IMG/VR virus record: IMGVR_UViG_3300021088_000015
Coordinates: 1 to 53,462 of that record
Length of the DNA stretch: 53,462 bases
From: a virus
Taxonomy: Duplodnaviria; Caudoviricetes
Direction: 5' to 3' (one strand)
Below the pieces are notes generated by a model, which was not told the origin of the DNA, made no database searches, and saw nothing but the letters and a program-made list of their open reading frames with translations. This document shows positions 1-53,462 of this stretch, in pieces. The position numbers and the translations under genes are program-made. Position 1 is the first letter of the stretch. The number at the start of each line of letters is the position of its first letter.

Positions 1-137
1 GAATGGACACTGGCGGGGAGTCCATTCCGCCGTTACCGCCCGCGAAATTGCCGATCCAGACCGGGCCACCGCCCGTACCGACGGACAGGGCCATGGTCGC
101 GAGCTGCGGGAACGTGTCGATGGACGCGATCCAGCAC
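1..137 (+). repeat. Terminal direct repeat, left copy (assembly circularity overlap)
   Basis: Identical to 53326-53462 except T at position 11 vs G at 53336. Confidence 0.95.
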
Positions 138-1126
138 GCCCGGCCGAGGCTGGTGGGGAGCATGCGGGAGTACATCTTGACGAGGTTCTCCCAGACGATT
201 GTCTGGGTCGGCTGGCCGGTTTCGATGGGGACCTGGACGGCGACCGGGGAATTGATATATCCCAACGGTTCGCCGACGCCGGTTCCCGTCAAAAATGCGA
301 CATCTTCAAACCAGGAGATGGCCCGGGGGAAAGTGCTGCCGAAAAAGCCCGCAAAGGCCGGGGCGTCCTGCAGCAGCTCGTTCGGGACTTCCGCGTAGGC
401 GGTCAATTTCCGGGCGTCCAGAACAACGCGGCCGAATGACGCCTGCGATTCGGTCAAACCCGCAGCTTCCTCGGTCCAATACCCGACGACGCCACCGAGG
501 ATGGAGCCCTGGTGGGAGGTGTCGTCGATCATCGGGATCGGCACACGCAGTGACGACATGGGGATGACGGTGGCGCGGGGGCGCACGATCGCGGTCTCCA
601 GGGCGACCTGCAGGATCTCCGAGCGGAGGATCTCCGGGATGAGGAACCCGCCGTCGCCGGGGATCTCCGACCCGTAGGAGTTCATGACCTCGGTGAGCTT
701 GGCGAGCTTCGGCGCGAGCGCACCGAAATCCTTGAGGCGGTCGGCCTTGTGCCAGGTCGCCCTGAAGAATTCGGTCGCGTCCTCGAAGATGCCGTCAGCG
801 GCGGCGCCGGGGGCGTGCCGGTTGTACAGCGACCCGGACGGCAGCCCCTTGATCTCCGGGCGCTGGTTGTGCGCGGGCCCGTTGGACAGGTCCACCGGCG
901 GCTTCGCATTGGACCCGTTGTCCCGCAGGTACTCCGCCAGGACGAGCTGCATCTGCTCGCGGGCCTGGGCGTTCATCTCGCCGCGGTCGGCCACCCTGAG
1001 CGCGTCGGCGTAGCCCTGGATGAAGTCGCCGAAGTTGGCCTTGTCGGCCCACAGCTCCTTGAGCTTGTCTCCGTCGTTCAGGACCTCGGCCAGTCCCGCC
1101 GGGGAGTCGGGGATGGTGATCGTCAT
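1..1126 (-). CDS. Major capsid protein, HK97-like (5' part; continues across the junction to 53063)
   Basis: AAGGAGG RBS then ATG at 1126 (MTITIPDSPAGL...); GGFLIPE and WTEE motifs; in frame with ORF 53063..53419, about 462 aa in total; follows protease gene. Confidence 0.9.
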   Translation of the reverse strand, partial: MTITIPDSPAGLAEVLNDGDKLKELWADKANFGDFIQGYADALRVADRGEMNAQAREQMQLVLAEYLRDNGSNAKPPVDLSNGPAHNQRPEIKGLPSGSLYNRHAPGAAADGIFEDATEFFRATWHKADRLKDFGALAPKLAKLTEVMNSYGSEIPGDGGFLIPEILRSEILQVALETAIVRPRATVIPMSSLRVPIPMIDDTSHQGSILGGVVGYWTEEAAGLTESQASFGRVVLDARKLTAYAEVPNELLQDAPAFAGFFGSTFPRAISWFEDVAFLTGTGVGEPLGYINSPVAVQVPIETGQPTQTIVWENLVKMYSRMLPTSLGRACWIASIDTFPQLATMALSVGTGGGPVWIGNFAGGNGGMDSPPVSI

Positions 1127-1142
1127 GTCGCCTCCTTGGCGG

Positions 1143-2435
1143 TCACTGGAGCCACGCCGGGAACGGCGCGGGTTCGTCGTTGAGCCAGGCCGGGAACGGC
1201 GCGGCATGATCGTGGGCGCCGCCGTCGTGGCCGGCGTCATGCCCGCCGTCGTGGGCGCCGTCGTTCAGGTGGGCCTGCAGGTGGGAGCGGACCCCGGCGC
1301 GGTCGGCGTCGGGGATGTTCGCCCCGTCCAACCTGGCGAGACCGTTACGGCAGGCGTTCAGGTTCGCCGCGCCGCCCTCGGTGGCGTGGTGCGGGAACTT
1401 GTAGTCGCGCTTGAGGCCGTCGCCGTCCCCGTGCGGCGCCGCGGCCGAGTCGGCCGACTGCCACGCATGGCAGTACTTCAGCACCGCGGCGTCCTGCGGC
1501 ATGGCGGCCACCGCCGCGGGCCCGTCCCACTTGGTGTGGACGACCGCGGTGTGATGCACCGGCAGCGCCTTGGCCTCCAACGGCATCGTCTCGACGCCGA
1601 GCACCGGCCCCCCTGTGTGGCCGGTCGGGTGGTCGTGGTCGTGGTCGGCATCGCCGTCGTGGGTGTGCTCGTGCTCGTGGGTGGCGTCGTCGCCCTGATC
1701 GTCGCCCGTGGCGTGCCGGTGGGTGTGGGTGCCCGTGAACGGGCCATGGCCCGCCGCTGGTGTCGCCGCAGCGGCCAGGCGGGGCGCGTGCTCGTACGCG
1801 GACAAGTCGAAGCGGGCCATCGCCGCCAGCGCATCGTCGGCCGGGCGCTCAGCGACACGGTCCACCAGCCCCGCGGCCAGAGCCTCGTCGGCGGTGTACC
1901 ACGTTTCGGTCCGCATGGCGTCCCGCCACCCGTCGGCCTGCCCGCTGTGCCGTGCGTAGATGCTGGCCAGGTTGTCGGAGACCTTGTCGAGCAGGCCGGC
2001 GAGTTCACGCATGTCGTTGGCGTTGCCCATGCAGACGCCTGCCGCGTCGTGGATCATGAGCATCGCCCCGGGCGCCACGACCCGGGTCTTGCCGGCCTGG
2101 GCGATGAACGACGCGGCTGAGGCGGCGAGGCCGTCGATGACCGTGGTGACGTTCCCGGGGCGCTGCGCCAGCGAGTTGTAGATCGCCAACCCATCGAAGA
2201 CGTCGCCGCCCGGCGAGTTGATGTGGACCTCGAGGTCACCGACGATGCCGGCGAGCTCGGCGACGAAGTCGACGGCGGAGACGCCGCCGAACAGCCAGCT
2301 GCCGCCGATCTCGTCGTAGATGTCGACACGGGTCGGGCCGCCGGCGTCGTTGCGGATCACCCGGTACCAGCTGCTCTTGGGCTGCTGTACCAGGTTGGTC
2401 AGGCGGCGCATCGACCTTTGCATCGCATCCATCAC
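1143..2435 (-). CDS. ClpP-type prohead protease with His/Asp-rich C-terminal extension
   Basis: INSPGGDV, DGLAASAAS, MLMIH and ETWYTA motifs of peptidase S14; lies between portal and capsid. Confidence 0.92.
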   Translation of the reverse strand: MMDAMQRSMRRLTNLVQQPKSSWYRVIRNDAGGPTRVDIYDEIGGSWLFGGVSAVDFVAELAGIVGDLEVHINSPGGDVFDGLAIYNSLAQRPGNVTTVIDGLAASAASFIAQAGKTRVVAPGAMLMIHDAAGVCMGNANDMRELAGLLDKVSDNLASIYARHSGQADGWRDAMRTETWYTADEALAAGLVDRVAERPADDALAAMARFDLSAYEHAPRLAAAATPAAGHGPFTGTHTHRHATGDDQGDDATHEHEHTHDGDADHDHDHPTGHTGGPVLGVETMPLEAKALPVHHTAVVHTKWDGPAAVAAMPQDAAVLKYCHAWQSADSAAAPHGDGDGLKRDYKFPHHATEGGAANLNACRNGLARLDGANIPDADRAGVRSHLQAHLNDGAHDGGHDAGHDGGAHDHAAPFPAWLNDEPAPFPAWLQ

Positions 2436-3796
2436 GCGCTCACCAGGTTCCAGGCGGCCAACCGCTGGGCCATCAACGCCTCCAGGGCTTCAGGGACGGG
2501 TGCCGGGGCCGGGCCTTCCTCGGGCGGGGGCGGTACCGGCACCCACCCGGGCGGCAGCGCGGGTTCCTGTGTCGCCTTCTCCGCCACGCCCATGTCGGGC
2601 AGGCCCACGGTCTCGAGCACGTCGGCCGGGTCGTATCCGGCGGCCACGAGCGCCGCCGCCGCCTCGCTCTTGTTCTTGAGCTCCAGGGCATCGGCCTCCC
2701 TGTTTCCGGTGACGGGGTCGTCGAAGTCGAGCTCGACGCCCTCGCCCGTTGACCCGAAGAGCGGCAGATAAGAGCAGGCGAGGGTGTCTTTCCACCGGTC
2801 CAGCCGGTCCATGATCAGGAACGATTCGAAGTGTTCCTGGGCGGTCTGGGCGTTGGCGCGGTTGACGTCCTCGACGCTGCCGAGGATCGCCTTGTGCATC
2901 GCGAACGCCTCACGGATCACGTCCCTGGACAGGCCACGCAGGTTCGCGAAGTCCATGTCGCGGACGGTGTGAGCGTTCGGCACCCAAGTCGCGCCCTGCT
3001 CCAGGACGGCGACGCGGTGCGCGGCGGCGACCCCCCGGTGTGTCTCCCGCCACCGGTTCGTGAGCTCGTTCCACTCGTCGTCCTGCAACCTTTTGTCGAC
3101 CTGGATGACGCCGCCGGGGGTGGCGCTGTTGAGGAAGTAGTTCCTGTTCCAGGACGCGCTGTACTTGGCGGCGTCGATGTCGATCAGGACGCTCTGGATG
3201 GGGCCGAGCCCGTGGTAGGGGTCGAACGGGTTCGGGTACTTGATCATGATCACGTCGTTGGGCAGGAGCGGCACCAGCTCACCGTTGGGGCCCCTGTAGA
3301 CGTAACCGGCCAGGTACTTCTCGCGGTCCGGGACCGGCTCCATCCGGTCCGGGCGGACCGGCCACAACCCGATCGGGAAGCTGGCGCGCGGGTCGCGCTG
3401 GATGACCAGGTAGGCCTCGCCGGTGAGGTCGAGGTAGGTCTGGGACAGCTCCCGCAGCGCGAACCCGGACATGAACGGGTTCGGCTTGTTCCACACGGCC
3501 AGCGCGAGGTGCTTGATGACCTCGGTGCGCTGGTCGGAGCCCTTGTCGCCGGTGGTGTAGCGGCGGCGCCCGTCCTGGGGTTGCTCCCGGTACATGCGCC
3601 ATTGCTTCTTGGCGGTCTGGCGGGCGAGCATCGACACGATCGAGAAGACGGTGCCTGAGGCGCCGTAGGCGCGCATGTACCCTTCGGGGTCGCTGTTGCC
3701 GCCGCCGGACAGGCTGGTGAGGGAGTGGTTGCCGCCGCTGTAGGGGACGGGCGAGGCGGGGGCCTTGGCGAGGATCTTCCCGATCAAACTTGGCAT
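2432..3796 (-). CDS. Portal protein (HK97-family)
   Basis: PNPFMSG, LTGEAY, YHGLGPI, NSATPGG motifs; 454 aa; position upstream of protease. Confidence 0.93.
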   Translation of the reverse strand: MPSLIGKILAKAPASPVPYSGGNHSLTSLSGGGNSDPEGYMRAYGASGTVFSIVSMLARQTAKKQWRMYREQPQDGRRRYTTGDKGSDQRTEVIKHLALAVWNKPNPFMSGFALRELSQTYLDLTGEAYLVIQRDPRASFPIGLWPVRPDRMEPVPDREKYLAGYVYRGPNGELVPLLPNDVIMIKYPNPFDPYHGLGPIQSVLIDIDAAKYSASWNRNYFLNSATPGGVIQVDKRLQDDEWNELTNRWRETHRGVAAAHRVAVLEQGATWVPNAHTVRDMDFANLRGLSRDVIREAFAMHKAILGSVEDVNRANAQTAQEHFESFLIMDRLDRWKDTLACSYLPLFGSTGEGVELDFDDPVTGNREADALELKNKSEAAAALVAAGYDPADVLETVGLPDMGVAEKATQEPALPPGWVPVPPPPEEGPAPAPVPEALEALMAQRLAAWNLVSA

Positions 3797-4002
3797 CAGA
3801 CGGCCCGCAGCACGGAGATGTCGGTACCGCCCTCGAATACCAGGATCTTCGTCGGCTCCGGTATCGCCGCGCGGATCCGGTTGCCGAGCTCCTCGAATTC
3901 CTCATCGTTCAAGCGGGTGGGCACTTTCACGATCAGCATGTCGCCGGGCCCGAGCGCCAGGCGCTCCACCTCGGTGACCGCGAGCAGCTCCGCGCCGGTC
4001 AT
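3796..4002 (-). CDS. Hypothetical protein (68 aa)
   Basis: ATGA-coupled to upstream gene and TGATG-coupled to portal; MTGAELLAVTEVERLALGPGD... Confidence 0.65.
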   Translation of the reverse strand: MTGAELLAVTEVERLALGPGDMLIVKVPTRLNDEEFEELGNRIRAAIPEPTKILVFEGGTDISVLRAV

Positions 4003-4238
4003 TCGAGCTTCCAGTCCAGCAACAGCACCGTCAGGCCCGTGACGACCCACCCAGCGATGGTGTGCGCGTGGAACGCGCCGACATCCACGCAGCCCAAGCC
4101 CGCGATGGTCAGGGCGCTGCCGGACAGGCGGGCGGCGACGGCCTTGGCATGCTCGGCGGTCTGGCGTGCGGCCAGGGCGACGATGCCGGGGACGCGGAGG
4201 CGCCTGCCTGGGATCGCACCGGTACCGATGGCCGCCAT
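3999..4238 (-). CDS. Small membrane protein preceding portal
   Basis: Two hydrophobic C-terminal segments; typical position. Confidence 0.7.
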   Translation of the reverse strand: MAAIGTGAIPGRRLRVPGIVALAARQTAEHAKAVAARLSGSALTIAGLGCVDVGAFHAHTIAGWVVTGLTVLLLDWKLE

Positions 4239-4273
4239 GCCGCAAATCGTACGCCCTAAAAGGGCAGATTCAA
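4239..4273 (-). promoter_or_regulatory. Putative leaderless promoter for portal/head operon with palindrome in spacer
   Basis: Minus strand TTGAAT-16nt-TACGAT-7nt-ATG(4238); spacer contains GCCCT-TTT-AGGGC palindrome. Confidence 0.45.
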
Positions 4274-4292
4274 CAGATCTTCCCGTTTACAC

Positions 4293-4589
4293 GTGGTGAA
4301 ACAGGAGAATCTTCGGCCCCGGCCTTCCGCCGGTAGGATTCGATCACCGCCGACCACCACCCCGAAAGGGCCACCGCCGATCGCCGCCCCGACCCTGCTC
4401 GACCGGTTCGCGGGCCTGATCGACGAACCCGAGCCCGCCCGCACCCTGCGCGGCATGCTCCTCGTCATCGCCGAACACGTGGAACGGCACGGGCGGGACT
4501 GCCCGCAACGCACGGCGGCCGTGGACTTGCTCGCCGAAGCGGCCGACCTTGGGTGCGAGGCGGTTCAGCAACTCTCAACTCTGAGTTGA
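4293..4589 (+). CDS. Hypothetical protein antisense to the late operon
   Basis: Fills a gap between minus-strand genes; phage-like codon usage; start uncertain. Confidence 0.5.
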   Translation: MVKQENLRPRPSAGRIRSPPTTTPKGPPPIAAPTLLDRFAGLIDEPEPARTLRGMLLVIAEHVERHGRDCPQRTAAVDLLAEAADLGCEAVQQLSTLS

Positions 4590-4614
4590 TAGTTCGCCGA
4601 CGGGACTCAACCGC

Positions 4615-4941
4615 TCAGTAGTCGTCGCGCTCCGACAGGTCCACCCCGGCGACCCAGGACCCCACCCGCAACCGCGCACCGTCCACCCTCGCCCGCCACC
4701 ACCACCGGAACCGCAAGCGCCGCGACAAGGGCACGGGCGGGCGGGTGTCGGGAATCAGGCCCTCGTTCATGAGGATCTCTTCGCTGACCGGCATCACGTG
4801 GCCGAACTTGGTGACCGTCAGCGCGGGCATGTTCATGCCGGACAACGGGGGCGGGAGTACCGTCGCGCGCCCGACCACCGGCGCGGGCTCGCCGAGCTTG
4901 GCGGCGAGATCTTCGCTGATCTTGCGCCAGAACTCGTCCAT
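4615..4941 (-). CDS. Hypothetical protein
   Basis: 108-aa ORF directly after TerL. Confidence 0.65.
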   Translation of the reverse strand: MDEFWRKISEDLAAKLGEPAPVVGRATVLPPPLSGMNMPALTVTKFGHVMPVSEEILMNEGLIPDTRPPVPLSRRLRFRWWWRARVDGARLRVGSWVAGVDLSERDDY

Positions 4942-4945
4942 CCGG

Positions 4946-6334
4946 TCAGCCTAGCCAGCGCATGCGCGGGGTGCGGCCCAGATCCTTGTGGGCCACCAGA
5001 TACCGGCCACCATCACACCCGTGATCATCGACCTTCAGCGGCTCCTCCTTCAGATCACCGCCCGGCTTCACCGCCCAGACGTATCCCGGGATCTCCTCCG
5101 ACGTGCACGCCGGCTTCTTGGCGTCCACGAGCGCCTGGTCCCGCTCGACCACCGAATCCCGCATGATCACCAGCCGGGGCCTGCCGTCACCGGCGACCTT
5201 CAGGCGGGCGTCGAACGCCTGGATGCCCTCCGTCACCGCCTTGTGCGCCGGCGTCGTCGACAGGCCCGTATGCCGCTCCAGAGTTGCGCGGCCTTCGGCG
5301 TCGTGGTCGCACACCACCGCGCGCGGCCGCGGCTCGGTCCACCGGCGGCGGCCGGCCTGGACCGCGAGAAGGATGTCCTTGCCTTCGACCTGGGCGACGC
5401 CCGGCGTGGGTTCGGTGACCAGCTGCAGGATCTGCGCGGCGTGGTCCTCCACCAGGCGCCGCGTCATGTAGATCTCGCGGTACATGATGAGCCGGCCATC
5501 AGGGTCTTCCGCCCAGAACTGGCAGACGAAGGGGTTGGTGTAGCCAAAGTCAATCGCCCAGAACCGCGGGTAATGGTCGGGGATCGGGTGCCGGTCGATC
5601 AGGTGTACGGCCGGGTCCCACTGCTCGTAGATGACGCCGTCGGCACTTGCCCACCGGCCGTCTCGGTATCGCATGCGGCGGATGCCGCTGAGCGCATCGA
5701 GCTTCGCCATGTAGTCGACACCGCGCGGCGTCAGCGTGCCGTCCGACCGCACGTAGGCGGGGTTGTCTTCATGGCGAGACAGCAGCCTGACCACACGGCC
5801 TGAGTTGGCTCGCTGATTAAGCCAATGTTGCGGGTGCGCCGGGTTGCAGGCTGCTATTTGCTGTTGCCAAGGCAGCTTTCCGTGGCGCAAGCGGGTTCCG
5901 AGAATCTCCCAGTCCGTCTCGGTGAGCTCAGTTGCTTCGTCGCAAAAAATGAGGTCCCACTCGGAGCTCAAAACTTTCTCGGGTTTGTCCATTCCTCCGA
6001 CGACAATGCGGGACCCGTTGCTGTACCTATATCCCGGCGCTTCGCGGGGTGACCCACCGAACCAGCGCACGATCCTGCTGGCCAGGGAGGCGGCGATCAC
6101 CTGCTGTTCGAACGTCACCAAGGTGGTTGATCCGAGGCTGACCGCGGTCTTCCGTACGATCAGGCAGCGGATGCCGGGGTGTTGCAGGGCGGCCAAGTGC
6201 AAACGGTACAAAGCGGCCAGGGATTTCCCCGTACCAGCTGGGCCATCGAGAAGAACCTCAGATGATCTTGTTTGAAATAGCTGCTGGGCCGCCCCTCTGG
6301 GTTCGTACCGTACGACCGTTTCGGTGGCGGTCAT
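4946..6334 (-). CDS. terL: Terminase large subunit
   Basis: Walker A GPAGTGKS, Walker B FCDEATE, ACNP motif, nuclease AIDFGYTNP and DDHGCDGGRY. Confidence 0.93.
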   Translation of the reverse strand: MTATETVVRYEPRGAAQQLFQTRSSEVLLDGPAGTGKSLAALYRLHLAALQHPGIRCLIVRKTAVSLGSTTLVTFEQQVIAASLASRIVRWFGGSPREAPGYRYSNGSRIVVGGMDKPEKVLSSEWDLIFCDEATELTETDWEILGTRLRHGKLPWQQQIAACNPAHPQHWLNQRANSGRVVRLLSRHEDNPAYVRSDGTLTPRGVDYMAKLDALSGIRRMRYRDGRWASADGVIYEQWDPAVHLIDRHPIPDHYPRFWAIDFGYTNPFVCQFWAEDPDGRLIMYREIYMTRRLVEDHAAQILQLVTEPTPGVAQVEGKDILLAVQAGRRRWTEPRPRAVVCDHDAEGRATLERHTGLSTTPAHKAVTEGIQAFDARLKVAGDGRPRLVIMRDSVVERDQALVDAKKPACTSEEIPGYVWAVKPGGDLKEEPLKVDDHGCDGGRYLVAHKDLGRTPRMRWLG

Positions 6335-6663
6335 CGGCCGTGCGGGTCGTCGTAGATCTGCCCGTCGCGGCGCAGCCATTCCTGCGACTCGTGCCGCTCA
6401 ACGTCGAACAGCGCGCTCTGTAGCCATTTGGCGAACAGGTCCTCGTCGCGCTGCTCGGCGATGTACGGCGGGACCGTGGTGTTGAACCGCAATCGGTCGG
6501 TGCGGGTGGGGTCGCGGCTGTCGGCCGCCGGGTAGACGACGGTGAGGTGGAAGAGATCGCCCACGAACGGGGCCGACGGCTGGATCGTCAACGACCAGCC
6601 GGGCCGGTAGGTGTAGCGGTCGAGCTGCTGGCGGAGCCACGGCAGGGATGTCCGGTCGATCAC
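6331..6663 (-). CDS. Hypothetical protein (YRPGW...VERHESQEW)
   Basis: GTGA/ATGA coupling to neighbours. Confidence 0.65.
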   Translation of the reverse strand: MIDRTSLPWLRQQLDRYTYRPGWSLTIQPSAPFVGDLFHLTVVYPAADSRDPTRTDRLRFNTTVPPYIAEQRDEDLFAKWLQSALFDVERHESQEWLRRDGQIYDDPHGR

Positions 6664-6899
6664 GGCGCCAGCTCCGTGACACTGACGGGCTCCATCAGCG
6701 GGTCGTCCCATGCGACCCGGTCGGCCTTCCATTGGGCGACGCAAGCGGCGGACATGGGGAGCACGTTCCCGTTCTGGAGTTCCACGAGGTGGGTTGCTTC
6801 CTCGTGCACGTCGGGGTTGTGCATCACGCAGCGGCGCTCCGTGGCCATGCGGGCGTTGACGTCGGCGACATTGCGGGCGTGAAGTGCTTCGATGCTCAC
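6660..6899 (-). CDS. Hypothetical protein
   Basis: 4-bp overlaps with both neighbours. Confidence 0.55.
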   Translation of the reverse strand: MSIEALHARNVADVNARMATERRCVMHNPDVHEEATHLVELQNGNVLPMSAACVAQWKADRVAWDDPLMEPVSVTELAP

Positions 6900-7087
6900 G
6901 GCGCCGGCTCCCGCCAGAACGGGAACCGGCCCGCGATCCGCGTCTCTTTCCACAGGTACCCCCGGAACCATTCCGGGTCGTGGCGGATCGCGCGGTGCAG
7001 GAAGTCACGGAACGCCTGGGGGTGGCCGTCGAGGTAGGCGCGGATCTGCTCGTCGGCCGGGACCTGGGCGGCCTGCAGGTCGCTCAT
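6896..7087 (-). CDS. Hypothetical protein
   Basis: MSDLQAAQVP...; coupled overlaps. Confidence 0.55.
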   Translation of the reverse strand: MSDLQAAQVPADEQIRAYLDGHPQAFRDFLHRAIRHDPEWFRGYLWKETRIAGRFPFWREPAP

Positions 7088-7275
7088 ACGCACGAACCCA
7101 GGATCGTGTGCGGGATGGCCGATGCGCCGTAGCGGTGATACGTCCGGAACGCCTGGAAGCCGAGGTCGGGCGCCACGAAGCCGAACTGGGTCGGCAGCTC
7201 CCAGCCGGTGCGGACGGCCCCGTCCGGGCCGATGATCGCGGTCGGCTCGATGGTCTCGCTCATGGGGTCCATCAT
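7084..7275 (-). CDS. Hypothetical protein
   Basis: 63-aa ORF; coupled overlaps. Confidence 0.5.
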   Translation of the reverse strand: MMDPMSETIEPTAIIGPDGAVRTGWELPTQFGFVAPDLGFQAFRTYHRYGASAIPHTILGSCV

Positions 7276-7844
7276 CCCCGCCCCTCGATGATCGCCACGA
7301 TCTTCTCCGCCAGCCCATTGGGCTCCAGGTCCGACCGGTAGGCCAGGACCGCGATCGCGTCGAGCTTGCCGGCCAGCCGCTTGACCACCGCCCCGTCGCG
7401 CAGCTCCTTGATGTGCTGCTCGGCTTCCTTGAGCCGTTCGGCGTGCAGCTGCATGAGGCAGGCGTGCGCGGCATCGCCTTGCGCCTGGATGCGGGCGGCG
7501 ACCTCAAGGCGCTTCTGCGCGGTCGCGGTGTTCCACCGGTAGATCCACTGCCCGGGTGTGCTGCACACGGTCCGCGGGTCGACGTCGTGGGGTTCCTCGC
7601 CCACGCGGAGCCGTTCGATCTCGGCGGCCTGTTCGGCGAGCTGCAAGCTCATGGATTCGTTCACAACCGGCCCTTCGCATGGCTGAAGTTCGTGCGGCAT
7701 CCCCTCCGGTGACCCGGACCCGTCGGCGTACCGGTCGTGCGGGGCGAGCGAGCCGTCTGCCCGCTGTTCCACGAACCGCAGGCACTTGGGGTTGGGGCAC
7801 TGCACCCCTGCCGGGGCCCAGTGCGGTGTCTCAGAGCTGGTCAA
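7272..7844 (-). CDS. Hypothetical protein with N-terminal Cys/His motif and coiled coil
   Basis: CPNPKC...H...C; helical C-terminus. Confidence 0.6.
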   Translation of the reverse strand: MTSSETPHWAPAGVQCPNPKCLRFVEQRADGSLAPHDRYADGSGSPEGMPHELQPCEGPVVNESMSLQLAEQAAEIERLRVGEEPHDVDPRTVCSTPGQWIYRWNTATAQKRLEVAARIQAQGDAAHACLMQLHAERLKEAEQHIKELRDGAVVKRLAGKLDAIAVLAYRSDLEPNGLAEKIVAIIEGRG

Positions 7845-8334
7845 CGGCTACTCCGATGATCTCGTAGGTCACGCCACCGGACACGCTGACCTTCTGCTCG
7901 GCGTCCAGGCCCAAGAGCTTTGCCCGCCGTTCGGCGATCTTCAGCAGGGTCCCGAGCGCCTTCAACCGGACCTCCGGCGCGGCAGGGACCTCCGCCTCCG
8001 TATCCGGGTCGGTGGTCGTGGCCTCCAGGATGCCGAGCGACACCTCCCACATCGAATCCAGCCGCTCGAGCTCCAGCGCCTTGACGTCCGGGCCGGCTTC
8101 GGCGCGGATGGCGTCCAGGGCGCGGTGTACGGCTTCGTAGGCGGTGGACACGCTGATGTCCAGGCGGGTGGCGATGGCCCGGTAGGACATGCCTCGGCTG
8201 CGCAGGCGTGCGGCTTCGGCGTCGCGCTGGGCGGTTTCGATGGTGGCGACGAATCCGCCGTCGGGGCCGCGGGTTCGCGTCGCTTGCCGTTCGGGTGGGT
8301 CGTCGGAACGTATGGCGGGTAGCTGGTCGCTCAT
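7831..8334 (-). CDS. terS: Probable terminase small subunit (HTH)
   Basis: LRSRGMSYRAIATRLDISVSTAY HTH, LELERLD and RRAKLLGLDA motifs; upstream of TerL. Confidence 0.7.
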   Translation of the reverse strand: MSDQLPAIRSDDPPERQATRTRGPDGGFVATIETAQRDAEAARLRSRGMSYRAIATRLDISVSTAYEAVHRALDAIRAEAGPDVKALELERLDSMWEVSLGILEATTTDPDTEAEVPAAPEVRLKALGTLLKIAERRAKLLGLDAEQKVSVSGGVTYEIIGVAVDQL

Positions 8335-8423
8335 CCCATCCACCTCAGGAGCAGCACGAACCCGGCGACGATGCCGATGACGGCGATGAACGCGGCGAGC
8401 TGTTCCCGGTCCTGCTGGCTCAT
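8331..8423 (-). CDS. Single-TM micropeptide (30 aa)
   Basis: MSQQDREQLAAFIAVIGIVAGFVLLLRWMG; ATGA overlaps on both sides. Confidence 0.5.
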   Translation of the reverse strand: MSQQDREQLAAFIAVIGIVAGFVLLLRWMG

Positions 8424-8863
8424 CCGGTCCCACCTCGGGCGACCTTGGCGGCGAAGGCCATCGGCTCCCCTGTGATCCACAAGCACCCCTCGTCGTCGGG
8501 GTGGCTGCCGCGCTCGTGGACAGCCCATGTGCGGGCCGTCGCGGTGCCGAGCGCGCTGCGTTCGGCCTCGGTGGCCACGAGGTCGCCGCCGAAGATGTGG
8601 TGCTCGCGCAGGGCGTCGAGTGCGCCGTCCAGGGTGGCGCACACCGCGACCCGGGTGCGCCCGTCGACGGGGTTCTCCTCGAACCAGATCGCCTCGGCGA
8701 CGTAGACCTCAGCCGTCACCTGCTCCCGCACCATGGCCTCATGGGTGGGCAGCACTGCGGCGAGGATCTGGCGGAAGGCGCCCTCGGGGTCATAGTCAGC
8801 GGCGATCTCCGCCGCACGCCGGAACGCGTCCACCAGCTCGCCGGGGACCTCGCTGGGCTTCAT
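8420..8863 (-). CDS. Hypothetical protein
   Basis: GGAAGG RBS; coupled overlaps. Confidence 0.6.
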   Translation of the reverse strand: MKPSEVPGELVDAFRRAAEIAADYDPEGAFRQILAAVLPTHEAMVREQVTAEVYVAEAIWFEENPVDGRTRVAVCATLDGALDALREHHIFGGDLVATEAERSALGTATARTWAVHERGSHPDDEGCLWITGEPMAFAAKVARGGTG

Positions 8864-9012
8864 CGGCCTTCCTTCCGTGCTCGGTCGTGGATGTCCTGGC
8901 ATTCCTTCGCGTACGCCTTGCGGTCGGCCCGCTTGTACTGCCGGTACCACCACCACTGGGCGATCGGCCACTCCCACCAGTCGAGGAGGCTGGCCAGCGT
9001 GCGGCGCATCAT
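8860..9012 (-). CDS. Small Trp-rich hypothetical protein
   Basis: Coupled overlaps. Confidence 0.5.
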   Translation of the reverse strand: MMRRTLASLLDWWEWPIAQWWWYRQYKRADRKAYAKECQDIHDRARKEGR

Positions 9013-9359
9013 CCGAGCCGCCCAGCGATGACGCCGATGCCCCACACCAGCCAGGTGATGACGCCCATGCCGATCGCCCAGTAGACGGCCCGGGCGAGTG
9101 CCCTCCAGAGCGGGTCTGCTCCGCGCTGCCGTACGGGCCGGGGCTTGGGTGCTTCACGCGTGGTCATGTGCTGGTCGCCTCGCAGCGGTGGGATGTAGGG
9201 CACTTCGCGCCGGATCCGGCGCTCCTTGGGCTTGGGCTCGGGGTTCGAGCATGCGGTGAGGTCGCCGTCGCCGTGCTCCCAGGGGCGGCCCTTGAACAGC
9301 CAGATCTCGTGGTTGCAGTTCTTGCAGCATCCGCCCTTGAGGAATTCCGCCTTGATCAT
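9009..9359 (-). CDS. Hypothetical protein with Cys motif and C-terminal TM helix
   Basis: CKNC...WEH...C; hydrophobic tail; AAGGAG RBS. Confidence 0.55.
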   Translation of the reverse strand: MIKAEFLKGGCCKNCNHEIWLFKGRPWEHGDGDLTACSNPEPKPKERRIRREVPYIPPLRGDQHMTTREAPKPRPVRQRGADPLWRALARAVYWAIGMGVITWLVWGIGVIAGRLG

Positions 9360-9871
9360 CAGGTGCTCCTTGGGTCGGGCTGTTCGAGGGTTGCGAGGGC
9401 TCGCGGGATGGCAGCGCGGACCCAGTCGGCCATTTCGAGGCGGCCGAGGCTGTAGAGGTATTCCGGGGCGTCCTTGTCGGCGGCCTTGAACGAGTCGCAG
9501 ATCTCGGTGACCTCGCGGATGACCGCGTCGAGCTTCGCCTCGGCAGAGTCGGCGCGCTGCCGCTGGCGGGTGATGTGACGCTTGTACACGCCGATCATGG
9601 CCTTGGCTGCGTTGAGGCATGTGGTCGTGCGCCACGCCTGGTCGGTGAGCCGTGCGATCTCGGCGTCTCGTGCATCGAGCATGGGCTGTACGACGGTCAT
9701 CACGGCGTCGGCGATGTCCGCGCCATAGCGCGCCGCGAGTCTCCGAGCAATCCCGTCGAGCTGTCCTCGGTCAGCGGCGGCGGCCACGCCCATGCCGGGC
9801 CAGTTGGCGAGGGGGTACATCAGCGCCCAGTCGGTGGCGCGCTCGGCGATCTGTTCGCGCAGGCTTTTCAC
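9359..9871 (-). CDS. Hypothetical coiled-coil protein
   Basis: AAGGAG RBS, GTG start. Confidence 0.6.
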   Translation of the reverse strand: MKSLREQIAERATDWALMYPLANWPGMGVAAAADRGQLDGIARRLAARYGADIADAVMTVVQPMLDARDAEIARLTDQAWRTTTCLNAAKAMIGVYKRHITRQRQRADSAEAKLDAVIREVTEICDSFKAADKDAPEYLYSLGRLEMADWVRAAIPRALATLEQPDPRST

Positions 9872-10020
9872 CGCTCGCTCCTTGGGTCGGGCTGGTCGTA
9901 TCCGTGCTGGCATGTGCAGCCCGGGCGGTTGCGGTCGCGGCAGACAGAGGGCTCGTGAATGGCGACGGTGCGGAGGTACTTGAGCTTGTCGGCGACGACC
10001 GCGCACGGCGGGCAGATCAC
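9868..10020 (-). CDS. Small Cys/His-rich protein
   Basis: CPPC...H...C...CTCQH. Confidence 0.55.
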   Translation of the reverse strand: MICPPCAVVADKLKYLRTVAIHEPSVCRDRNRPGCTCQHGYDQPDPRSER

Positions 10021-10556
10021 CGTTCGCCCCCGAACATGATTCGGCTTGCCTCGTACGCGCCGCGCTCGGCGGTGAGGTCGATGAGCCGTGCGGCTTGTGC
10101 GATCTGGGCGGTGAGCGGGTCGTGGTCGGCCTGCCCGGTGTCGTCGGGCTCGCCCCACATGAGCCGTGCGGCTTCGGTCGCGTCACCGCACCATGCGGTG
10201 AGGTCGGCGAGCTGGCGGAGCAGGTCGTCCTCCTCGGTGCGCGCCCACTGGGCGGCGGCGGGTTCGTGGTTCGTCTTGAGAGGCCCGCGCGTCGGGGCGA
10301 ATCGGGTGGTGTAGGTGCAGTCCAGGTGGCGGTCCGGGCAGGCGTTGAGGAAGAACTCGGTGCGGGGGACGAACGGGCTTGTTGGCGGGGTGCCAGTAGT
10401 GCCCGCTGGGGCCTGCGTGATCGTTGGTGCTGCCTCGGGTGTGGGGGGAGCGGTGCGCGGCCGTGTGAGGGCTGGTGCGGGCTGTGCGGGCGGGTACGGG
10501 TCGCGCCACCACCCCCACGCGCCGACGTAGTGGGCGACGCGGTCACGGAGGCTCAT
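10017..10556 (-). CDS. Hypothetical protein
   Basis: 179-aa ORF in coupled operon. Confidence 0.6.
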   Translation of the reverse strand: MSLRDRVAHYVGAWGWWRDPYPPAQPAPALTRPRTAPPTPEAAPTITQAPAGTTGTPPTSPFVPRTEFFLNACPDRHLDCTYTTRFAPTRGPLKTNHEPAAAQWARTEEDDLLRQLADLTAWCGDATEAARLMWGEPDDTGQADHDPLTAQIAQAARLIDLTAERGAYEASRIMFGGER

Positions 10557-10972
10557 GAGGTCGCCTCGCGGTGGCAGTCGTGCTCACACGGGCCACCGAC
10601 GCAGCTGCCGCACTTACCGTCACGGCAGTCGGGATCGATCAGCCCACCGTCGGCAGGGAGCGGATCGGCGGCCAGGGCCTTGGCTCCACGCTGCGTGAGC
10701 GGGATCATCCTGGCCAGCCGCTCGCACTTCTCTTCGGTGGTGTGCCCGTCCCACTGGGCGCGTGGGTGGTCCCAGGGGACGCGCGGGACATGCAGGAACA
10801 GGTCGTGGTCGGCGGGGCTGATGTGCCACGACAGCTGACCCATCGGGCTGCTGATGTAGACCACGAGCCAGTCGGGCTCGGCCGGGTCGCTGTAGGCCGC
10901 GACGGACGGGAACAGGGTGGCGAGGAACGCCACGAGGTGGGCGCGCTCGCGGTACAGGTCGATCTCGGTCAT
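10553..10972 (-). CDS. WDGH-motif phage protein
   Basis: LYRER...GQLSWH...WDGHTTEEK motifs. Confidence 0.7.
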   Translation of the reverse strand: MTEIDLYRERAHLVAFLATLFPSVAAYSDPAEPDWLVVYISSPMGQLSWHISPADHDLFLHVPRVPWDHPRAQWDGHTTEEKCERLARMIPLTQRGAKALAADPLPADGGLIDPDCRDGKCGSCVGGPCEHDCHREATS

Positions 10973-11283
10973 CAGTGGTATCTCCGTTCGAAGATCTCGG
11001 CATCGGACGCGGGCCGGTGGCGTGTCCCGCGAGCCTTGAGCGGGTCAGCGGACGCGGCCAGCAGGTCCCTCGGCTCGTCACCGTGGGCGAGCATCATGGC
11101 GACCGCGACGAGGGTCCGGGTCCATGTCCACCCGGCGGTGTGGCAGGCGATGATCGCGCCGTGGAGCTGGTCGCGGCGGATGTCGGGGCGGGTCTCGGCG
11201 GCGAGGTCCAGGAGCTGCTCGTGGGCCGGTCGGCATTCGGGCAGGGCGGTCACGGGCGTCCCTTCCCGATCAGCGTCCGGCAT
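10972..11283 (-). CDS. Hypothetical protein
   Basis: 103-aa ORF, coupled. Confidence 0.55.
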   Translation of the reverse strand: MPDADREGTPVTALPECRPAHEQLLDLAAETRPDIRRDQLHGAIIACHTAGWTWTRTLVAVAMMLAHGDEPRDLLAASADPLKARGTRHRPASDAEIFERRYH

Positions 11284-11465
11284 TCCCGCAGGAACTCCAG
11301 GCCGCCCACACCGATCGCGGAGGCCAGGACGGCGGCGATAAGCCAGTGGTGATGGGCGATCGCGGGGATGGCCATGCTCGTTGCGGCGATGATGCCGACT
11401 GCGTATAGGCCGATCAGGACCATCGTGGCGACGATGATCGGCATCTGTCGCCGGGGGGCGGTCAT
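11250..11465 (-). CDS. Small two-TM membrane protein
   Basis: Two hydrophobic stretches. Confidence 0.55.
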   Translation of the reverse strand: MTAPRRQMPIIVATMVLIGLYAVGIIAATSMAIPAIAHHHWLIAAVLASAIGVGGLEFLRECRTLIGKGRP

Positions 11466-11761
11466 GGGGTGGCCTCGGCTTCCTCGCGGTGGCGGACGTA
11501 GACGATCGCGCCCTGGAAGCCGCCCCGGGTCTTCCCTGGGGTCGGCGTCCAGTGCCCGGTGTGGCCGCCGCCGTCCTCGCAGAAGTACGGAGTGCACGGG
11601 TTGACGCGGTACCAGCCGACGCGGATGTCGCCGGGGACGATCTCTTCGTCGGTGTCGAGTTCGCCTTGGGCGTCTTCGAGGATCTGGGTGGGGTCGGTGC
11701 CGGGGACGAACAGCGCCGGGCCGTCGTCGTAGGAGTCCAGGCGGGTGATCTTGGCGGTCAT
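11462..11761 (-). CDS. Hypothetical protein
   Basis: MTAKITRLDSYDDG...; coupled. Confidence 0.6.
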   Translation of the reverse strand: MTAKITRLDSYDDGPALFVPGTDPTQILEDAQGELDTDEEIVPGDIRVGWYRVNPCTPYFCEDGGGHTGHWTPTPGKTRGGFQGAIVYVRHREEAEATP

Positions 11762-11934
11762 GCGGGGATGCCTCGCTTGGTCTGGATGTCCTCGACGGTG
11801 TCGGCAAGCTCCTCGACGTAGTGCTCTTCGAGGCCGCGCGGTTCGGCGGGGACGGTGCCGGTGATGATCTCCCAGGCGGCGAGCACGGCGTCTTCGAGGA
11901 CCGTGACGCGGGCGAGGAGTTCGGGCTTGGTCAC
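11758..11934 (-). CDS. Hypothetical protein (58 aa)
   Basis: GGAAGG RBS, GTG start, 4-bp overlaps. Confidence 0.5.
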   Translation of the reverse strand: MTKPELLARVTVLEDAVLAAWEIITGTVPAEPRGLEEHYVEELADTVEDIQTKRGIPA

Positions 11935-12341
11935 GGGGTGCCTTCCTGGTCGGCCAGGTACGGGAGGGCTTCCACGTACGGGGCGCGCAGCACGCCGACC
12001 TCAGCAACGGCGAGGATCAGCGCCGACGGGCAGCAGATGCCCTCACCATCGCCGGGCAGGTGGTCCGGGTCGAGCTCGACGGCGCCTTCGGGCTGGACCC
12101 GGTAGACGCTGCCGCCGCGCCGCTGGTCGCCGTCGGGATGCAGGCCGGCCCAGAGGCGGGCCGCATCGTAGTTCGTGGTGAGGTACACCCGGTCGCGGCG
12201 GTGCACCCGCTCGATCTGGGCTTGCATGTCGGCGGGTGTGCCGGCGAGGTCGGCGACGGTCAGGGCGCCGGTCTGGTCGGGCGGCAGGATGCGGCCACCG
12301 GGCTTGAGTCGCCGCGGGCCGCCGTGGAAGTAGATGCTCAT
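11931..12341 (-). CDS. Arr-like (rifampin ADP-ribosyltransferase fold) mono-ADP-ribosyltransferase
   Basis: YFHG..L.PG..I.P, VYLTT...A, VYRVQPEG.VELDPD match the Arr H-Y-D pattern. Confidence 0.7.
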   Translation of the reverse strand: MSIYFHGGPRRLKPGGRILPPDQTGALTVADLAGTPADMQAQIERVHRRDRVYLTTNYDAARLWAGLHPDGDQRRGGSVYRVQPEGAVELDPDHLPGDGEGICCPSALILAVAEVGVLRAPYVEALPYLADQEGTP

Positions 12342-13159
12342 GCCGGGATTCCTTTCCTGGCCAATGTCGCGGCGTGAATGACGAGCTGCTCCCGCTCGAC
12401 GGTGCCGAGCTCGGCGGTGGCCTGTGCGACCGCTGCGTCCCGTACGGCGTCGCCAATGGTGAGCAGATATGCGCTGGCGCTTTGGTAGGTGAATTGGCCG
12501 ATGCGCCGTTCGCCGCCGCCGCGCTGATGATCGTTTTGCCCGGGGTCGCCGGAGCTCGCGGGCGCACCTTCCACCTCAGCCACGTGATCAGCTCGACCCG
12601 ATGGTTTGTTGGTAGGTGTTAGTTGGTTAGGTGCTTGGTTAGGTGGGCGGTCACCATGACCGGTGTTCCGGGAACTGGTGACCGGTGTTCCGGCGTCAGT
12701 GACCGGTGTTCCTGGGTTATCCACAGGGCCCGGGGGCTCCGGATCACCGGTACTGGTGACCGGTGATCCGGGGTTATCCACAGGGTTCGGAGCGGTATCA
12801 CCGGTCAGGAGTACCGGCGATCCTGGCAGCTCATCCGGCGGCAGAAGCTCCGCCGAAACGGTCAGATCCAGCGGGTACGTGAGCCGGTATTCATCCGCCA
12901 GGCCACGACGGCCCATTTTCGACCCGGCGAATACGCGCTCTATCAAACCCATTTCCCGGAGCATTACCAGCGACCGGCGAACGGTCTTGTCGGACAGTTC
13001 CGACACGGCCGCCAGGCGGTCGTTGCCCGGCCGTACGCTCGTGCCGTCCGGGTTGGCGTAGTCGGCGAGCATGCACGCCACGAGCTTCGCTGACGGGCCG
13101 AGCCGTACCCGGCGGATGAGCCGCCGCCAGGTGTACGGGTCGGTCCCTTGCAGCTCCAC
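12338..13159 (-). CDS. Replication initiator with N-terminal winged HTH (lambda O/RepA-like)
   Basis: AKLVACMLADYANPDG...RPGNDRLA..SELSDKTVRRSL..LREMGLI; low-complexity middle overlying DNA repeats; AGGAG RBS before GTG. Confidence 0.75.
   Translation of the reverse strand: MELQGTDPYTWRRLIRRVRLGPSAKLVACMLADYANPDGTSVRPGNDRLAAVSELSDKTVRRSLVMLREMGLIERVFAGSKMGRRGLADEYRLTYPLDLTVSAELLPPDELPGSPVLLTGDTAPNPVDNPGSPVTSTGDPEPPGPVDNPGTPVTDAGTPVTSSRNTGHGDRPPNQAPNQLTPTNKPSGRADHVAEVEGAPASSGDPGQNDHQRGGGERRIGQFTYQSASAYLLTIGDAVRDAAVAQATAELGTVEREQLVIHAATLARKGIPA
12601..12810. promoter_or_regulatory. Putative replication origin: iterons, two DnaA boxes, G/T-skewed unwinding tract
   Basis: TGACCGGTG at 12657, 12679, 12700, 12757 and inverted copies; TTATCCACA at 12717 and 12774; TTGGTTAGGTG repeats in 12601-12647. 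Confidence 0.7.
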
Positions 13160-13220
13160 GCGGCGTCTCCTGAGAGTGTTTCGGATCTTGTGCAGTACGG
13201 CCCTGAGGCGTGCGCAGAAG

Positions 13221-13910
13221 TCACCCATCGGGACCTCCGGGGACCGCGGCCGGCGCACCGCGTTTGCGGTTCCGGTAGTCCCTGCAGTGGGCGTTCCAGC
13301 ACGTCTTGCAGATCTGCCGGACGGTGCCCGAGTTCACGGGGAACTCGGCTGTGCGGCCGGTCCACCCGCATTGCGCGCAGGTCCGCGGCGCGTCCGGCGC
13401 GATGCTTGGGTGGCGCTTGGGCCGGATCTTCATTCGCTGCCGCTCGTTGAGCCCTGCGCAGATGCCGCCGGGGTCGAGGGTGTCGGGCAGGCTCAGCACC
13501 CATGCCTTGCAGTCGTCCAGGACGGGGCAGTTGCGGCAGAGGGCGAGGGCTTCCCCGTTGGGGCGGTCGCGTTGCTTGCGGTCCATGATCTGGGCCTTGC
13601 CGAGGCATGCGGCGCGGGTTCGCCATGGTGCGCGGGGGTTGGCGACTTGGGCGGTGCGGTTGTGGTCGGTGAGGATCTCCCGCTTGGAGGTGGGCGGCGT
13701 CGCACCTCCCAGAACCCCGCCGCCCACCTCCCCTCGTGGCCCTGGTGTCGCGGGTGTCCACGCGTTGCCAGGGCCGGTGACCGGGCCCGCTCCCACCCCT
13801 GAGGCGGGCCCGGCGCTGGTTGCCCCCGAACCGGCGAGGCCTGCCGGTCCGGGGGCGCGCGTCTGCCGGGCGGGGGCCTGCCCTGGCATTCGCGGGTCTG
13901 TGGTGGTCAT
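13221..13910 (-). CDS. WhiB-family protein with C-terminal Zn ribbon
   Basis: WRTRAAC...ALCRNCPVLDDC...GICAGLNERQR, then CAQC...CKTC; start uncertain. Confidence 0.75.
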   Translation of the reverse strand: MTTTDPRMPGQAPARQTRAPGPAGLAGSGATSAGPASGVGAGPVTGPGNAWTPATPGPRGEVGGGVLGGATPPTSKREILTDHNRTAQVANPRAPWRTRAACLGKAQIMDRKQRDRPNGEALALCRNCPVLDDCKAWVLSLPDTLDPGGICAGLNERQRMKIRPKRHPSIAPDAPRTCAQCGWTGRTAEFPVNSGTVRQICKTCWNAHCRDYRNRKRGAPAAVPGGPDG

Positions 13911-14137
13911 GACGCCTCGCCGAGGATGGCTTGGGCGACCGCCATGGGGCCTGTGCGGCGTGACGCTCGGCCCTCGGCGGCGACCGATTCCAGCCACGCG
14001 GCGAGGGGTTCGCGTGCGGCCAGGAGGTCGCGCAGTAGCAGCAGGGTCTCCTTGCTATCTGAGTCGACCTTGATCCCGTCGTAGCGGTGCGAGTCCCGCA
14101 GCTTGGCGGCCGCCCGCCGGAGAAGCTCACTCGACAT
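13907..14137 (-). CDS. Ea22-like paralogue 3
   Basis: MSSELLRRAAAKLRD...PLAAWL...AQAILGE. Confidence 0.6.
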   Translation of the reverse strand: MSSELLRRAAAKLRDSHRYDGIKVDSDSKETLLLLRDLLAAREPLAAWLESVAAEGRASRRTGPMAVAQAILGEAS

Positions 14138-14567
14138 CGGTCACCTCGCTCAGGATGACCTCGGCCAGGGTGACGGCCCGGTCCCATTCGATGCGGGGGA
14201 TGCCCATGCCGTCGGCTAGGAAGTCCCCGTCGTCGGTCTCCAGGACGATCGGCGGCCCGAGCCACCCCATGACGTCGGCGGTGATCTCCAGCAGATCGGC
14301 CATGGCCAGGGCGACGTCGGGGTGCAGCTTGGCGATGTAGGCGATGTTCTGCCGGTGCCCGCGCCGGACCGGGGAGATCGCGACCTGCGTGGTCGCCCGC
14401 TTGAGGATCTTGCCCGACCGGCTGGAGACCCGTTCTGATGGGGCCGTGCTGATGACGGCGAGCGCGGACCCGCCGGGCGACTCGTGGACCTCCCAGGGGC
14501 TGGGTGGTACGTGGGTGGCGGCGTCGCGGAGTTCGGCCGCAGCGCGCCGGAGCTGGTCAGCCGACAT
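14127..14567 (-). CDS. Ea22-like paralogue 2
   Basis: LRRAAAELRDAAT..PSPW...NIAYIAKLHPDVALAMADLL. Confidence 0.65.
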   Translation of the reverse strand: MSADQLRRAAAELRDAATHVPPSPWEVHESPGGSALAVISTAPSERVSSRSGKILKRATTQVAISPVRRGHRQNIAYIAKLHPDVALAMADLLEITADVMGWLGPPIVLETDDGDFLADGMGIPRIEWDRAVTLAEVILSEVTDVE

Positions 14568-14907
14568 CAGGCACCTCCCCGAGGATCACCCGGGCGAGGT
14601 CGGCGGTGATCCGTTGGAGAATCCCCCTGATCGGGTAGTGCTTGATCTCCGCGTCGATCCGCCAGTGTTCGGCGGCGAAGTCCAGCCACTCGGCGAGGGG
14701 TCCGGCCATCGCCGGGTCCATGAGGGCGATCCACTCGGCATCGCTCTCGCTGAGGTCCTGGGCGACGAACACCCTCTGGCTCGGGAAGGCGGCCACGTCG
14801 TAGCCCCGGTCACCGGGCAGGGGGATGACGGTCCAGGGCGCGGGGAGCGTCATGTCTACCGTGTCCCGGAGCTTGGCGGCTGCACGCCGGAGCAGGTCAG
14901 CGGACAT
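14557..14907 (-). CDS. Ea22-like paralogue 1
   Basis: LRRAAAKLRD...PAPW...DAEWIALMDPAMAGPLAEWL. Confidence 0.65.
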   Translation of the reverse strand: MSADLLRRAAAKLRDTVDMTLPAPWTVIPLPGDRGYDVAAFPSQRVFVAQDLSESDAEWIALMDPAMAGPLAEWLDFAAEHWRIDAEIKHYPIRGILQRITADLARVILGEVPDVG

Positions 14908-15094
14908 CGCCCACCTCGCCCCGGCTGGCGCGGATGGTGGCCGCGTCGATCAGGTCCTGGTCCATGAGCCGCTGGTTCTCCCGCCACGCGTCGATCAGCG
15001 CCGCGATGGCTCCGACGATCGTGCTGCCGATGAGCCAGGACACGAAGCCGGTCACGACGACGATGGCCACGAGGTGGAGCAGGTCGCGCATCAC
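14897..15094 (-). CDS. Small membrane protein
   Basis: N-terminal hydrophobic helix; coupled. Confidence 0.55.
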   Translation of the reverse strand: MMRDLLHLVAIVVVTGFVSWLIGSTIVGAIAALIDAWRENQRLMDQDLIDAATIRASRGEVGDVR

Positions 15095-15462
15095 GTCGGC
15101 TCCCCGTGCTTGGCGTCGGTGTCGCCTTCGCGCCACACCACGCGGAGCGGCGCGAAGTGGTCGGCGGCGTACGCCAGGGATTCCTTGCCGGGGCCGCCGA
15201 CGAGTTCGATCCCGCCGTCACCATCGGGCACTGCGATCCACAGGTCGCCGTCCTTGTCCACCACGAGGTCACGGGCCCGGATGTCGGGTACGCCGTGTTC
15301 GATGGTGACGGCGGGGCTGTCCGTGGCCACGCTGGTCTCGAAGGTGCCGAGGTCGGTGGGGTACTCCACGGTCACGACACCGCCGAAGTTGCTGTCGACG
15401 TGTGTGACCTTGACGCCGGTGAAGGTGATGTCGACGGTGTCGCCGACCTTGATGTCGCTCAC
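15091..15462 (-). CDS. Hypothetical beta-rich protein, paralogue of 15459..15851
   Basis: SDIKVGDTVDI...DLVVDKDGDLW...FAPLRVVWRE. Confidence 0.65.
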   Translation of the reverse strand: MSDIKVGDTVDITFTGVKVTHVDSNFGGVVTVEYPTDLGTFETSVATDSPAVTIEHGVPDIRARDLVVDKDGDLWIAVPDGDGGIELVGGPGKESLAYAADHFAPLRVVWREGDTDAKHGEPT

Positions 15463-15851
15463 GTCGGCTGCCCTCCGTACGTGCTGTCGAACGGCTCCGG
15501 GGTGGTCTCCTCGCGGTGCACGAGGGTGAGCGGGCCGAAGATCTCCCAGGCGCGGGCGGGAGTCTCCTCGTCGAGAGTTCCGGCGGCTGGCGCCATGCTG
15601 ACGTCGCCCTCGAACAGGTCCCGTGTGAACAGCAGGCATCCGGACGCGTCCCGCCACAGGTCTCCGGGCTGCGGCGGCCACTCAGCCGGGGCCACGCGGG
15701 TGATCGCGGCCTGGGGCGGCATGAGCCAGTGACCGCAGAGGCCGTTGGGGGCCTCTGCGACGATCGACACACAGCCGTTGGGGCCCTGCTCGTCGACGCG
15801 CACGCCCTTGATGACGACGTCAACGATCTCGCCGGGCTTGAAGTCGCTCAT
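15459..15851 (-). CDS. Hypothetical beta-rich protein, paralogue of 15091..15462
   Basis: SDFKPGEIVDV...GDLWRDASG...FGPLTLVHRE. Confidence 0.65.
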   Translation of the reverse strand: MSDFKPGEIVDVVIKGVRVDEQGPNGCVSIVAEAPNGLCGHWLMPPQAAITRVAPAEWPPQPGDLWRDASGCLLFTRDLFEGDVSMAPAAGTLDEETPARAWEIFGPLTLVHREETTPEPFDSTYGGQPT

Positions 15852-16069
15852 GCCGGGACTCCCGTCCGCTTGGGCTTGCGTGGGGCACGGCGCGGCAGGT
15901 GACGGCCCGTGTGCGGGGCGATCAGCGGCAGGTGGATGACAGTGGCCAGCCACGCGCACACCACGGTCAGCGCGGCCGTCAGGCCCGTGCGGTGATGGGC
16001 GACGTAGTGCAGCACCTCGGTCAGGGCGGCACCGGTCAGGGTGGCCAGAGCGATCAGCAGGGCGATCAC
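15848..16069 (-). CDS. Small membrane protein
   Basis: Two hydrophobic segments, basic tail. Confidence 0.55.
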   Translation of the reverse strand: MIALLIALATLTGAALTEVLHYVAHHRTGLTAALTVVCAWLATVIHLPLIAPHTGRHLPRRAPRKPKRTGVPA

Positions 16070-16500
16070 GGTGCGGCCACCTCCTCGGGCACGTAGCTGC
16101 CGAGCAGGGGCAGCTTGCGGAGGTCGTCGGCGGAGATGTACCAGTGGCCGTCGATCAGGTAGGTGGTCGCCTTGGTGACCCTGGCCAGCGTCGCCTCGGC
16201 GAGGGCGAGGCGATCGGCCGCCTGGTCGATGACCTCCCGCAGCTGCCGGATCTCGGCCTCGGCTGCCGGTTTGGCCGTGAAGTCCGCACCGCCGTGATCG
16301 CGGAGCAGCTTCAGCGCGGAACGGCCGCCGTTGTGGCGGCGCACCTGCCGCTGGATCATCTCGCTCGCCACCAACTGCTCGACGACCGCCGGGCCACCGG
16401 CCATGACGTGCACCAGGCGGCTCACGTCGTGGGTGCCGGTGACGACCAGGACGACGACCGGGTCACCGTGCTCGTTGTCGTACGCGCGGGACTCATACAT
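16066..16500 (-). CDS. Hypothetical protein
   Basis: GGAGG RBS; MYESRAYDNEHG... Confidence 0.6.
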   Translation of the reverse strand: MYESRAYDNEHGDPVVVLVVTGTHDVSRLVHVMAGGPAVVEQLVASEMIQRQVRRHNGGRSALKLLRDHGGADFTAKPAAEAEIRQLREVIDQAADRLALAEATLARVTKATTYLIDGHWYISADDLRKLPLLGSYVPEEVAAP

Positions 16501-17029
16501 GAGCGGCCACCTCCGCGCCCTGCTCACCCTGCGCGGCGGGCACCTCGGACCACGGCTCAGCCCACGGGGACGCATCGGCATCCGGGCGGCACGCGTACTG
16601 CCCCGACTCCGAGTGCTTCCACTTCGTCGCCAAGTCCGGCCGGTGGATCGGAGACCCGCAGTGCGCGCACTGCACCGGGCCCGCCTGGGCGGGCGGCACG
16701 TGGACCGGCGGGCGGGTCAGCGTGTACCCGTACTTCCCGGCCAGGAACTCCGCAGCCTCCCGATGCTGCGCGGCACTGGTCGTCGCGTCCAGGTGCTGAC
16801 CCTCCAGCTCGGCCAGGGCGATCCGGGCGGTCTCCCGCGCCGCCCGCGCGCGGAGCAGCTGCTCCTCCAGGCGGCGGATCGCCAGCTCGTGCTGATCGAA
16901 GTCGGCCCGCGCGGTCCGGAGCGGGTCACGCAGCTTCGCCGCGACCTCCGCGTACCGGCTCTCCAGTACGAGGTTCTCGGTGACCGGCGCCGAGGGCGCC
17001 TTGGGCGGGGCCTCGATAGTCTGGGTCAT
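16493..17029 (-). CDS. Coiled-coil protein with C-terminal Zn-binding motif
   Basis: Heptad region then CAHC...WKH...C. Confidence 0.65.
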   Translation of the reverse strand: MTQTIEAPPKAPSAPVTENLVLESRYAEVAAKLRDPLRTARADFDQHELAIRRLEEQLLRARAARETARIALAELEGQHLDATTSAAQHREAAEFLAGKYGYTLTRPPVHVPPAQAGPVQCAHCGSPIHRPDLATKWKHSESGQYACRPDADASPWAEPWSEVPAAQGEQGAEVAAHV

Positions 17030-17045
17030 GTCCTTGTTCTCCTTC

Positions 17046-17849
17046 TCAGAACGGGGTCGTGGTCGTGTCGGCCGTCGCTGTCTCCGCAGCGGCGGCCTTC
17101 GTGTACGGGGAGACCGGCCAGTAGCCGGCCGCCGCGTCGATCTGGTCGGCGCGGGTCCACAGTTCGATCTGCTCGTCGGCGGTGCGGGCCTTGTTGCCGA
17201 GGCCGCGCAGGTAGATCGCGTAGTCCTGGTCCTGGTGCTTGGCGGCCCGCTTCTGCAGCTCGTGCAGCTCCGGCAGGCTCAATGCGGCCAGGCGCGGGTT
17301 GCGGGCGCCCATCTTCCAGGCGATCCGGGCGGACGCCAGCGCGTCGTATGTGGCGTCGTGGGCGCCGTCCAGCCGCACCCCGTACGTCTCGCACAGGGTC
17401 GTGAGCCGCCGCGCCCCGGTGCCCTTGCGGTACTTCACCAGGTGCTTGTCGAGCACGAGGGTGTCGATCACCGGGCTGGCCTCAGGCAGCGGTTCGATGC
17501 CGTGCCGTCGGCATTCCCGGTCCAGCAGGTTCAGGTCGTACGACCCGACGTTGTGACCGACGATCGGCACGGACGGCATCGCGGACCGCAGCTCCGCCAC
17601 GATCTCCGGGAGAGCATCGAAGTGGGCGCGCCCGTGCTTCTGGGCGTGCTCGGTGGTGATCCCGTGGATCTTGGCGGCTTCCTCTGGGATCGGGATGCCC
17701 GGGTCGATGAGCCACTGCCGGATGACCGGCTCCTTCTTCCCGGACCCGTCGATCCACGCGACGCACGCGGTCACGATCCGGGCGGTCTCGACATCAACGC
17801 CGGTGCTCTCGAAGTCCAGGGCGCAGAGCATCCCCAGGTGCCAGGTCAT
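17046..17849 (-). CDS. DnaQ-like (DEDDh) 3'-5' exonuclease
   Basis: LDFESTG, IHGIT, GHNVGSYD, AHDATYDA. Confidence 0.9.
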   Translation of the reverse strand: MTWHLGMLCALDFESTGVDVETARIVTACVAWIDGSGKKEPVIRQWLIDPGIPIPEEAAKIHGITTEHAQKHGRAHFDALPEIVAELRSAMPSVPIVGHNVGSYDLNLLDRECRRHGIEPLPEASPVIDTLVLDKHLVKYRKGTGARRLTTLCETYGVRLDGAHDATYDALASARIAWKMGARNPRLAALSLPELHELQKRAAKHQDQDYAIYLRGLGNKARTADEQIELWTRADQIDAAAGYWPVSPYTKAAAAETATADTTTTPF

Positions 17850-18754
17850 CGGTCGGCCCCGTCCGGGATCGGCGCGACCTCAGGCCAGCCCCCGTCGTCG
17901 GGCTCAGGGGTCGGCTCGGACTGCGACGCGGGCCGGTGCGGAGCGGGAACGGCCCCGGTGATCTCCTCGACCGTGACGCGCTCCACCGGGAACTCGTCCT
18001 CGATCCGGACCTCACGCCGCTCGATCGACCGGAACACGATGCCGAGCTGCACGACGTCGTACTCATCCCACCGATCGGCCGGCTGCCCGAGCTTCTGCTC
18101 GATCTGCCCGAGCGTGACCCCCATCCCCTTGAAGCCCTGGACGGCGTCGGTGATGCGGTGCGCCAGCGGACGGCCGCCGCCGTTCTTGAGGGTCTCCCGG
18201 CAGATCTGCTTGGCCTCTTCAGTGAAGAACGGCGGCAGGATCGCGTAGATGGCCTCCCGGACGCGGCGGGCCCCGTTGTTGGCGTTGTTCTCGTAGATGT
18301 CGCGGACGTCGGTGAGCCGCTCGGGGCCGCCGTTCTCCTTCTTGCGGTCCCGCAGGTGGGGGACGATGAAGGTGTTGCTGTTGCGGGTGTTGGTCTGGAC
18401 GTCCCACGCGAACGCGATCATCTCGGACTGCCCGTACTCGTCATCCCTGCGCAACTCCGCGATGCCGTACTGGACGTTGCCGAAGCAGCGGGCGAGCTCG
18501 CGGGCGAGGTGCACGGTGGGTCCGGTGACGGTCTGCCCGCCGCGCGGGAACCGGTAGAACGCGCGCTCGGCGAGGTACAGCTGCTTGCAGGAGTCCTGCA
18601 TGGTGGCGCGGGCCAGCTGCAGGCTGCGCGGGCACTGCTGGGCGACCTGGACGGCGGCGAGGACTTCGGCCGCGGCGCGGGTCTGCTCCACGGCGGTGCC
18701 CTGCCCGACGCGGCCGGGGGCGGGCAGGTTCAGGGTGGTTGGCTCGGGGTTCAC
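17846..18754 (-). CDS. Putative single-strand annealing protein (functional partner of RecE-like nuclease)
   Basis: AFYRFPRGG..VTGPTVHLARELARCFGN motif; coupled to exonuclease VIII gene; acidic C-terminal tail. Confidence 0.55.
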   Translation of the reverse strand: MNPEPTTLNLPAPGRVGQGTAVEQTRAAAEVLAAVQVAQQCPRSLQLARATMQDSCKQLYLAERAFYRFPRGGQTVTGPTVHLARELARCFGNVQYGIAELRRDDEYGQSEMIAFAWDVQTNTRNSNTFIVPHLRDRKKENGGPERLTDVRDIYENNANNGARRVREAIYAILPPFFTEEAKQICRETLKNGGGRPLAHRITDAVQGFKGMGVTLGQIEQKLGQPADRWDEYDVVQLGIVFRSIERREVRIEDEFPVERVTVEEITGAVPAPHRPASQSEPTPEPDDGGWPEVAPIPDGADR

Positions 18755-19629
18755 GCTGACTCCTTCATGCGCTCGTGCTGCTTCTCGGCCCAAGCGGGCA
18801 GCTGGATGAGTTCGATCTCGTCACTGAAGGCCGGCCAGCGCCCGGACCGCTTGCACTCGCGGTAGAGGGAGATCGCGTCGCGGTTCAGCTCCCGCCCGAT
18901 CTCCATGGCGACCTGGTCGAGCTGGATGACGGTCACGATGTACGGCGGCGTTTTCTGCTGGAACACGAACACGAACGCCGGGTCTTCGGCGAGGCCCAAG
19001 GCCTTCACGCCGTCCAGGTACCAAGGGGCTTGCTGGTGGTACCCGTGCTGGTGAACGGCCTTCTGGATGCCCTCAGGGCTCACGTCGTGCGCGGTCTTGT
19101 AGTCCGGCACGATGAACCGACCGGGGCCCTGCGCGGGCAGCCAGTCGAGGCGGGCCCGCAGGTTGACGCCGGTCGCCTTGTCCTTCCAGAACAGGGACTG
19201 CTCCGGCCGGCCGCCGCGCTTGGGGTCGAACAGGGCGGACGCGACGGGGTGTCTGCGCAGTACGGCGGCCATGGCGAGCACCTGCTCGTACTCGGCGCGC
19301 TTGAGCGGCACCGCCCCGTCGTCGTAGGCGGCGGCCTTGAAGTCGCGGGCTTCCTTGGTCCGCCACTCCTCGACGTCGGCGACGCGTAGTTCCGGGCCGG
19401 TGCCGAGGACCATGTGGTGCGCGGCGTGCCCGTAGTCCCACACCTTTTTGTGCCCCTGCCCGTGGTCCTGCTCGTACCGGAACAGGGCGGGGCAGCTGGG
19501 CGGGAGCAGTCGGCGCGCCCCGGAGGACGACAGGGATCCGCCGGGGACGGGGTCGCGGTGGTAGCCGTCGGCGGGCATGTCGTAAATACCCGGCTTGTCG
19601 ATGACGATCTGGTCCGTGGTGATGGTCAT
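18751..19629 (-). CDS. Exonuclease VIII/RecE-like PD-(D/E)XK nuclease (DUF3799-type)
   Basis: YH..LSSSG, G.AAH, RARLDW, DYKT, YHQQAPWY. Confidence 0.85.
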   Translation of the reverse strand: MTITTDQIVIDKPGIYDMPADGYHRDPVPGGSLSSSGARRLLPPSCPALFRYEQDHGQGHKKVWDYGHAAHHMVLGTGPELRVADVEEWRTKEARDFKAAAYDDGAVPLKRAEYEQVLAMAAVLRRHPVASALFDPKRGGRPEQSLFWKDKATGVNLRARLDWLPAQGPGRFIVPDYKTAHDVSPEGIQKAVHQHGYHQQAPWYLDGVKALGLAEDPAFVFVFQQKTPPYIVTVIQLDQVAMEIGRELNRDAISLYRECKRSGRWPAFSDEIELIQLPAWAEKQHERMKESA

Positions 19630-20099
19630 GCCGACCTCCCCGGGGAGTTCCAGCAAGCCCTGCACCGACGTCGGCCATCTCGGGTTCTGTACGTGTTGGC
19701 CTCGGTGAACTCATGGCCGCGCTTGCAGTGCGTACGGAGGCGATTTGCGTCGGCGATCGGATTTCTCAGCCGCCCACGGCTCACGCAGTCCTGCATGTTC
19801 TGCGCCTGGTCACCGATGTACAGGTGCTCAGGGTTGACGCAGCTGGGGTTGTCGCACTTGTGCAGGGCGTACTCGTTCCGCAGCAGGGGCGTCCCGCGCA
19901 GGTGTCCGAGAATCCAGCGGTGCGCGTAGGTGCGGGTGGCAGCGTTAACGACGAAGTGGCCGTAGCCGTGAGGGGTCTTGCTCGCAGTCCAGATATGGCA
20001 TGCCCCCGGGCCGCCGGATGCATCGACTTTGGCGATGAAGCGTCGATAGGCGCCCGGTTCGGTGATGACGATCTGCTCGTCGAGGGTCACGGCGGTCAT
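19626..20099 (-). CDS. HNH homing endonuclease
   Basis: CHIW..GYG..AHR..HKCDNPSCVNPEHL..G...N, plus THCKRGH...CRAC Zn finger. Confidence 0.9.
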   Translation of the reverse strand: MTAVTLDEQIVITEPGAYRRFIAKVDASGGPGACHIWTASKTPHGYGHFVVNAATRTYAHRWILGHLRGTPLLRNEYALHKCDNPSCVNPEHLYIGDQAQNMQDCVSRGRLRNPIADANRLRTHCKRGHEFTEANTYRTRDGRRRCRACWNSPGRSA

Positions 20100-20401
20100 C
20101 GCCGACCCCCCACAGCGCCCGAGATGATCGCGGCGGCCTCGCGGACCGCTGCGGCGATCTCGGGATGCCCGAGTCCGCTGAGCACCGTGGCGAAGGTGGA
20201 AGCCAGCTCCGGCGCGATCTCGACGGTGTCCGCGTGACCGATGACCACCGACACGTTGGAAGCCTGGTCGTCGTACTGGTAGGCGTACACGACGATGCCG
20301 TCCACGTCGTGCACGATCTGCCCGTGGTTGCGGAACCGGTCGTGGTTGGTCCGGCACCACGGCGGGCAGGGCGTGGTCGCCATGCTCGCGGCGGCGATCA
20401 C
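20096..20401 (-). CDS. Hypothetical protein with CPPWC..H motif
   Basis: CPPWCRTNH...H; coupled. Confidence 0.6.
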   Translation of the reverse strand: MIAAASMATTPCPPWCRTNHDRFRNHGQIVHDVDGIVVYAYQYDDQASNVSVVIGHADTVEIAPELASTFATVLSGLGHPEIAAAVREAAAIISGAVGGRR

Positions 20402-20691
20402 TTCGCACCGCCGGAGTCGATGCGGTCCAGGACGAGCTCGAGGTGCCGGGCGCGCTGCTGCCTCTGCAGGTCGGCGATCACGTCGTGCTCGGCGGCCACG
20501 TTCTTGGTGCGGTAGCGGAGGGCGTGGTCGACGGACGCCGAAAGCGCCTTCAGGACCTGGTCGTTGACTTCGGCCCAGCCGAGGAGGAAGTCGAGGGCGC
20601 TCCGGTAGTCGCCGCTGGTCAGGTAGGTGGGTGAGGTCTCGTCGCGGAGCGCGGTACGGATCTCTTCCAGGTCCGGCTTCGGGGCGTTCAC
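20398..20691 (-). CDS. Hypothetical protein
   Basis: GGAGG RBS, GTG start. Confidence 0.6.
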   Translation of the reverse strand: MNAPKPDLEEIRTALRDETSPTYLTSGDYRSALDFLLGWAEVNDQVLKALSASVDHALRYRTKNVAAEHDVIADLQRQQRARHLELVLDRIDSGGAK

Positions 20692-20948
20692 CGTGCCTCC
20701 TCGGGGGTCTCGGCGCGGTGGTCGTCGGGCGTGTGGGTGAGGCACCCGCAGCGGGCGACGACCTTCGGCATCTCGCTGGGCGCAGGCCAGTTCCCCGGCC
20801 ACCACAGCGGGTCGCCGAGGTTGTTGAGGTCGATCGGCTCGGGCTCCGGGAGCGACTGGTAGTCGGTGCGGATGACCGGCTGGACGCAGACGTGGCCTTC
20901 GTGCCGGTGACCGCACCCGCAGGTCTCGGTGTCGTCGAGGAGGTTCAT
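20688..20948 (-). CDS. Small Cys/His-rich protein
   Basis: CGCGH.H..H.C...CGC. Confidence 0.55.
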   Translation of the reverse strand: MNLLDDTETCGCGHRHEGHVCVQPVIRTDYQSLPEPEPIDLNNLGDPLWWPGNWPAPSEMPKVVARCGCLTHTPDDHRAETPEEAR

Positions 20949-21283
20949 CGGCCCGTCACCAGGTGCTCGAGCGCCTCGTCCAGGCAGGCGCGCATCTGCT
21001 CCGCGTACACGGTGCTGTCGCCGAGCTCGGCCTCGAGCGCCTGGACGTCGACCTCGCCGAGCTCCGCGCGCTGCCACGCCGTGTAGGCCTCCCGGGCGTC
21101 GGTGAACGCGTCCTCGAACTGCTGTCCGCGCAGGTCGGAGAGGCGCTCGAACAGGTAGGGCAGGCTCGTGCTGGGGATGCGCCCGTTGACGTACTTGTCG
21201 ACGAGGTCCTCGACGCGGCCGAGGACGGCCTTGCGGGCGGTCTGCTCGATACCGTCCATTCGGTCTCTGAGGGCGATGGTCAT
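20945..21283 (-). CDS. Hypothetical protein
   Basis: GGAGG RBS; MTIALRDRMDG... Confidence 0.65.
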   Translation of the reverse strand: MTIALRDRMDGIEQTARKAVLGRVEDLVDKYVNGRIPSTSLPYLFERLSDLRGQQFEDAFTDAREAYTAWQRAELGEVDVQALEAELGDSTVYAEQMRACLDEALEHLVTGR

Positions 21284-21366
21284 GGTTGTCCTCCCGTAGG
21301 GTCGGGGGCGTGGGAGTCCTCCCACACCCGCCTCGGCCTGGTGACTCAGGCCGGGGCACTTGCATG

Positions 21367-21567
21367 TCAGGCGGCGGTACGTGCGGCCTCTGCGCGGTAC
21401 TGGCGGATCCGTGCGGCGATCTCCTCGCGGGACAGCCCACCCGGCCGGTAAGCGGCCTCGGCCGCCTGCTCGGGGGTCTGGAGGGCGAGGGCCGCCCACG
21501 CGTCCGACGCGACCCGCGCGGCGGCGTCGAAGGCCTCCTCCTTGGTGCACAGCGGCGGGGCCATCAC
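21367..21567 (-). CDS. Hypothetical protein
   Basis: 66 aa; coupled to Xis/Cro gene. Confidence 0.55.
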   Translation of the reverse strand: MMAPPLCTKEEAFDAAARVASDAWAALALQTPEQAAEAAYRPGGLSREEIAARIRQYRAEAARTAA

Positions 21568-21764
21568 CGGGCCGCCGGCTCGGGCTCGGCGGGGACGATC
21601 TCCTGCCGCTTCAGGTACTCGGCGATCGCGGCGTCGGAGATCATCACGTTGCCGTTGCGTCCCGGCCCCTTGGTCGCCTTCAGCAGTCCGTCGCGGATGT
21701 AGCGGTCGACGGTGCGCTGCGACTTTCTGAGCTGCTCGGCGGTCTCGGCCTTCGTGTAGAGCAC
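21564..21764 (-). CDS. Excisionase/Cro-like HTH protein (first early gene)
   Basis: LYTKAETAEQLRKSQRTVDRYIRDGLLKA, MerR/Xis-type HTH; divergent from repressor. Confidence 0.8.
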   Translation of the reverse strand: MLYTKAETAEQLRKSQRTVDRYIRDGLLKATKGPGRNGNVMISDAAIAEYLKRQEIVPAEPEPAAR

Positions 21765-21911
21765 CAGCGCCCTCCGTTTCTTCGATCGTGTAGCGCGTTG
21801 ATTCGTACGCTACATCTAATCGTCATCACGAGACAAGGCGCGACAGCAAGAGGAAAGAAATTACGGAGCGGGGGTCCCTACAGAAAGAGACAACATGCGA
21901 CACTGCTGGAC
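21765..21911. promoter_or_regulatory. Lysis/lysogeny switch with candidate operators
   Basis: AT-richer divergent intergenic; GAGACAAnnnGCGACA at 21830-21845 and 21887-21902; TGTAGCG...CGCTACA inverted repeat. Confidence 0.6.
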
Positions 21912-22376
21912 ATGACCGAGCACGGCGAGGCCGCGAGCGCGCCCGCCCGGCCCCTCTACGACCGGGTCGAGCAGATCCGGCTCAAACGCGGCCTCAGCAA
22001 GATCGAGATCGCCGACCTGATCGGCGTCGCCCGCAGCACCATCGACAAGTGGCAGCGCAACCGCCGCCCGCCAGGCGCCCGCACCGTCAAGGACGTCGCC
22101 GAGCGCCTCGGCATCGACCACGACGAAGCCCTCCGGCTGGCCGGCATCACCTCGGCCGCGGGCGGCGGCTTGCAGACCGTGCCGGATCTCTCTGCCGAGG
22201 AGCAAGGCGTGTACCCCGATTTCGTCGGCGACGATCTCCTGTCGCGCCACATCTGGGATGGGCCCGGCACGGAGGTGGAGCGGCATGCGGCGATCAGCGG
22301 CCTGCAGCTGCACCGGGAGATGTACCCGGAGAATCCGGGGACCGCGGGCGAGCGGGCCGGACGTCGCCACGCCTGA
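21912..22376 (+). CDS. XRE-family immunity repressor
   Basis: IRLKRGLSKIEIADLIGVARSTIDKWQRNRRPP HTH. Confidence 0.8.
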   Translation: MTEHGEAASAPARPLYDRVEQIRLKRGLSKIEIADLIGVARSTIDKWQRNRRPPGARTVKDVAERLGIDHDEALRLAGITSAAGGGLQTVPDLSAEEQGVYPDFVGDDLLSRHIWDGPGTEVERHAAISGLQLHREMYPENPGTAGERAGRRHA

Positions 22377-22457
22377 TCGCGAATGCAACGATCAGGTAAC
22401 GGCATGTTGAAGACGTAAACGGCGGCGTTCACAGATGCGTCACTAGAAGTGCCAGGG

Positions 22458-23063
22458 ATGGATCTCGCCCAACCACAGGTGGACGGGTTGCAGGATCCAG
22501 AGCAAGAGAATGATGTGCTGCGCGCTTTGCGGCGGCAGGCCGAGGCGCTCAGTGCGCAGATCGAAGATAGTCAGCGCCTTCTCCAGGCCACCCGCCAGCG
22601 GATCGTCATGGCCGAGGCCCACGAACGGCAGCGGCGCGCCCGCTACTACGACACCATCGCCGAGCACGGCAACCCGCCGCCCGACCTGACCGACGCGATC
22701 CGCACCCCCACCAGCTCCGGAGACGACTGGGCGATCTGGGTGCCCCTCGACAAAGGCCGCGGTGAGGTCCTGACGGTCATCGACGGCGGTGGCCGGCCAG
22801 ATGACCCGTACGGGGAGGCCGAGGTGCACCGGCATCTACGCGAGGCCGCGAGCACGACCGCTGGCGTGGGTGAGGAGTTCCGGTTGCGGCTGGCGGACGC
22901 ACCGCCCCCGCTGAAGGCCTACATGCTGGGGCCGGTGACTGATCCGCTGCTCGTGGTCAGCTCCGATATTCCGGTGGCCGAGCGCGGAGCGGCCGCGAGG
23001 TGGCTGATACGGATCGCGAAGGACAGGCAGGCGCGTATAGACATGATTGCCCGCCAGGGGTGA
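22458..23063 (+). CDS. Hypothetical protein downstream of repressor
   Basis: N-terminal coiled coil; 201 aa. Confidence 0.65.
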   Translation: MDLAQPQVDGLQDPEQENDVLRALRRQAEALSAQIEDSQRLLQATRQRIVMAEAHERQRRARYYDTIAEHGNPPPDLTDAIRTPTSSGDDWAIWVPLDKGRGEVLTVIDGGGRPDDPYGEAEVHRHLREAASTTAGVGEEFRLRLADAPPPLKAYMLGPVTDPLLVVSSDIPVAERGAAARWLIRIAKDRQARIDMIARQG

Positions 23064-23065
23064 CC

Positions 23066-23845
23066 ATGGGCGGCATGGACTCCCACCTCCCGCTCGGCGT
23101 CGACATCTGCCACCCCAGTCCCGCCCGCACCTATGACTACCTGCTCGGCGGTAAGGATAACTATCCGGTAGACCGGGAGGCCGCCGAGGCGGTCATCGCG
23201 GTCTGGCCCGGCATGCGCGACATGGGCCGCGCCGCCCGCGCGTGGGCGATGCGCGTGGTCACCTACCTGGCAGAGCAGGGCGTCGATCAGTACCTGGACA
23301 TCGGGTCCGGTCTCCCGACCGCCGAGAACGTTCACCAGGTCGCGCAGCGCATCAACCCGGCCGCGCGCGTCATGTACGCCGACAACGACCCCATCGTCTT
23401 GGCGCACGGCCGCGCCCTGCTGGCCGAGAACGACCGCACCGAGTACGTCGAGGCCGATGTGCGCGACCCGAAGGTGATCCTGGCCGGCGCGGCGAAACTG
23501 CTCGATTTCAGCCGGCCGGTCGCCCTGATCCTGTCGGTGGTCCTGCACTATGTGCCGGAGGATCCCGCCGAGCTGCTCGCCGCCTACGTCCAGGCGCTCG
23601 CTCCGGGCAGTTTCGTGGCGATCAGCCACAACACCACGCAGGGCATGGCGCCCGAACTACGCGAGTGGGTGGCGGGGGTTTTCCCGTCCGGCTGGTATCC
23701 GAGGACGCCCGACGACATTCTGCGGATCTTCCAGGGGCTCGAGCTGGTGGAGCCGGGCCTGGTCACCATTGAGCAGTGGCGTCCCACGGCGGAGCCTGTG
23801 CCGCTTCAGATGCCGCTGCTGGGCGGTATTGCCCGCGTCGGCTAG
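23066..23845 (+). CDS. Actinobacterial SAM-dependent methyltransferase (Methyltransf_19/DUF574 type)
   Basis: PSPARTYDYLLGGKDNYPVDR, QYLDIGSGLPT..NVH, DNDPIVLAHGRALL. Confidence 0.9.
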   Translation: MGGMDSHLPLGVDICHPSPARTYDYLLGGKDNYPVDREAAEAVIAVWPGMRDMGRAARAWAMRVVTYLAEQGVDQYLDIGSGLPTAENVHQVAQRINPAARVMYADNDPIVLAHGRALLAENDRTEYVEADVRDPKVILAGAAKLLDFSRPVALILSVVLHYVPEDPAELLAAYVQALAPGSFVAISHNTTQGMAPELREWVAGVFPSGWYPRTPDDILRIFQGLELVEPGLVTIEQWRPTAEPVPLQMPLLGGIARVG

Positions 23846-24027
23846 AGGTCGTGCTGACCTGCTTTGATCTGGGTTAGGAGGCCGCGCCAGGCCTGGGGTG
23901 TCAGGTGCAGGTGCGGGTCGCCGGGGCGTTTGGAGTCGCGCAGGCCTACAGCGCCGCGAAGGGCGCGCGCCTCCGCGCAGTTGCCCTGGTGTTCACTGCG
24001 GGTGCTCTTGCGCCATTGTGGCTGCAT
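23842..24027 (-). CDS. DUF397 protein
   Basis: WRKSTRS...NCAE...VGLRDSK.P..P.L....W. Confidence 0.9.
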   Translation of the reverse strand: MQPQWRKSTRSEHQGNCAEARALRGAVGLRDSKRPGDPHLHLTPQAWRGLLTQIKAGQHDL

Positions 24028-24901
24028 ATGCTCTGTCTCTCGCGGAGCGGAGGTCCGCCATCACGGCGGATATCAGTCTGATCGTATCCAGGCCCTTCGC
24101 GCCTGCGACGACCAATGTCTCAAACGTGAACCGGAAACGGTTCAGCGCGGCGTCCTCTTCAACCCAGATGGGGCCGCCGGTCGTCTCCAGGTAGCCTGCC
24201 TGCGGGCCCAGGAACTCCGGAAACGTCATCAGCACGAACGGCCCCGTTCCGGGCAGGGCGCCTGCCGAGAACGGCACGATGATGAGTTTCACCCGGCCGA
24301 GGCGGGCCATTTTGTCGAGGTGCCCGAGCTGCTGAAGCATCACGTCGTACCCGCCGACGAGGTTGCGCAGTGCGGCCTCGCCGAGCACGACCCACAGGTC
24401 AACCGGGTCGGTGGTGTCGGTGATCAGCTGCGACTGCCGTTCCTGGCGGACCGCGGCGAGCAGCTCGATCTCCTCGTCCGGCACATCTGGGCGTCGGCCG
24501 CGCATGAGGGCGCGGGCGTAGGCGGGGGTCTGGAGCAGCCCGGGGACGACGCTGGGCTCATAGTTCTGGATCTTGGATGCGGCGGCTTCCAGGCCGATGT
24601 AGGTGGAGTACTGGTCGCTCACGCCCCGGTAGGCGAACCACCAGCCGCGTTGGCGTGCTTCGCGGGCGATGCCGAGCAGCTCTTCGCGGCGCGGGTCGGT
24701 GACGCCGTAGAGGTCTAGGAGTGTGGCGACGTCGCTGATCTCGGGTAGCCGCCATTCGTTGCGTTCGGCTCTCGTCAGTTTCGAGGGGTGCCAGTTGAGG
24801 CGTTTGGCGACCTGTGTGACGGTCTGGCCGCTGTCCTCGCGCAGGGTGCGGAGTTCGATGGAGAGCAGGCGGCGGCGCACGGTGGGGCTGCGTCTGTGCA
24901 T
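23993..24901 (-). CDS. XRE HTH-DUF5753 regulator (WhiJ/Scr1-like)
   Basis: SPTVRRRLL..ELR.LRE, RGWW, GLEAAA, VPGLLQTPAYA, VM..QL.HL. Confidence 0.9.
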   Translation of the reverse strand: MHRRSPTVRRRLLSIELRTLREDSGQTVTQVAKRLNWHPSKLTRAERNEWRLPEISDVATLLDLYGVTDPRREELLGIAREARQRGWWFAYRGVSDQYSTYIGLEAAASKIQNYEPSVVPGLLQTPAYARALMRGRRPDVPDEEIELLAAVRQERQSQLITDTTDPVDLWVVLGEAALRNLVGGYDVMLQQLGHLDKMARLGRVKLIIVPFSAGALPGTGPFVLMTFPEFLGPQAGYLETTGGPIWVEEDAALNRFRFTFETLVVAGAKGLDTIRLISAVMADLRSARDRAYAATMAQEHPQ

Positions 24902-25232
24902 CTGGGCCTCCGTGCGCAATTTCGTAACTCCGGGCTTGTGTAGGTATTGCAGATTCTGTAGGCAAGCGGCAGTCTGGTCAAGCGCCAAGCACGGGGTTGG
25001 TGCGCCGAGCCAACGGGGGGTCGGCTAGCAAGAGGAGGGGCGCGGCGGGTGGACTCTCGCGAGATCCATCCCTGGCCGGAAACCCGCCGCGCCCTCTCCA
25101 ATCTAGCTGGCCACCTGATCGTGTTCCCGGGGAGGTAGGAAAGTACCGTCCCGCAAGCGGCTGCCCGGTATCGGCCGGGCATGCGACCCTGGACACCACC
25201 CCCTACCTCCCACGCTCCGCCAGGAGGCCGCC

Positions 25233-26828
25233 GTGCCCCCCCAGCTCACCGCCGACCCCATCCCCACCATCGGCTACATCCGCGTCTCGATGGCCCGCGA
25301 GGAGATGATCTCGCCCGCGATTCAGCGGTCCGCGATCGAGGAATGGGCGCGGCGGACCGGCCGGCAGATCGTCCTCTGGATCGAGGACCTCGACCTAAGC
25401 GGCCGCAATTTCCGCCGCAAGGTGATGGGGGGCATCGAGCGCCTGGAGGCGGGGGAGGCGCGTGAGATCGCCTGCTACCGGTACGACCGGTGGGGCCGAA
25501 ACGCGTTCGAGAGCCTGGCCAACATCGCCCGGGTGGAGCAGGCCGGCGGACACGTCCAGTCCGCCACCGAGCCGATGGACGCCGAAACGGCCATCGGCAA
25601 GTACAACCGTTTGAACGCGTTGGGTTTGGCGGAAATGCAGTCCGACATCATCTCGGACAACTGGAAGGCAGCCCTCGCCAACCGGATCGGCCGCCAGATT
25701 CACCCGTCCGGCGCTGCGCAGTTCGGGTATCTACGACTCGGCAGGGTCCGCTCCGAGGACGATCCGACCCGGTTTCGCAGGGATCGCGACGACGCAGCGG
25801 GGGAGCGGTACGAAGCCGATTACGCCGGCGGGGCCGCCGATGTGCTGATCGGCATGTACGACCGGTACATCACCGAGCAGAAGGGGTTTAGGAAGATCGC
25901 GGTCTGGCTCAACGCCCGCGGTATCCTCAACACCCGCGGCGCCCCCTGGTCCGACGTCACCGTCCGGAACGTGCTCGACTCCGGGTTCGGGGCCGGGTAT
26001 CTGCGGATCCACGACAAGGATTGCAAGTGCGGGAAGCCCTCGAGCTGCCGGAAGCGGGAGTACGTTCCCGGCGCGCACGAGCCGATCCTGGACGAGCCGA
26101 CCTGGCAGGCCTACCTCGCGCTCCGGGCCCGCCGCCGGAACCTCCCGCCCCGCTCCCGTTACGCCGCCTACCCGCTTACCTCCCTGATCCTGTGCGGGCA
26201 CTGCTGCTCCGGCATGTCCGCGCAGAACGCGTCGTACGTGCCCGGCCACACCTACCGGTGTACGAGATGGAAGCAGTACGGCGGCGACACCCCGGGCGGC
26301 TGCCGAGGGGTGTTCCCGCAGCGCCTCCGGGTTGAGGCCGCCGTGCGGGCCCGGCTGGCGGAGTGGGCCGATGAGATCGACGGGCGCACTGCCGTGCGGG
26401 AGGCGAAGGCCGCGGTGCGGGTCCCCGCCGCCATCGACCGGGACCGGATCGCCCGCGCCCTCGTGGCCACTGACGCGGCGCTGACCCGGCTGGCCGTCAC
26501 CAACGCCGTCGACCCGATGCCGGAGGGCGTGTATAAGGCGGCCCGCGCCGAGCTGCTCGCCAAACGCACCCAGGCCGAGGCCGAGCTCGAGGCCGCGCCG
26601 GCCGAAGACGCCCCCGCCGTCGACTACCTGCCGATCGTCCGCAGCATCCTGGAAGGCTGGGATTTGTGGCCTGCAGGTCAGGTCCGGGACATGCTGGCGA
26701 AGGTGATCCGCCACGTGAAGGTGTCCCGCCAGCCGGGCGTGCCGACCAAGAGCCGTCACCCTCCGCTCGTGGATGTCACCCCGGTGTGGGAGCCGTGCGA
26801 TTGCGTGGCCTGCGAGCGGGTGCGCTGA
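25233..26828 (+). CDS. int: Large serine integrase
   Basis: GYIRVS catalytic Ser, DLDLSG, YDRWGRN, recombinase domain, CGHC...YRC...C Zn ribbon, coiled coil; AGGAGG RBS. Confidence 0.93.
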   Translation: MPPQLTADPIPTIGYIRVSMAREEMISPAIQRSAIEEWARRTGRQIVLWIEDLDLSGRNFRRKVMGGIERLEAGEAREIACYRYDRWGRNAFESLANIARVEQAGGHVQSATEPMDAETAIGKYNRLNALGLAEMQSDIISDNWKAALANRIGRQIHPSGAAQFGYLRLGRVRSEDDPTRFRRDRDDAAGERYEADYAGGAADVLIGMYDRYITEQKGFRKIAVWLNARGILNTRGAPWSDVTVRNVLDSGFGAGYLRIHDKDCKCGKPSSCRKREYVPGAHEPILDEPTWQAYLALRARRRNLPPRSRYAAYPLTSLILCGHCCSGMSAQNASYVPGHTYRCTRWKQYGGDTPGGCRGVFPQRLRVEAAVRARLAEWADEIDGRTAVREAKAAVRVPAAIDRDRIARALVATDAALTRLAVTNAVDPMPEGVYKAARAELLAKRTQAEAELEAAPAEDAPAVDYLPIVRSILEGWDLWPAGQVRDMLAKVIRHVKVSRQPGVPTKSRHPPLVDVTPVWEPCDCVACERVR

Positions 26829-26830
26829 TC

Positions 26831-26870
26831 CGGATCGTTCCGTATCGTTCCGTCTTGTTCAGTTCCGTTC
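26831..26870 (+). repeat. Four tandem 10-bp units each ending GTTC
   Basis: CGGATCGTTC CGTATCGTTC CGTCTTGTTC AGTTCCGTTC. Confidence 0.75.
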
Positions 26871-26899
26871 ACCTTTGGCGAAACCGCAGGTCACAGCGA

Positions 26900-26943
26900 G
26901 TGTCCTTTACAGAAGACGCGAGTCGGGAAGTTTCGTAAAACAA
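26900..26943. other. Candidate attP site
   Basis: Non-coding, imperfect inverted repeat TGTCCTTTACAGAA...TTCGTAAAACA directly downstream of int. Confidence 0.35.
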
Positions 26944-27100
26944 GTCTGCGCGAGTCCTACGCCAAGGGCGAGCTGGACGTGACGACCCTGGACGGCTAGG
27001 GCCCGATCCGCCCGGAAGATGTGAGATTCGCCGGGGATGCGTCCGGGAAGTAGGGCACCCTGCAATCGGGACTCTTTACGTCCCGGAGAGCCGGCGCACC

Positions 27101-27274
27101 GTGCTGATCGCACTGTACGAGCTCAACGCGTTCCAGGTGTCCGCGGTGGTGTGGATCAGCTGGAGCCTGGCCAGGGCGGCGTATGACGTCCTGGCCTTGG
27201 TGCGCGCCTGGTGTAGGTGGCGGCGTCGGCCGCGGGTGGTCCGGCGTGTCGGGTCGCCGCCGCCCGGCTGCTAG
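27101..27274 (+). CDS. Small membrane protein (57 aa)
   Basis: GGAG RBS, GTG start, hydrophobic N-half, Arg-rich tail. Confidence 0.4.
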   Translation: MLIALYELNAFQVSAVVWISWSLARAAYDVLALVRAWCRWRRRPRVVRRVGSPPPGC

Positions 27275-27286
27275 CCGGGCTGCTCG

Positions 27287-27472
27287 TCAGCGGCCATCGT
27301 CGCCCCCCAACCGCCGAGCCTGATCGTGCATGCGCCGGGCAACCGATGCCTCGGTCCGGTCGATGAGCCCGTGAAGTGCGAGCGTGTTCGACAGGTAGAG
27401 AACGGTGTCCTCTAGCTCCTTCACGCGCAGGCGCAGGGCTTCGTTCGGGTCGTCGGCTTCGTCAGCGGCCAT
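27287..27472 (-). CDS. Hypothetical protein
   Basis: 61-aa ORF at end of small operon. Confidence 0.55.
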   Translation of the reverse strand: MAADEADDPNEALRLRVKELEDTVLYLSNTLALHGLIDRTEASVARRMHDQARRLGGDDGR

Positions 27473-27707
27473 CGTTGCTCATCGGTTCATCCCACGTCAG
27501 GTCCAGCCTGAGCGTCCGCTGCACCCGTTGGGCGTGTGGCGCGTGCGGGTCTGTGGGGTCGTAGACCAGCACGGGCGGGCTGCTGTTGATGTTCCACGAA
27601 TAGCCGGTGGGGTCCTCGGCAACCAGATCGCTGCTGGTGCCGTCGACGAACTCGACGCTCACCTTGACGCGCTTCGCAGCCAGGCTGCGCTGCTCCTGCT
27701 CAGGCAT
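27462..27707 (-). CDS. Hypothetical protein
   Basis: AAGGAGG RBS. Confidence 0.6.
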   Translation of the reverse strand: MPEQEQRSLAAKRVKVSVEFVDGTSSDLVAEDPTGYSWNINSSPPVLVYDPTDPHAPHAQRVQRTLRLDLTWDEPMSNDGR

Positions 27708-28017
27708 CGTCGCCCTCCTTGGGACTTCCCGTCGCGCTCTCCAGCTCCGCAACGCGCGCGGCCAGCAGATCCCGTTCTGCCGTCATCTCACCGAGCTCCT
27801 TGCTCCAGCCTCGGAGCGTGGGGCGGATCTCCTCGTCCACAACCGCCGTCGCCACGCCGATCCACCTGGCCCGATCCTCGTCCGTGATTGCTGGCGGATA
27901 GGTGAGACCGGAGTCGAAGTCGCGCCTATCGCGGCCGGACCATTTCGACCACATCACCGCAGCCATGCCGTTACGCAGGCCGGTCAAGGGAAGTTCGACG
28001 CCGTCGCGGTCAGGCAT
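27700..28017 (-). CDS. Hypothetical protein
   Basis: AAGGAG RBS; C-terminal coiled coil. Confidence 0.6.
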   Translation of the reverse strand: MPDRDGVELPLTGLRNGMAAVMWSKWSGRDRRDFDSGLTYPPAITDEDRARWIGVATAVVDEEIRPTLRGWSKELGEMTAERDLLAARVAELESATGSPKEGDDA

Positions 28018-28243
28018 CGTCGCTCTCCTTCTCGTCGCGGAGCTGCGCGACGTGTTCCCGGCTGTATGCCGAGCGTCTGCTGACCTCTGCGAGCACGCCG
28101 CGCTGCGGTGGCTGGCCGTGGGTCTCGGGGAACGCGTCGCGGATCGCGGCGTGCAGCTGGTCACGGATCTTGGCGGCCTGCTGGTTGACCTGGTCGAGCT
28201 CGTCGCGGAGTCGTTCGATCCGGATGTAGCGGGCTTCGTCCAT
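28010..28243 (-). CDS. Small regulator with C-terminal HTH
   Basis: Helix then LAEVSRRSAYSREHVAQLR. Confidence 0.6.
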   Translation of the reverse strand: MDEARYIRIERLRDELDQVNQQAAKIRDQLHAAIRDAFPETHGQPPQRGVLAEVSRRSAYSREHVAQLRDEKESDDA

Positions 28244-28276
28244 GAGGCAAGCGTACACCGGGTTTACGGATTTACT

Positions 28277-28324
28277 TTGCCAACCTACTTGTCATTGCCA
28301 ACCGGGTTGGCATATGCTCATGAC
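28277..28324 (+). promoter_or_regulatory. Leaderless promoter with palindromic operator in spacer
   Basis: TTGTCA-18-TATGCT-6-ATG; TGCCAACC-G-GGTTGGCA at 28296-28312; extra TTGCCAACC at 28277. Confidence 0.65.
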
Positions 28325-28867
28325 ATGAGCACGGCAGCCACCACCGAGGGAGCCACGATGAACGCCAGCACCGCAGCCGCCAAGGCCGGAGTCACCGTCG
28401 CGACGATCCGCCTCTGGTGCCGCGCCGGCGTCGTCTCCGCCCGCAAGACCACCGGGCAGTGGGTCATCGACAGCCGCTCCCTCGCCCACCGCATCGCCCT
28501 CGGCCGCAAGCCCGTCCCCGCCCCGCTGGTCACCACGGCCGCCGCCCCCGCGATCGCCGACATCGAGACGGCCGCCCGCGCCTACGACCAGGCCCGCCTC
28601 GACACCAACGCCGCCGCCCGGGTGAAGCGCAACGCCGAGAAGGTCCTCAAGCGCACCCCGGACGGGGTGTACGGCTCGGTGACGGTGGAGCGGTTCGAGA
28701 GCAGCCGCCAGGTCGCCGACCTGGACGCCATCCAGGCCCTGCTCGACTTGCACGGTCTCGGTGAGATGCCGATGAAGACCTGCGCCCCGTCGCTCACCCT
28801 CACCTTCGCCGCTGAGGCGACCGGTACCCCGGCCGCTCCCGCCATGGAACTCGCCCACGCCGCCTGA
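28325..28867 (+). CDS. Xis/MerR-like HTH protein with C-terminal domain
   Basis: AAAKAGVTVATIRLWCRAGVVSARK..GQWVID; ends ..LAHAA. Confidence 0.7.
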   Translation: MSTAATTEGATMNASTAAAKAGVTVATIRLWCRAGVVSARKTTGQWVIDSRSLAHRIALGRKPVPAPLVTTAAAPAIADIETAARAYDQARLDTNAAARVKRNAEKVLKRTPDGVYGSVTVERFESSRQVADLDAIQALLDLHGLGEMPMKTCAPSLTLTFAAEATGTPAAPAMELAHAA

Positions 28868-28911
28868 CCGACCGACTACCGTTTCCCCCGCCCACTCCCG
28901 AAGGAGTCGCT

Positions 28912-29340
28912 GTGATCTTCCATGACCCCATCTACGAACACGCCCTGAAAGACCGCGACTGGGCCCCCGCCGGTGGCACGTCCATGAACCGGGCGCGCGA
29001 CCTCAACGACGATCTGACCCGCCGGTTCACGGTCGCGCTCCGCGAGGCAGTCGACGCCGAGCCGGGCATGCACGGCAGCTGGGACGGCAGCCTCCCGTGG
29101 GTGTGGGTCGACGGCGACGAGCTCGGAGGCTGGTGGATCGGCCACGGGATATCCCACGAAATAGAGGCAGCCGAGGACGACCTGAAGACGTTCTTGTGGG
29201 CGGATTACGTCACCGACGCCGAGCCCCCCGTCGAACGGCCAAGGGCAATCAACGTGACCTTGGCTGGGCCTGGGGCGCGGGACGAGACCCGGCTGGCCCG
29301 GATGGTCGTGGAAGCGCTGCGCCCGTACGTACCGAAGTGA
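28912..29340 (+). CDS. Hypothetical protein
   Basis: AAGGAG RBS, 142 aa. Confidence 0.65.
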   Translation: MIFHDPIYEHALKDRDWAPAGGTSMNRARDLNDDLTRRFTVALREAVDAEPGMHGSWDGSLPWVWVDGDELGGWWIGHGISHEIEAAEDDLKTFLWADYVTDAEPPVERPRAINVTLAGPGARDETRLARMVVEALRPYVPK

Positions 29341-29363
29341 CCGCCGCCTGACCCCTTCGCACA

Positions 29364-29409
29364 GCGAAGCGCCCCGTACCTCCCGAAGCGGAGATGCGGG
29401 GCGCTTCGC
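29364..29409. terminator. Hairpin between convergent genes
   Basis: GCGAAGCGCCCCG...CGGGGCGCTTCGC 13-bp stem. Confidence 0.7.
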
Positions 29410-29410
29410 G

Positions 29411-29653
29411 TCAGCCGTCGGCGGGCGGCTGCCGTACGTACACGCCCATCCCGCGCACCGTCTCGACGAGGCCCTCTTCTTTGAGGATCTGCACGGCCTT
29501 GCGGAGCGTGTCCCTGGCCACCTCGAACTCCGCCTCCATTTGGACAATGGACGGGATTGCGCGGCCGGGCGGGATCTGCCCTGAGGTGATGCGCTGCCGG
29601 AGGATAGCCGCCACCTGCCGGTACGGCGGAACCGGCCCCTCCCTGTCGATCAT
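29411..29653 (-). CDS. Stand-alone GntR winged-HTH regulator (KorSA/TraR-like) 1
   Basis: PPYRQVAAILRQRITSG..PG..IPS...EFEVARDTLRKAV..L..EGLV...G.G.YV. Confidence 0.88.
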   Translation of the reverse strand: MIDREGPVPPYRQVAAILRQRITSGQIPPGRAIPSIVQMEAEFEVARDTLRKAVQILKEEGLVETVRGMGVYVRQPPADG

Positions 29654-29808
29654 GGCACAGACCCTAGGCGGGTATGGACGGGCAACCATAGCTAGCCCTG
29701 GGGGTAGTAGAGGGTGGACGGGGGTAGTACACCGGCCCTACGCTGCGGCCTGGGCGGGTGCGCTGCTGGCGACATCTGGCCGGGAAGCCCGGCGCACCCG
29801 CCGTGCGG

Positions 29809-30054
29809 CTACTCGGTCGGCGGCGACACGTACGTCCCGCGCTGGGGGACGGTGTACACCAGGCCCTGCTCGCGTAGGTGGCCGACGGCCCGCCGTACGG
29901 TCGTCCGCGCGACCCCCTCGAACTCCTCCATTAGCGTCTTCTCGCTCGGGATGGGCCGGTCCGGTTGGAGCTGGCCGGACGCGATGCGCGCGGCGACCCA
30001 CGCGGCGATCTGCTGGTACACCGGGGTCGGCGACTCGTGGTCGATCTCAGCCAT
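29809..30054 (-). CDS. Stand-alone GntR winged-HTH regulator (KorSA/TraR-like) 2
   Basis: PVYQQIA...IASG...IPSE..L..EF.VARTTVRRAV..L...GLV...RGTYV. Confidence 0.88.
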   Translation of the reverse strand: MAEIDHESPTPVYQQIAAWVAARIASGQLQPDRPIPSEKTLMEEFEGVARTTVRRAVGHLREQGLVYTVPQRGTYVSPPTE

Positions 30055-30075
30055 GATCCAAACGCTATCTGACCT

Positions 30076-30122
30076 GCTACGTTGCCCCTTATTTGGCTAC
30101 GTGCCTATACGTGTCGCTACGT
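30076..30122. promoter_or_regulatory. Helically phased TACGT operator array between GntR gene and transfer operon
   Basis: GCTACGT at 30076, 30096, 30116; TACGT also at 30108. Confidence 0.65.
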
Positions 30123-30141
30123 ATCGGCGTACCGTACTGCT

Positions 30142-30456
30142 ATGACTGCCCTCCGGACTGTGCGCAACGTCCCGGTACTCCCGGGCTTCATCACGAGCCT
30201 CGAAGACGGCATCCTCACCGCCGAACGCATCCACCCACTGACGCCCTACCAGCTCGCCTACGGGTGCAAGACCCGCGTCACCGCCCCGACCGCCGAAGAG
30301 CTGGACTGGCTGTGCGTCGCCGAGCGGGTGCACGCCGAGCTGGTCGCCAACGCCGAGCGGCAGGCCGCAACCCCGTGCCTGCCGCCCTACGACCAGGTCC
30401 CCGTCTCCAAGACCCTGCTCGGGCTGGACGAGCTCGGCACGCCCGACGGCGGCTGA
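30142..30456 (+). CDS. Hypothetical protein, first gene of putative transfer operon
   Basis: LTPYQLAYG...VTAPTAEEL; divergent from GntR. Confidence 0.65.
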   Translation: MTALRTVRNVPVLPGFITSLEDGILTAERIHPLTPYQLAYGCKTRVTAPTAEELDWLCVAERVHAELVANAERQAATPCLPPYDQVPVSKTLLGLDELGTPDGG

Positions 30457-30458
30457 CC

Positions 30459-30731
30459 ATGGTGGCGGCGGTGAACTGCGTCAGCCCTCACCTACTGTCC
30501 GCGCGCGATGACGCCGAGGAAATCGCCTGGTTCGCGGTGACCGTGGACAGCGCCCGCGTGATCGAGCATTCGTGCTCGTTCTGCCCCGGGCCGGGGTACG
30601 AGCTGTGCGTTCTGGGCGCCCGCTGGTTCATCCGCCGGACCAGCCGCAAAGGGACCCACGAGACGATGCGGTGGCGAGAGCGAACGACCAGGCGGTTGTG
30701 GGCCGAGCTGTTCGCCGGAGTAGCGCGGTAA
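30459..30731 (+). CDS. Hypothetical protein
   Basis: HSCSFC..YELC..G..FIRR. Confidence 0.65.
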   Translation: MVAAVNCVSPHLLSARDDAEEIAWFAVTVDSARVIEHSCSFCPGPGYELCVLGARWFIRRTSRKGTHETMRWRERTTRRLWAELFAGVAR

Positions 30732-30866
30732 GACCCCGAACAATCAGGCGGGCCCGGACGCGGTGATGAAAGCACCGGCCGGGCCCTTGATCAGGAAGAG
30801 ACCCTGACCCATGCAGAACCCTAGACACACCACCCCCGCGCCGACAATGACCCGGCGGGTGCGGTC

Positions 30867-31058
30867 ATGACCACCGCCGAACTCCTCATCCGGCTCCTAC
30901 TCGCCGCATGCTGCTTCCTGGCCGGTACGGGACTGGTCCTGTCCGTGGTCGCCGAACGCCACGGGCCGGTCGCCGCCGCGCTGCTGCTGGTGGCCGGGAC
31001 GACCGCGGTAGCGGTCTACGTCGCCTGGCCGCACCGGGGCGGTGGGGACCGTGGCTGA
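30867..31058 (+). CDS. Small two-TM protein (Spd-like by context)
   Basis: Two TM helices; overlaps next gene. Confidence 0.6.
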   Translation: MTTAELLIRLLLAACCFLAGTGLVLSVVAERHGPVAAALLLVAGTTAVAVYVAWPHRGGGDRG

Positions 31059-31812
31059 CCCCATCCGCCCGCCGGCGTCCCGCTGGGCCGTCGTCCCCCT
31101 CGTGGTCGTCGTGATCGGCATCATCCTGGTCGCGTTCCGGGGGTCGTGGGGGGCGATGCGGGACGCCGCGCTCGCCTGCCATTTCGATCAGTCCAGCGCG
31201 ACCCTCTACCCGTTCGCTGTGGACGGCCTCCTGGTCGTCGCGATCCTCGCCGCGGTGCTGCTGCGTCACGATGCCGGGGCGTCCCGGTACACGCTGGGGA
31301 TCATCGCGGGGTACACCGGGGCGTCGTGGCTCGTGAACTTCCTGCACGGCCTTGGTTGGTTCAGTGCCGACCCGGTGACGCACCTGCGTCCCGTTCCGCC
31401 GTGGTACGTGGTGTGCGTGATCGCCTCACTGGTGATCGGCAGTATTTTCCTGGGGTCTCACCTGCTGGTTTACGTGTGGCGTCACCTGTTCCCCGACGCC
31501 GCCCCTGAGCAGGGGCCCGGCGATGTGTACCAAGGCGGTACGGACACCGACCGTGCCGTCCCGCCCGTTCCAGAGCCTCCCGCGAACAAGTACGAGGCGG
31601 CGAAGCGGGCCTACCGGCACAGCCTCACTCCCGGCATGGCGCGCCTGTCCCAGAAGGCGCTCACGGACCAGTTCGGGGTGTCCAAGCGCGAGGCCGGGAC
31701 GGTGCAGTCCGAGGTGTCCCAGGAGATCGCCGACGAAGCCGCCGCGGCGGATGCTCCGGAGCCCGATGACGTACCGGCGCAGCACACCCCGAACGGGCAT
31801 GTGACGGCATGA
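31051..31812 (+). CDS. DUF2637-type multi-TM protein (Spd-like)
   Basis: AF.GSWGAMRD.A, YPFAVDGL..A, about 4 TM helices, C-terminal HTH-like segment; ATGA-coupled to TraB. Confidence 0.75.
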   Translation: MADPIRPPASRWAVVPLVVVVIGIILVAFRGSWGAMRDAALACHFDQSSATLYPFAVDGLLVVAILAAVLLRHDAGASRYTLGIIAGYTGASWLVNFLHGLGWFSADPVTHLRPVPPWYVVCVIASLVIGSIFLGSHLLVYVWRHLFPDAAPEQGPGDVYQGGTDTDRAVPPVPEPPANKYEAAKRAYRHSLTPGMARLSQKALTDQFGVSKREAGTVQSEVSQEIADEAAAADAPEPDDVPAQHTPNGHVTA

Positions 31813-33647
31813 CCGAAGAATTGGCGCGCCGCCCCCTGTTCGCCGTCCCCGACCCGGTCGAGGACGACAGTGAGGTGATCGTCGGGGAGATCGTCGGCCA
31901 CCCTCCGCTCCCGGTGCGGAGGGTGGCCGTCCGCATGCCGTCGGCCCGGCCGGCCGGGCCCGTCCTGCGCGGGGTCGCCGTCCACGCCGGGTACGGGGTG
32001 GCGGGGCTGTGGCGGGCGGGCACCATGCTCTGGCGGTGGGTGGCGGCCGCCGAGCTGGCGCCGCAGCTCGCCGCGAAACCCGAGCTGGTCATCCGGGAGC
32101 GGGAACGGCGCCGGAAGATCGCAGCCTGGTCGGGTGGCGCATGCCTGGTCGCGGTGGTCTACAGCGCGACCATCTCGTGGGCGTGGCCGACCCTGACCCT
32201 GCTCGCACTCCTGGGCGCCGCGTCCGTAGCCGAGCGGCGCATCCGCCAGTCCGGCCAGCTCGACACCGGCCGGGCCAGCGCAGGCCGCCACCCCGGTACG
32301 AAGGTCGTACGGCAGGCGGTCGCCGCGGCGAAGCTCGGGAAGTTCGACGACATCCGTGTCGTGGGCCCGGTGACGCGGGACCAGGGCATTGCGTGGACTG
32401 CCGTTGTGGAGCTGCCGCCTGGCGGCACGTACACCGCGTCGGCCAAACGCCACGGCGAGCTGGCGGGCGCGCTCGGCGTGGGTGTGTCCCAGCTCGCCAT
32501 CGATCCCGTGCGGGGCCACAACGGGCGGGTGACGCTGTGGTGCGCGGACTCCGACCCTCTCGGTGGGGCGTCGTTGCCGTCCTCGCTGGTCGGGCGCACC
32601 GACGCGTTCGACGTGTACGGGGAGAAAGTGCTGGTCGGGTACGACATCCGGGCCCGGCCCATCGGGTTCAGCCTGCTTGAGCGGTCCCTGCTGATCGGCG
32701 GCGAGCCGGGGGCGGGGAAGTCGGTCGGCTCGAACAACGTCCTGTGCTCCGTGGCCCTCGACCCCCGCATGCCCATGTGGTTGATCGACGGGAAGGGCGG
32801 CGCTGACCTGTCCGATTACGAGGACATCGCCGCCCGGTTCCTGGCCGAACCGGACCCGAAGGCGCTACTGGGCATCATCGGTGACGCCCAGGACGACATG
32901 TCGGACCGGTACCGGGCGCTGAAGGGGGCGGGGGAGAAGAAGCTGACCGGTGACCTCGCCGAGGAGCTCGGCTTCCACCAGGCGCTCTTTCACATCGATG
33001 AGCTCCAGTTCTTCGTGGCGTCGAGTCTCGGTGATGAGATCACGGACGGCCTGTGGGACCTGGCGTCGCGGGGCCGTGCGGCCGGCTGGTCGGTGTCGGC
33101 TGCGACGCAGCGCCCCGGTGGTGAGGTCGTGAAGACGAAGTTGCGCGACATCCTGTCGATTCGGTGGGCGTTGTCGTGTACGACCCCGCAGGCCAGTGAC
33201 ACGATCCTCGGCCAGGGGTACGCGTCGCAGGGCTTCAACGCGCAGAGCATCGACATCGAAACGCAGCGGGGCGGCGGCTATCTGAAGGTCGGTGCGACGC
33301 CGGTTCTGATGCGTACGGGGATGCTGACCGATAACCAGATCAAGGGGATCACCCGGCGGGCGTACAAGCTGCGGGAGCAGGCCGGGACGTTGCCGAAGTC
33401 CGACGGCCGGCCCGCTGTGCGTCTGCTCCGTGCGGTGCTGGCGGCGATGGGTGCACGGGACAAGGTCGCGACCGTCGAGATCCTCACCGCGCTGGCCGGG
33501 GTGGCGGAGTATGCGGAGTGGTCGGCGGAGCAGTTGGCGGACGCGTTGCGTCCGCTCGGGGTGCGGCCGGGCGATCAGTGGATCAGTGGATCGAACCTGC
33601 GCGGTTACCGCCGTGCGGACGTGGCCCGGGCCCTCGAACGGGCCTAG
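31809..33647 (+). CDS. TraB-like FtsK/SpoIIIE conjugative DNA translocase
   Basis: N-terminal TM pair, Walker A GGEPGAGKS, LIDGKGG, Walker B FHIDELQ, GRAAG..ATQRP, C-terminal wHTH (Y.EW..EQLADALRPLGV...NLRGY). Confidence 0.85.
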   Translation: MTEELARRPLFAVPDPVEDDSEVIVGEIVGHPPLPVRRVAVRMPSARPAGPVLRGVAVHAGYGVAGLWRAGTMLWRWVAAAELAPQLAAKPELVIRERERRRKIAAWSGGACLVAVVYSATISWAWPTLTLLALLGAASVAERRIRQSGQLDTGRASAGRHPGTKVVRQAVAAAKLGKFDDIRVVGPVTRDQGIAWTAVVELPPGGTYTASAKRHGELAGALGVGVSQLAIDPVRGHNGRVTLWCADSDPLGGASLPSSLVGRTDAFDVYGEKVLVGYDIRARPIGFSLLERSLLIGGEPGAGKSVGSNNVLCSVALDPRMPMWLIDGKGGADLSDYEDIAARFLAEPDPKALLGIIGDAQDDMSDRYRALKGAGEKKLTGDLAEELGFHQALFHIDELQFFVASSLGDEITDGLWDLASRGRAAGWSVSAATQRPGGEVVKTKLRDILSIRWALSCTTPQASDTILGQGYASQGFNAQSIDIETQRGGGYLKVGATPVLMRTGMLTDNQIKGITRRAYKLREQAGTLPKSDGRPAVRLLRAVLAAMGARDKVATVEILTALAGVAEYAEWSAEQLADALRPLGVRPGDQWISGSNLRGYRRADVARALERA

Positions 33648-33748
33648 ATCGGGTGCGCGGAGGGTCCTAGATCTAGGGTGTCAGCCCCTAGATTCTAGGA
33701 CCCCGTGCGCGACTCCTAGGGGGCCACTGACCTGGGAACTAGGGTGTC
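33643..33748. repeat. CTAG-rich direct/inverted repeat cluster (candidate clt / TraB recognition site)
   Basis: Seven CTAG at 33644, 33667, 33673, 33688, 33695, 33716, 33739; CCTAGAT x3; CTAGGGTGTC x2; inverted GGGTCCTAGA/TCTAGGACCC. Confidence 0.7.
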
Positions 33749-33826
33749 TCGGACCCTCTCGGGTGGGCGGCAGGTCAACTCAGTTTCGTGCTCACCGAGG
33801 GCGCACAGAAGGAAGAGGTATCGGCG

Positions 33827-34009
33827 ATGGGTTGGATCAGTAAGAGCCAGCAGGACCGCGACCACCGGGGTCTGCGGAACGTGTGCGGCGCGTGCGGCCA
33901 CGAGGGGACCGGCCACGACCCGCTGTGCAAGACCGACACCGGGTCGCGTGTCCACACCAGCCATGTGGACGACCCCAAGTCCGGTCTGTTCGGCAAGCGC
34001 CAGAAGTAA
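33827..34009 (+). CDS. Small Cys/His protein
   Basis: GAGG RBS; CGACGH...H..H. Confidence 0.6.
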   Translation: MGWISKSQQDRDHRGLRNVCGACGHEGTGHDPLCKTDTGSRVHTSHVDDPKSGLFGKRQK

Positions 34010-34039
34010 CCCCCCGCCCGGCGACAAGGAGACGAGCAC

Positions 34040-34516
34040 GTGATCAACGCAAGACAGGCGGCCCGTACCGCTACCGGGATGGCCCTCCTCGGGCTGCTCC
34101 TCATGGGCGCCCAGAAGTGCGACACGACCACCAGCGGCGGAGGAGGTGGCGGCGGCGGCGCGGGCTCGCAGGGCGACTGCACGTTCCAGGAGGTGCGCCC
34201 GCCGTCCACGTTCCCGGCGCCGGACGGCAGCACGCTATGGATCACCTCGGCGGTGATCGTGGCATGCGACCCGCCGCCGACCTCGCACCGCCTGGTGATG
34301 CAGCTCCAGAAGTACTCGGGTGGCGCCTGGGTGACGATCTGGATTGAGCACCCGGACACGACCATCCCGGGTGCGGGCGGATACAGGTCCGTGATCGTCT
34401 ACAACGCCTGCGACCCGGGGCGGTGGCGCCTGAAGGTGCGGATCACCGGCAGCACCAAAGCTGGCACCCCGTACCAGGTGGACCAAGTCACCACCACGTC
34501 ACGGATTACGTGCTGA
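34040..34516 (+). CDS. Putative secreted/lipoprotein with Gly linker
   Basis: Signal peptide ending LLLMGAQKC; poly-Gly; four further Cys. Confidence 0.65.
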   Translation: MINARQAARTATGMALLGLLLMGAQKCDTTTSGGGGGGGGAGSQGDCTFQEVRPPSTFPAPDGSTLWITSAVIVACDPPPTSHRLVMQLQKYSGGAWVTIWIEHPDTTIPGAGGYRSVIVYNACDPGRWRLKVRITGSTKAGTPYQVDQVTTTSRITC

Positions 34517-34525
34517 GATGGTGTC

Positions 34526-34843
34526 ATGACAGAGCGAGATGAGCCGGGCCTGCTCACGGCGGGACTCCGGTACGGCGGCCCGTCGCGTCGCCGCTGGTGG
34601 CGCAGGCTACGCCGCCGCCCCCGTACGGAACCCCAGGCGTCCTGGATCCTCCAGTACTTCGACACCACGGGCTGGACGCTGAGGCTCCGCAGCTCAACAC
34701 CGGGCGACCTTGAGTTGCCGCTGGCGTTCGCCAACCGGGACGTGCCCGCCAGCGACCGTGAGGCCGCTCACGAGTGGGCGTTGAGCGTGCTGCCGGCCGG
34801 TGTTGAGCACACGGTCAGCATGGTGTCCGAGCGCCAGAAGTAA
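34526..34843 (+). CDS. Hypothetical protein
   Basis: 105-aa ORF. Confidence 0.55.
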   Translation: MTERDEPGLLTAGLRYGGPSRRRWWRRLRRRPRTEPQASWILQYFDTTGWTLRLRSSTPGDLELPLAFANRDVPASDREAAHEWALSVLPAGVEHTVSMVSERQK

Positions 34844-34861
34844 CCGGGGGATGATGAGCGC

Positions 34862-35158
34862 ATGAGGAAGATCTACCGCTACGAACTGCCGGTGGACGGC
34901 AAGACCCACGCGCTCAAGATGCCCCTCTTCTACATGAAGCAGGGATTCCGTCGAGTCGAAGCAGTCCGTGACGACCTGATCGAATTCTGGATCCAAACAG
35001 ATCATCTAGAGAACGTGACAGAGGGACCCTATGTGCACCTCTTCACGGCGCTCGGCACCGGCCATGACGTACCGGACGGTGCGTGGATACTCGGCACGAC
35101 GGGGCGCACCCCGAGCGGTCTCGTCTGGCATCTCTGCGAGATCGACGCAATCGTGTGA
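34862..35158 (+). CDS. Hypothetical phage protein
   Basis: IYRYEL...GTGH.VP...GT...LVWHL. Confidence 0.65.
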   Translation: MRKIYRYELPVDGKTHALKMPLFYMKQGFRRVEAVRDDLIEFWIQTDHLENVTEGPYVHLFTALGTGHDVPDGAWILGTTGRTPSGLVWHLCEIDAIV

Positions 35159-35283
35159 CCAACCGCGCGGGCCAACCATCAACTCAGGGTTGAGACTTCG
35201 CCAGGAATCGGCCCTCCCGGGGTAGATAGCTTGCGGGAATGTGCATTCCCGATGGGTATCCGGGGAGCCAGTGGTTCGGGAAG

Positions 35284-35334
35284 ACCTTAAGGTTCCTCTT
35301 GCGGAGTGACCTTAAGGTCTGTAAGGTTTCACTC
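35284..35334 (+). promoter_or_regulatory. Leaderless promoter with two ACCTTAAGGT palindromes
   Basis: Palindromes at 35284-35293 and 35308-35319; TTGCGG-17-TAAGGT-7-ATG. Confidence 0.65.
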
Positions 35335-35577
35335 ATGAGCCTACAGCGCATGCCGATCACCCCCGCCACGTTCCGGCGTCTCAAGGCGGCCTCCCTGCGT
35401 GGCGGCCTCGTACTCGACCTCCTCCCCGAGCAAGTCGAGCAGGCGCTCCGCTATCGACTGATCGAGCAGGACGGGAACGAACTCCGGATCACGCCCGCAG
35501 GACGCACGGCATGGGCAGAGCGCGAGGCGCTCGGCGAATACGACCTCGCCAGCATCATCTCTGCCGAGGACGCGTGA
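35335..35577 (+). CDS. Small winged-helix-like hypothetical protein
   Basis: L..RLIEQ...LRITPAGR; TGATG-coupled to Phd gene. Confidence 0.6.
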   Translation: MSLQRMPITPATFRRLKAASLRGGLVLDLLPEQVEQALRYRLIEQDGNELRITPAGRTAWAEREALGEYDLASIISAEDA

Positions 35578-36206
35578 TGGCCGAGCAGATCGGCATCGAG
35601 GACGCCCGAAAGAACCTCGGCCCGCTCGTCCACCGGGTTCAGCACGGTGGAGCTGAGATCATCCTGACCCGCAACGGCAAGCCCGCAGCCCGCATCGTCC
35701 CGATCCCCCAGGAGCCCGCCGTGACCGACACCTACACCGACGCGATCCGCGACGCCTACCTTGGCGCCCGTAAGCGGCAGTGGGCCACCATCCACGACCA
35801 CGTCGCCGCCTACCTGACCGGAACACCCGCCGACCTGTTCGAGGTGCCGTGGTGGCGGGCGTGGTTCGGTAACACCCAGACCTCCCAGACGGCCCTGACC
35901 GTACGCCGGGACGAGTTCGCCGCCGCGCTCGGCGAGGTGGTCGACCTGGAGATGCTGCGGATCGCGGTCGCCACCGGCAGGCAGTACGACGAACCGGCGG
36001 TGCTGGCCGAGGTCGACATGGACGCCGCCTACCTGCGGGTAGCCGCATCCGTACTGCGCGCCATCGTCACCGAGGAACTGGACCTGGCGCGCAGGAGTGC
36101 CCTGTTCCAGGCCGAGGACGAAGACGGCGAGGTCAACGAGGAACTCGCACTGCGAGGTGTGGGAGAGCTCGAACAGCGCGTCCTGGCCATGCTGCCCCCG
36201 GAGTAA
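35577..36206 (+). CDS. Phd/YefM-domain protein with long C-terminal domain
   Basis: IGIEDARKNLGPLV.RV..G..IILTRNGKPAARIVP. Confidence 0.75.
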   Translation: MAEQIGIEDARKNLGPLVHRVQHGGAEIILTRNGKPAARIVPIPQEPAVTDTYTDAIRDAYLGARKRQWATIHDHVAAYLTGTPADLFEVPWWRAWFGNTQTSQTALTVRRDEFAAALGEVVDLEMLRIAVATGRQYDEPAVLAEVDMDAAYLRVAASVLRAIVTEELDLARRSALFQAEDEDGEVNEELALRGVGELEQRVLAMLPPE

Positions 36207-36218
36207 TGACCCCGCACA

Positions 36219-36257
36219 ACGAAACGCCCCGCCCTCCGAAGAGAGCGGGGCGTTCGT
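36219..36257 (+). terminator. Hairpin (CGAAACGCCCCG family)
   Basis: AACGCCCCGC...GCGGGGCGTT. Confidence 0.7.
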
Positions 36258-36318
36258 GCTGCCGCCCGTCCATGGCGCGGCAACTGCCCGATGGGTATCC
36301 GATGGGCCCGGTAGCCGC

Positions 36319-36334
36319 TCGAAGATCCGTTCGA
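36319..36334. promoter_or_regulatory. Actinobacterial LexA (SOS) box
   Basis: TCGAAG-ATCC-GTTCGA, one mismatch to TCGAAC-N4-GTTCGA; just upstream of TATCGT -10. Confidence 0.6.
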
Positions 36335-36354
36335 TTCGGGGCGTATCGTGGCAC

Positions 36355-36597
36355 GTGATGAACGACCGCCCGAACCCTGACCCGCAGTACGGGCCCCGGA
36401 TCTGCCCGTACGGGCACCCAATGCTGCCGGGCCGGAAACTGGTCGGCTGGTTGGCGTGTTTCTGTTTCTCCCCAGGACCGCAGCACGCTCGCGGGCACCG
36501 CACGTACCAGTGCCGGGCGTGCGAGGAGGCGGGGTGGACGACGGTGGCGTACTACCCGGCGCATCTCGGCGGCGGGCGGCCGGAGACGCGGTGGTGA
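36355..36597 (+). CDS. Small Zn-binding protein, putatively SOS-regulated
   Basis: CPYGH...VGW..CFC...GHRTYQCRAC. Confidence 0.7.
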   Translation: MMNDRPNPDPQYGPRICPYGHPMLPGRKLVGWLACFCFSPGPQHARGHRTYQCRACEEAGWTTVAYYPAHLGGGRPETRW

Positions 36598-36600
36598 ACA

Positions 36601-36645
36601 ACGAAACGCCCCGCTCCCATCGTTGAGTGGGGAGCGGGGCGTTCG
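36601..36645 (+). terminator. Hairpin (CGAAACGCCCCG family)
   Basis: AACGCCCCGCTCCC...GGGAGCGGGGCGTT. Confidence 0.7.
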
Positions 36646-36887
36646 GTGCTTCCGCCCGCTTACGTCCGCGCGAGGGAAGCAACCACGCGGTCAGCAGGAT
36701 CGGGCGCCCAGACGACGCTATTTCCCTAATGACCTGTCCGGCGTCAACCACGGTACGTCGGCCCGTAGATACAGCGCTGGTCAGGAGGTTCGGTACGCCC
36801 CGGCAAAGCCTGGGAAGTTCCCCGGGGTGCGGCATGTCGCTTGTCGATCCGTTGCCGACGATAGCGGATCAGGCCGACAGACCGCAG

Positions 36888-36933
36888 CGAAACGCCCCGC
36901 ACGTCAACGGGGAGAAGACATGCGGGGCGTTTC
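36888..36933 (-). terminator. Hairpin (CGAAACGCCCCG family)
   Basis: GAAACGCCCCGCA...TGCGGGGCGTTTC. Confidence 0.7.
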
Positions 36934-36991
36934 TGGAACTAGCCCGTTCCGGGATCAGACGGTACGCCCGCGATAGGCGGAGCGCCAGAGG

Positions 36992-37207
36992 TCAGCGGTC
37001 GAGCGCGGCCCGCACGAAGCAGTCCTTCGCCTCCAACAGCTTGCGAAGACCGGTCGTCAGCTCCGGCCCGTCCGGCAGCGCCGCGATCATCTCCGCCGCG
37101 AGGTCGTGGCACGGCTTGCTGATCGCCTGGAGGTGCTCGGGCAGGTGGGCATGAGCGAAGTGCTTGGCGATCCCGGCCGTACCGGGGTGTCGTCCTTCGA
37201 GGTCCAT
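36992..37207 (-). CDS. Acb2/Tad1-like helical-hairpin protein
   Basis: F..AHLPEHLQAISKP..DLA...LPDGPELTTGLRKLLEAKDCFVRA; resemblance recalled, not searched. Confidence 0.5.
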   Translation of the reverse strand: MDLEGRHPGTAGIAKHFAHAHLPEHLQAISKPCHDLAAEMIAALPDGPELTTGLRKLLEAKDCFVRAALDR

Positions 37208-37316
37208 CGGTCCCCTCATCTGAGGTCGGATTTATGAAACCGGCGCGGGATCGCGCAGGTCAGAGAGGGTGTGAAACCGGCGGCGATATTATCGCCCCGA
37301 TTCCCACACCCCCCGA

Positions 37317-38201
37317 TCAGGTGACAGGTGCCGTCCAGCTGGCCGCCCAGGTGGCCTTGTCGACGTGGCCCGTGACCGGCAGGTGCTTCTCCGCCTGGAA
37401 CGCATGGCACACCGCCTGCGACGCCGGGCCGTACTGCCCGTCCGCGACGATCCGCCACCCGCGCGCAGCCATCTGCCGCTGCCACACCAGCACGTCGGTG
37501 CCCTGCGTCGGGTCGACCAGCACCCGGCCCGGCCACGGCGGGGCAACGGGAGGCTTGCCCGGCGGGACGACCGGCGGCTTCACTGGCGGCTTGGTCGGAG
37601 GCTTCACCGGCGCCCCGCCCACCACCCACTGCCCGTAGTCCGCCTTGACGGCCCGGTCGAAGTCCAGGCCGACACCGCCGATCACGTGGTCGTTGCTGTA
37701 CTGCTGCAGCTGCGCCTTCGGCTCCCACTTCCCCCCGGACCAGGCATATGTCTGCCAGCCCCAGGTGATCTTGCTCGCGCTGAACGCACGGGAGACCGCG
37801 TCGTACCCGCCGTACAGCCCGACCCTGCCGCGCCCGATGACGGACGCCGCACCGTCCAGGTAGGCGTTGATCGCGGCCTGCTGCCCGGGCGTGGCCGGGA
37901 AGTCCGCAGCGAAGTAGATCGGGCGCCCGGTAGGCATCCCGCACGCCTTACCCTGCGCGTCGGCGTCGCGAGCATCCTGGGCTCCGGCTGCGTGCCCGCC
38001 GAGCGCCCGGCTGGCGGTGGACTCCCAGACGACGACGATCGCGAGACCCGCGTCCGAGAGGGCCTTCGCCTCGGCCTTCGTGAGGTTCTTGCCGCTGCTG
38101 TCGTGGCTGAGGTACCGGCAGGCGAAGTGCTCGCCCGCGCGGGTCAGTGCGGTGACGCCCGGACGGCCCCACGCGTAGTCAACGCCCTGGATGGTGGTCA
38201 T
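37317..38201 (-). CDS. Endolysin: DUF1906 (GH25-like) catalytic domain plus peptidoglycan-binding domain
   Basis: GVDY, FACRYLS, VVVWE, IYFAAD, WQTYAWS; KPP linker; DGQYGP.S...FQ...L..TG.VD..TW. Confidence 0.88.
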   Translation of the reverse strand: MTTIQGVDYAWGRPGVTALTRAGEHFACRYLSHDSSGKNLTKAEAKALSDAGLAIVVVWESTASRALGGHAAGAQDARDADAQGKACGMPTGRPIYFAADFPATPGQQAAINAYLDGAASVIGRGRVGLYGGYDAVSRAFSASKITWGWQTYAWSGGKWEPKAQLQQYSNDHVIGGVGLDFDRAVKADYGQWVVGGAPVKPPTKPPVKPPVVPPGKPPVAPPWPGRVLVDPTQGTDVLVWQRQMAARGWRIVADGQYGPASQAVCHAFQAEKHLPVTGHVDKATWAASWTAPVT

Positions 38202-38202
38202 C

Positions 38203-38454
38203 TCAGGCACCCCCCGCCGCGGCGTGCTCCACGTCGGCCGCCACCTGGGCGACGACCGGCGCATCGTGGACGACGTCCGCCGCGACCTTCTCAACGGCCG
38301 GGGTGTCCTTCACCGCCACGTGCTCCACTGCCCGCAGCCGGTCCATCACCTCCGTCACGAGCCCCTGCAGGTGCTCGGGGATGTCGTGCACGGCGGCCTC
38401 GAGCCGCTGGACCAGCGACGGCTTAGCAGGGGTTGCGGGGGTTGGTGTGGTCAT
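38203..38454 (-). CDS. Hypothetical protein in lysis cassette
   Basis: 83 aa, amphipathic. Confidence 0.6.
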   Translation of the reverse strand: MTTPTPATPAKPSLVQRLEAAVHDIPEHLQGLVTEVMDRLRAVEHVAVKDTPAVEKVAADVVHDAPVVAQVAADVEHAAAGGA

Positions 38455-38906
38455 GATGTTCCCTTCTTGGCCTTGCCGGCCGGTACGAACTCAACAGCGG
38501 GCAGCGAGCCCCGCTTGCGGAACCGCAGCGCCTCCCACAGCGGCGCCGGGGTGACGTGGATGCCGTAGTGCGTGCGGTGGTGGTTGCTGCACAAAACCTC
38601 GAGGTTGCCGGGCGACTCCACCCAGGCCTGGAAGTCCTCGTCGGTGTCGAAGTGCAGCCCGAACGCTTCCTCGACGCGCTTGGGGTCGGTGGCGTTGATC
38701 TGGGAAAACTCGATATGGGAGTGGTGCAACTCGGGCTGCCCGCCGCACAGGTCGTCGTCGATGACGCACTTCCACAGCCCTTGCCGTTTGATCCGGGCCT
38801 TGGCCTGCTCGAACAGGTGATAGTGCGGATCGTCCTCGCGGGCCTCGTGCTCGGGGATGGAGGTGAGCAGGTGGATGGTCAGGGGCTGCTGGTGGGCGGG
38901 CGTCAT
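38451..38906 (-). CDS. HNH-like protein in lysis cassette
   Basis: KC.....C...PELHH...NLEVLCSNHH...GIH. Confidence 0.6.
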   Translation of the reverse strand: MTPAHQQPLTIHLLTSIPEHEAREDDPHYHLFEQAKARIKRQGLWKCVIDDDLCGGQPELHHSHIEFSQINATDPKRVEEAFGLHFDTDEDFQAWVESPGNLEVLCSNHHRTHYGIHVTPAPLWEALRFRKRGSLPAVEFVPAGKAKKGTS

Positions 38907-39340
38907 CGGGTGCCTCCGATCTGGGCGATGTGGGCGACTTGGACGGTGCCGCAGGGCAGCACACCGACGGGCAGGCGGACGGTGACGACCTGCGCCACCG
39001 GGCACGCGGCCGAGGGCGGCGAAGGGGAAGGTCTCGGGCTCGGGCTGGGATGCGGCGACGGAGCGGGCTGCGGCCGGGTGACGCGGATGACCCGCTGGAC
39101 CACCACCACATCCGGAGGGGCGCCCGGCCGGCTTGTCGGCGCAGGGCTTGCAGACGCCGGCGCGGCCGAAGGCGAGGCGCCCGGCTGGGCCGTACGACGA
39201 GACAGGGCGCCCACCTGGTGGCGGAGACTGTCACGCTCGTGGATCAGGCCGACAATCGAGGAGGTCGCCAGCAGGGCCCCGCCAGTCAGCGCGATCACGC
39301 CGCTGAACACGGCCGCGTTCCGGGCAACGTCACGCATCAC
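38903..39340 (-). CDS. Membrane-anchored Pro/Ser-rich protein
   Basis: N-terminal TM, PSPSP repeats, two C-terminal Cys. Confidence 0.6.
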   Translation of the reverse strand: MMRDVARNAAVFSGVIALTGGALLATSSIVGLIHERDSLRHQVGALSRRTAQPGASPSAAPASASPAPTSRPGAPPDVVVVQRVIRVTRPQPAPSPHPSPSPRPSPSPPSAACPVAQVVTVRLPVGVLPCGTVQVAHIAQIGGTR

Positions 39341-39738
39341 TTCCCGCCTCTCGCGAGCAGGTACGCCCCCGCCGCGCCAGCCATGGCTGCGACGATGGCC
39401 CCGACCGCAGCCCAGAACGCCGTCCGGTTCCCGTGCCGTGTCGTTGTGAGCTCCTCCACGACACGGTCGATGCGGTCGTTCGTCGTCTGATCGACGCGTT
39501 CGATGCGATCGGTCATCGCCTGCTGGCTGATCGCGGCGGAGCGTTTGTCGGCCTCGTACACGGCCTGGAGGACGTACCTTTCGAGCCGTTCCACGATGGT
39601 TTGCAGGTCACGCGCGTTCTGGGCTTTCAGGTCGGCGTTCTGGGCTTTCAGGTCAGCGATGCGCCCGCTGGTCTCCTGGTGGTTGCGTTCCAGGGTCCGG
39701 CCGAGCTCCGCCATCGAAGGTGGCTGCTCCTCACCCAT
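39337..39738 (-). CDS. Coiled-coil protein with C-terminal TM (holin-associated position)
   Basis: ADLKAQN x2; FWAAVGAIVAAMAGAAGAYLL. Confidence 0.65.
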   Translation of the reverse strand: MGEEQPPSMAELGRTLERNHQETSGRIADLKAQNADLKAQNARDLQTIVERLERYVLQAVYEADKRSAAISQQAMTDRIERVDQTTNDRIDRVVEELTTTRHGNRTAFWAAVGAIVAAMAGAAGAYLLARGGK

Positions 39739-39760
39739 CACGTCACCCTCCCGGCGGCCG

Positions 39761-40375
39761 TCATGACAGGAACATGTAGAGGTAGGGGGACGCGCCCGCC
39801 GACGGGGTCGCCGCGGTGTGCGGGAAAGCGGGCGGTGCCGCCTGCGCGGTGTCGGACCCGCCGAACTGCGGGGGGAAACCGTTGACCGGTGAGGAGATCG
39901 CACCCCCCGCCGCGACCGGTGTCGGCATCGTCGTCGCCGAGATCATCAGCCCCGCGTAGTACAACCCCGAGTACGTCGCGGTGTACGACGTCGCCGCCCC
40001 GCTGGCGATCGTCGCGACACCCCAGTTGAAGGCGGAGTTGGCGGGGACCGCCGTGCTGGTCTTGTCTGCGGAGATCGCCACCTGGGCGTACGCGCTGTTG
40101 TACAGCGCGGCCCATTGGTGGGTGGGGGTGACGGCCGCGGTTCCGCCGTTCCCCCAGCTGAAAGTGCCGACGACCTGCCCGGCGACCAGGTAGACGGGCA
40201 TCAGGTTGAGCTTTCCGCTCACGATCGACGCGGTGTTCTGACACGCCCACCTGGGGCACGTTTCGGCGATCCCGGGGCAGTTCAGTTCGTCCCGGTACTC
40301 GCCCATCAGGTCCAGGGTGAGCAGGCCCGCGGTCACCCGCTGCCCGGCAGTGAACACCTGCGGCTGTACAGCCAT
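39761..40375 (-). CDS. Minor tail / receptor-binding protein
   Basis: FTAGQRVTAGLL N-terminus; beta-rich; last tail gene. Confidence 0.7.
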   Translation of the reverse strand: MAVQPQVFTAGQRVTAGLLTLDLMGEYRDELNCPGIAETCPRWACQNTASIVSGKLNLMPVYLVAGQVVGTFSWGNGGTAAVTPTHQWAALYNSAYAQVAISADKTSTAVPANSAFNWGVATIASGAATSYTATYSGLYYAGLMISATTMPTPVAAGGAISSPVNGFPPQFGGSDTAQAAPPAFPHTAATPSAGASPYLYMFLS

Positions 40376-40386
40376 GGGTCACCTCC

Positions 40387-43167
40387 TCATATCGACACGT
40401 AGACGGGGCGGGCGAGACGGATGTCCTCGCCCGCGAGATGGGACTTGCTGATCCCGTTGGCGGACCGGGTGACGGTGAACGTCTGCGGTGAGGTGGTCCC
40501 GGCCACGGCGGTGACGGTGACCGTCTCGCCGCCGATGCGCACCACGAACGGCCAGTCGCCCGCGTTCGTGGTCCACAGCGGGTTGCCGAGCGCCGTCGCC
40601 ACGGACCAGGACGTGGCCGTGGTGTTCACGCCGACGCCCAGACTGCTGCCGTCGGTGTCGAGCCGGTTGAAGGGCGGGGTGTCGAGGACCAGCACGTCGT
40701 ACGGGGCGGCCGGGGAGCAGTTGAGCGAGATCGTGAACTCGAAGTTGCTCATCGTCTCGGTGACGCCCTGGGCCAGCAGGTTGACGTCGTCGGGTGGCAG
40801 CCATGACGGCATCCCGGTCAAGGTCAGGACGCTGCCGATGTCGAGGCGTTGCACGTTCTGTGCCAGCGTCGGGTTCGCGACCATCTCGTTCGACGCCATG
40901 GCCACCTGCACCACCGGGAACCGCGCGGCGTCCACCGTGCCGAGGTTCACTCTCCAGGCCGCTTCGTTGATCAGCAGTGTGTCGGACTGGAGATTCAGGG
41001 TCGGGGTGTCGGGGTATCTGCCGACGCCGTTCGGGGGGTCCAGCGTCGACAGGGTCCCCGAATCGAGGGTCGCCCGCGCCGACGCGCCGCCCAGCCGGGT
41101 GACCGTGACGTCGTTACGGATCAGCTGATCGTCATCGATGGGTTCCAGGGTGCCCGCGAGCTGCCCGCCATTGTGGCTCAGGACCGCCAGGGGGGTCTGT
41201 GCCATCAGCGACGACCGCATGCGCAGGCCCAAACCGAACACGTCCCTGGGCTCATACAAGACGCCCCCGTCGGCGTCCGCGCAGCTTTGCAGCAGGTTGA
41301 TGATGGTGTCGGCGCCTTGCGGGCCCATCGGATTGGTCGTGAGCGGGTCTCCGACGGTGCGGGGGGTGATGCCCTCCTCCTGGCACAACCGCATGAACCT
41401 CGCCCCGGCCGCCTCGCCCGCGTTGCCGCTCAAGCTGGACTGCTGCGGCGGAAACCCCGCGCTGCTCACCGGGGCGGCGACACCCGGCGAGAACACCGCG
41501 AGATGCCCGAACGCGGTGTCGGTGATGTTCGCCGTTGTGTCGACCTGGATCTGGGTGACCTTGCCGAGGGTGCGCGTCCCCGACGTCCCCTGGGTGGTAC
41601 TGAACCCGGTGGCCGGCGTCCCGACCCCAAAGCCGGTCTTGATGACAGCCCCGCTCTGCTGCAACGTCACCGACACGCAGCACACCTCGCCGTTGGTGAC
41701 AGAGAGGGTGTTGAGCGTCGGATCCATGAGCTGCGTGCCGGTCTGTACGTCCCACGCGCCCAGCTCCAGCGCCGGCCCCGTGGTGTTCCAGATGACGTCC
41801 CACCGGGTGCCGCTCGACCCTGATGTGAAGAACCGCGCCACGACGGCGCCGTTCGGCATGCCACCAGGGCCGACGGCCATCACCCAGGCGACCGTCAGCG
41901 ACGTCCCGGTGTAGGCGGGAAGCTGCGCGTACCAGCTGCTGCTATTGAGCTGCGGCAGCGGCGCCGACCCGCCCACCCGGGAATCGGACGAAAGTGACGG
42001 CGCCCCGGTGAACAGCATCGCCTGCCCGCCGGTCGCCGACACCAGCGACGTGGACCCGGCCACGTCCTCGCACGGCCAATACGCGACCGCGCCCGGCTTG
42101 AACCGTGACGTGGCCCGGTAGATCGGCGACGGCGCCAGTGCGGTGCCCTGCCCGAGTCGGCGCAGGATCCCCGCACCCTCGATCGGCGTCCACACATCGG
42201 TCCCGCTGACGTCCCATTTCGGGGGGAACGACGACACCTCGCCGTGCATCCGATACCGGCGGTCGGTGATCTCCGTGCTGCCGTTCAGTGTCCAGGTGTT
42301 CCCCGCCGCGTCCGCGAAACTGGTAGCGCCGAGCGTCTGGGCGGTGAAGTCCGGGTTCGCGACCGCCGCCCCGCCGATGCCGTTCAGCAGCTGGAACGCG
42401 TTGATACGCCCGGCCATGATCGACGCGCCGGGCACCCTGCCCTGCCCGGTCTCGCCGAGCACGATCGGGTTCGTCCCGGCGAAGACCGAGGTGGCCCCGG
42501 CGACGATCGGCGCCCCGAGCTGCGTCCACGCCCCGCTGATCGTCGGCGCCGTCCAGAACGTCAGGGTTCCGGTCGCGACTGCCAGGGTGACGCGCAAGGC
42601 GAGCCGGGTGCCCGGCTGCGCAGAGACCGGCACGGTGGCGGAGACGGCGGTTTCGGCGGACCCGTTCGCCGACCACACGAACCGGGGCACATTGGACCCG
42701 ACCAGGTACAGGATCCAGGAGTTGGCGGTGCCGTTGAGGGTGTACCGCTGCGCCAACGTTTGGTATTGCGCCCAGTTGTCCAAGGTGACGTCGATCCTGA
42801 CGTCCAAGTCGCCGACGATATGGAAACCGGCCACGTCCGGGGCGGACACGTTGTCGAGCCCGTACCGGCCGGGAACCCTGAGGGCCTTGGTGCCATCGCC
42901 GGGCACACTGACCCTCAGCGGGGTGTTGCGGCCGATCTGCCCGTAGTACGGCGAGTTGGGGTTGCGGGGGGAGTAGCGGCCGTCCCTGTTGTTGAGGGCC
43001 ATGGTGGCGGTGCTCGCCTCGACGGACGACTGCTCGTCGGCGCGCCCCCGGTGAATGGCGATCTTGTCGTTGCCGCGCACACCGGTCGGCGAGGCCTGCA
43101 CCTGCGTCCACGTCCCGCCGAGCTGCAGCTCGACGCGGGCGTCCAGGGGGGTCGCGGGGAAGACCAT
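40387..43167 (-). CDS. Large minor tail (baseplate) protein with LamG-like domains
   Basis: I.RGRADE, LNNRDGRYSPRNP, AYWPCED, TVTRS.NG; follows tape measure. Confidence 0.85.
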   Translation of the reverse strand: MVFPATPLDARVELQLGGTWTQVQASPTGVRGNDKIAIHRGRADEQSSVEASTATMALNNRDGRYSPRNPNSPYYGQIGRNTPLRVSVPGDGTKALRVPGRYGLDNVSAPDVAGFHIVGDLDVRIDVTLDNWAQYQTLAQRYTLNGTANSWILYLVGSNVPRFVWSANGSAETAVSATVPVSAQPGTRLALRVTLAVATGTLTFWTAPTISGAWTQLGAPIVAGATSVFAGTNPIVLGETGQGRVPGASIMAGRINAFQLLNGIGGAAVANPDFTAQTLGATSFADAAGNTWTLNGSTEITDRRYRMHGEVSSFPPKWDVSGTDVWTPIEGAGILRRLGQGTALAPSPIYRATSRFKPGAVAYWPCEDVAGSTSLVSATGGQAMLFTGAPSLSSDSRVGGSAPLPQLNSSSWYAQLPAYTGTSLTVAWVMAVGPGGMPNGAVVARFFTSGSSGTRWDVIWNTTGPALELGAWDVQTGTQLMDPTLNTLSVTNGEVCCVSVTLQQSGAVIKTGFGVGTPATGFSTTQGTSGTRTLGKVTQIQVDTTANITDTAFGHLAVFSPGVAAPVSSAGFPPQQSSLSGNAGEAAGARFMRLCQEEGITPRTVGDPLTTNPMGPQGADTIINLLQSCADADGGVLYEPRDVFGLGLRMRSSLMAQTPLAVLSHNGGQLAGTLEPIDDDQLIRNDVTVTRLGGASARATLDSGTLSTLDPPNGVGRYPDTPTLNLQSDTLLINEAAWRVNLGTVDAARFPVVQVAMASNEMVANPTLAQNVQRLDIGSVLTLTGMPSWLPPDDVNLLAQGVTETMSNFEFTISLNCSPAAPYDVLVLDTPPFNRLDTDGSSLGVGVNTTATSWSVATALGNPLWTTNAGDWPFVVRIGGETVTVTAVAGTTSPQTFTVTRSANGISKSHLAGEDIRLARPVYVSI

Positions 43168-46007
43168 CAGTGCTTCCCGAGGACGGCCTGGACGTTCCCG
43201 CCGCGCACCCGGATGCCGTGGCGGAGCATCAGGATCAGCGCCTGTTCCAGGGGGGTGCCGCCGGACTTGAAGTCGAACTCCACGATGATCTTCGAGGTGC
43301 CGTAGTAGTGGCGACTGCGCCGGTGATGGTGCGTGGTGCGGTGATGCGTCGTGCGGTGGTGGGTGGTGCGGGCACCTGACGCGGTCGTGCTCAGCGCGGT
43401 ACCGGCGGCCCCGGCCACCGACGACCCCAGCGCCGCGAGGGTCTCCGACACGTGCACCAGGCCGCCCCTGCCCTGGAACGCCCTGCCGATCGCGTTCTCG
43501 GGGTTGGCGTGCAGACGCACCGGGCCGGGCAAGCCCGCGTGGACCTCCTTCGCGACCTTCCCGATCGCGGCCCCGGCGATCCAGCTGCTGGCGGAGATGC
43601 CGTCGGCCAGCCGGGCCACGATCGTCTTCCCGGAAACCGCGGGGTCCCCGTCCCCCGACAGCGGCCCCTCCTTGGCCGGGGAATGCGGCAGGAAACCCAT
43701 GATCTTCGACGCGATGCCGGACATGCTGTTGCCGACCGAGCCGATCATGCTGCCGATCCCGTCGATCAGCCCCTGGACGATCTTGGCCCCGGATTTGTAG
43801 AGCCACTGTCCGACGTCACCGAGCGCGTGCACGATCCTGCCCGACAGGCCCCGAAACCAGCCGACCGCGTCCGCGAGCTTCGATGAAATGGCCGAGACGC
43901 AGTCGCCCAGCCATTTGCGGAACATGCCCGACAAACCCTCGAACCAGTGCACTACGGCTTTCACCTTGTCGACCATCCAGTTGAACCAGTGGTGGATGCC
44001 CTTCATCATGTCCGGGATAATGGAATGGCCGACCAGTTCGTCGTACAACCATTTGAAGAAGTCGTAGACCTTTTTAACGAGCCACTCGATGCCTTGCGCG
44101 AGTTTCTTTATCACCCACGCCGTCAATTCGATGATCTTCGCCCAGGCCTCGACGTAAAAGGTGCCGAATTTCGCCACAACGGTCATGATCTTGGTGACCG
44201 CAGGCACCAAAGGAATGAACGCCTCCAGCAATTTCGCCAGCGACGGGATCAGCGGAATGAGCGCGACCGCCATATCCGCGAAAGCCTTCGCCAGCTTCGG
44301 CAGGTGCGGTGCCAGGTCGGCGAGAACTTTCCCGAGCTGCTTACCGAGCGCATTCGCGATCTTCACCGCCGCCTCACCGAGCGGCTTGAGCGCCGGGAGC
44401 AGGGTCTTCATCAGGTCGGAGCCGAGTTTGAAAATGATCGGCAGCAGCGGCGCCGCGGCGGTCAGCATCTGACCGAGGTATTTGCCGAGGTCGGAGATGC
44501 CCTTCTGGACCACGGGGTTCGCGAGCGCCTTGTTCAACGCGTCCGCGATCGGGGTGATGGCCGGGAGCAGCGCCGACCCGAACGTAATCGCCAGCGCCTG
44601 CACCGTCCCCTGCAGGCGCTTGAACGCCGCCTCACTGGTCGCCGACGCCGTGGCGCTGTCCTTCCCCAGGCTTTTAGCGCCAGCGGCCATGACCGGGTAT
44701 TTGGAGTTCACCCTGTCGATCTGGCCGACCAGGACACCGATCCCCGCACCCGCCTTCTTCCCGAACAGTTCGGTGATGATCAGACCCTGCTCCTTGGCTG
44801 TGATTCCCACCTTCTTCATGTGGCCGACCAGGTCGTTCAACGCCAGCTTCACGCCACCTTTCTGCAGGTCCTTGTTCAGCTGGTCGGAGGACATCCCCAG
44901 CTTCGTCAAAGCGGGCCCGGCCGATGACGCCTGGTGGGCTAGCGACTGAACGGCCATCCGCATCTGGGTGCCCGCTACGGCGCCCCGGATGTTGTTGTCG
45001 CCGAACGTCGCCAACATCGCTGCGACGTCCTGGATAGACGCGCCGTACCCCTTCATGTTCGCGATGGACCCGCCCCCGAACGCCTTGTTCAGGTCCTTCA
45101 TGTGCATGTCACCCGCACCGACCAGCGCCGACAGCGACCCCATCGCGGCTGACATGTTCTCGGTGCCGGGCAGGCCCGTCGCGATGGCTGCCGTCAGCGC
45201 GTTCGTGGTCTCCACCAGGTCCGCGCCGCCGATGCGGGCACCCTGCGCGGCGATCCGCACCATTTCGAGGGCTTTCGGCGCCTTGATGCCCAGCGAGGCG
45301 AACGACGACTCCACGTGGTACAGCGACTCGGCGAGGGACGTCGGTGACTGCCCGACCTGCCCGGCCAGTTGCAAAACGCCCGTGTTCAGGTCGGCGAACT
45401 GGCCTTTGGCGACATGCGCCTGTGTCAGCAGCTGCGTCATCTGCGCCTGGAACTTCATGGCCTTGTCGACCGAGTACGCGGCGGCGGCACCGAAGCCGAG
45501 CGTCCCCACCTTCATGAGCTCCATGGCCTTCGCCGCCATGCCGCCCGTCCGCGACAGCAGGGACGTCTCCTCGCTGGCCCTCTTCGTCTTCCCGGCGGCG
45601 ACCATCTGCGAGTCCCCGGCTTTACGGGCCGCGTCGGCCTGGAGGATCTGCTGGCGCTCCAGCGCCCGCGACGCCCGCACCGACATGTCGGTGGCCTTCA
45701 CCGCGTCCGCCTGCGCCTTCGCCTCGATCTTCGCGGCGTCGGCGGCGGAGATCTCACCGCGGGCGAGCTTGTCGGCCGCGTCCGCCGCGAGCTTGCTGGA
45801 CGCCGCCGCCCGCTCGGACGCGGAAGCCGCCGCCGACAGCGCACGCTTCGCGCTGTCACCCGCCATTGCGGCTGCCAGGCCGGCGCGCCGCATCGCCAGG
45901 GCCATCTCGTCGGTTTTGGCCTTCAGCACGTCGGTGTCGGCGCGGGCGGACGCGAACGCCTGCTTGGCCAAGTTCCTGCCCATGACGACGATCTCGATCT
46001 CAGCCAT
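43167..46007 (-). CDS. Tape measure protein
   Basis: 946 aa, Ala-rich helical, TP901-type core, aromatic periodic C-terminus, VGHSIIPD and LPHSPAKEGPLSG. Confidence 0.92.
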   Translation of the reverse strand: MAEIEIVVMGRNLAKQAFASARADTDVLKAKTDEMALAMRRAGLAAAMAGDSAKRALSAAASASERAAASSKLAADAADKLARGEISAADAAKIEAKAQADAVKATDMSVRASRALERQQILQADAARKAGDSQMVAAGKTKRASEETSLLSRTGGMAAKAMELMKVGTLGFGAAAAYSVDKAMKFQAQMTQLLTQAHVAKGQFADLNTGVLQLAGQVGQSPTSLAESLYHVESSFASLGIKAPKALEMVRIAAQGARIGGADLVETTNALTAAIATGLPGTENMSAAMGSLSALVGAGDMHMKDLNKAFGGGSIANMKGYGASIQDVAAMLATFGDNNIRGAVAGTQMRMAVQSLAHQASSAGPALTKLGMSSDQLNKDLQKGGVKLALNDLVGHMKKVGITAKEQGLIITELFGKKAGAGIGVLVGQIDRVNSKYPVMAAGAKSLGKDSATASATSEAAFKRLQGTVQALAITFGSALLPAITPIADALNKALANPVVQKGISDLGKYLGQMLTAAAPLLPIIFKLGSDLMKTLLPALKPLGEAAVKIANALGKQLGKVLADLAPHLPKLAKAFADMAVALIPLIPSLAKLLEAFIPLVPAVTKIMTVVAKFGTFYVEAWAKIIELTAWVIKKLAQGIEWLVKKVYDFFKWLYDELVGHSIIPDMMKGIHHWFNWMVDKVKAVVHWFEGLSGMFRKWLGDCVSAISSKLADAVGWFRGLSGRIVHALGDVGQWLYKSGAKIVQGLIDGIGSMIGSVGNSMSGIASKIMGFLPHSPAKEGPLSGDGDPAVSGKTIVARLADGISASSWIAGAAIGKVAKEVHAGLPGPVRLHANPENAIGRAFQGRGGLVHVSETLAALGSSVAGAAGTALSTTASGARTTHHRTTHHRTTHHHRRSRHYYGTSKIIVEFDFKSGGTPLEQALILMLRHGIRVRGGNVQAVLGKH

Positions 46008-46571
46008 ACAGGTCCGCCTCCTCTCCGTACTCGTCCGGGCCGTTCTCGTCGGGCCGGGCCCGCTCGACCATTCGCACCATGCGGATCAGCTCCGCGTCCT
46101 CCTTGTAGAGCTCGCTCGGCAGGCACCTGAACCGGTCGCACAGGCCGATGATCAGCTGGGCGCGCGCTAGCTCAGCAGGGCAGGTGACAACACCTCCATC
46201 GGCATCGACGCCTCCAGGGTTGTCTCGCCAGAGGTCGATCCGTGCTCCAAAGGGGCCGCGATGCCCTCCACGGCGAGCATCCAGGCGCCGATGATCTCCA
46301 TGACGAAATCGGCGTCCAGGTCGATCAGGGCGTCGGGGGTGATCGGGACGGGCCGGTCGGCGTCGTCTTCGAGGTTCCAGTCGGAGAGCATTCCGGCGAA
46401 GGCGACGAGCATGGTCCGCAGGTCGGCGAGGCTCTTGTTCTCCCGCGCGGCGATTTCGGTGATCTCGGCGTACTCGCCGACCGATGGCTTCCGGGCGTGG
46501 ACGATCAGCCCTTCGAATTCGGGGTCGTCGAACACGAGCTTGTACGTCTGCTTCTTGCGCTTGTAGCCCAT
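46000..46571 (-). CDS. Tail assembly chaperone (46167..46571) with -1 frameshift extension to 46000
   Basis: Slippery C CCT TTG at 46248-46254; -1 frame has LCDRFRCLPSEL..ED and is open up to the TMP start. Confidence 0.8.
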
Positions 46572-46576
46572 GCCGG

Positions 46577-46984
46577 TCAGCTCCAGAGGGGTACAACGCC
46601 GTTGGACAGCGACCCGGGAACGGCAAAGGTGAGGTCGCCTGAGGTGGCGCGGGTGAGGGTGTAGTCGGTGAGGATCACCGTCGGCGCGAGGGTCTTGCCG
46701 TTGGTGACGATGGTGACCAGCCGGGGCACCGACGTGGACGGGATGGTTTTGAACACGTCGTGTGCCATGTTCGCCGCCGGGTCGAATACGCCGTTCATGG
46801 TGACCGTGAGGTCGGCGAGGGTGAGAAGCCGCTCGAACGCACTCTTGTCGATGCCGGTGACGTCCTGGACGCCCCTGGGGGTCGCGAATGCAACGTTGGT
46901 GAAGTCGTTCTTGATGGCCTGCTGGGCGTTCGACGCGTCGTCCACTGAGAACGTCGTCCAGCCCAATCCGGTAACTTTGGAAAT
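46577..46984 (-). CDS. Major tail tube protein (probable ATT start)
   Basis: Directly upstream of chaperone; AGGAGG-9nt-ATT; paralogous to 48120..49067. Confidence 0.75.
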   Translation of the reverse strand: MSKVTGLGWTTFSVDDASNAQQAIKNDFTNVAFATPRGVQDVTGIDKSAFERLLTLADLTVTMNGVFDPAANMAHDVFKTIPSTSVPRLVTIVTNGKTLAPTVILTDYTLTRATSGDLTFAVPGSLSNGVVPLWS

Positions 46985-47061
46985 GGCTACTGCCCTCCTA
47001 TACTCGTTGCGCTGACCTGCGCATTTGTTGGGTAGTCCACCCCAGCGTTATACTCTCGACC

Positions 47062-47649
47062 ATGACAGTAAAGGGTGGACATCACACCGAAGAGACCAAG
47101 AAGCAGATCTCCGAGGCGAAGCGACACGAGAAGAATCGGCAGCCTCTCCAGCCGCTTCTGTGTGCGTGCGGATGCGGCGAATACGCGGCCGTCGACGAAC
47201 GCCGCAACCGCGTCAGCAAGTACGTCTCCGGCCACAACGCGAAGGTCGCGCACCCCATGCAGGGCAAGAACCACACCGAAGAGACCAAGGCCCGGCTCGC
47301 CAGCTACACGGGCGAAGCGACGTCGGCCTACAAGCACGGCTGGTCCCGCACCTCGACCTACAAATCGTGGGCCTCGATGATCGGCCGGTGCCTGGATGTC
47401 GGTAACGCGTCGTACCCGAGTTACGGCGGCCGGGGCATTACGGTCTGCGAGCGGTGGCTGAAGTTCGAAGACTTCCTCGAAGACATGGGCGAGCGGCCGT
47501 CTCGTGACTATCAGATCGACCGCCGCGACCCGGACGGGAACTACGAAACCGCCAACTGCCGATGGATCACCAGAGCCGAGAACAACGCTCGGCGCAAGGA
47601 TCCGGGCGGCTGGGCTGCGCGGCGCGCGAAGGAGGTCAATCAACGCTGA
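47062..47649 (+). CDS. NUMOD3-HNH homing endonuclease inserted antisense in tail operon
   Basis: HTEETK x2, CACGCG, SW.SM..RC, YGGRGITVCERW, IDRRD.DGNY...NCRW; TATACT 7 nt before ATG. Confidence 0.88.
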   Translation: MTVKGGHHTEETKKQISEAKRHEKNRQPLQPLLCACGCGEYAAVDERRNRVSKYVSGHNAKVAHPMQGKNHTEETKARLASYTGEATSAYKHGWSRTSTYKSWASMIGRCLDVGNASYPSYGGRGITVCERWLKFEDFLEDMGERPSRDYQIDRRDPDGNYETANCRWITRAENNARRKDPGGWAARRAKEVNQR

Positions 47650-48114
47650 TCAGCCCCTTTCGATCCGGTCGGTGAGGTTCTGCTGGTTTTCGGCGAATTC
47701 CTCGGTCCAGAACTCGGGCCTGGTGTGCTGGTACGGCTGCTGCCCGGAGGTCGGCCTCCACCGCCAATCACCCGGATGGGTCAGGAACAGCTCCGGCCGT
47801 TCGACCCGCACCCGGTGGGCGTCGGAGCCGAAGCACCGCTGCCCGGCCTCGAACGTGAACACCGTCAGGCCCGTCGCGTCACGGTCCTCGGTGAAGCGGC
47901 GGCCGGACTCCTTGCGGATGTAGTACGCCTGCGCCATCCCCCGCTCGGTGCGCTCGTCGACGCGGGTCCGGAACCCGTTCAGGTAGTGCGGGCAGTCCGC
48001 TTCCACGCAGGTCGCCTTGCGGAAGTGGGTTTTCAGCGGCGCGACGATCTGGAACGTCTTGTACGCCCCGGACGGCAACGCGGGCGGCAGCCGCTGACCC
48101 TGCGGGCTCGGCAT
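47650..48114 (-). CDS. Hypothetical tail-region protein
   Basis: ATC.E.DC...GQRCF...H; 154 aa. Confidence 0.7.
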   Translation of the reverse strand: MPSPQGQRLPPALPSGAYKTFQIVAPLKTHFRKATCVEADCPHYLNGFRTRVDERTERGMAQAYYIRKESGRRFTEDRDATGLTVFTFEAGQRCFGSDAHRVRVERPELFLTHPGDWRWRPTSGQQPYQHTRPEFWTEEFAENQQNLTDRIERG

Positions 48115-48119
48115 GGTCA

Positions 48120-49067
48120 CTAGAACGTCACCGCAGACGTATTGCGGACCAGCACCACGCTGAACGTCGCGGACGTGAACCCGCCCGTCGTGACCGTCGA
48201 GGCGCGCACATACCGGCGCACCGTCGCGGTGCCACCCACCGCGATCCGCTGAGCCTGCGCGGTCGCCGCGATCTGCGCGAATGCGCCGCCGGCCAGATCC
48301 GCGAACGTCACGTTGTCCGCGGAGTCCTGCAACTTCACGGTCACATCCGTGCCGACGAACCCTGTCACCTGCAGGTACGCCTGAAACCCGAACGCCGGCG
48401 CGTACTGCCACGACCAGGTGGGCGCGACGGTGTACGTCATGGAGATCGTCTGACCGGGCAGCACCGGGTACGTGCCGGCCCCGGCGCCCACGGTGGCGCC
48501 GTTGACGCTGACGTTCGTCATCGTCCCGCCGGTGATCACGACCTGCACCGGGTAGCCGCTGGTGTTGGTGACCGGCGTGCCCGAGGCCGGGACGGCCGGC
48601 GTGGTCAGGCCTGGCGCGCCGTCGAGAGAGGCACCGCTGGTCGCGACCGTGTCGGTCCGCAAACCGGCGGTGAGCTGCACGCCCCATTCCAGCCCGTATG
48701 CGTTGCTCTGCATGGCCACGGCGAAGGTGTAGTCACCGGCCGTTGACCTGGTCGGGTTGTAGTCGATCTGCTTCGCGACCATGCACGCCCCGGGGTTGCC
48801 GAGGGTGGTGCCGCGCGCATAGGTGCAGATCACATCGGCGGTGGGCAGCGATGACAGGATCGGGTGGGCGCCGGTGGGGTTGTAGTAGGTGACGAAGTCG
48901 ATGCCGCCATTGCGGAGACCGCCCAGCCGCTCAAAGGCGGACTCGTTGATGCCGGTCACGTCGATCAGGGCCGGGCCGCCGCTGATCTTCCCGAGCGAAT
49001 TGGTGTCGCCGGAAAGGTCGTTGCCGCCCACATAAAAATTGTCGCCCAACCCGGTTTGTTTGGCCAT
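48120..49067 (-). CDS. Tail-tube-like protein with C-terminal extension
   Basis: MAKQTGLG, DVTGINESAFERL shared with tail tube. Confidence 0.75.
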   Translation of the reverse strand: MAKQTGLGDNFYVGGNDLSGDTNSLGKISGGPALIDVTGINESAFERLGGLRNGGIDFVTYYNPTGAHPILSSLPTADVICTYARGTTLGNPGACMVAKQIDYNPTRSTAGDYTFAVAMQSNAYGLEWGVQLTAGLRTDTVATSGASLDGAPGLTTPAVPASGTPVTNTSGYPVQVVITGGTMTNVSVNGATVGAGAGTYPVLPGQTISMTYTVAPTWSWQYAPAFGFQAYLQVTGFVGTDVTVKLQDSADNVTFADLAGGAFAQIAATAQAQRIAVGGTATVRRYVRASTVTTGGFTSATFSVVLVRNTSAVTF

Positions 49068-49525
49068 TACGCCACCTGGTTCCAGAGGTCATTGATAATC
49101 ATAGGTAGAGTGATGTCCATAATGCGGAACATTTGCTTTTCGATCGTCACGTACCCGGCGACCGCCGCCAGGGGGGTACCGGCCTGCCCGAGCAGGTCGA
49201 TCTCACGGACCTGCCCCTCCAAGGTGAAAGCGCCGCTGTAGGCCGCCATCAGGGCATCGACGGCGCCCAGGAGGTCGGTGTCGATCTGCCCGTACGGCAA
49301 CGCCAGCATCGGCTTGAGGACCCGCACCTTCAGCACGAGCCGCACCGAGGTGACCGACAGCCCCGAGGACGCCGCGACTGCCCCCATCTGGTCGGCCCAG
49401 ATCGCAACCGACAGGCCCTTGCCGGGCGCGTTCTTCGGCTCGTTGGTGTTGACCCGCTCGAACAGGCCCAGCTGCTCGGCGTGCGATTCGACCGACGCGA
49501 TGATCCCTGCGACGCTGAGGCTCAC
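49067..49525 (-). CDS. Tail terminator-like protein
   Basis: Position; EPKNAP...II.D.W.Q. Confidence 0.6.
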   Translation of the reverse strand: MSLSVAGIIASVESHAEQLGLFERVNTNEPKNAPGKGLSVAIWADQMGAVAASSGLSVTSVRLVLKVRVLKPMLALPYGQIDTDLLGAVDALMAAYSGAFTLEGQVREIDLLGQAGTPLAAVAGYVTIEKQMFRIMDITLPMIINDLWNQVA

Positions 49526-49914
49526 CGGTTCACCGCCTCGATGTAGCGGACCAGCGCGGGCTCCACCAGGGCCGCCGTTTTCGCTTCGACTTCCTGCCGG
49601 GCCCGCCTGAACGAGAAGTACCCCTTGAAGCGGGTGGTCGCGTTCCTGCTGCCGACGCCCTCCAGCCATGGCCCGTACACGACCATGGCGTCATTGACCA
49701 CCCGGTCCAGGCCGCGGTGGGCGATGTTGATCTGCGCCTGGTAGTACGGCGGCTGAGACGGGTTCTGGATGGATCCGGCCAGGTTCCGGTCGACGGCTTC
49801 GTCGGCGAACGCGGCGACCAGGTCGATGGCGTCGTCGATGAAGACCTGCACCTGGATGTTCGCGCGCCCGTCGAACAGCGGCCCGCGTGCGATGACCTGC
49901 ACTTCCTCAGCCAT
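49522..49914 (-). CDS. Neck/tail completion protein
   Basis: VYGPWLEG.GSRN..TRFKGY..FRRA; position. Confidence 0.65.
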   Translation of the reverse strand: MAEEVQVIARGPLFDGRANIQVQVFIDDAIDLVAAFADEAVDRNLAGSIQNPSQPPYYQAQINIAHRGLDRVVNDAMVVYGPWLEGVGSRNATTRFKGYFSFRRARQEVEAKTAALVEPALVRYIEAVNR

Positions 49915-49915
49915 G

Positions 49916-50977
49916 TCAGATCACCCGCTTGCGGTTCTTGCGCCCGTAGGCGGTTTCGGCTTCGTCCCACAGGTCGGCCAGGGCGGAGCCGCGGCCGTGG
50001 ATGGCGCCGCCGCCCTCACCTTGCGGATCGGAGTAGCCGCCGGTCTCGGCCAGCACCCGGTTGGTGGCCTCAGCGATCGCCAGATCCCGGATCAGGGTCG
50101 GGACGCGGGAGATGCTGGCCGGGGCGGCGATCAGGTGCGTGGCGGCCGTGGTGCCGAGCTGCCCGCGCGCCACCGTCAAGGTGCGGAACGCGTAGATGTG
50201 CGTGCCGGTGGAGTGGGTGGCCAGGTTTGTGCCGTCCCACGCCCTTTTGACCGTCAGCACGTTGCCGGTGATGTCGGCGATGAGCATCCGCTCGGAGTCC
50301 ATCTGGATGACCTCGTCCAGATGGACCTGGGTGGCGTCGGGGACGGTGATGGCGACGTCGGCCTGGCTGGCGGTGGTTCCGCCGGCCGTGTTGGTCTGCC
50401 CGGTGTCGACGGTGGACCGGCCCGATACCAGCATCCGCTCCGAATCGACGATCAGCAGGTCGCCGACACCGACCAGTGACCCGTCGGAGATGGTCGCGGT
50501 GGTCGCGGTGGTGGAGCCGATCGCGGCGGCGAGCGTCCCGGCCGGGTCGGTGGCGGTCCAGTACCCGAACGTGCCGGTGATGGCGATGTCGCGCTGCGGT
50601 GTGCTGCCGACGCCGAACGCGTAGTTCATGTCCCGGCGCAGCTCCAGGTAGGTGTACGGCGGCCCGGAGTTGGCCGGCTCGAAGTTGCACGCAGACAGGG
50701 GGATGGTCGTGCCGCCGGACGTCACCAGGGTGGGGATCGCCGCGAGCTCCCAGGCATCCAGCCACAGACGCCAGGGATAGGCGTACTGGAACGACGGGAA
50801 GTCCCACTTCCGGGTGGCGTCCTCGGGGTAGAACCGGCGGTGCATGTGGCCTTCGATGTTGCGGGCCGCGCTCTGGATGGCCCGGTCGATCTGCCAGTTG
50901 TTACGCGCGGTCTCGCGCATGTCGGTCGACCGCTTCACGTCCTCGCGGGTGCAGTAGCAGGGCGTCGTCACGGCCAT
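49916..50977 (-). CDS. Head-to-tail adaptor with inserted repeated beta domains
   Basis: YCTREDVK, IE....RRFYP, duplicated DSERML. Confidence 0.7.
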   Translation of the reverse strand: MAVTTPCYCTREDVKRSTDMRETARNNWQIDRAIQSAARNIEGHMHRRFYPEDATRKWDFPSFQYAYPWRLWLDAWELAAIPTLVTSGGTTIPLSACNFEPANSGPPYTYLELRRDMNYAFGVGSTPQRDIAITGTFGYWTATDPAGTLAAAIGSTTATTATISDGSLVGVGDLLIVDSERMLVSGRSTVDTGQTNTAGGTTASQADVAITVPDATQVHLDEVIQMDSERMLIADITGNVLTVKRAWDGTNLATHSTGTHIYAFRTLTVARGQLGTTAATHLIAAPASISRVPTLIRDLAIAEATNRVLAETGGYSDPQGEGGGAIHGRGSALADLWDEAETAYGRKNRKRVI

Positions 50978-51519
50978 GTGATTGCCCACGCTTCGTCAGC
51001 GGCGGCCAGGAGCCCGCACGGCACTGGCCGCCATTGCCCCCAGGTCCACACGCCGTGCCCGTCTACTGTGACGGCGTGCCGTTCGGCCAGGTCCACGCCG
51101 AGCACGACGCCGGCGGCGAAGAGCGTGGCGGGGCGGGCGTCGAGCGGGCGGACCCCGGCCAGCCCGTACATCGCGGCGGCCTCGATGGTTTCCCACAGGC
51201 CCGCCCCCGCGTCGGGGTCGTCGCTGGTGAGCCAGTACAGGTCGAGGACGTCCTGGTCGCTCACCGGTCGGCCGGACAGGCGCAGGGAGGCGGCGAGGGC
51301 TTCGGCGGCGCAGCAGGCCACGTCAGTGTTGGGTGACCATTTCGACGGGGTCGGGTGCCCGGAGTGGCGGGCGACGGCATGCACGTGAGCGGCATGCGCG
51401 CCCGCCGCCTGCCACTTCTTACGGGCAGCCTGCTGCGCCGCGCTCGGGCGGTGCTTGCCCGTGCCCGCGTGCTTTCCGCCACCCGCGTGCTTGCGGGTAT
51501 GCCCGGCTGCGCCTTTCAT
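50968..51519 (-). CDS. Papain-fold-like protein with basic His/Lys-rich N-terminus
   Basis: DVACCAAEA...HAVTV...VWTWG. Confidence 0.45.
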   Translation of the reverse strand: MKGAAGHTRKHAGGGKHAGTGKHRPSAAQQAARKKWQAAGAHAAHVHAVARHSGHPTPSKWSPNTDVACCAAEALAASLRLSGRPVSDQDVLDLYWLTSDDPDAGAGLWETIEAAAMYGLAGVRPLDARPATLFAAGVVLGVDLAERHAVTVDGHGVWTWGQWRPVPCGLLAAADEAWAITWP

Positions 51520-51607
51520 GTCACCCCCTCCTGGTCCCTTGCTTTCTTGGCCGACAGCCCGAGGGCTGTGGGATTGGGTCGTATGAAGTTGTCGGCCTCG
51601 CGAGGAG

Positions 51608-52078
51608 CTACGTGGTCACCTCAGGGGGGTCCGCTGTAGGAGCCGGGACCTTCGGAGACGCCGTCGAAGAGGCCCGCCGGCGGCTCCGGGCGGACCCAGT
51701 CGCGGGGCCACTGCCATCCGTCGAAGGTGCACCACCAGATGCCGGGCTGGCTGGGGGGTCCTGGGGCGAGGGGCTGTCCGTCGAGAGGGCAGGCGAGGGG
51801 GGGCCCGATGACGTTGGGGTCTTGTTCCCATTCGAGTCGGGCGGTCTTTCGGATGTCGAGGAGCTGGTACCAGCTGATACGTCCTCACTCCCTTCGGGCG
51901 GGATGTAGCCGACCTCGCCGGGCAGCGCGTCGGCGTTGGACGGCCCTCCGGCGACGGTGATCCTCGGCACGTCGTGTTCCTCCCAGTCGAATCGGTGCTC
52001 GGTGCTGCCGCACTGCGGGCATGCCTCCAGGCCGACCGCGAAGGCGGTCGTGCACTGGAGACACACCTGCAGGGACAT
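51608..52078 (-). CDS. Zn-ribbon protein with low-complexity tail
   Basis: CLQC...CPQCGS; PRITVAGGPSN. Confidence 0.65.
   Translation of the reverse strand: MSLQVCLQCTTAFAVGLEACPQCGSTEHRFDWEEHDVPRITVAGGPSNADALPGEVGYIPPEGSEDVSAGTSSSTSERPPDSNGNKTPTSSGPPSPALSTDSPSPQDPPASPASGGAPSTDGSGPATGSARSRRRASSTASPKVPAPTADPPEVTT
51621..51878 (-). CDS. Nested out-of-frame gene with probable ATC start (85 aa)
   Basis: ISWYQLLDIR...PPLACPLDGQPL...CTFDGWQWPRDW; mostly G/C third positions; GGGAG/GAGG upstream. Confidence 0.6.
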   Translation of the reverse strand: MSWYQLLDIRKTARLEWEQDPNVIGPPLACPLDGQPLAPGPPSQPGIWWCTFDGWQWPRDWVRPEPPAGLFDGVSEGPGSYSGPP

Positions 52079-52557
52079 CAGGCCGTCGCCACCACTTGCG
52101 CGCCGATGTCCAGCGGCACATAGAACAGGTCGTACTTCAGGGCCCCGGTGGACGCCGCCCCGAAGGTGACCGAGATGCTGCCCGGAGGCACCACCGCTTC
52201 CACGTTCGGCAGGTCGGTGTACCCCGCCAGCGACTTCACCAGCGCCGTCGCCGCCGCCGGAGGGTTGGCCAGGGTGATGCGGCCGCCGACCTCCAGGGCG
52301 TTGATGTCGGTGGTCGCCGCGGACAGGAGAATCGCCGACCCGACCAGCGGCGTCGACGTCATCGACACCGTGGTGGCGATCGCCTGGATGACCGTGGTCA
52401 CCTCGCCGACGATCGCGCGGAGCAGGATGCGGCCACCGGTGATGGTGAACAGGTTGCCGGAGGCGAGCGGCGTGTTGCCGGACGCGGTGGACGGGCGGCT
52501 GACCAGGATGCCCTTCTCGATCAGCCGCACCTGGGCGTTCGCGATGAGAGTCGTCAT
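52078..52557 (-). CDS. Virion structural protein (decoration-like)
   Basis: Beta-rich; second gene after capsid. Confidence 0.65.
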   Translation of the reverse strand: MTTLIANAQVRLIEKGILVSRPSTASGNTPLASGNLFTITGGRILLRAIVGEVTTVIQAIATTVSMTSTPLVGSAILLSAATTDINALEVGGRITLANPPAAATALVKSLAGYTDLPNVEAVVPPGSISVTFGAASTGALKYDLFYVPLDIGAQVVATA

Positions 52558-52560
52558 GGC

Positions 52561-52986
52561 TCAGGCCCCCAGGATTTCCAGGTTGGCGGGCTTACGGCCG
52601 ACGACGAGGTCGTGGGGGATGGCCATGACCAGGCCGGCCCCGGCGGCGCTGACCTTGATGTAGGCGTTCGGGTCGGCGATCATCGAGGTGAGCACCTCGA
52701 TGCCGGTGGTGTAGCCCGCGTTGGCCTGGACGACCGTGTTCGCCGCGGTCTGTGGCACCTTGGTCCAGGCGTGCGTCCCGTTGGTGTCGGCGCGCTGGTA
52801 GTAGTGGTTGATCACGGCGCCCGGGGACACGTACGCGCCGGCGAAGGTGGGGGACACGGTCACCGTGAACGTGTCCGCGCCCGTGCAGATGAACAGGACC
52901 GCGGACGCGCCCCTGAACTTGAGCGCCTGCCCGGCCGCGATGGGGATCGCGTCGAGGAAACGGCCTAGGGCCTCTGTGCCTGCCAT
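52561..52986 (-). CDS. Virion structural protein (decoration-like)
   Basis: GGAGG RBS; directly after capsid. Confidence 0.65.
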   Translation of the reverse strand: MAGTEALGRFLDAIPIAAGQALKFRGASAVLFICTGADTFTVTVSPTFAGAYVSPGAVINHYYQRADTNGTHAWTKVPQTAANTVVQANAGYTTGIEVLTSMIADPNAYIKVSAAGAGLVMAIPHDLVVGRKPANLEILGA

Positions 52987-53062
52987 GTGCTACCTCCGTG
53001 CGACTTGGGGTCCTTCGCGGGGCGTCACTGCCGCTGGCTCACCGGGTGGCGAGCTGGATGAA

Positions 53063-53462
53063 TCAGCGCGATGCGAGCTGGACGACGGGCGAGAGGGTCG
53101 GCCCGCCGTTCTTCGGCGTGATCGCGGACTGCAACCACGGCTTGCCGTCGACCCTTTCAATGACCCGGTACGCTGTCTTGTCCAGCGCGAACTTGTAGTG
53201 CTCGGAGCTGGACGTCTGCATGGCCATGCGGTCGCCGACCAAGTAGTAGCTGAGGTCGACGAACGAGATGTCGCCCGTGGTGCCCAGCGGGCCCGTCTTT
53301 TCGGTGAAGTAGAGGGGCCTTCCGAGAATGGACACGGGCGGGGAGTCCATTCCGCCGTTACCGCCCGCGAAATTGCCGATCCAGACCGGGCCACCGCCCG
53401 TACCGACGGACAGGGCCATGGTCGCGAGCTGCGGGAACGTGTCGATGGACGCGATCCAGCAC
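53063..53462 (-). CDS. Major capsid protein (3' part)
   Basis: ILGRPLYFTE, GDISFVDLSYYLVGDR, YRVIERVDG, SPVVQL. Confidence 0.9.
   Translation of the reverse strand, partial: CWIASIDTFPQLATMALSVGTGGGPVWIGNFAGGNGGMDSPPVSILGRPLYFTEKTGPLGTTGDISFVDLSYYLVGDRMAMQTSSSEHYKFALDKTAYRVIERVDGKPWLQSAITPKNGGPTLSPVVQLASR
53326..53462 (+). repeat. Terminal direct repeat, right copy
   Basis: Matches 1-137. Confidence 0.95.

Follow-up and report, generated by a model that had tools for sequence, protein, structure and literature searches.

A TraB-type DNA transfer module inside the closed genome of a temperate siphovirus

The DNA analysed here (the window; 53,462 nucleotides, IMG/VR record IMGVR_UViG_3300021088_000015) is a closed 53.3-kb genome of a temperate siphovirus with complete sets of virion, lysis and early genes. 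An intact transfer module of the TraB type lies between the serine integrase and the lysis genes: two mini-GntR genes, a divergent operon of small open reading frames (ORFs), a protein with two transmembrane (TM) segments and a DUF2637 membrane protein, a 612-aa ATPase and an array of TCTAGG-type repeats (Table 1), the counterpart of which is conserved across the TraB clade of the ATPase. The explanation that we prefer is that a temperate siphovirus captured the transfer module of an integrative conjugative element of actinomycetes (AICE), keeps it intact and uses it by the mechanism proposed below; for this reading as a whole we estimate a probability of about 0.5.

Table 1. Features of the transfer module and its surroundings in the window.
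Feature	Position	Strand	Evidence and remarks
Large serine recombinase (phage integrase)	25233..26828	+	Pfam Resolvase, Recombinase, Zn_ribbon_recom; phrog_95 integrase E 7e-75
Hairpin, 20-nt arms	29364..29409		inverted repeat, 90% complementary, 6-nt loop; between upstream convergent gene and GntR-1
GntR-1, 92 aa, winged-HTH only, no UTRA effector domain	29411..29689	-	PF00392 E 5e-17; phrog_9285, phrog_10724
GntR-2, 81 aa, winged-HTH only, tandem paralogue facing divergent operon	29809..30054	-	PF00392 E 1.4e-15
First ORF of divergent operon, about 104 aa	30142..30456	+	ORF, GC3 0.85; start uncertain (30082 in ORF list)
Possible 90-aa ORF, weak gene call	30459..30731	+	ORF list
63-aa protein, two hydrophobic helices (1-30, 32-55)	30867..31058	+	hydropathy; 3' end overlaps DUF2637 gene
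DUF2637 membrane protein, 256 aa, charged C-terminal tail	31042..31812	+	PF10935 E 1.3e-8; hydropathy
TraB-family dsDNA translocase, 612 aa	31809..33647	+	Pfam FtsK_SpoIIIE E 1.2e-9; N-terminal membrane region, FtsK-type motor, C-terminal winged-helix-like domain
clt-like array	33640..33765		about 9 TCT(A/C)GG(G/A), both orientations; palindromic core, then CTGACCTG and more repeats
Variable small-gene cassette (orf73, orf158, orf105, DUF7352, orf112, Phd-like N-terminus)	33764..36210	+	Pfam; context, outside transfer module

GntR regulators facing a divergent operon with a small and a multi-spanning membrane protein had been proposed in a first-pass annotation of this DNA, and the arrangement is borne out by Pfam, which recognises both GntR proteins, DUF2637 and FtsK_SpoIIIE, and by hydropathy, which gives two hydrophobic segments in the 63-aa protein and four overlapping hydrophobic windows in the DUF2637 protein (10-40, 51-78, 62-81 and 117-146; about four TM helices are predicted). 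GntR-1 is a candidate repressor of the Kor/TraR type. The UTRA domain present in TraR of pSVH1 is missing from the GntR proteins of the module, so that the regulatory logic may differ. The hairpin beside GntR-1 is likely the terminator that bounds the module on the left. Neither of the two ORFs that open the divergent operon gave a Pfam match. The 63-aa protein is Spd-like in its position, that of a small Spd membrane protein, and the DUF2637 gene occupies the SpdB2 position directly 5' of traB, its stop codon overlapping the traB start (ATGA). We found 102 homologues of the DUF2637 protein, and the family lies 5' of TraB in 5 of 96 scanned loci; no pairwise similarity was detected to the SpdB2-position protein of one Streptomyces plasmid-like contig, and SpdB2 of pSVH1 had no Pfam match.

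The characterised TraB of pSVH1 aligns with the ATPase at 40% identity over 419 aa (BLASTP, E 7e-82), and the best plasmid matches of the ATPase are Streptomyces plasmids of pSVH1, pSG5 and pFP11 size (41-42% identity). In the tree it falls into a clade of 16 rows (SH-aLRT 97) that adjoins the pSVH1/pSG5 clade; a branch with a support of 100 parts it from all four chromosomal FtsK proteins, and a pair of FtsK-like proteins from a Mycobacterium and a Bacillus phage also falls apart from it. Sequence comparison thus places the ATPase in the TraB lineage, and not with chromosomal FtsK or the FtsK-like proteins of isolated phages. With the NCBIfam plasmid_TraB equivalog, however, the score was no higher than 31.7 bits, the cut-off being 800. 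The features that the first-pass annotation had read from the ATPase were found again: a single hydrophobic segment (aa 104-122, hydropathy), Walker A (GEPGAGKS at 298), the Walker B residues D397 and E398, unchanged in 34 of 34 aligned relatives, and ATQRP at 432. An AF2 model (pLDDT 83.5) has FtsK motor domains as its best structural matches, followed by the conjugation coupling protein TcpA. The C-terminal winged helix is likewise upheld by a model of the last 87 aa (pLDDT 90.6), which has the winged-helix order H-b-H-H-b-b-H; Foldseek returned weak matches only for this domain (best E 0.085), and the named ones among the top ten are mostly what we take to be DNA-binding proteins of the winged-helix type.

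The repeat cluster reported to follow the ATPase immediately is present and begins at the traB stop codon. Seven of the 26 CTAG tetramers of the window lie within 33644-33742, against an expectation of about 0.05 per 100 bp, and the array holds five of the seven copies of TCTAGG/CCTAGA and all four of ATCTAGG. A matching array stands directly 3' of the traB stop in eight of eight TraB-clade members, with a repeat word that differs by member (TCTAGG in the window, TCTCGGG in the Thermomonospora cellulosilytica provirus G001, GTCTAG in G002, GGGTCTA in L035); as a positive control, the same script finds GACCCGGA five times in pSVH1. The word has changed coordinately between the window and G001, which implies selection on a protein-site pair, and an array kept in cis 3' of traB is what a mover of its own replicon needs. 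Note that the array also forms an imperfect palindrome of large size, with arms at 33655-33671 and 33694-33710, and could thus act simply as a terminator.

Actinomycete plasmids pass double-stranded DNA from hypha to hypha with such a set of regulator, membrane protein, DNA pump and docking repeats. The traR-spd-traB-clt locus of the Streptomyces plasmids pSVH1 and pSG5 was reportedly treated by Reuther in 2006 and by Vogelmann in 2011. According to Thoma et al. 2015 (PMC4447253), TraR provides the Kor function and clt consists of 8-bp repeats; TraB by itself is sufficient for plasmid transfer, also between mycelia, and intramycelial spreading is directed by TraB together with Spd proteins. 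The layout of the window matches that of pSVH1 and pSG5, as had been proposed: a GntR gene faces a translationally coupled operon that encodes small membrane proteins, a protein with several TM segments and TraB and that is directly followed by short repeats, and the landmark CTGACCTG 3' of traB is common to both. The carriers differ, a 53-kb tailed phage without a Rep gene here and 12-kb rolling-circle plasmids there, and so do the GntR proteins of the window, which are duplicated and HTH-only, the occupant of the SpdB2 position (256-aa DUF2637 protein versus 409-aa SpdB2 of pSVH1) and the repeat word (TCTAGG-type versus GACCCGGA in pSVH1). A DUF6197 gene comes after traB in pSVH1 and is absent from the window.

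Among bacterial genomes, the closest relatives of this TraB (43-50% identity) belong to Streptosporangiales AICEs (Actinocorallia, Nocardiopsis and Actinomadura loci L032-L036), which share the homologous post-traB array and GntR regulators with the window. Where the flank suffices, they carry GntR (L032, L034, L035), Prim-Pol (L034, L036), D5 primase (L035), tyrosine integrase (L034, L035), Nudix (L032, L035; L032 is a short contig) and, in L036, ParA; none of these loci has virion genes within 10 kb, whereas the window has the full virion set and, apart from GntR, none of those AICE genes. Since the annotated clade members in bacterial genomes are canonical AICEs, we assume that the phage captured the transfer module from such an element. 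The first-pass annotation had found neither a rolling-circle Rep nor an integrase with the module. The former holds (RepSA, Prim-Pol and DUF3631 were not found in the window); the latter does not, because the serine recombinase, the sole integrase of the genome, is found 2.6 kb away from the GntR genes. This gene is context of the transfer module, outside the operon, and a six-frame search of the window found no tyrosine integrase. The annotation had further called the module Streptomyces-type; as regards the host this has to be revised, as the nearest named relatives are Streptosporangiales, e.g. Thermomonospora, Microbispora, Nonomuraea and Nocardiopsis, among which the phage probably has its host.

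Phages with transfer or FtsK-type genes have been described before. One that has been characterised is the Streptomyces plasmid-phage pZL12/phiZL12, which possesses a transfer locus; PMC3583192 mentions its tra genes, and PMC4487206 and PMC7157519 also treat it. The earlier statement that no characterised phage behaves in this way has to be given up. Like the window, pZL12 (GQ919031) is a tailed actinophage genome that encodes a GntR regulator and has membrane genes next to a tra gene of the FtsK/SpoIIIE type (pZL12.71c); unlike it, pZL12 has ParAB and persists outside the chromosome as a 90-kb plasmid-prophage, while the window is integrative via its serine integrase and its genes gave no ParA/ParB match. 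The FtsK-like protein of pZL12 has no significant similarity to the TraB of the window (BLASTP, best E 0.28), which is of the pSVH1 lineage. The original paper on pZL12/phiZL12 is said to be Zhong et al. 2010, J Bacteriol 192:3747. An FtsK-type P-loop motor is also shared by isolated phages (Mycobacterium phage Porcelain and relatives, Bacillus phage Moonbeam, Streptomyces phages Geonosis, Jaresh and AndoPrime), but their proteins have at most 33% identity to the TraB of the window over at most half of the protein and split off in the tree as a group of their own with long branches; of 73 matching records among the 50,697 phage records searched, none covers 80% of the TraB query. We know of no clt or Spd context reported for them. 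PMC11536984 and PMC13587820 annotate such proteins in passing.

TraB relatives were found in 28 IMG/VR records. In provirus G001 the order DUF2637, ORF, TraB (60% identity), endolysin and minor tail protein (39%) is kept, and soil contig L147 has DUF2637 (63%), an ATPase and endolysin (67%). Runs of two other studies contain relatives that are 90-95% alike. The related phage G005 has a different TraB (44% identity) at another site, 5' of the terminase, which indicates that the module is mobile among phages and not a fixed part of the lineage of the window.

Alternatively, the cassette could act within one mycelium only, passing phage DNA, incoming or under replication, through septal cross-walls into adjacent compartments during infection or the establishment of lysogeny and never between individuals, which we consider unlikely though worth weighing. 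The directing of intramycelial spreading by TraB and Spd, and the proposal, also in Thoma et al. (PMC4447253), that SpdB2 homologues of phiC31 and VWB possibly spread phage DNA, would fit, as does the co-oriented position of the cassette between early genes and terminase in six other IMG/VR records (G004, G005, L009, L010, L020 and L023), which would suit a role in the lytic programme. In the window, however, the operon runs against the direction of the late genes and has its own divergent repressors near the integrase, like a lysogeny-side module; TraB alone is moreover enough for intermycelial plasmid transfer, and the two roles are not mutually exclusive.

There is a slim chance that the module is a moron serving lysogen fitness or exclusion, e.g. 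by mobilisation of the host chromosome, by interference with incoming AICEs or plasmids whose clt sites are related, or by a Kil function. The ATPase family phrog_1358 is filed in PHROGs under 'moron, auxiliary metabolic gene and host takeover', TraB that escapes regulation is toxic in plasmids according to PMC4447253, and the module stands among accessory genes (Phd-like gene, DUF7352, HTH/DUF5753 regulator, methyltransferase). The adjoining 2.4-kb cassette varies: it is missing from relatives in other soil metagenomes (joint 33763 to 36211 in X3 and X4, to 36219 in X2). Against a moron speaks the cognate array retained in cis in all eight clade members.

Still less probable is an inert passenger, an AICE fragment acquired by illegitimate recombination, so far undecayed and without function for the phage. 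The AICE nature of the nearest bacterial-genome relatives of the TraB, the lack of their Rep, Nudix and tyrosine-integrase genes and the GntR genes cut down to the HTH would agree with it; yet all ORFs of the module are intact with a GC3 as high as elsewhere in the genome, the catalytic motifs are invariant, the gene order persists in G001 despite the divergence of TraB and minor tail protein, and the repeat word has changed in a coordinated manner.

An artefactual origin of the module, by chimeric assembly of phage and AICE or as a separate AICE with its own ends nested in the phage, is hardly credible, even though the record stems from a soil metagenome and AICEs can be swept into IMG/VR provirus calls (e.g. 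G003, with a pSVH1-like tra module, D5 primase, xis and a tyrosine integrase at the edge): Logan contigs of the probable source run, which derive from the same reads as the original assembly and are not independent of it, tile 22-38 kb at an even depth of 18.3-25.2 with zero differences and single pieces spanning 29.3 kb (28718-29725) and 33.8 kb (31008-34135), the module has a GC content of 0.68-0.72 within a range of 0.62-0.73 for the whole window, neither flanking direct repeats of at least 16 nt or other att-like flanks nor a Rep or second integrase were found in the window, and the synteny in G001 and L147 gives independent support. The contig also closes on itself, in agreement with the circular contig with complete virion genes described at first: positions 1-137 and 53326-53462 agree in 136 of 137 nucleotides, this overlap falls within the major capsid gene, and completeness is 100% (CheckV). 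IMG/VR tags the record as 'linear'.

For a captured transfer module in use by the phage, we propose the following course. The two mini-GntR proteins would keep the divergent operon repressed, in the manner of TraR/KorA in a Kil-Kor pair. Upon derepression, a membrane-anchored TraB hexamer would bind the TCTAGG-type repeats just 3' of traB via its C-terminal winged helix and pump the phage genome as double-stranded DNA into an adjacent hypha, the substrate being the excised circle or a replicative form. The DUF2637 and small TM proteins may act in a Spd-like manner and help to carry the DNA across septal cross-walls, and integrase and replication genes of the phage would stand in for the int and rep modules of an AICE. 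In a repressor-free recipient the arriving genome could integrate or begin lytic growth. That the excised phage circle itself is the substrate of TraB is plausible. Related cases are known from the literature, with the plasmid-phage pZL12 (PMC3583192) and with SpdB2 homologues proposed to spread actinophage DNA (PMC4447253). The phage described here may thus also spread without virus particles.

The window record was rated 100% complete by CheckV (53,462 bp). Its ends overlap inside the major capsid gene (1-137 against 53326-53462, 136 of 137 positions identical), and because of this 137-bp overlap we regard the window as a closed circle of ~53.3 kb without host flank; the label 'linear' in IMG/VR is probably due to the one mismatch. 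The GC content lies between 0.62 and 0.73 throughout. Open reading frames were called by GC3 and searched for PHROGs and Pfam families. Terminase, portal, protease, major capsid, tape measure, minor tail, endolysin and integrase genes reside together in this one closed genome, which is thus a temperate phage of the siphovirus type with an HK97 capsid; the first-pass annotation had described it correctly as a circular contig with complete virion genes. A block of ~14 kb, mostly on the plus strand, separates the lysis genes from the early arm and carries a methyltransferase, an HTH/DUF5753 regulator, a large serine integrase and the TraB module. The SAM methyltransferase (Methyltransf_19), a 61-aa ORF and the HTH_31/DUF5753 regulator beside the integrase form a set typical of actinomycete chromosomes, and in another of the compared loci (L144) a 45% relative of this regulator is paired with a DUF2637 gene. 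A homing-endonuclease-like gene of the HNH/NUMOD3 type interrupts the tail gene block on the opposite strand. A tRNA scan of the window returned no genes.

Positions of the features discussed in the text
Feature	Position	Strand	Basis
ClpP-type protease	1143-2435	-	PHROGs/Pfam scan
Portal	2432-3796	-	PHROGs/Pfam scan
Terminase	4946-6379	-	PHROGs/Pfam scan
Early arm: RecE-like exonuclease, DnaQ-like exonuclease, WhiB-like protein, HTH proteins	21764 down to ~7000	-	
Methyltransferase, 61-aa ORF, HTH_31/DUF5753 regulator	23000-24988		
Large serine integrase	25233-26828		
GC-rich hairpin, similar copy	29364-29409		
Two GntR genes	29411-29689, 29809-30054	-	Pfam
DUF2637 gene	31042-31812		
traB	31809-33647		
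Repeat array	33640-33765		
CTGACCTG(C/G)G landmark	~33722-33732		
Variable region	33764-36210		
ORFs with shared ends	33788-34009, 34526-34843		
Shared 16 nt of these ORFs	33996-34011, 34830-34845		
GC-rich hairpins, near-identical copies	36218-36258, 36600-36644, 36886-36932		
Endolysin	37317-38294	-	PHROGs/Pfam scan
Minor tail	40387-43806	-	PHROGs/Pfam scan
Tape measure	43167-46007	-	PHROGs/Pfam scan
HNH/NUMOD3 gene	47062-47649	+	
HK97-type capsid	wraps across window ends	-	PHROGs/Pfam scan

ORF, Pfam, motif and hydropathy analysis found every element of the transfer module described in the first-pass annotation present and correctly located, the C-terminal winged helix as a prediction. The traB product (612 aa) contains an FtsK/SpoIIIE domain (PF01580, E 1.2e-9) with the Walker A motif GEPGAGKS at 298 and ATQRP at 432, and the Walker B residues D397 and E398 are invariant in all 34 aligned sequences. 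A membrane anchor is indicated by an N-terminal hydrophobic segment (aa 104-122), and the AF2 model has long helices at 91-122 and 125-153. With the full-length AlphaFold model (pLDDT 83.5), Foldseek retrieved FtsK motor domains as the best matches (E 2e-17), followed by the conjugation coupling protein TcpA; a profile search of PDB sequences likewise returned only FtsK and TcpA, with no match for the C-terminal domain. A separate model of the C-terminal 87 residues, built with nine relatives, had a pLDDT of 90.6 and showed the element order of a winged helix. Foldseek found no significant match for this domain (best E 0.085); the named entries among the ten top matches are for the most part DNA-binding proteins of the winged-helix type. 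The domain has a predicted winged-helix topology and is a candidate for DNA binding.

In sequence comparisons the ATPase was assigned to TraB, as had been proposed, and not to the FtsK proteins of chromosomes or other phages. The best matches in a plasmid search were conjugative plasmids of Streptomyces, pSVH1 and pSG5 among them (41-42% identity), and BLASTP against the experimentally characterised TraB of pSVH1 gave 40% identity over 419 residues (E 7e-82). A search of 50,697 phage records yielded only distant FtsK-like proteins of at most 33% identity, at least 80% of the query being covered in none of the 73 matching records. In a maximum likelihood tree of the motor domain (35 rows, quick search, LG+G4) the window protein falls inside a clade of 16 rows (SH-aLRT 97) that adjoins the pSVH1/pSG5 clade and includes proteins of Thermomonospora, Microbispora, Sphaerimonospora, Nonomuraea, Actinomadura and Nocardiopsis. 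All four chromosomal FtsK proteins are set apart with a support of 100, and the FtsK-like pair from Mycobacterium and Bacillus phages is set apart by long, well-supported branches. The NCBIfam FtsK model matched the ATPase with an E value of only 1e-4; the equivalog model NF041214 (plasmid_TraB), whose cut-off is 800 bits, gave 31.7 bits and evidently covers a narrower group. Single-protein scans of viral and genome collections returned no close relatives. Transfer of double-stranded DNA between hyphae is the function that we would predict for this protein from its sequence.

Directly 3' of the traB stop codon, ~100 bp contain seven of the 26 CTAG tetramers of the window. They belong to an array of some nine TCT(A/C)GG(G/A) words in both orientations; five of the seven window copies of TCTAGG/CCTAGA and all four of ATCTAGG are located here. 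Words were determined by a script for over-represented k-mers around the traB 3' end, which as a positive control recovered five copies of GACCCGGA in pSVH1, which we take to be the published TraB recognition word of that plasmid. The same script gave TCTCGGG for the provirus G001, GTCTAG for a second provirus (G002) and GGGTCTA for a Nocardiopsis element (L035). An alignment of ~150 bases past the stop codon revealed a common architecture in all eight clade members whose DNA was compared: a palindromic core of four half-sites is followed by the CTGACCTG landmark and by further direct copies. Position and architecture of the array are thus kept while the word changes coordinately, the behaviour expected of a protein docking site. 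TraB has been described to recognise repeated 8-bp motifs (PMC3583192, PMC4447253). The array is our candidate for the TraB docking site (clt). Alternatively, the palindromic core, which can fold as a hairpin, may act as a terminator. A simple scan of 29200-34200 for promoters and terminators, with no promoter-like site and three terminator-like sites versus 1.0 expected, was uninformative. The CTGACCTG(C/G)G landmark stands downstream of traB in the Streptomyces plasmids pSVH1 and pSG5 and in the Streptosporangiales clade (window, L003, L136, L004, L032 and L035); it could belong to clt as a conserved element or be the promoter of the next gene.

The remainder of the module resembles a transfer operon with its regulators. 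The two GntR proteins (92 and 81 aa) consist of the HTH domain only and are encoded facing the TraB operon, which comprises one or two small ORFs without family assignment and the genes for a 63-aa protein of two hydrophobic helices, a 256-aa DUF2637 protein and the ATPase. The DUF2637 protein has about four hydrophobic helices (four overlapping hydrophobic windows were detected), and its stop codon overlaps the traB start in an ATGA; a protein with several transmembrane segments whose gene immediately precedes traB, in translational coupling with it, is the arrangement of SpdB2. SpdB2 of pSVH1 itself has no Pfam match. Five of 96 TraB loci have DUF2637 in the upstream ORF, four of them on Streptomyces or Kitasatospora plasmid-like contigs, and BLASTP of the window protein against one such upstream protein was not significant. 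An alignment search with the DUF2637 protein found only one IMG/VR locus and eight short metagenome loci. A complex prediction for TraB 45-175 with DUF2637 1-160 gave a score of 0.00 and no verdict in a run made without controls.

According to Thoma et al. 2015 (PMC4447253), TraB alone drives transfer, the GntR regulator TraR provides the Kor function, clt consists of 8-bp repeats and intramycelial spreading is mediated by Spd proteins. We assume that the phage has kept a functional transfer and spreading module of AICE origin which acts on the phage's own DNA, and we give this reading a probability of about 0.5 because we infer every functional step. An alternative is that the cassette spreads phage DNA within one mycelium only; we consider this unlikely. 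Somewhat less probable still is a moron that serves the lysogen's benefit or exclusion. That the cassette is an inert passenger, with its motor motifs and array in place, appears improbable to us.

An artefact is very improbable. Logan contigs from the probable source run tile 22-38 kb at a depth of 18-25 with zero differences, and single pieces bridge both junctions that the first-pass annotation had named (29.3 kb and 33.8 kb); direct repeats of at least 16 nt flanking the module were not found. As the original assembly was made from these very reads, the contigs rule out a step in coverage without being independent of it. Independent support for the location of the module inside a phage comes from synteny: G001 has the order of the window, namely DUF2637, a small ORF, TraB (60% identity), endolysin and a minor tail protein (39% identity), and a soil contig (L147) contains DUF2637 (63%), an ATPase and an endolysin (67%). 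Megablast of 29000-36300 against the 50,697 phage records gave no match, and the relatives found via the integrase and the minor tail protein are fragments without the module region.

Runs from two other studies contain relatives of the TraB region (90-95%) in which 33764-36210 is absent. In relatives from three other runs this block of 2.4 kb, whose small genes encode among others DUF7352 and a product that is Phd-like at its N-terminus, is replaced by 11-18 other letters; the region thus seems to be a variable cassette right after the clt-like array, for which the joints (X2-X4), with short sides of 24-33 letters, are weak support. Three near-identical GC-rich hairpins (AACGAAACGCCCCGC ... 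GCGGGGCGTT) lie in a 0.8-kb stretch leading from the accessory genes to the lysis cassette, and a similar one lies at 29364-29409. Joints in other soil metagenomes fall at or near these hairpins (33763 to 36211, 33763 to 36887 and 36243 to 36634), as if the hairpins bounded exchangeable gene cassettes. Two ORFs of the variable region share their terminal 16 nt (AGCGCCAGAAGTAACC), and both C-termini read ...RQK.

The combination of TraB with phage genes is found elsewhere. A TraB alignment search identified 28 IMG/VR records, 22 of which also encode an HK97-type capsid; ten of the 28 were examined closely. The finding is neither unprecedented nor unique, the pattern being present repeatedly in public collections of viruses. 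In G001 and G002 the cassette is arranged as in the window, beside the lysis genes. Six other records (G004, G005, L009, L010, L020 and L023) encode an SpdB2-like gene and TraB, together with a DUF6197-type or phrog_19266 gene in four of them (G004, L009, L010 and L023), and the genes for terminase, portal and capsid follow a few kb downstream; the L009 record has direct terminal repeats. L009, L023 and L018 contain a GntR of full length, and L018 has the cassette and no packaging genes within 10 kb. The structural genes of G005, from tape measure to major head protein, are 33-64% identical to those of the window, and its TraB of 740 aa (L121, 15919-19381; 44% identity) stands with a partner of 426 aa upstream of the terminase. 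Because this TraB differs in sequence and place, TraB was presumably captured by phages more than once; the comparison suggests either independent capture or relocation. One record calls for caution in census work: G003 (L124, 2352-12631) has a near-copy of the pSVH1 tra region at the record edge, behind which genes for a D5-type primase, an HTH_17 protein and a tyrosine integrase are located; here the provirus call has taken in an AICE. A single-protein scan for close relatives of the G001 TraB found none. In the TraB alignment the rows of G001 and of a Thermomonospora cellulosilytica protein are identical (window residues 172-530), and a culturable strain of this species therefore appears to carry the syntenic provirus.

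The bacterial relatives of the module point to its origin. Five loci of the TraB clade in bacterial genomes (L032-L036) have no virion genes within 10 kb. GntR, a Prim-Pol or D5 primase and a tyrosine integrase accompany two of them (L034 and L035, the latter also with Nudix), Prim-Pol and ParA a third (L036), and GntR and Nudix a fourth (L032); L033, a short contig, had no AICE-type matches. Those with enough flank are canonical AICEs. None of their accessory genes has a counterpart in the window. By the definition Int, Rep and Tra given by Ghinet et al. 2011 (PMC3218068), the window unites Tra (TraB) and an integrase (the serine recombinase) in one element. RepSA, Prim-Pol and DUF3631 were not detected in six-frame searches of the whole window or in Pfam scans of its ORFs, the RepSA and DUF3631 searches, of unchecked sensitivity, being silent in all 14 control genomes too; a six-frame search for a tyrosine integrase was also negative. 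The earlier statement that the module lacks a Rep and an integrase of its own thus stands for an AICE-type Rep, whereas a serine recombinase is present in the same genome. As regards the host, the designation 'Streptomyces-type' has to be revised: judging from the named relatives of TraB and of the DUF2637 protein, the phage probably infects one of the Streptosporangiales and not Streptomyces.

[quoted passage not shown] The pZL12 record contains an FtsK-like gene with two large neighbours and a GntR gene among phage genes. Its FtsK-like protein, however, has no detectable similarity to the window TraB, and pZL12 is extrachromosomal with ParAB whereas the window bears an integrase; Pfam scans of the window found no ParA, ParB or plasmid Rep, in whose place the integrase stands. 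The idea of phage DNA spreading is already in print for SpdB2 homologues. Recent papers on Streptomyces phages mention FtsK-like genes in passing only, in the parts that are accessible (PMC11536984, PMC13587820). We found no literature description of an integrating tailed phage with a traB-clt cassette of the pSVH1 type in a search that left subscription journals largely uncovered.

More generally, we propose, tentatively and at somewhat less than even odds, that a functional TraB/clt/Spd module is a routine part of the temperate tailed phages that infect mycelial actinomycetes, and that these phages spread by two routes, as virions and by contact-dependent pumping of naked double-stranded DNA between and within hyphae. 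Entry into a repressor-free recipient would then act like zygotic induction, and cells without phage receptor would become infectable. Phage integrase and replication genes would replace the int and rep modules of an AICE and, by standing in for them, would make this a true hybrid life cycle of phage and AICE.

The function of the module is directly testable, Thermomonospora cellulosilytica being culturable, and the arrays and C-terminal domains across the clade offer a natural series for the co-evolution of a DNA pump with its docking word. If the module works, a prophage could spread without lysis, without receptor and beyond the reach of anti-virion defences, and host ranges determined from plaques would underestimate the reach of such phages. 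The distinction between transduction-type and conjugation-type mobility would then be blurred in the main antibiotic-producing bacteria.
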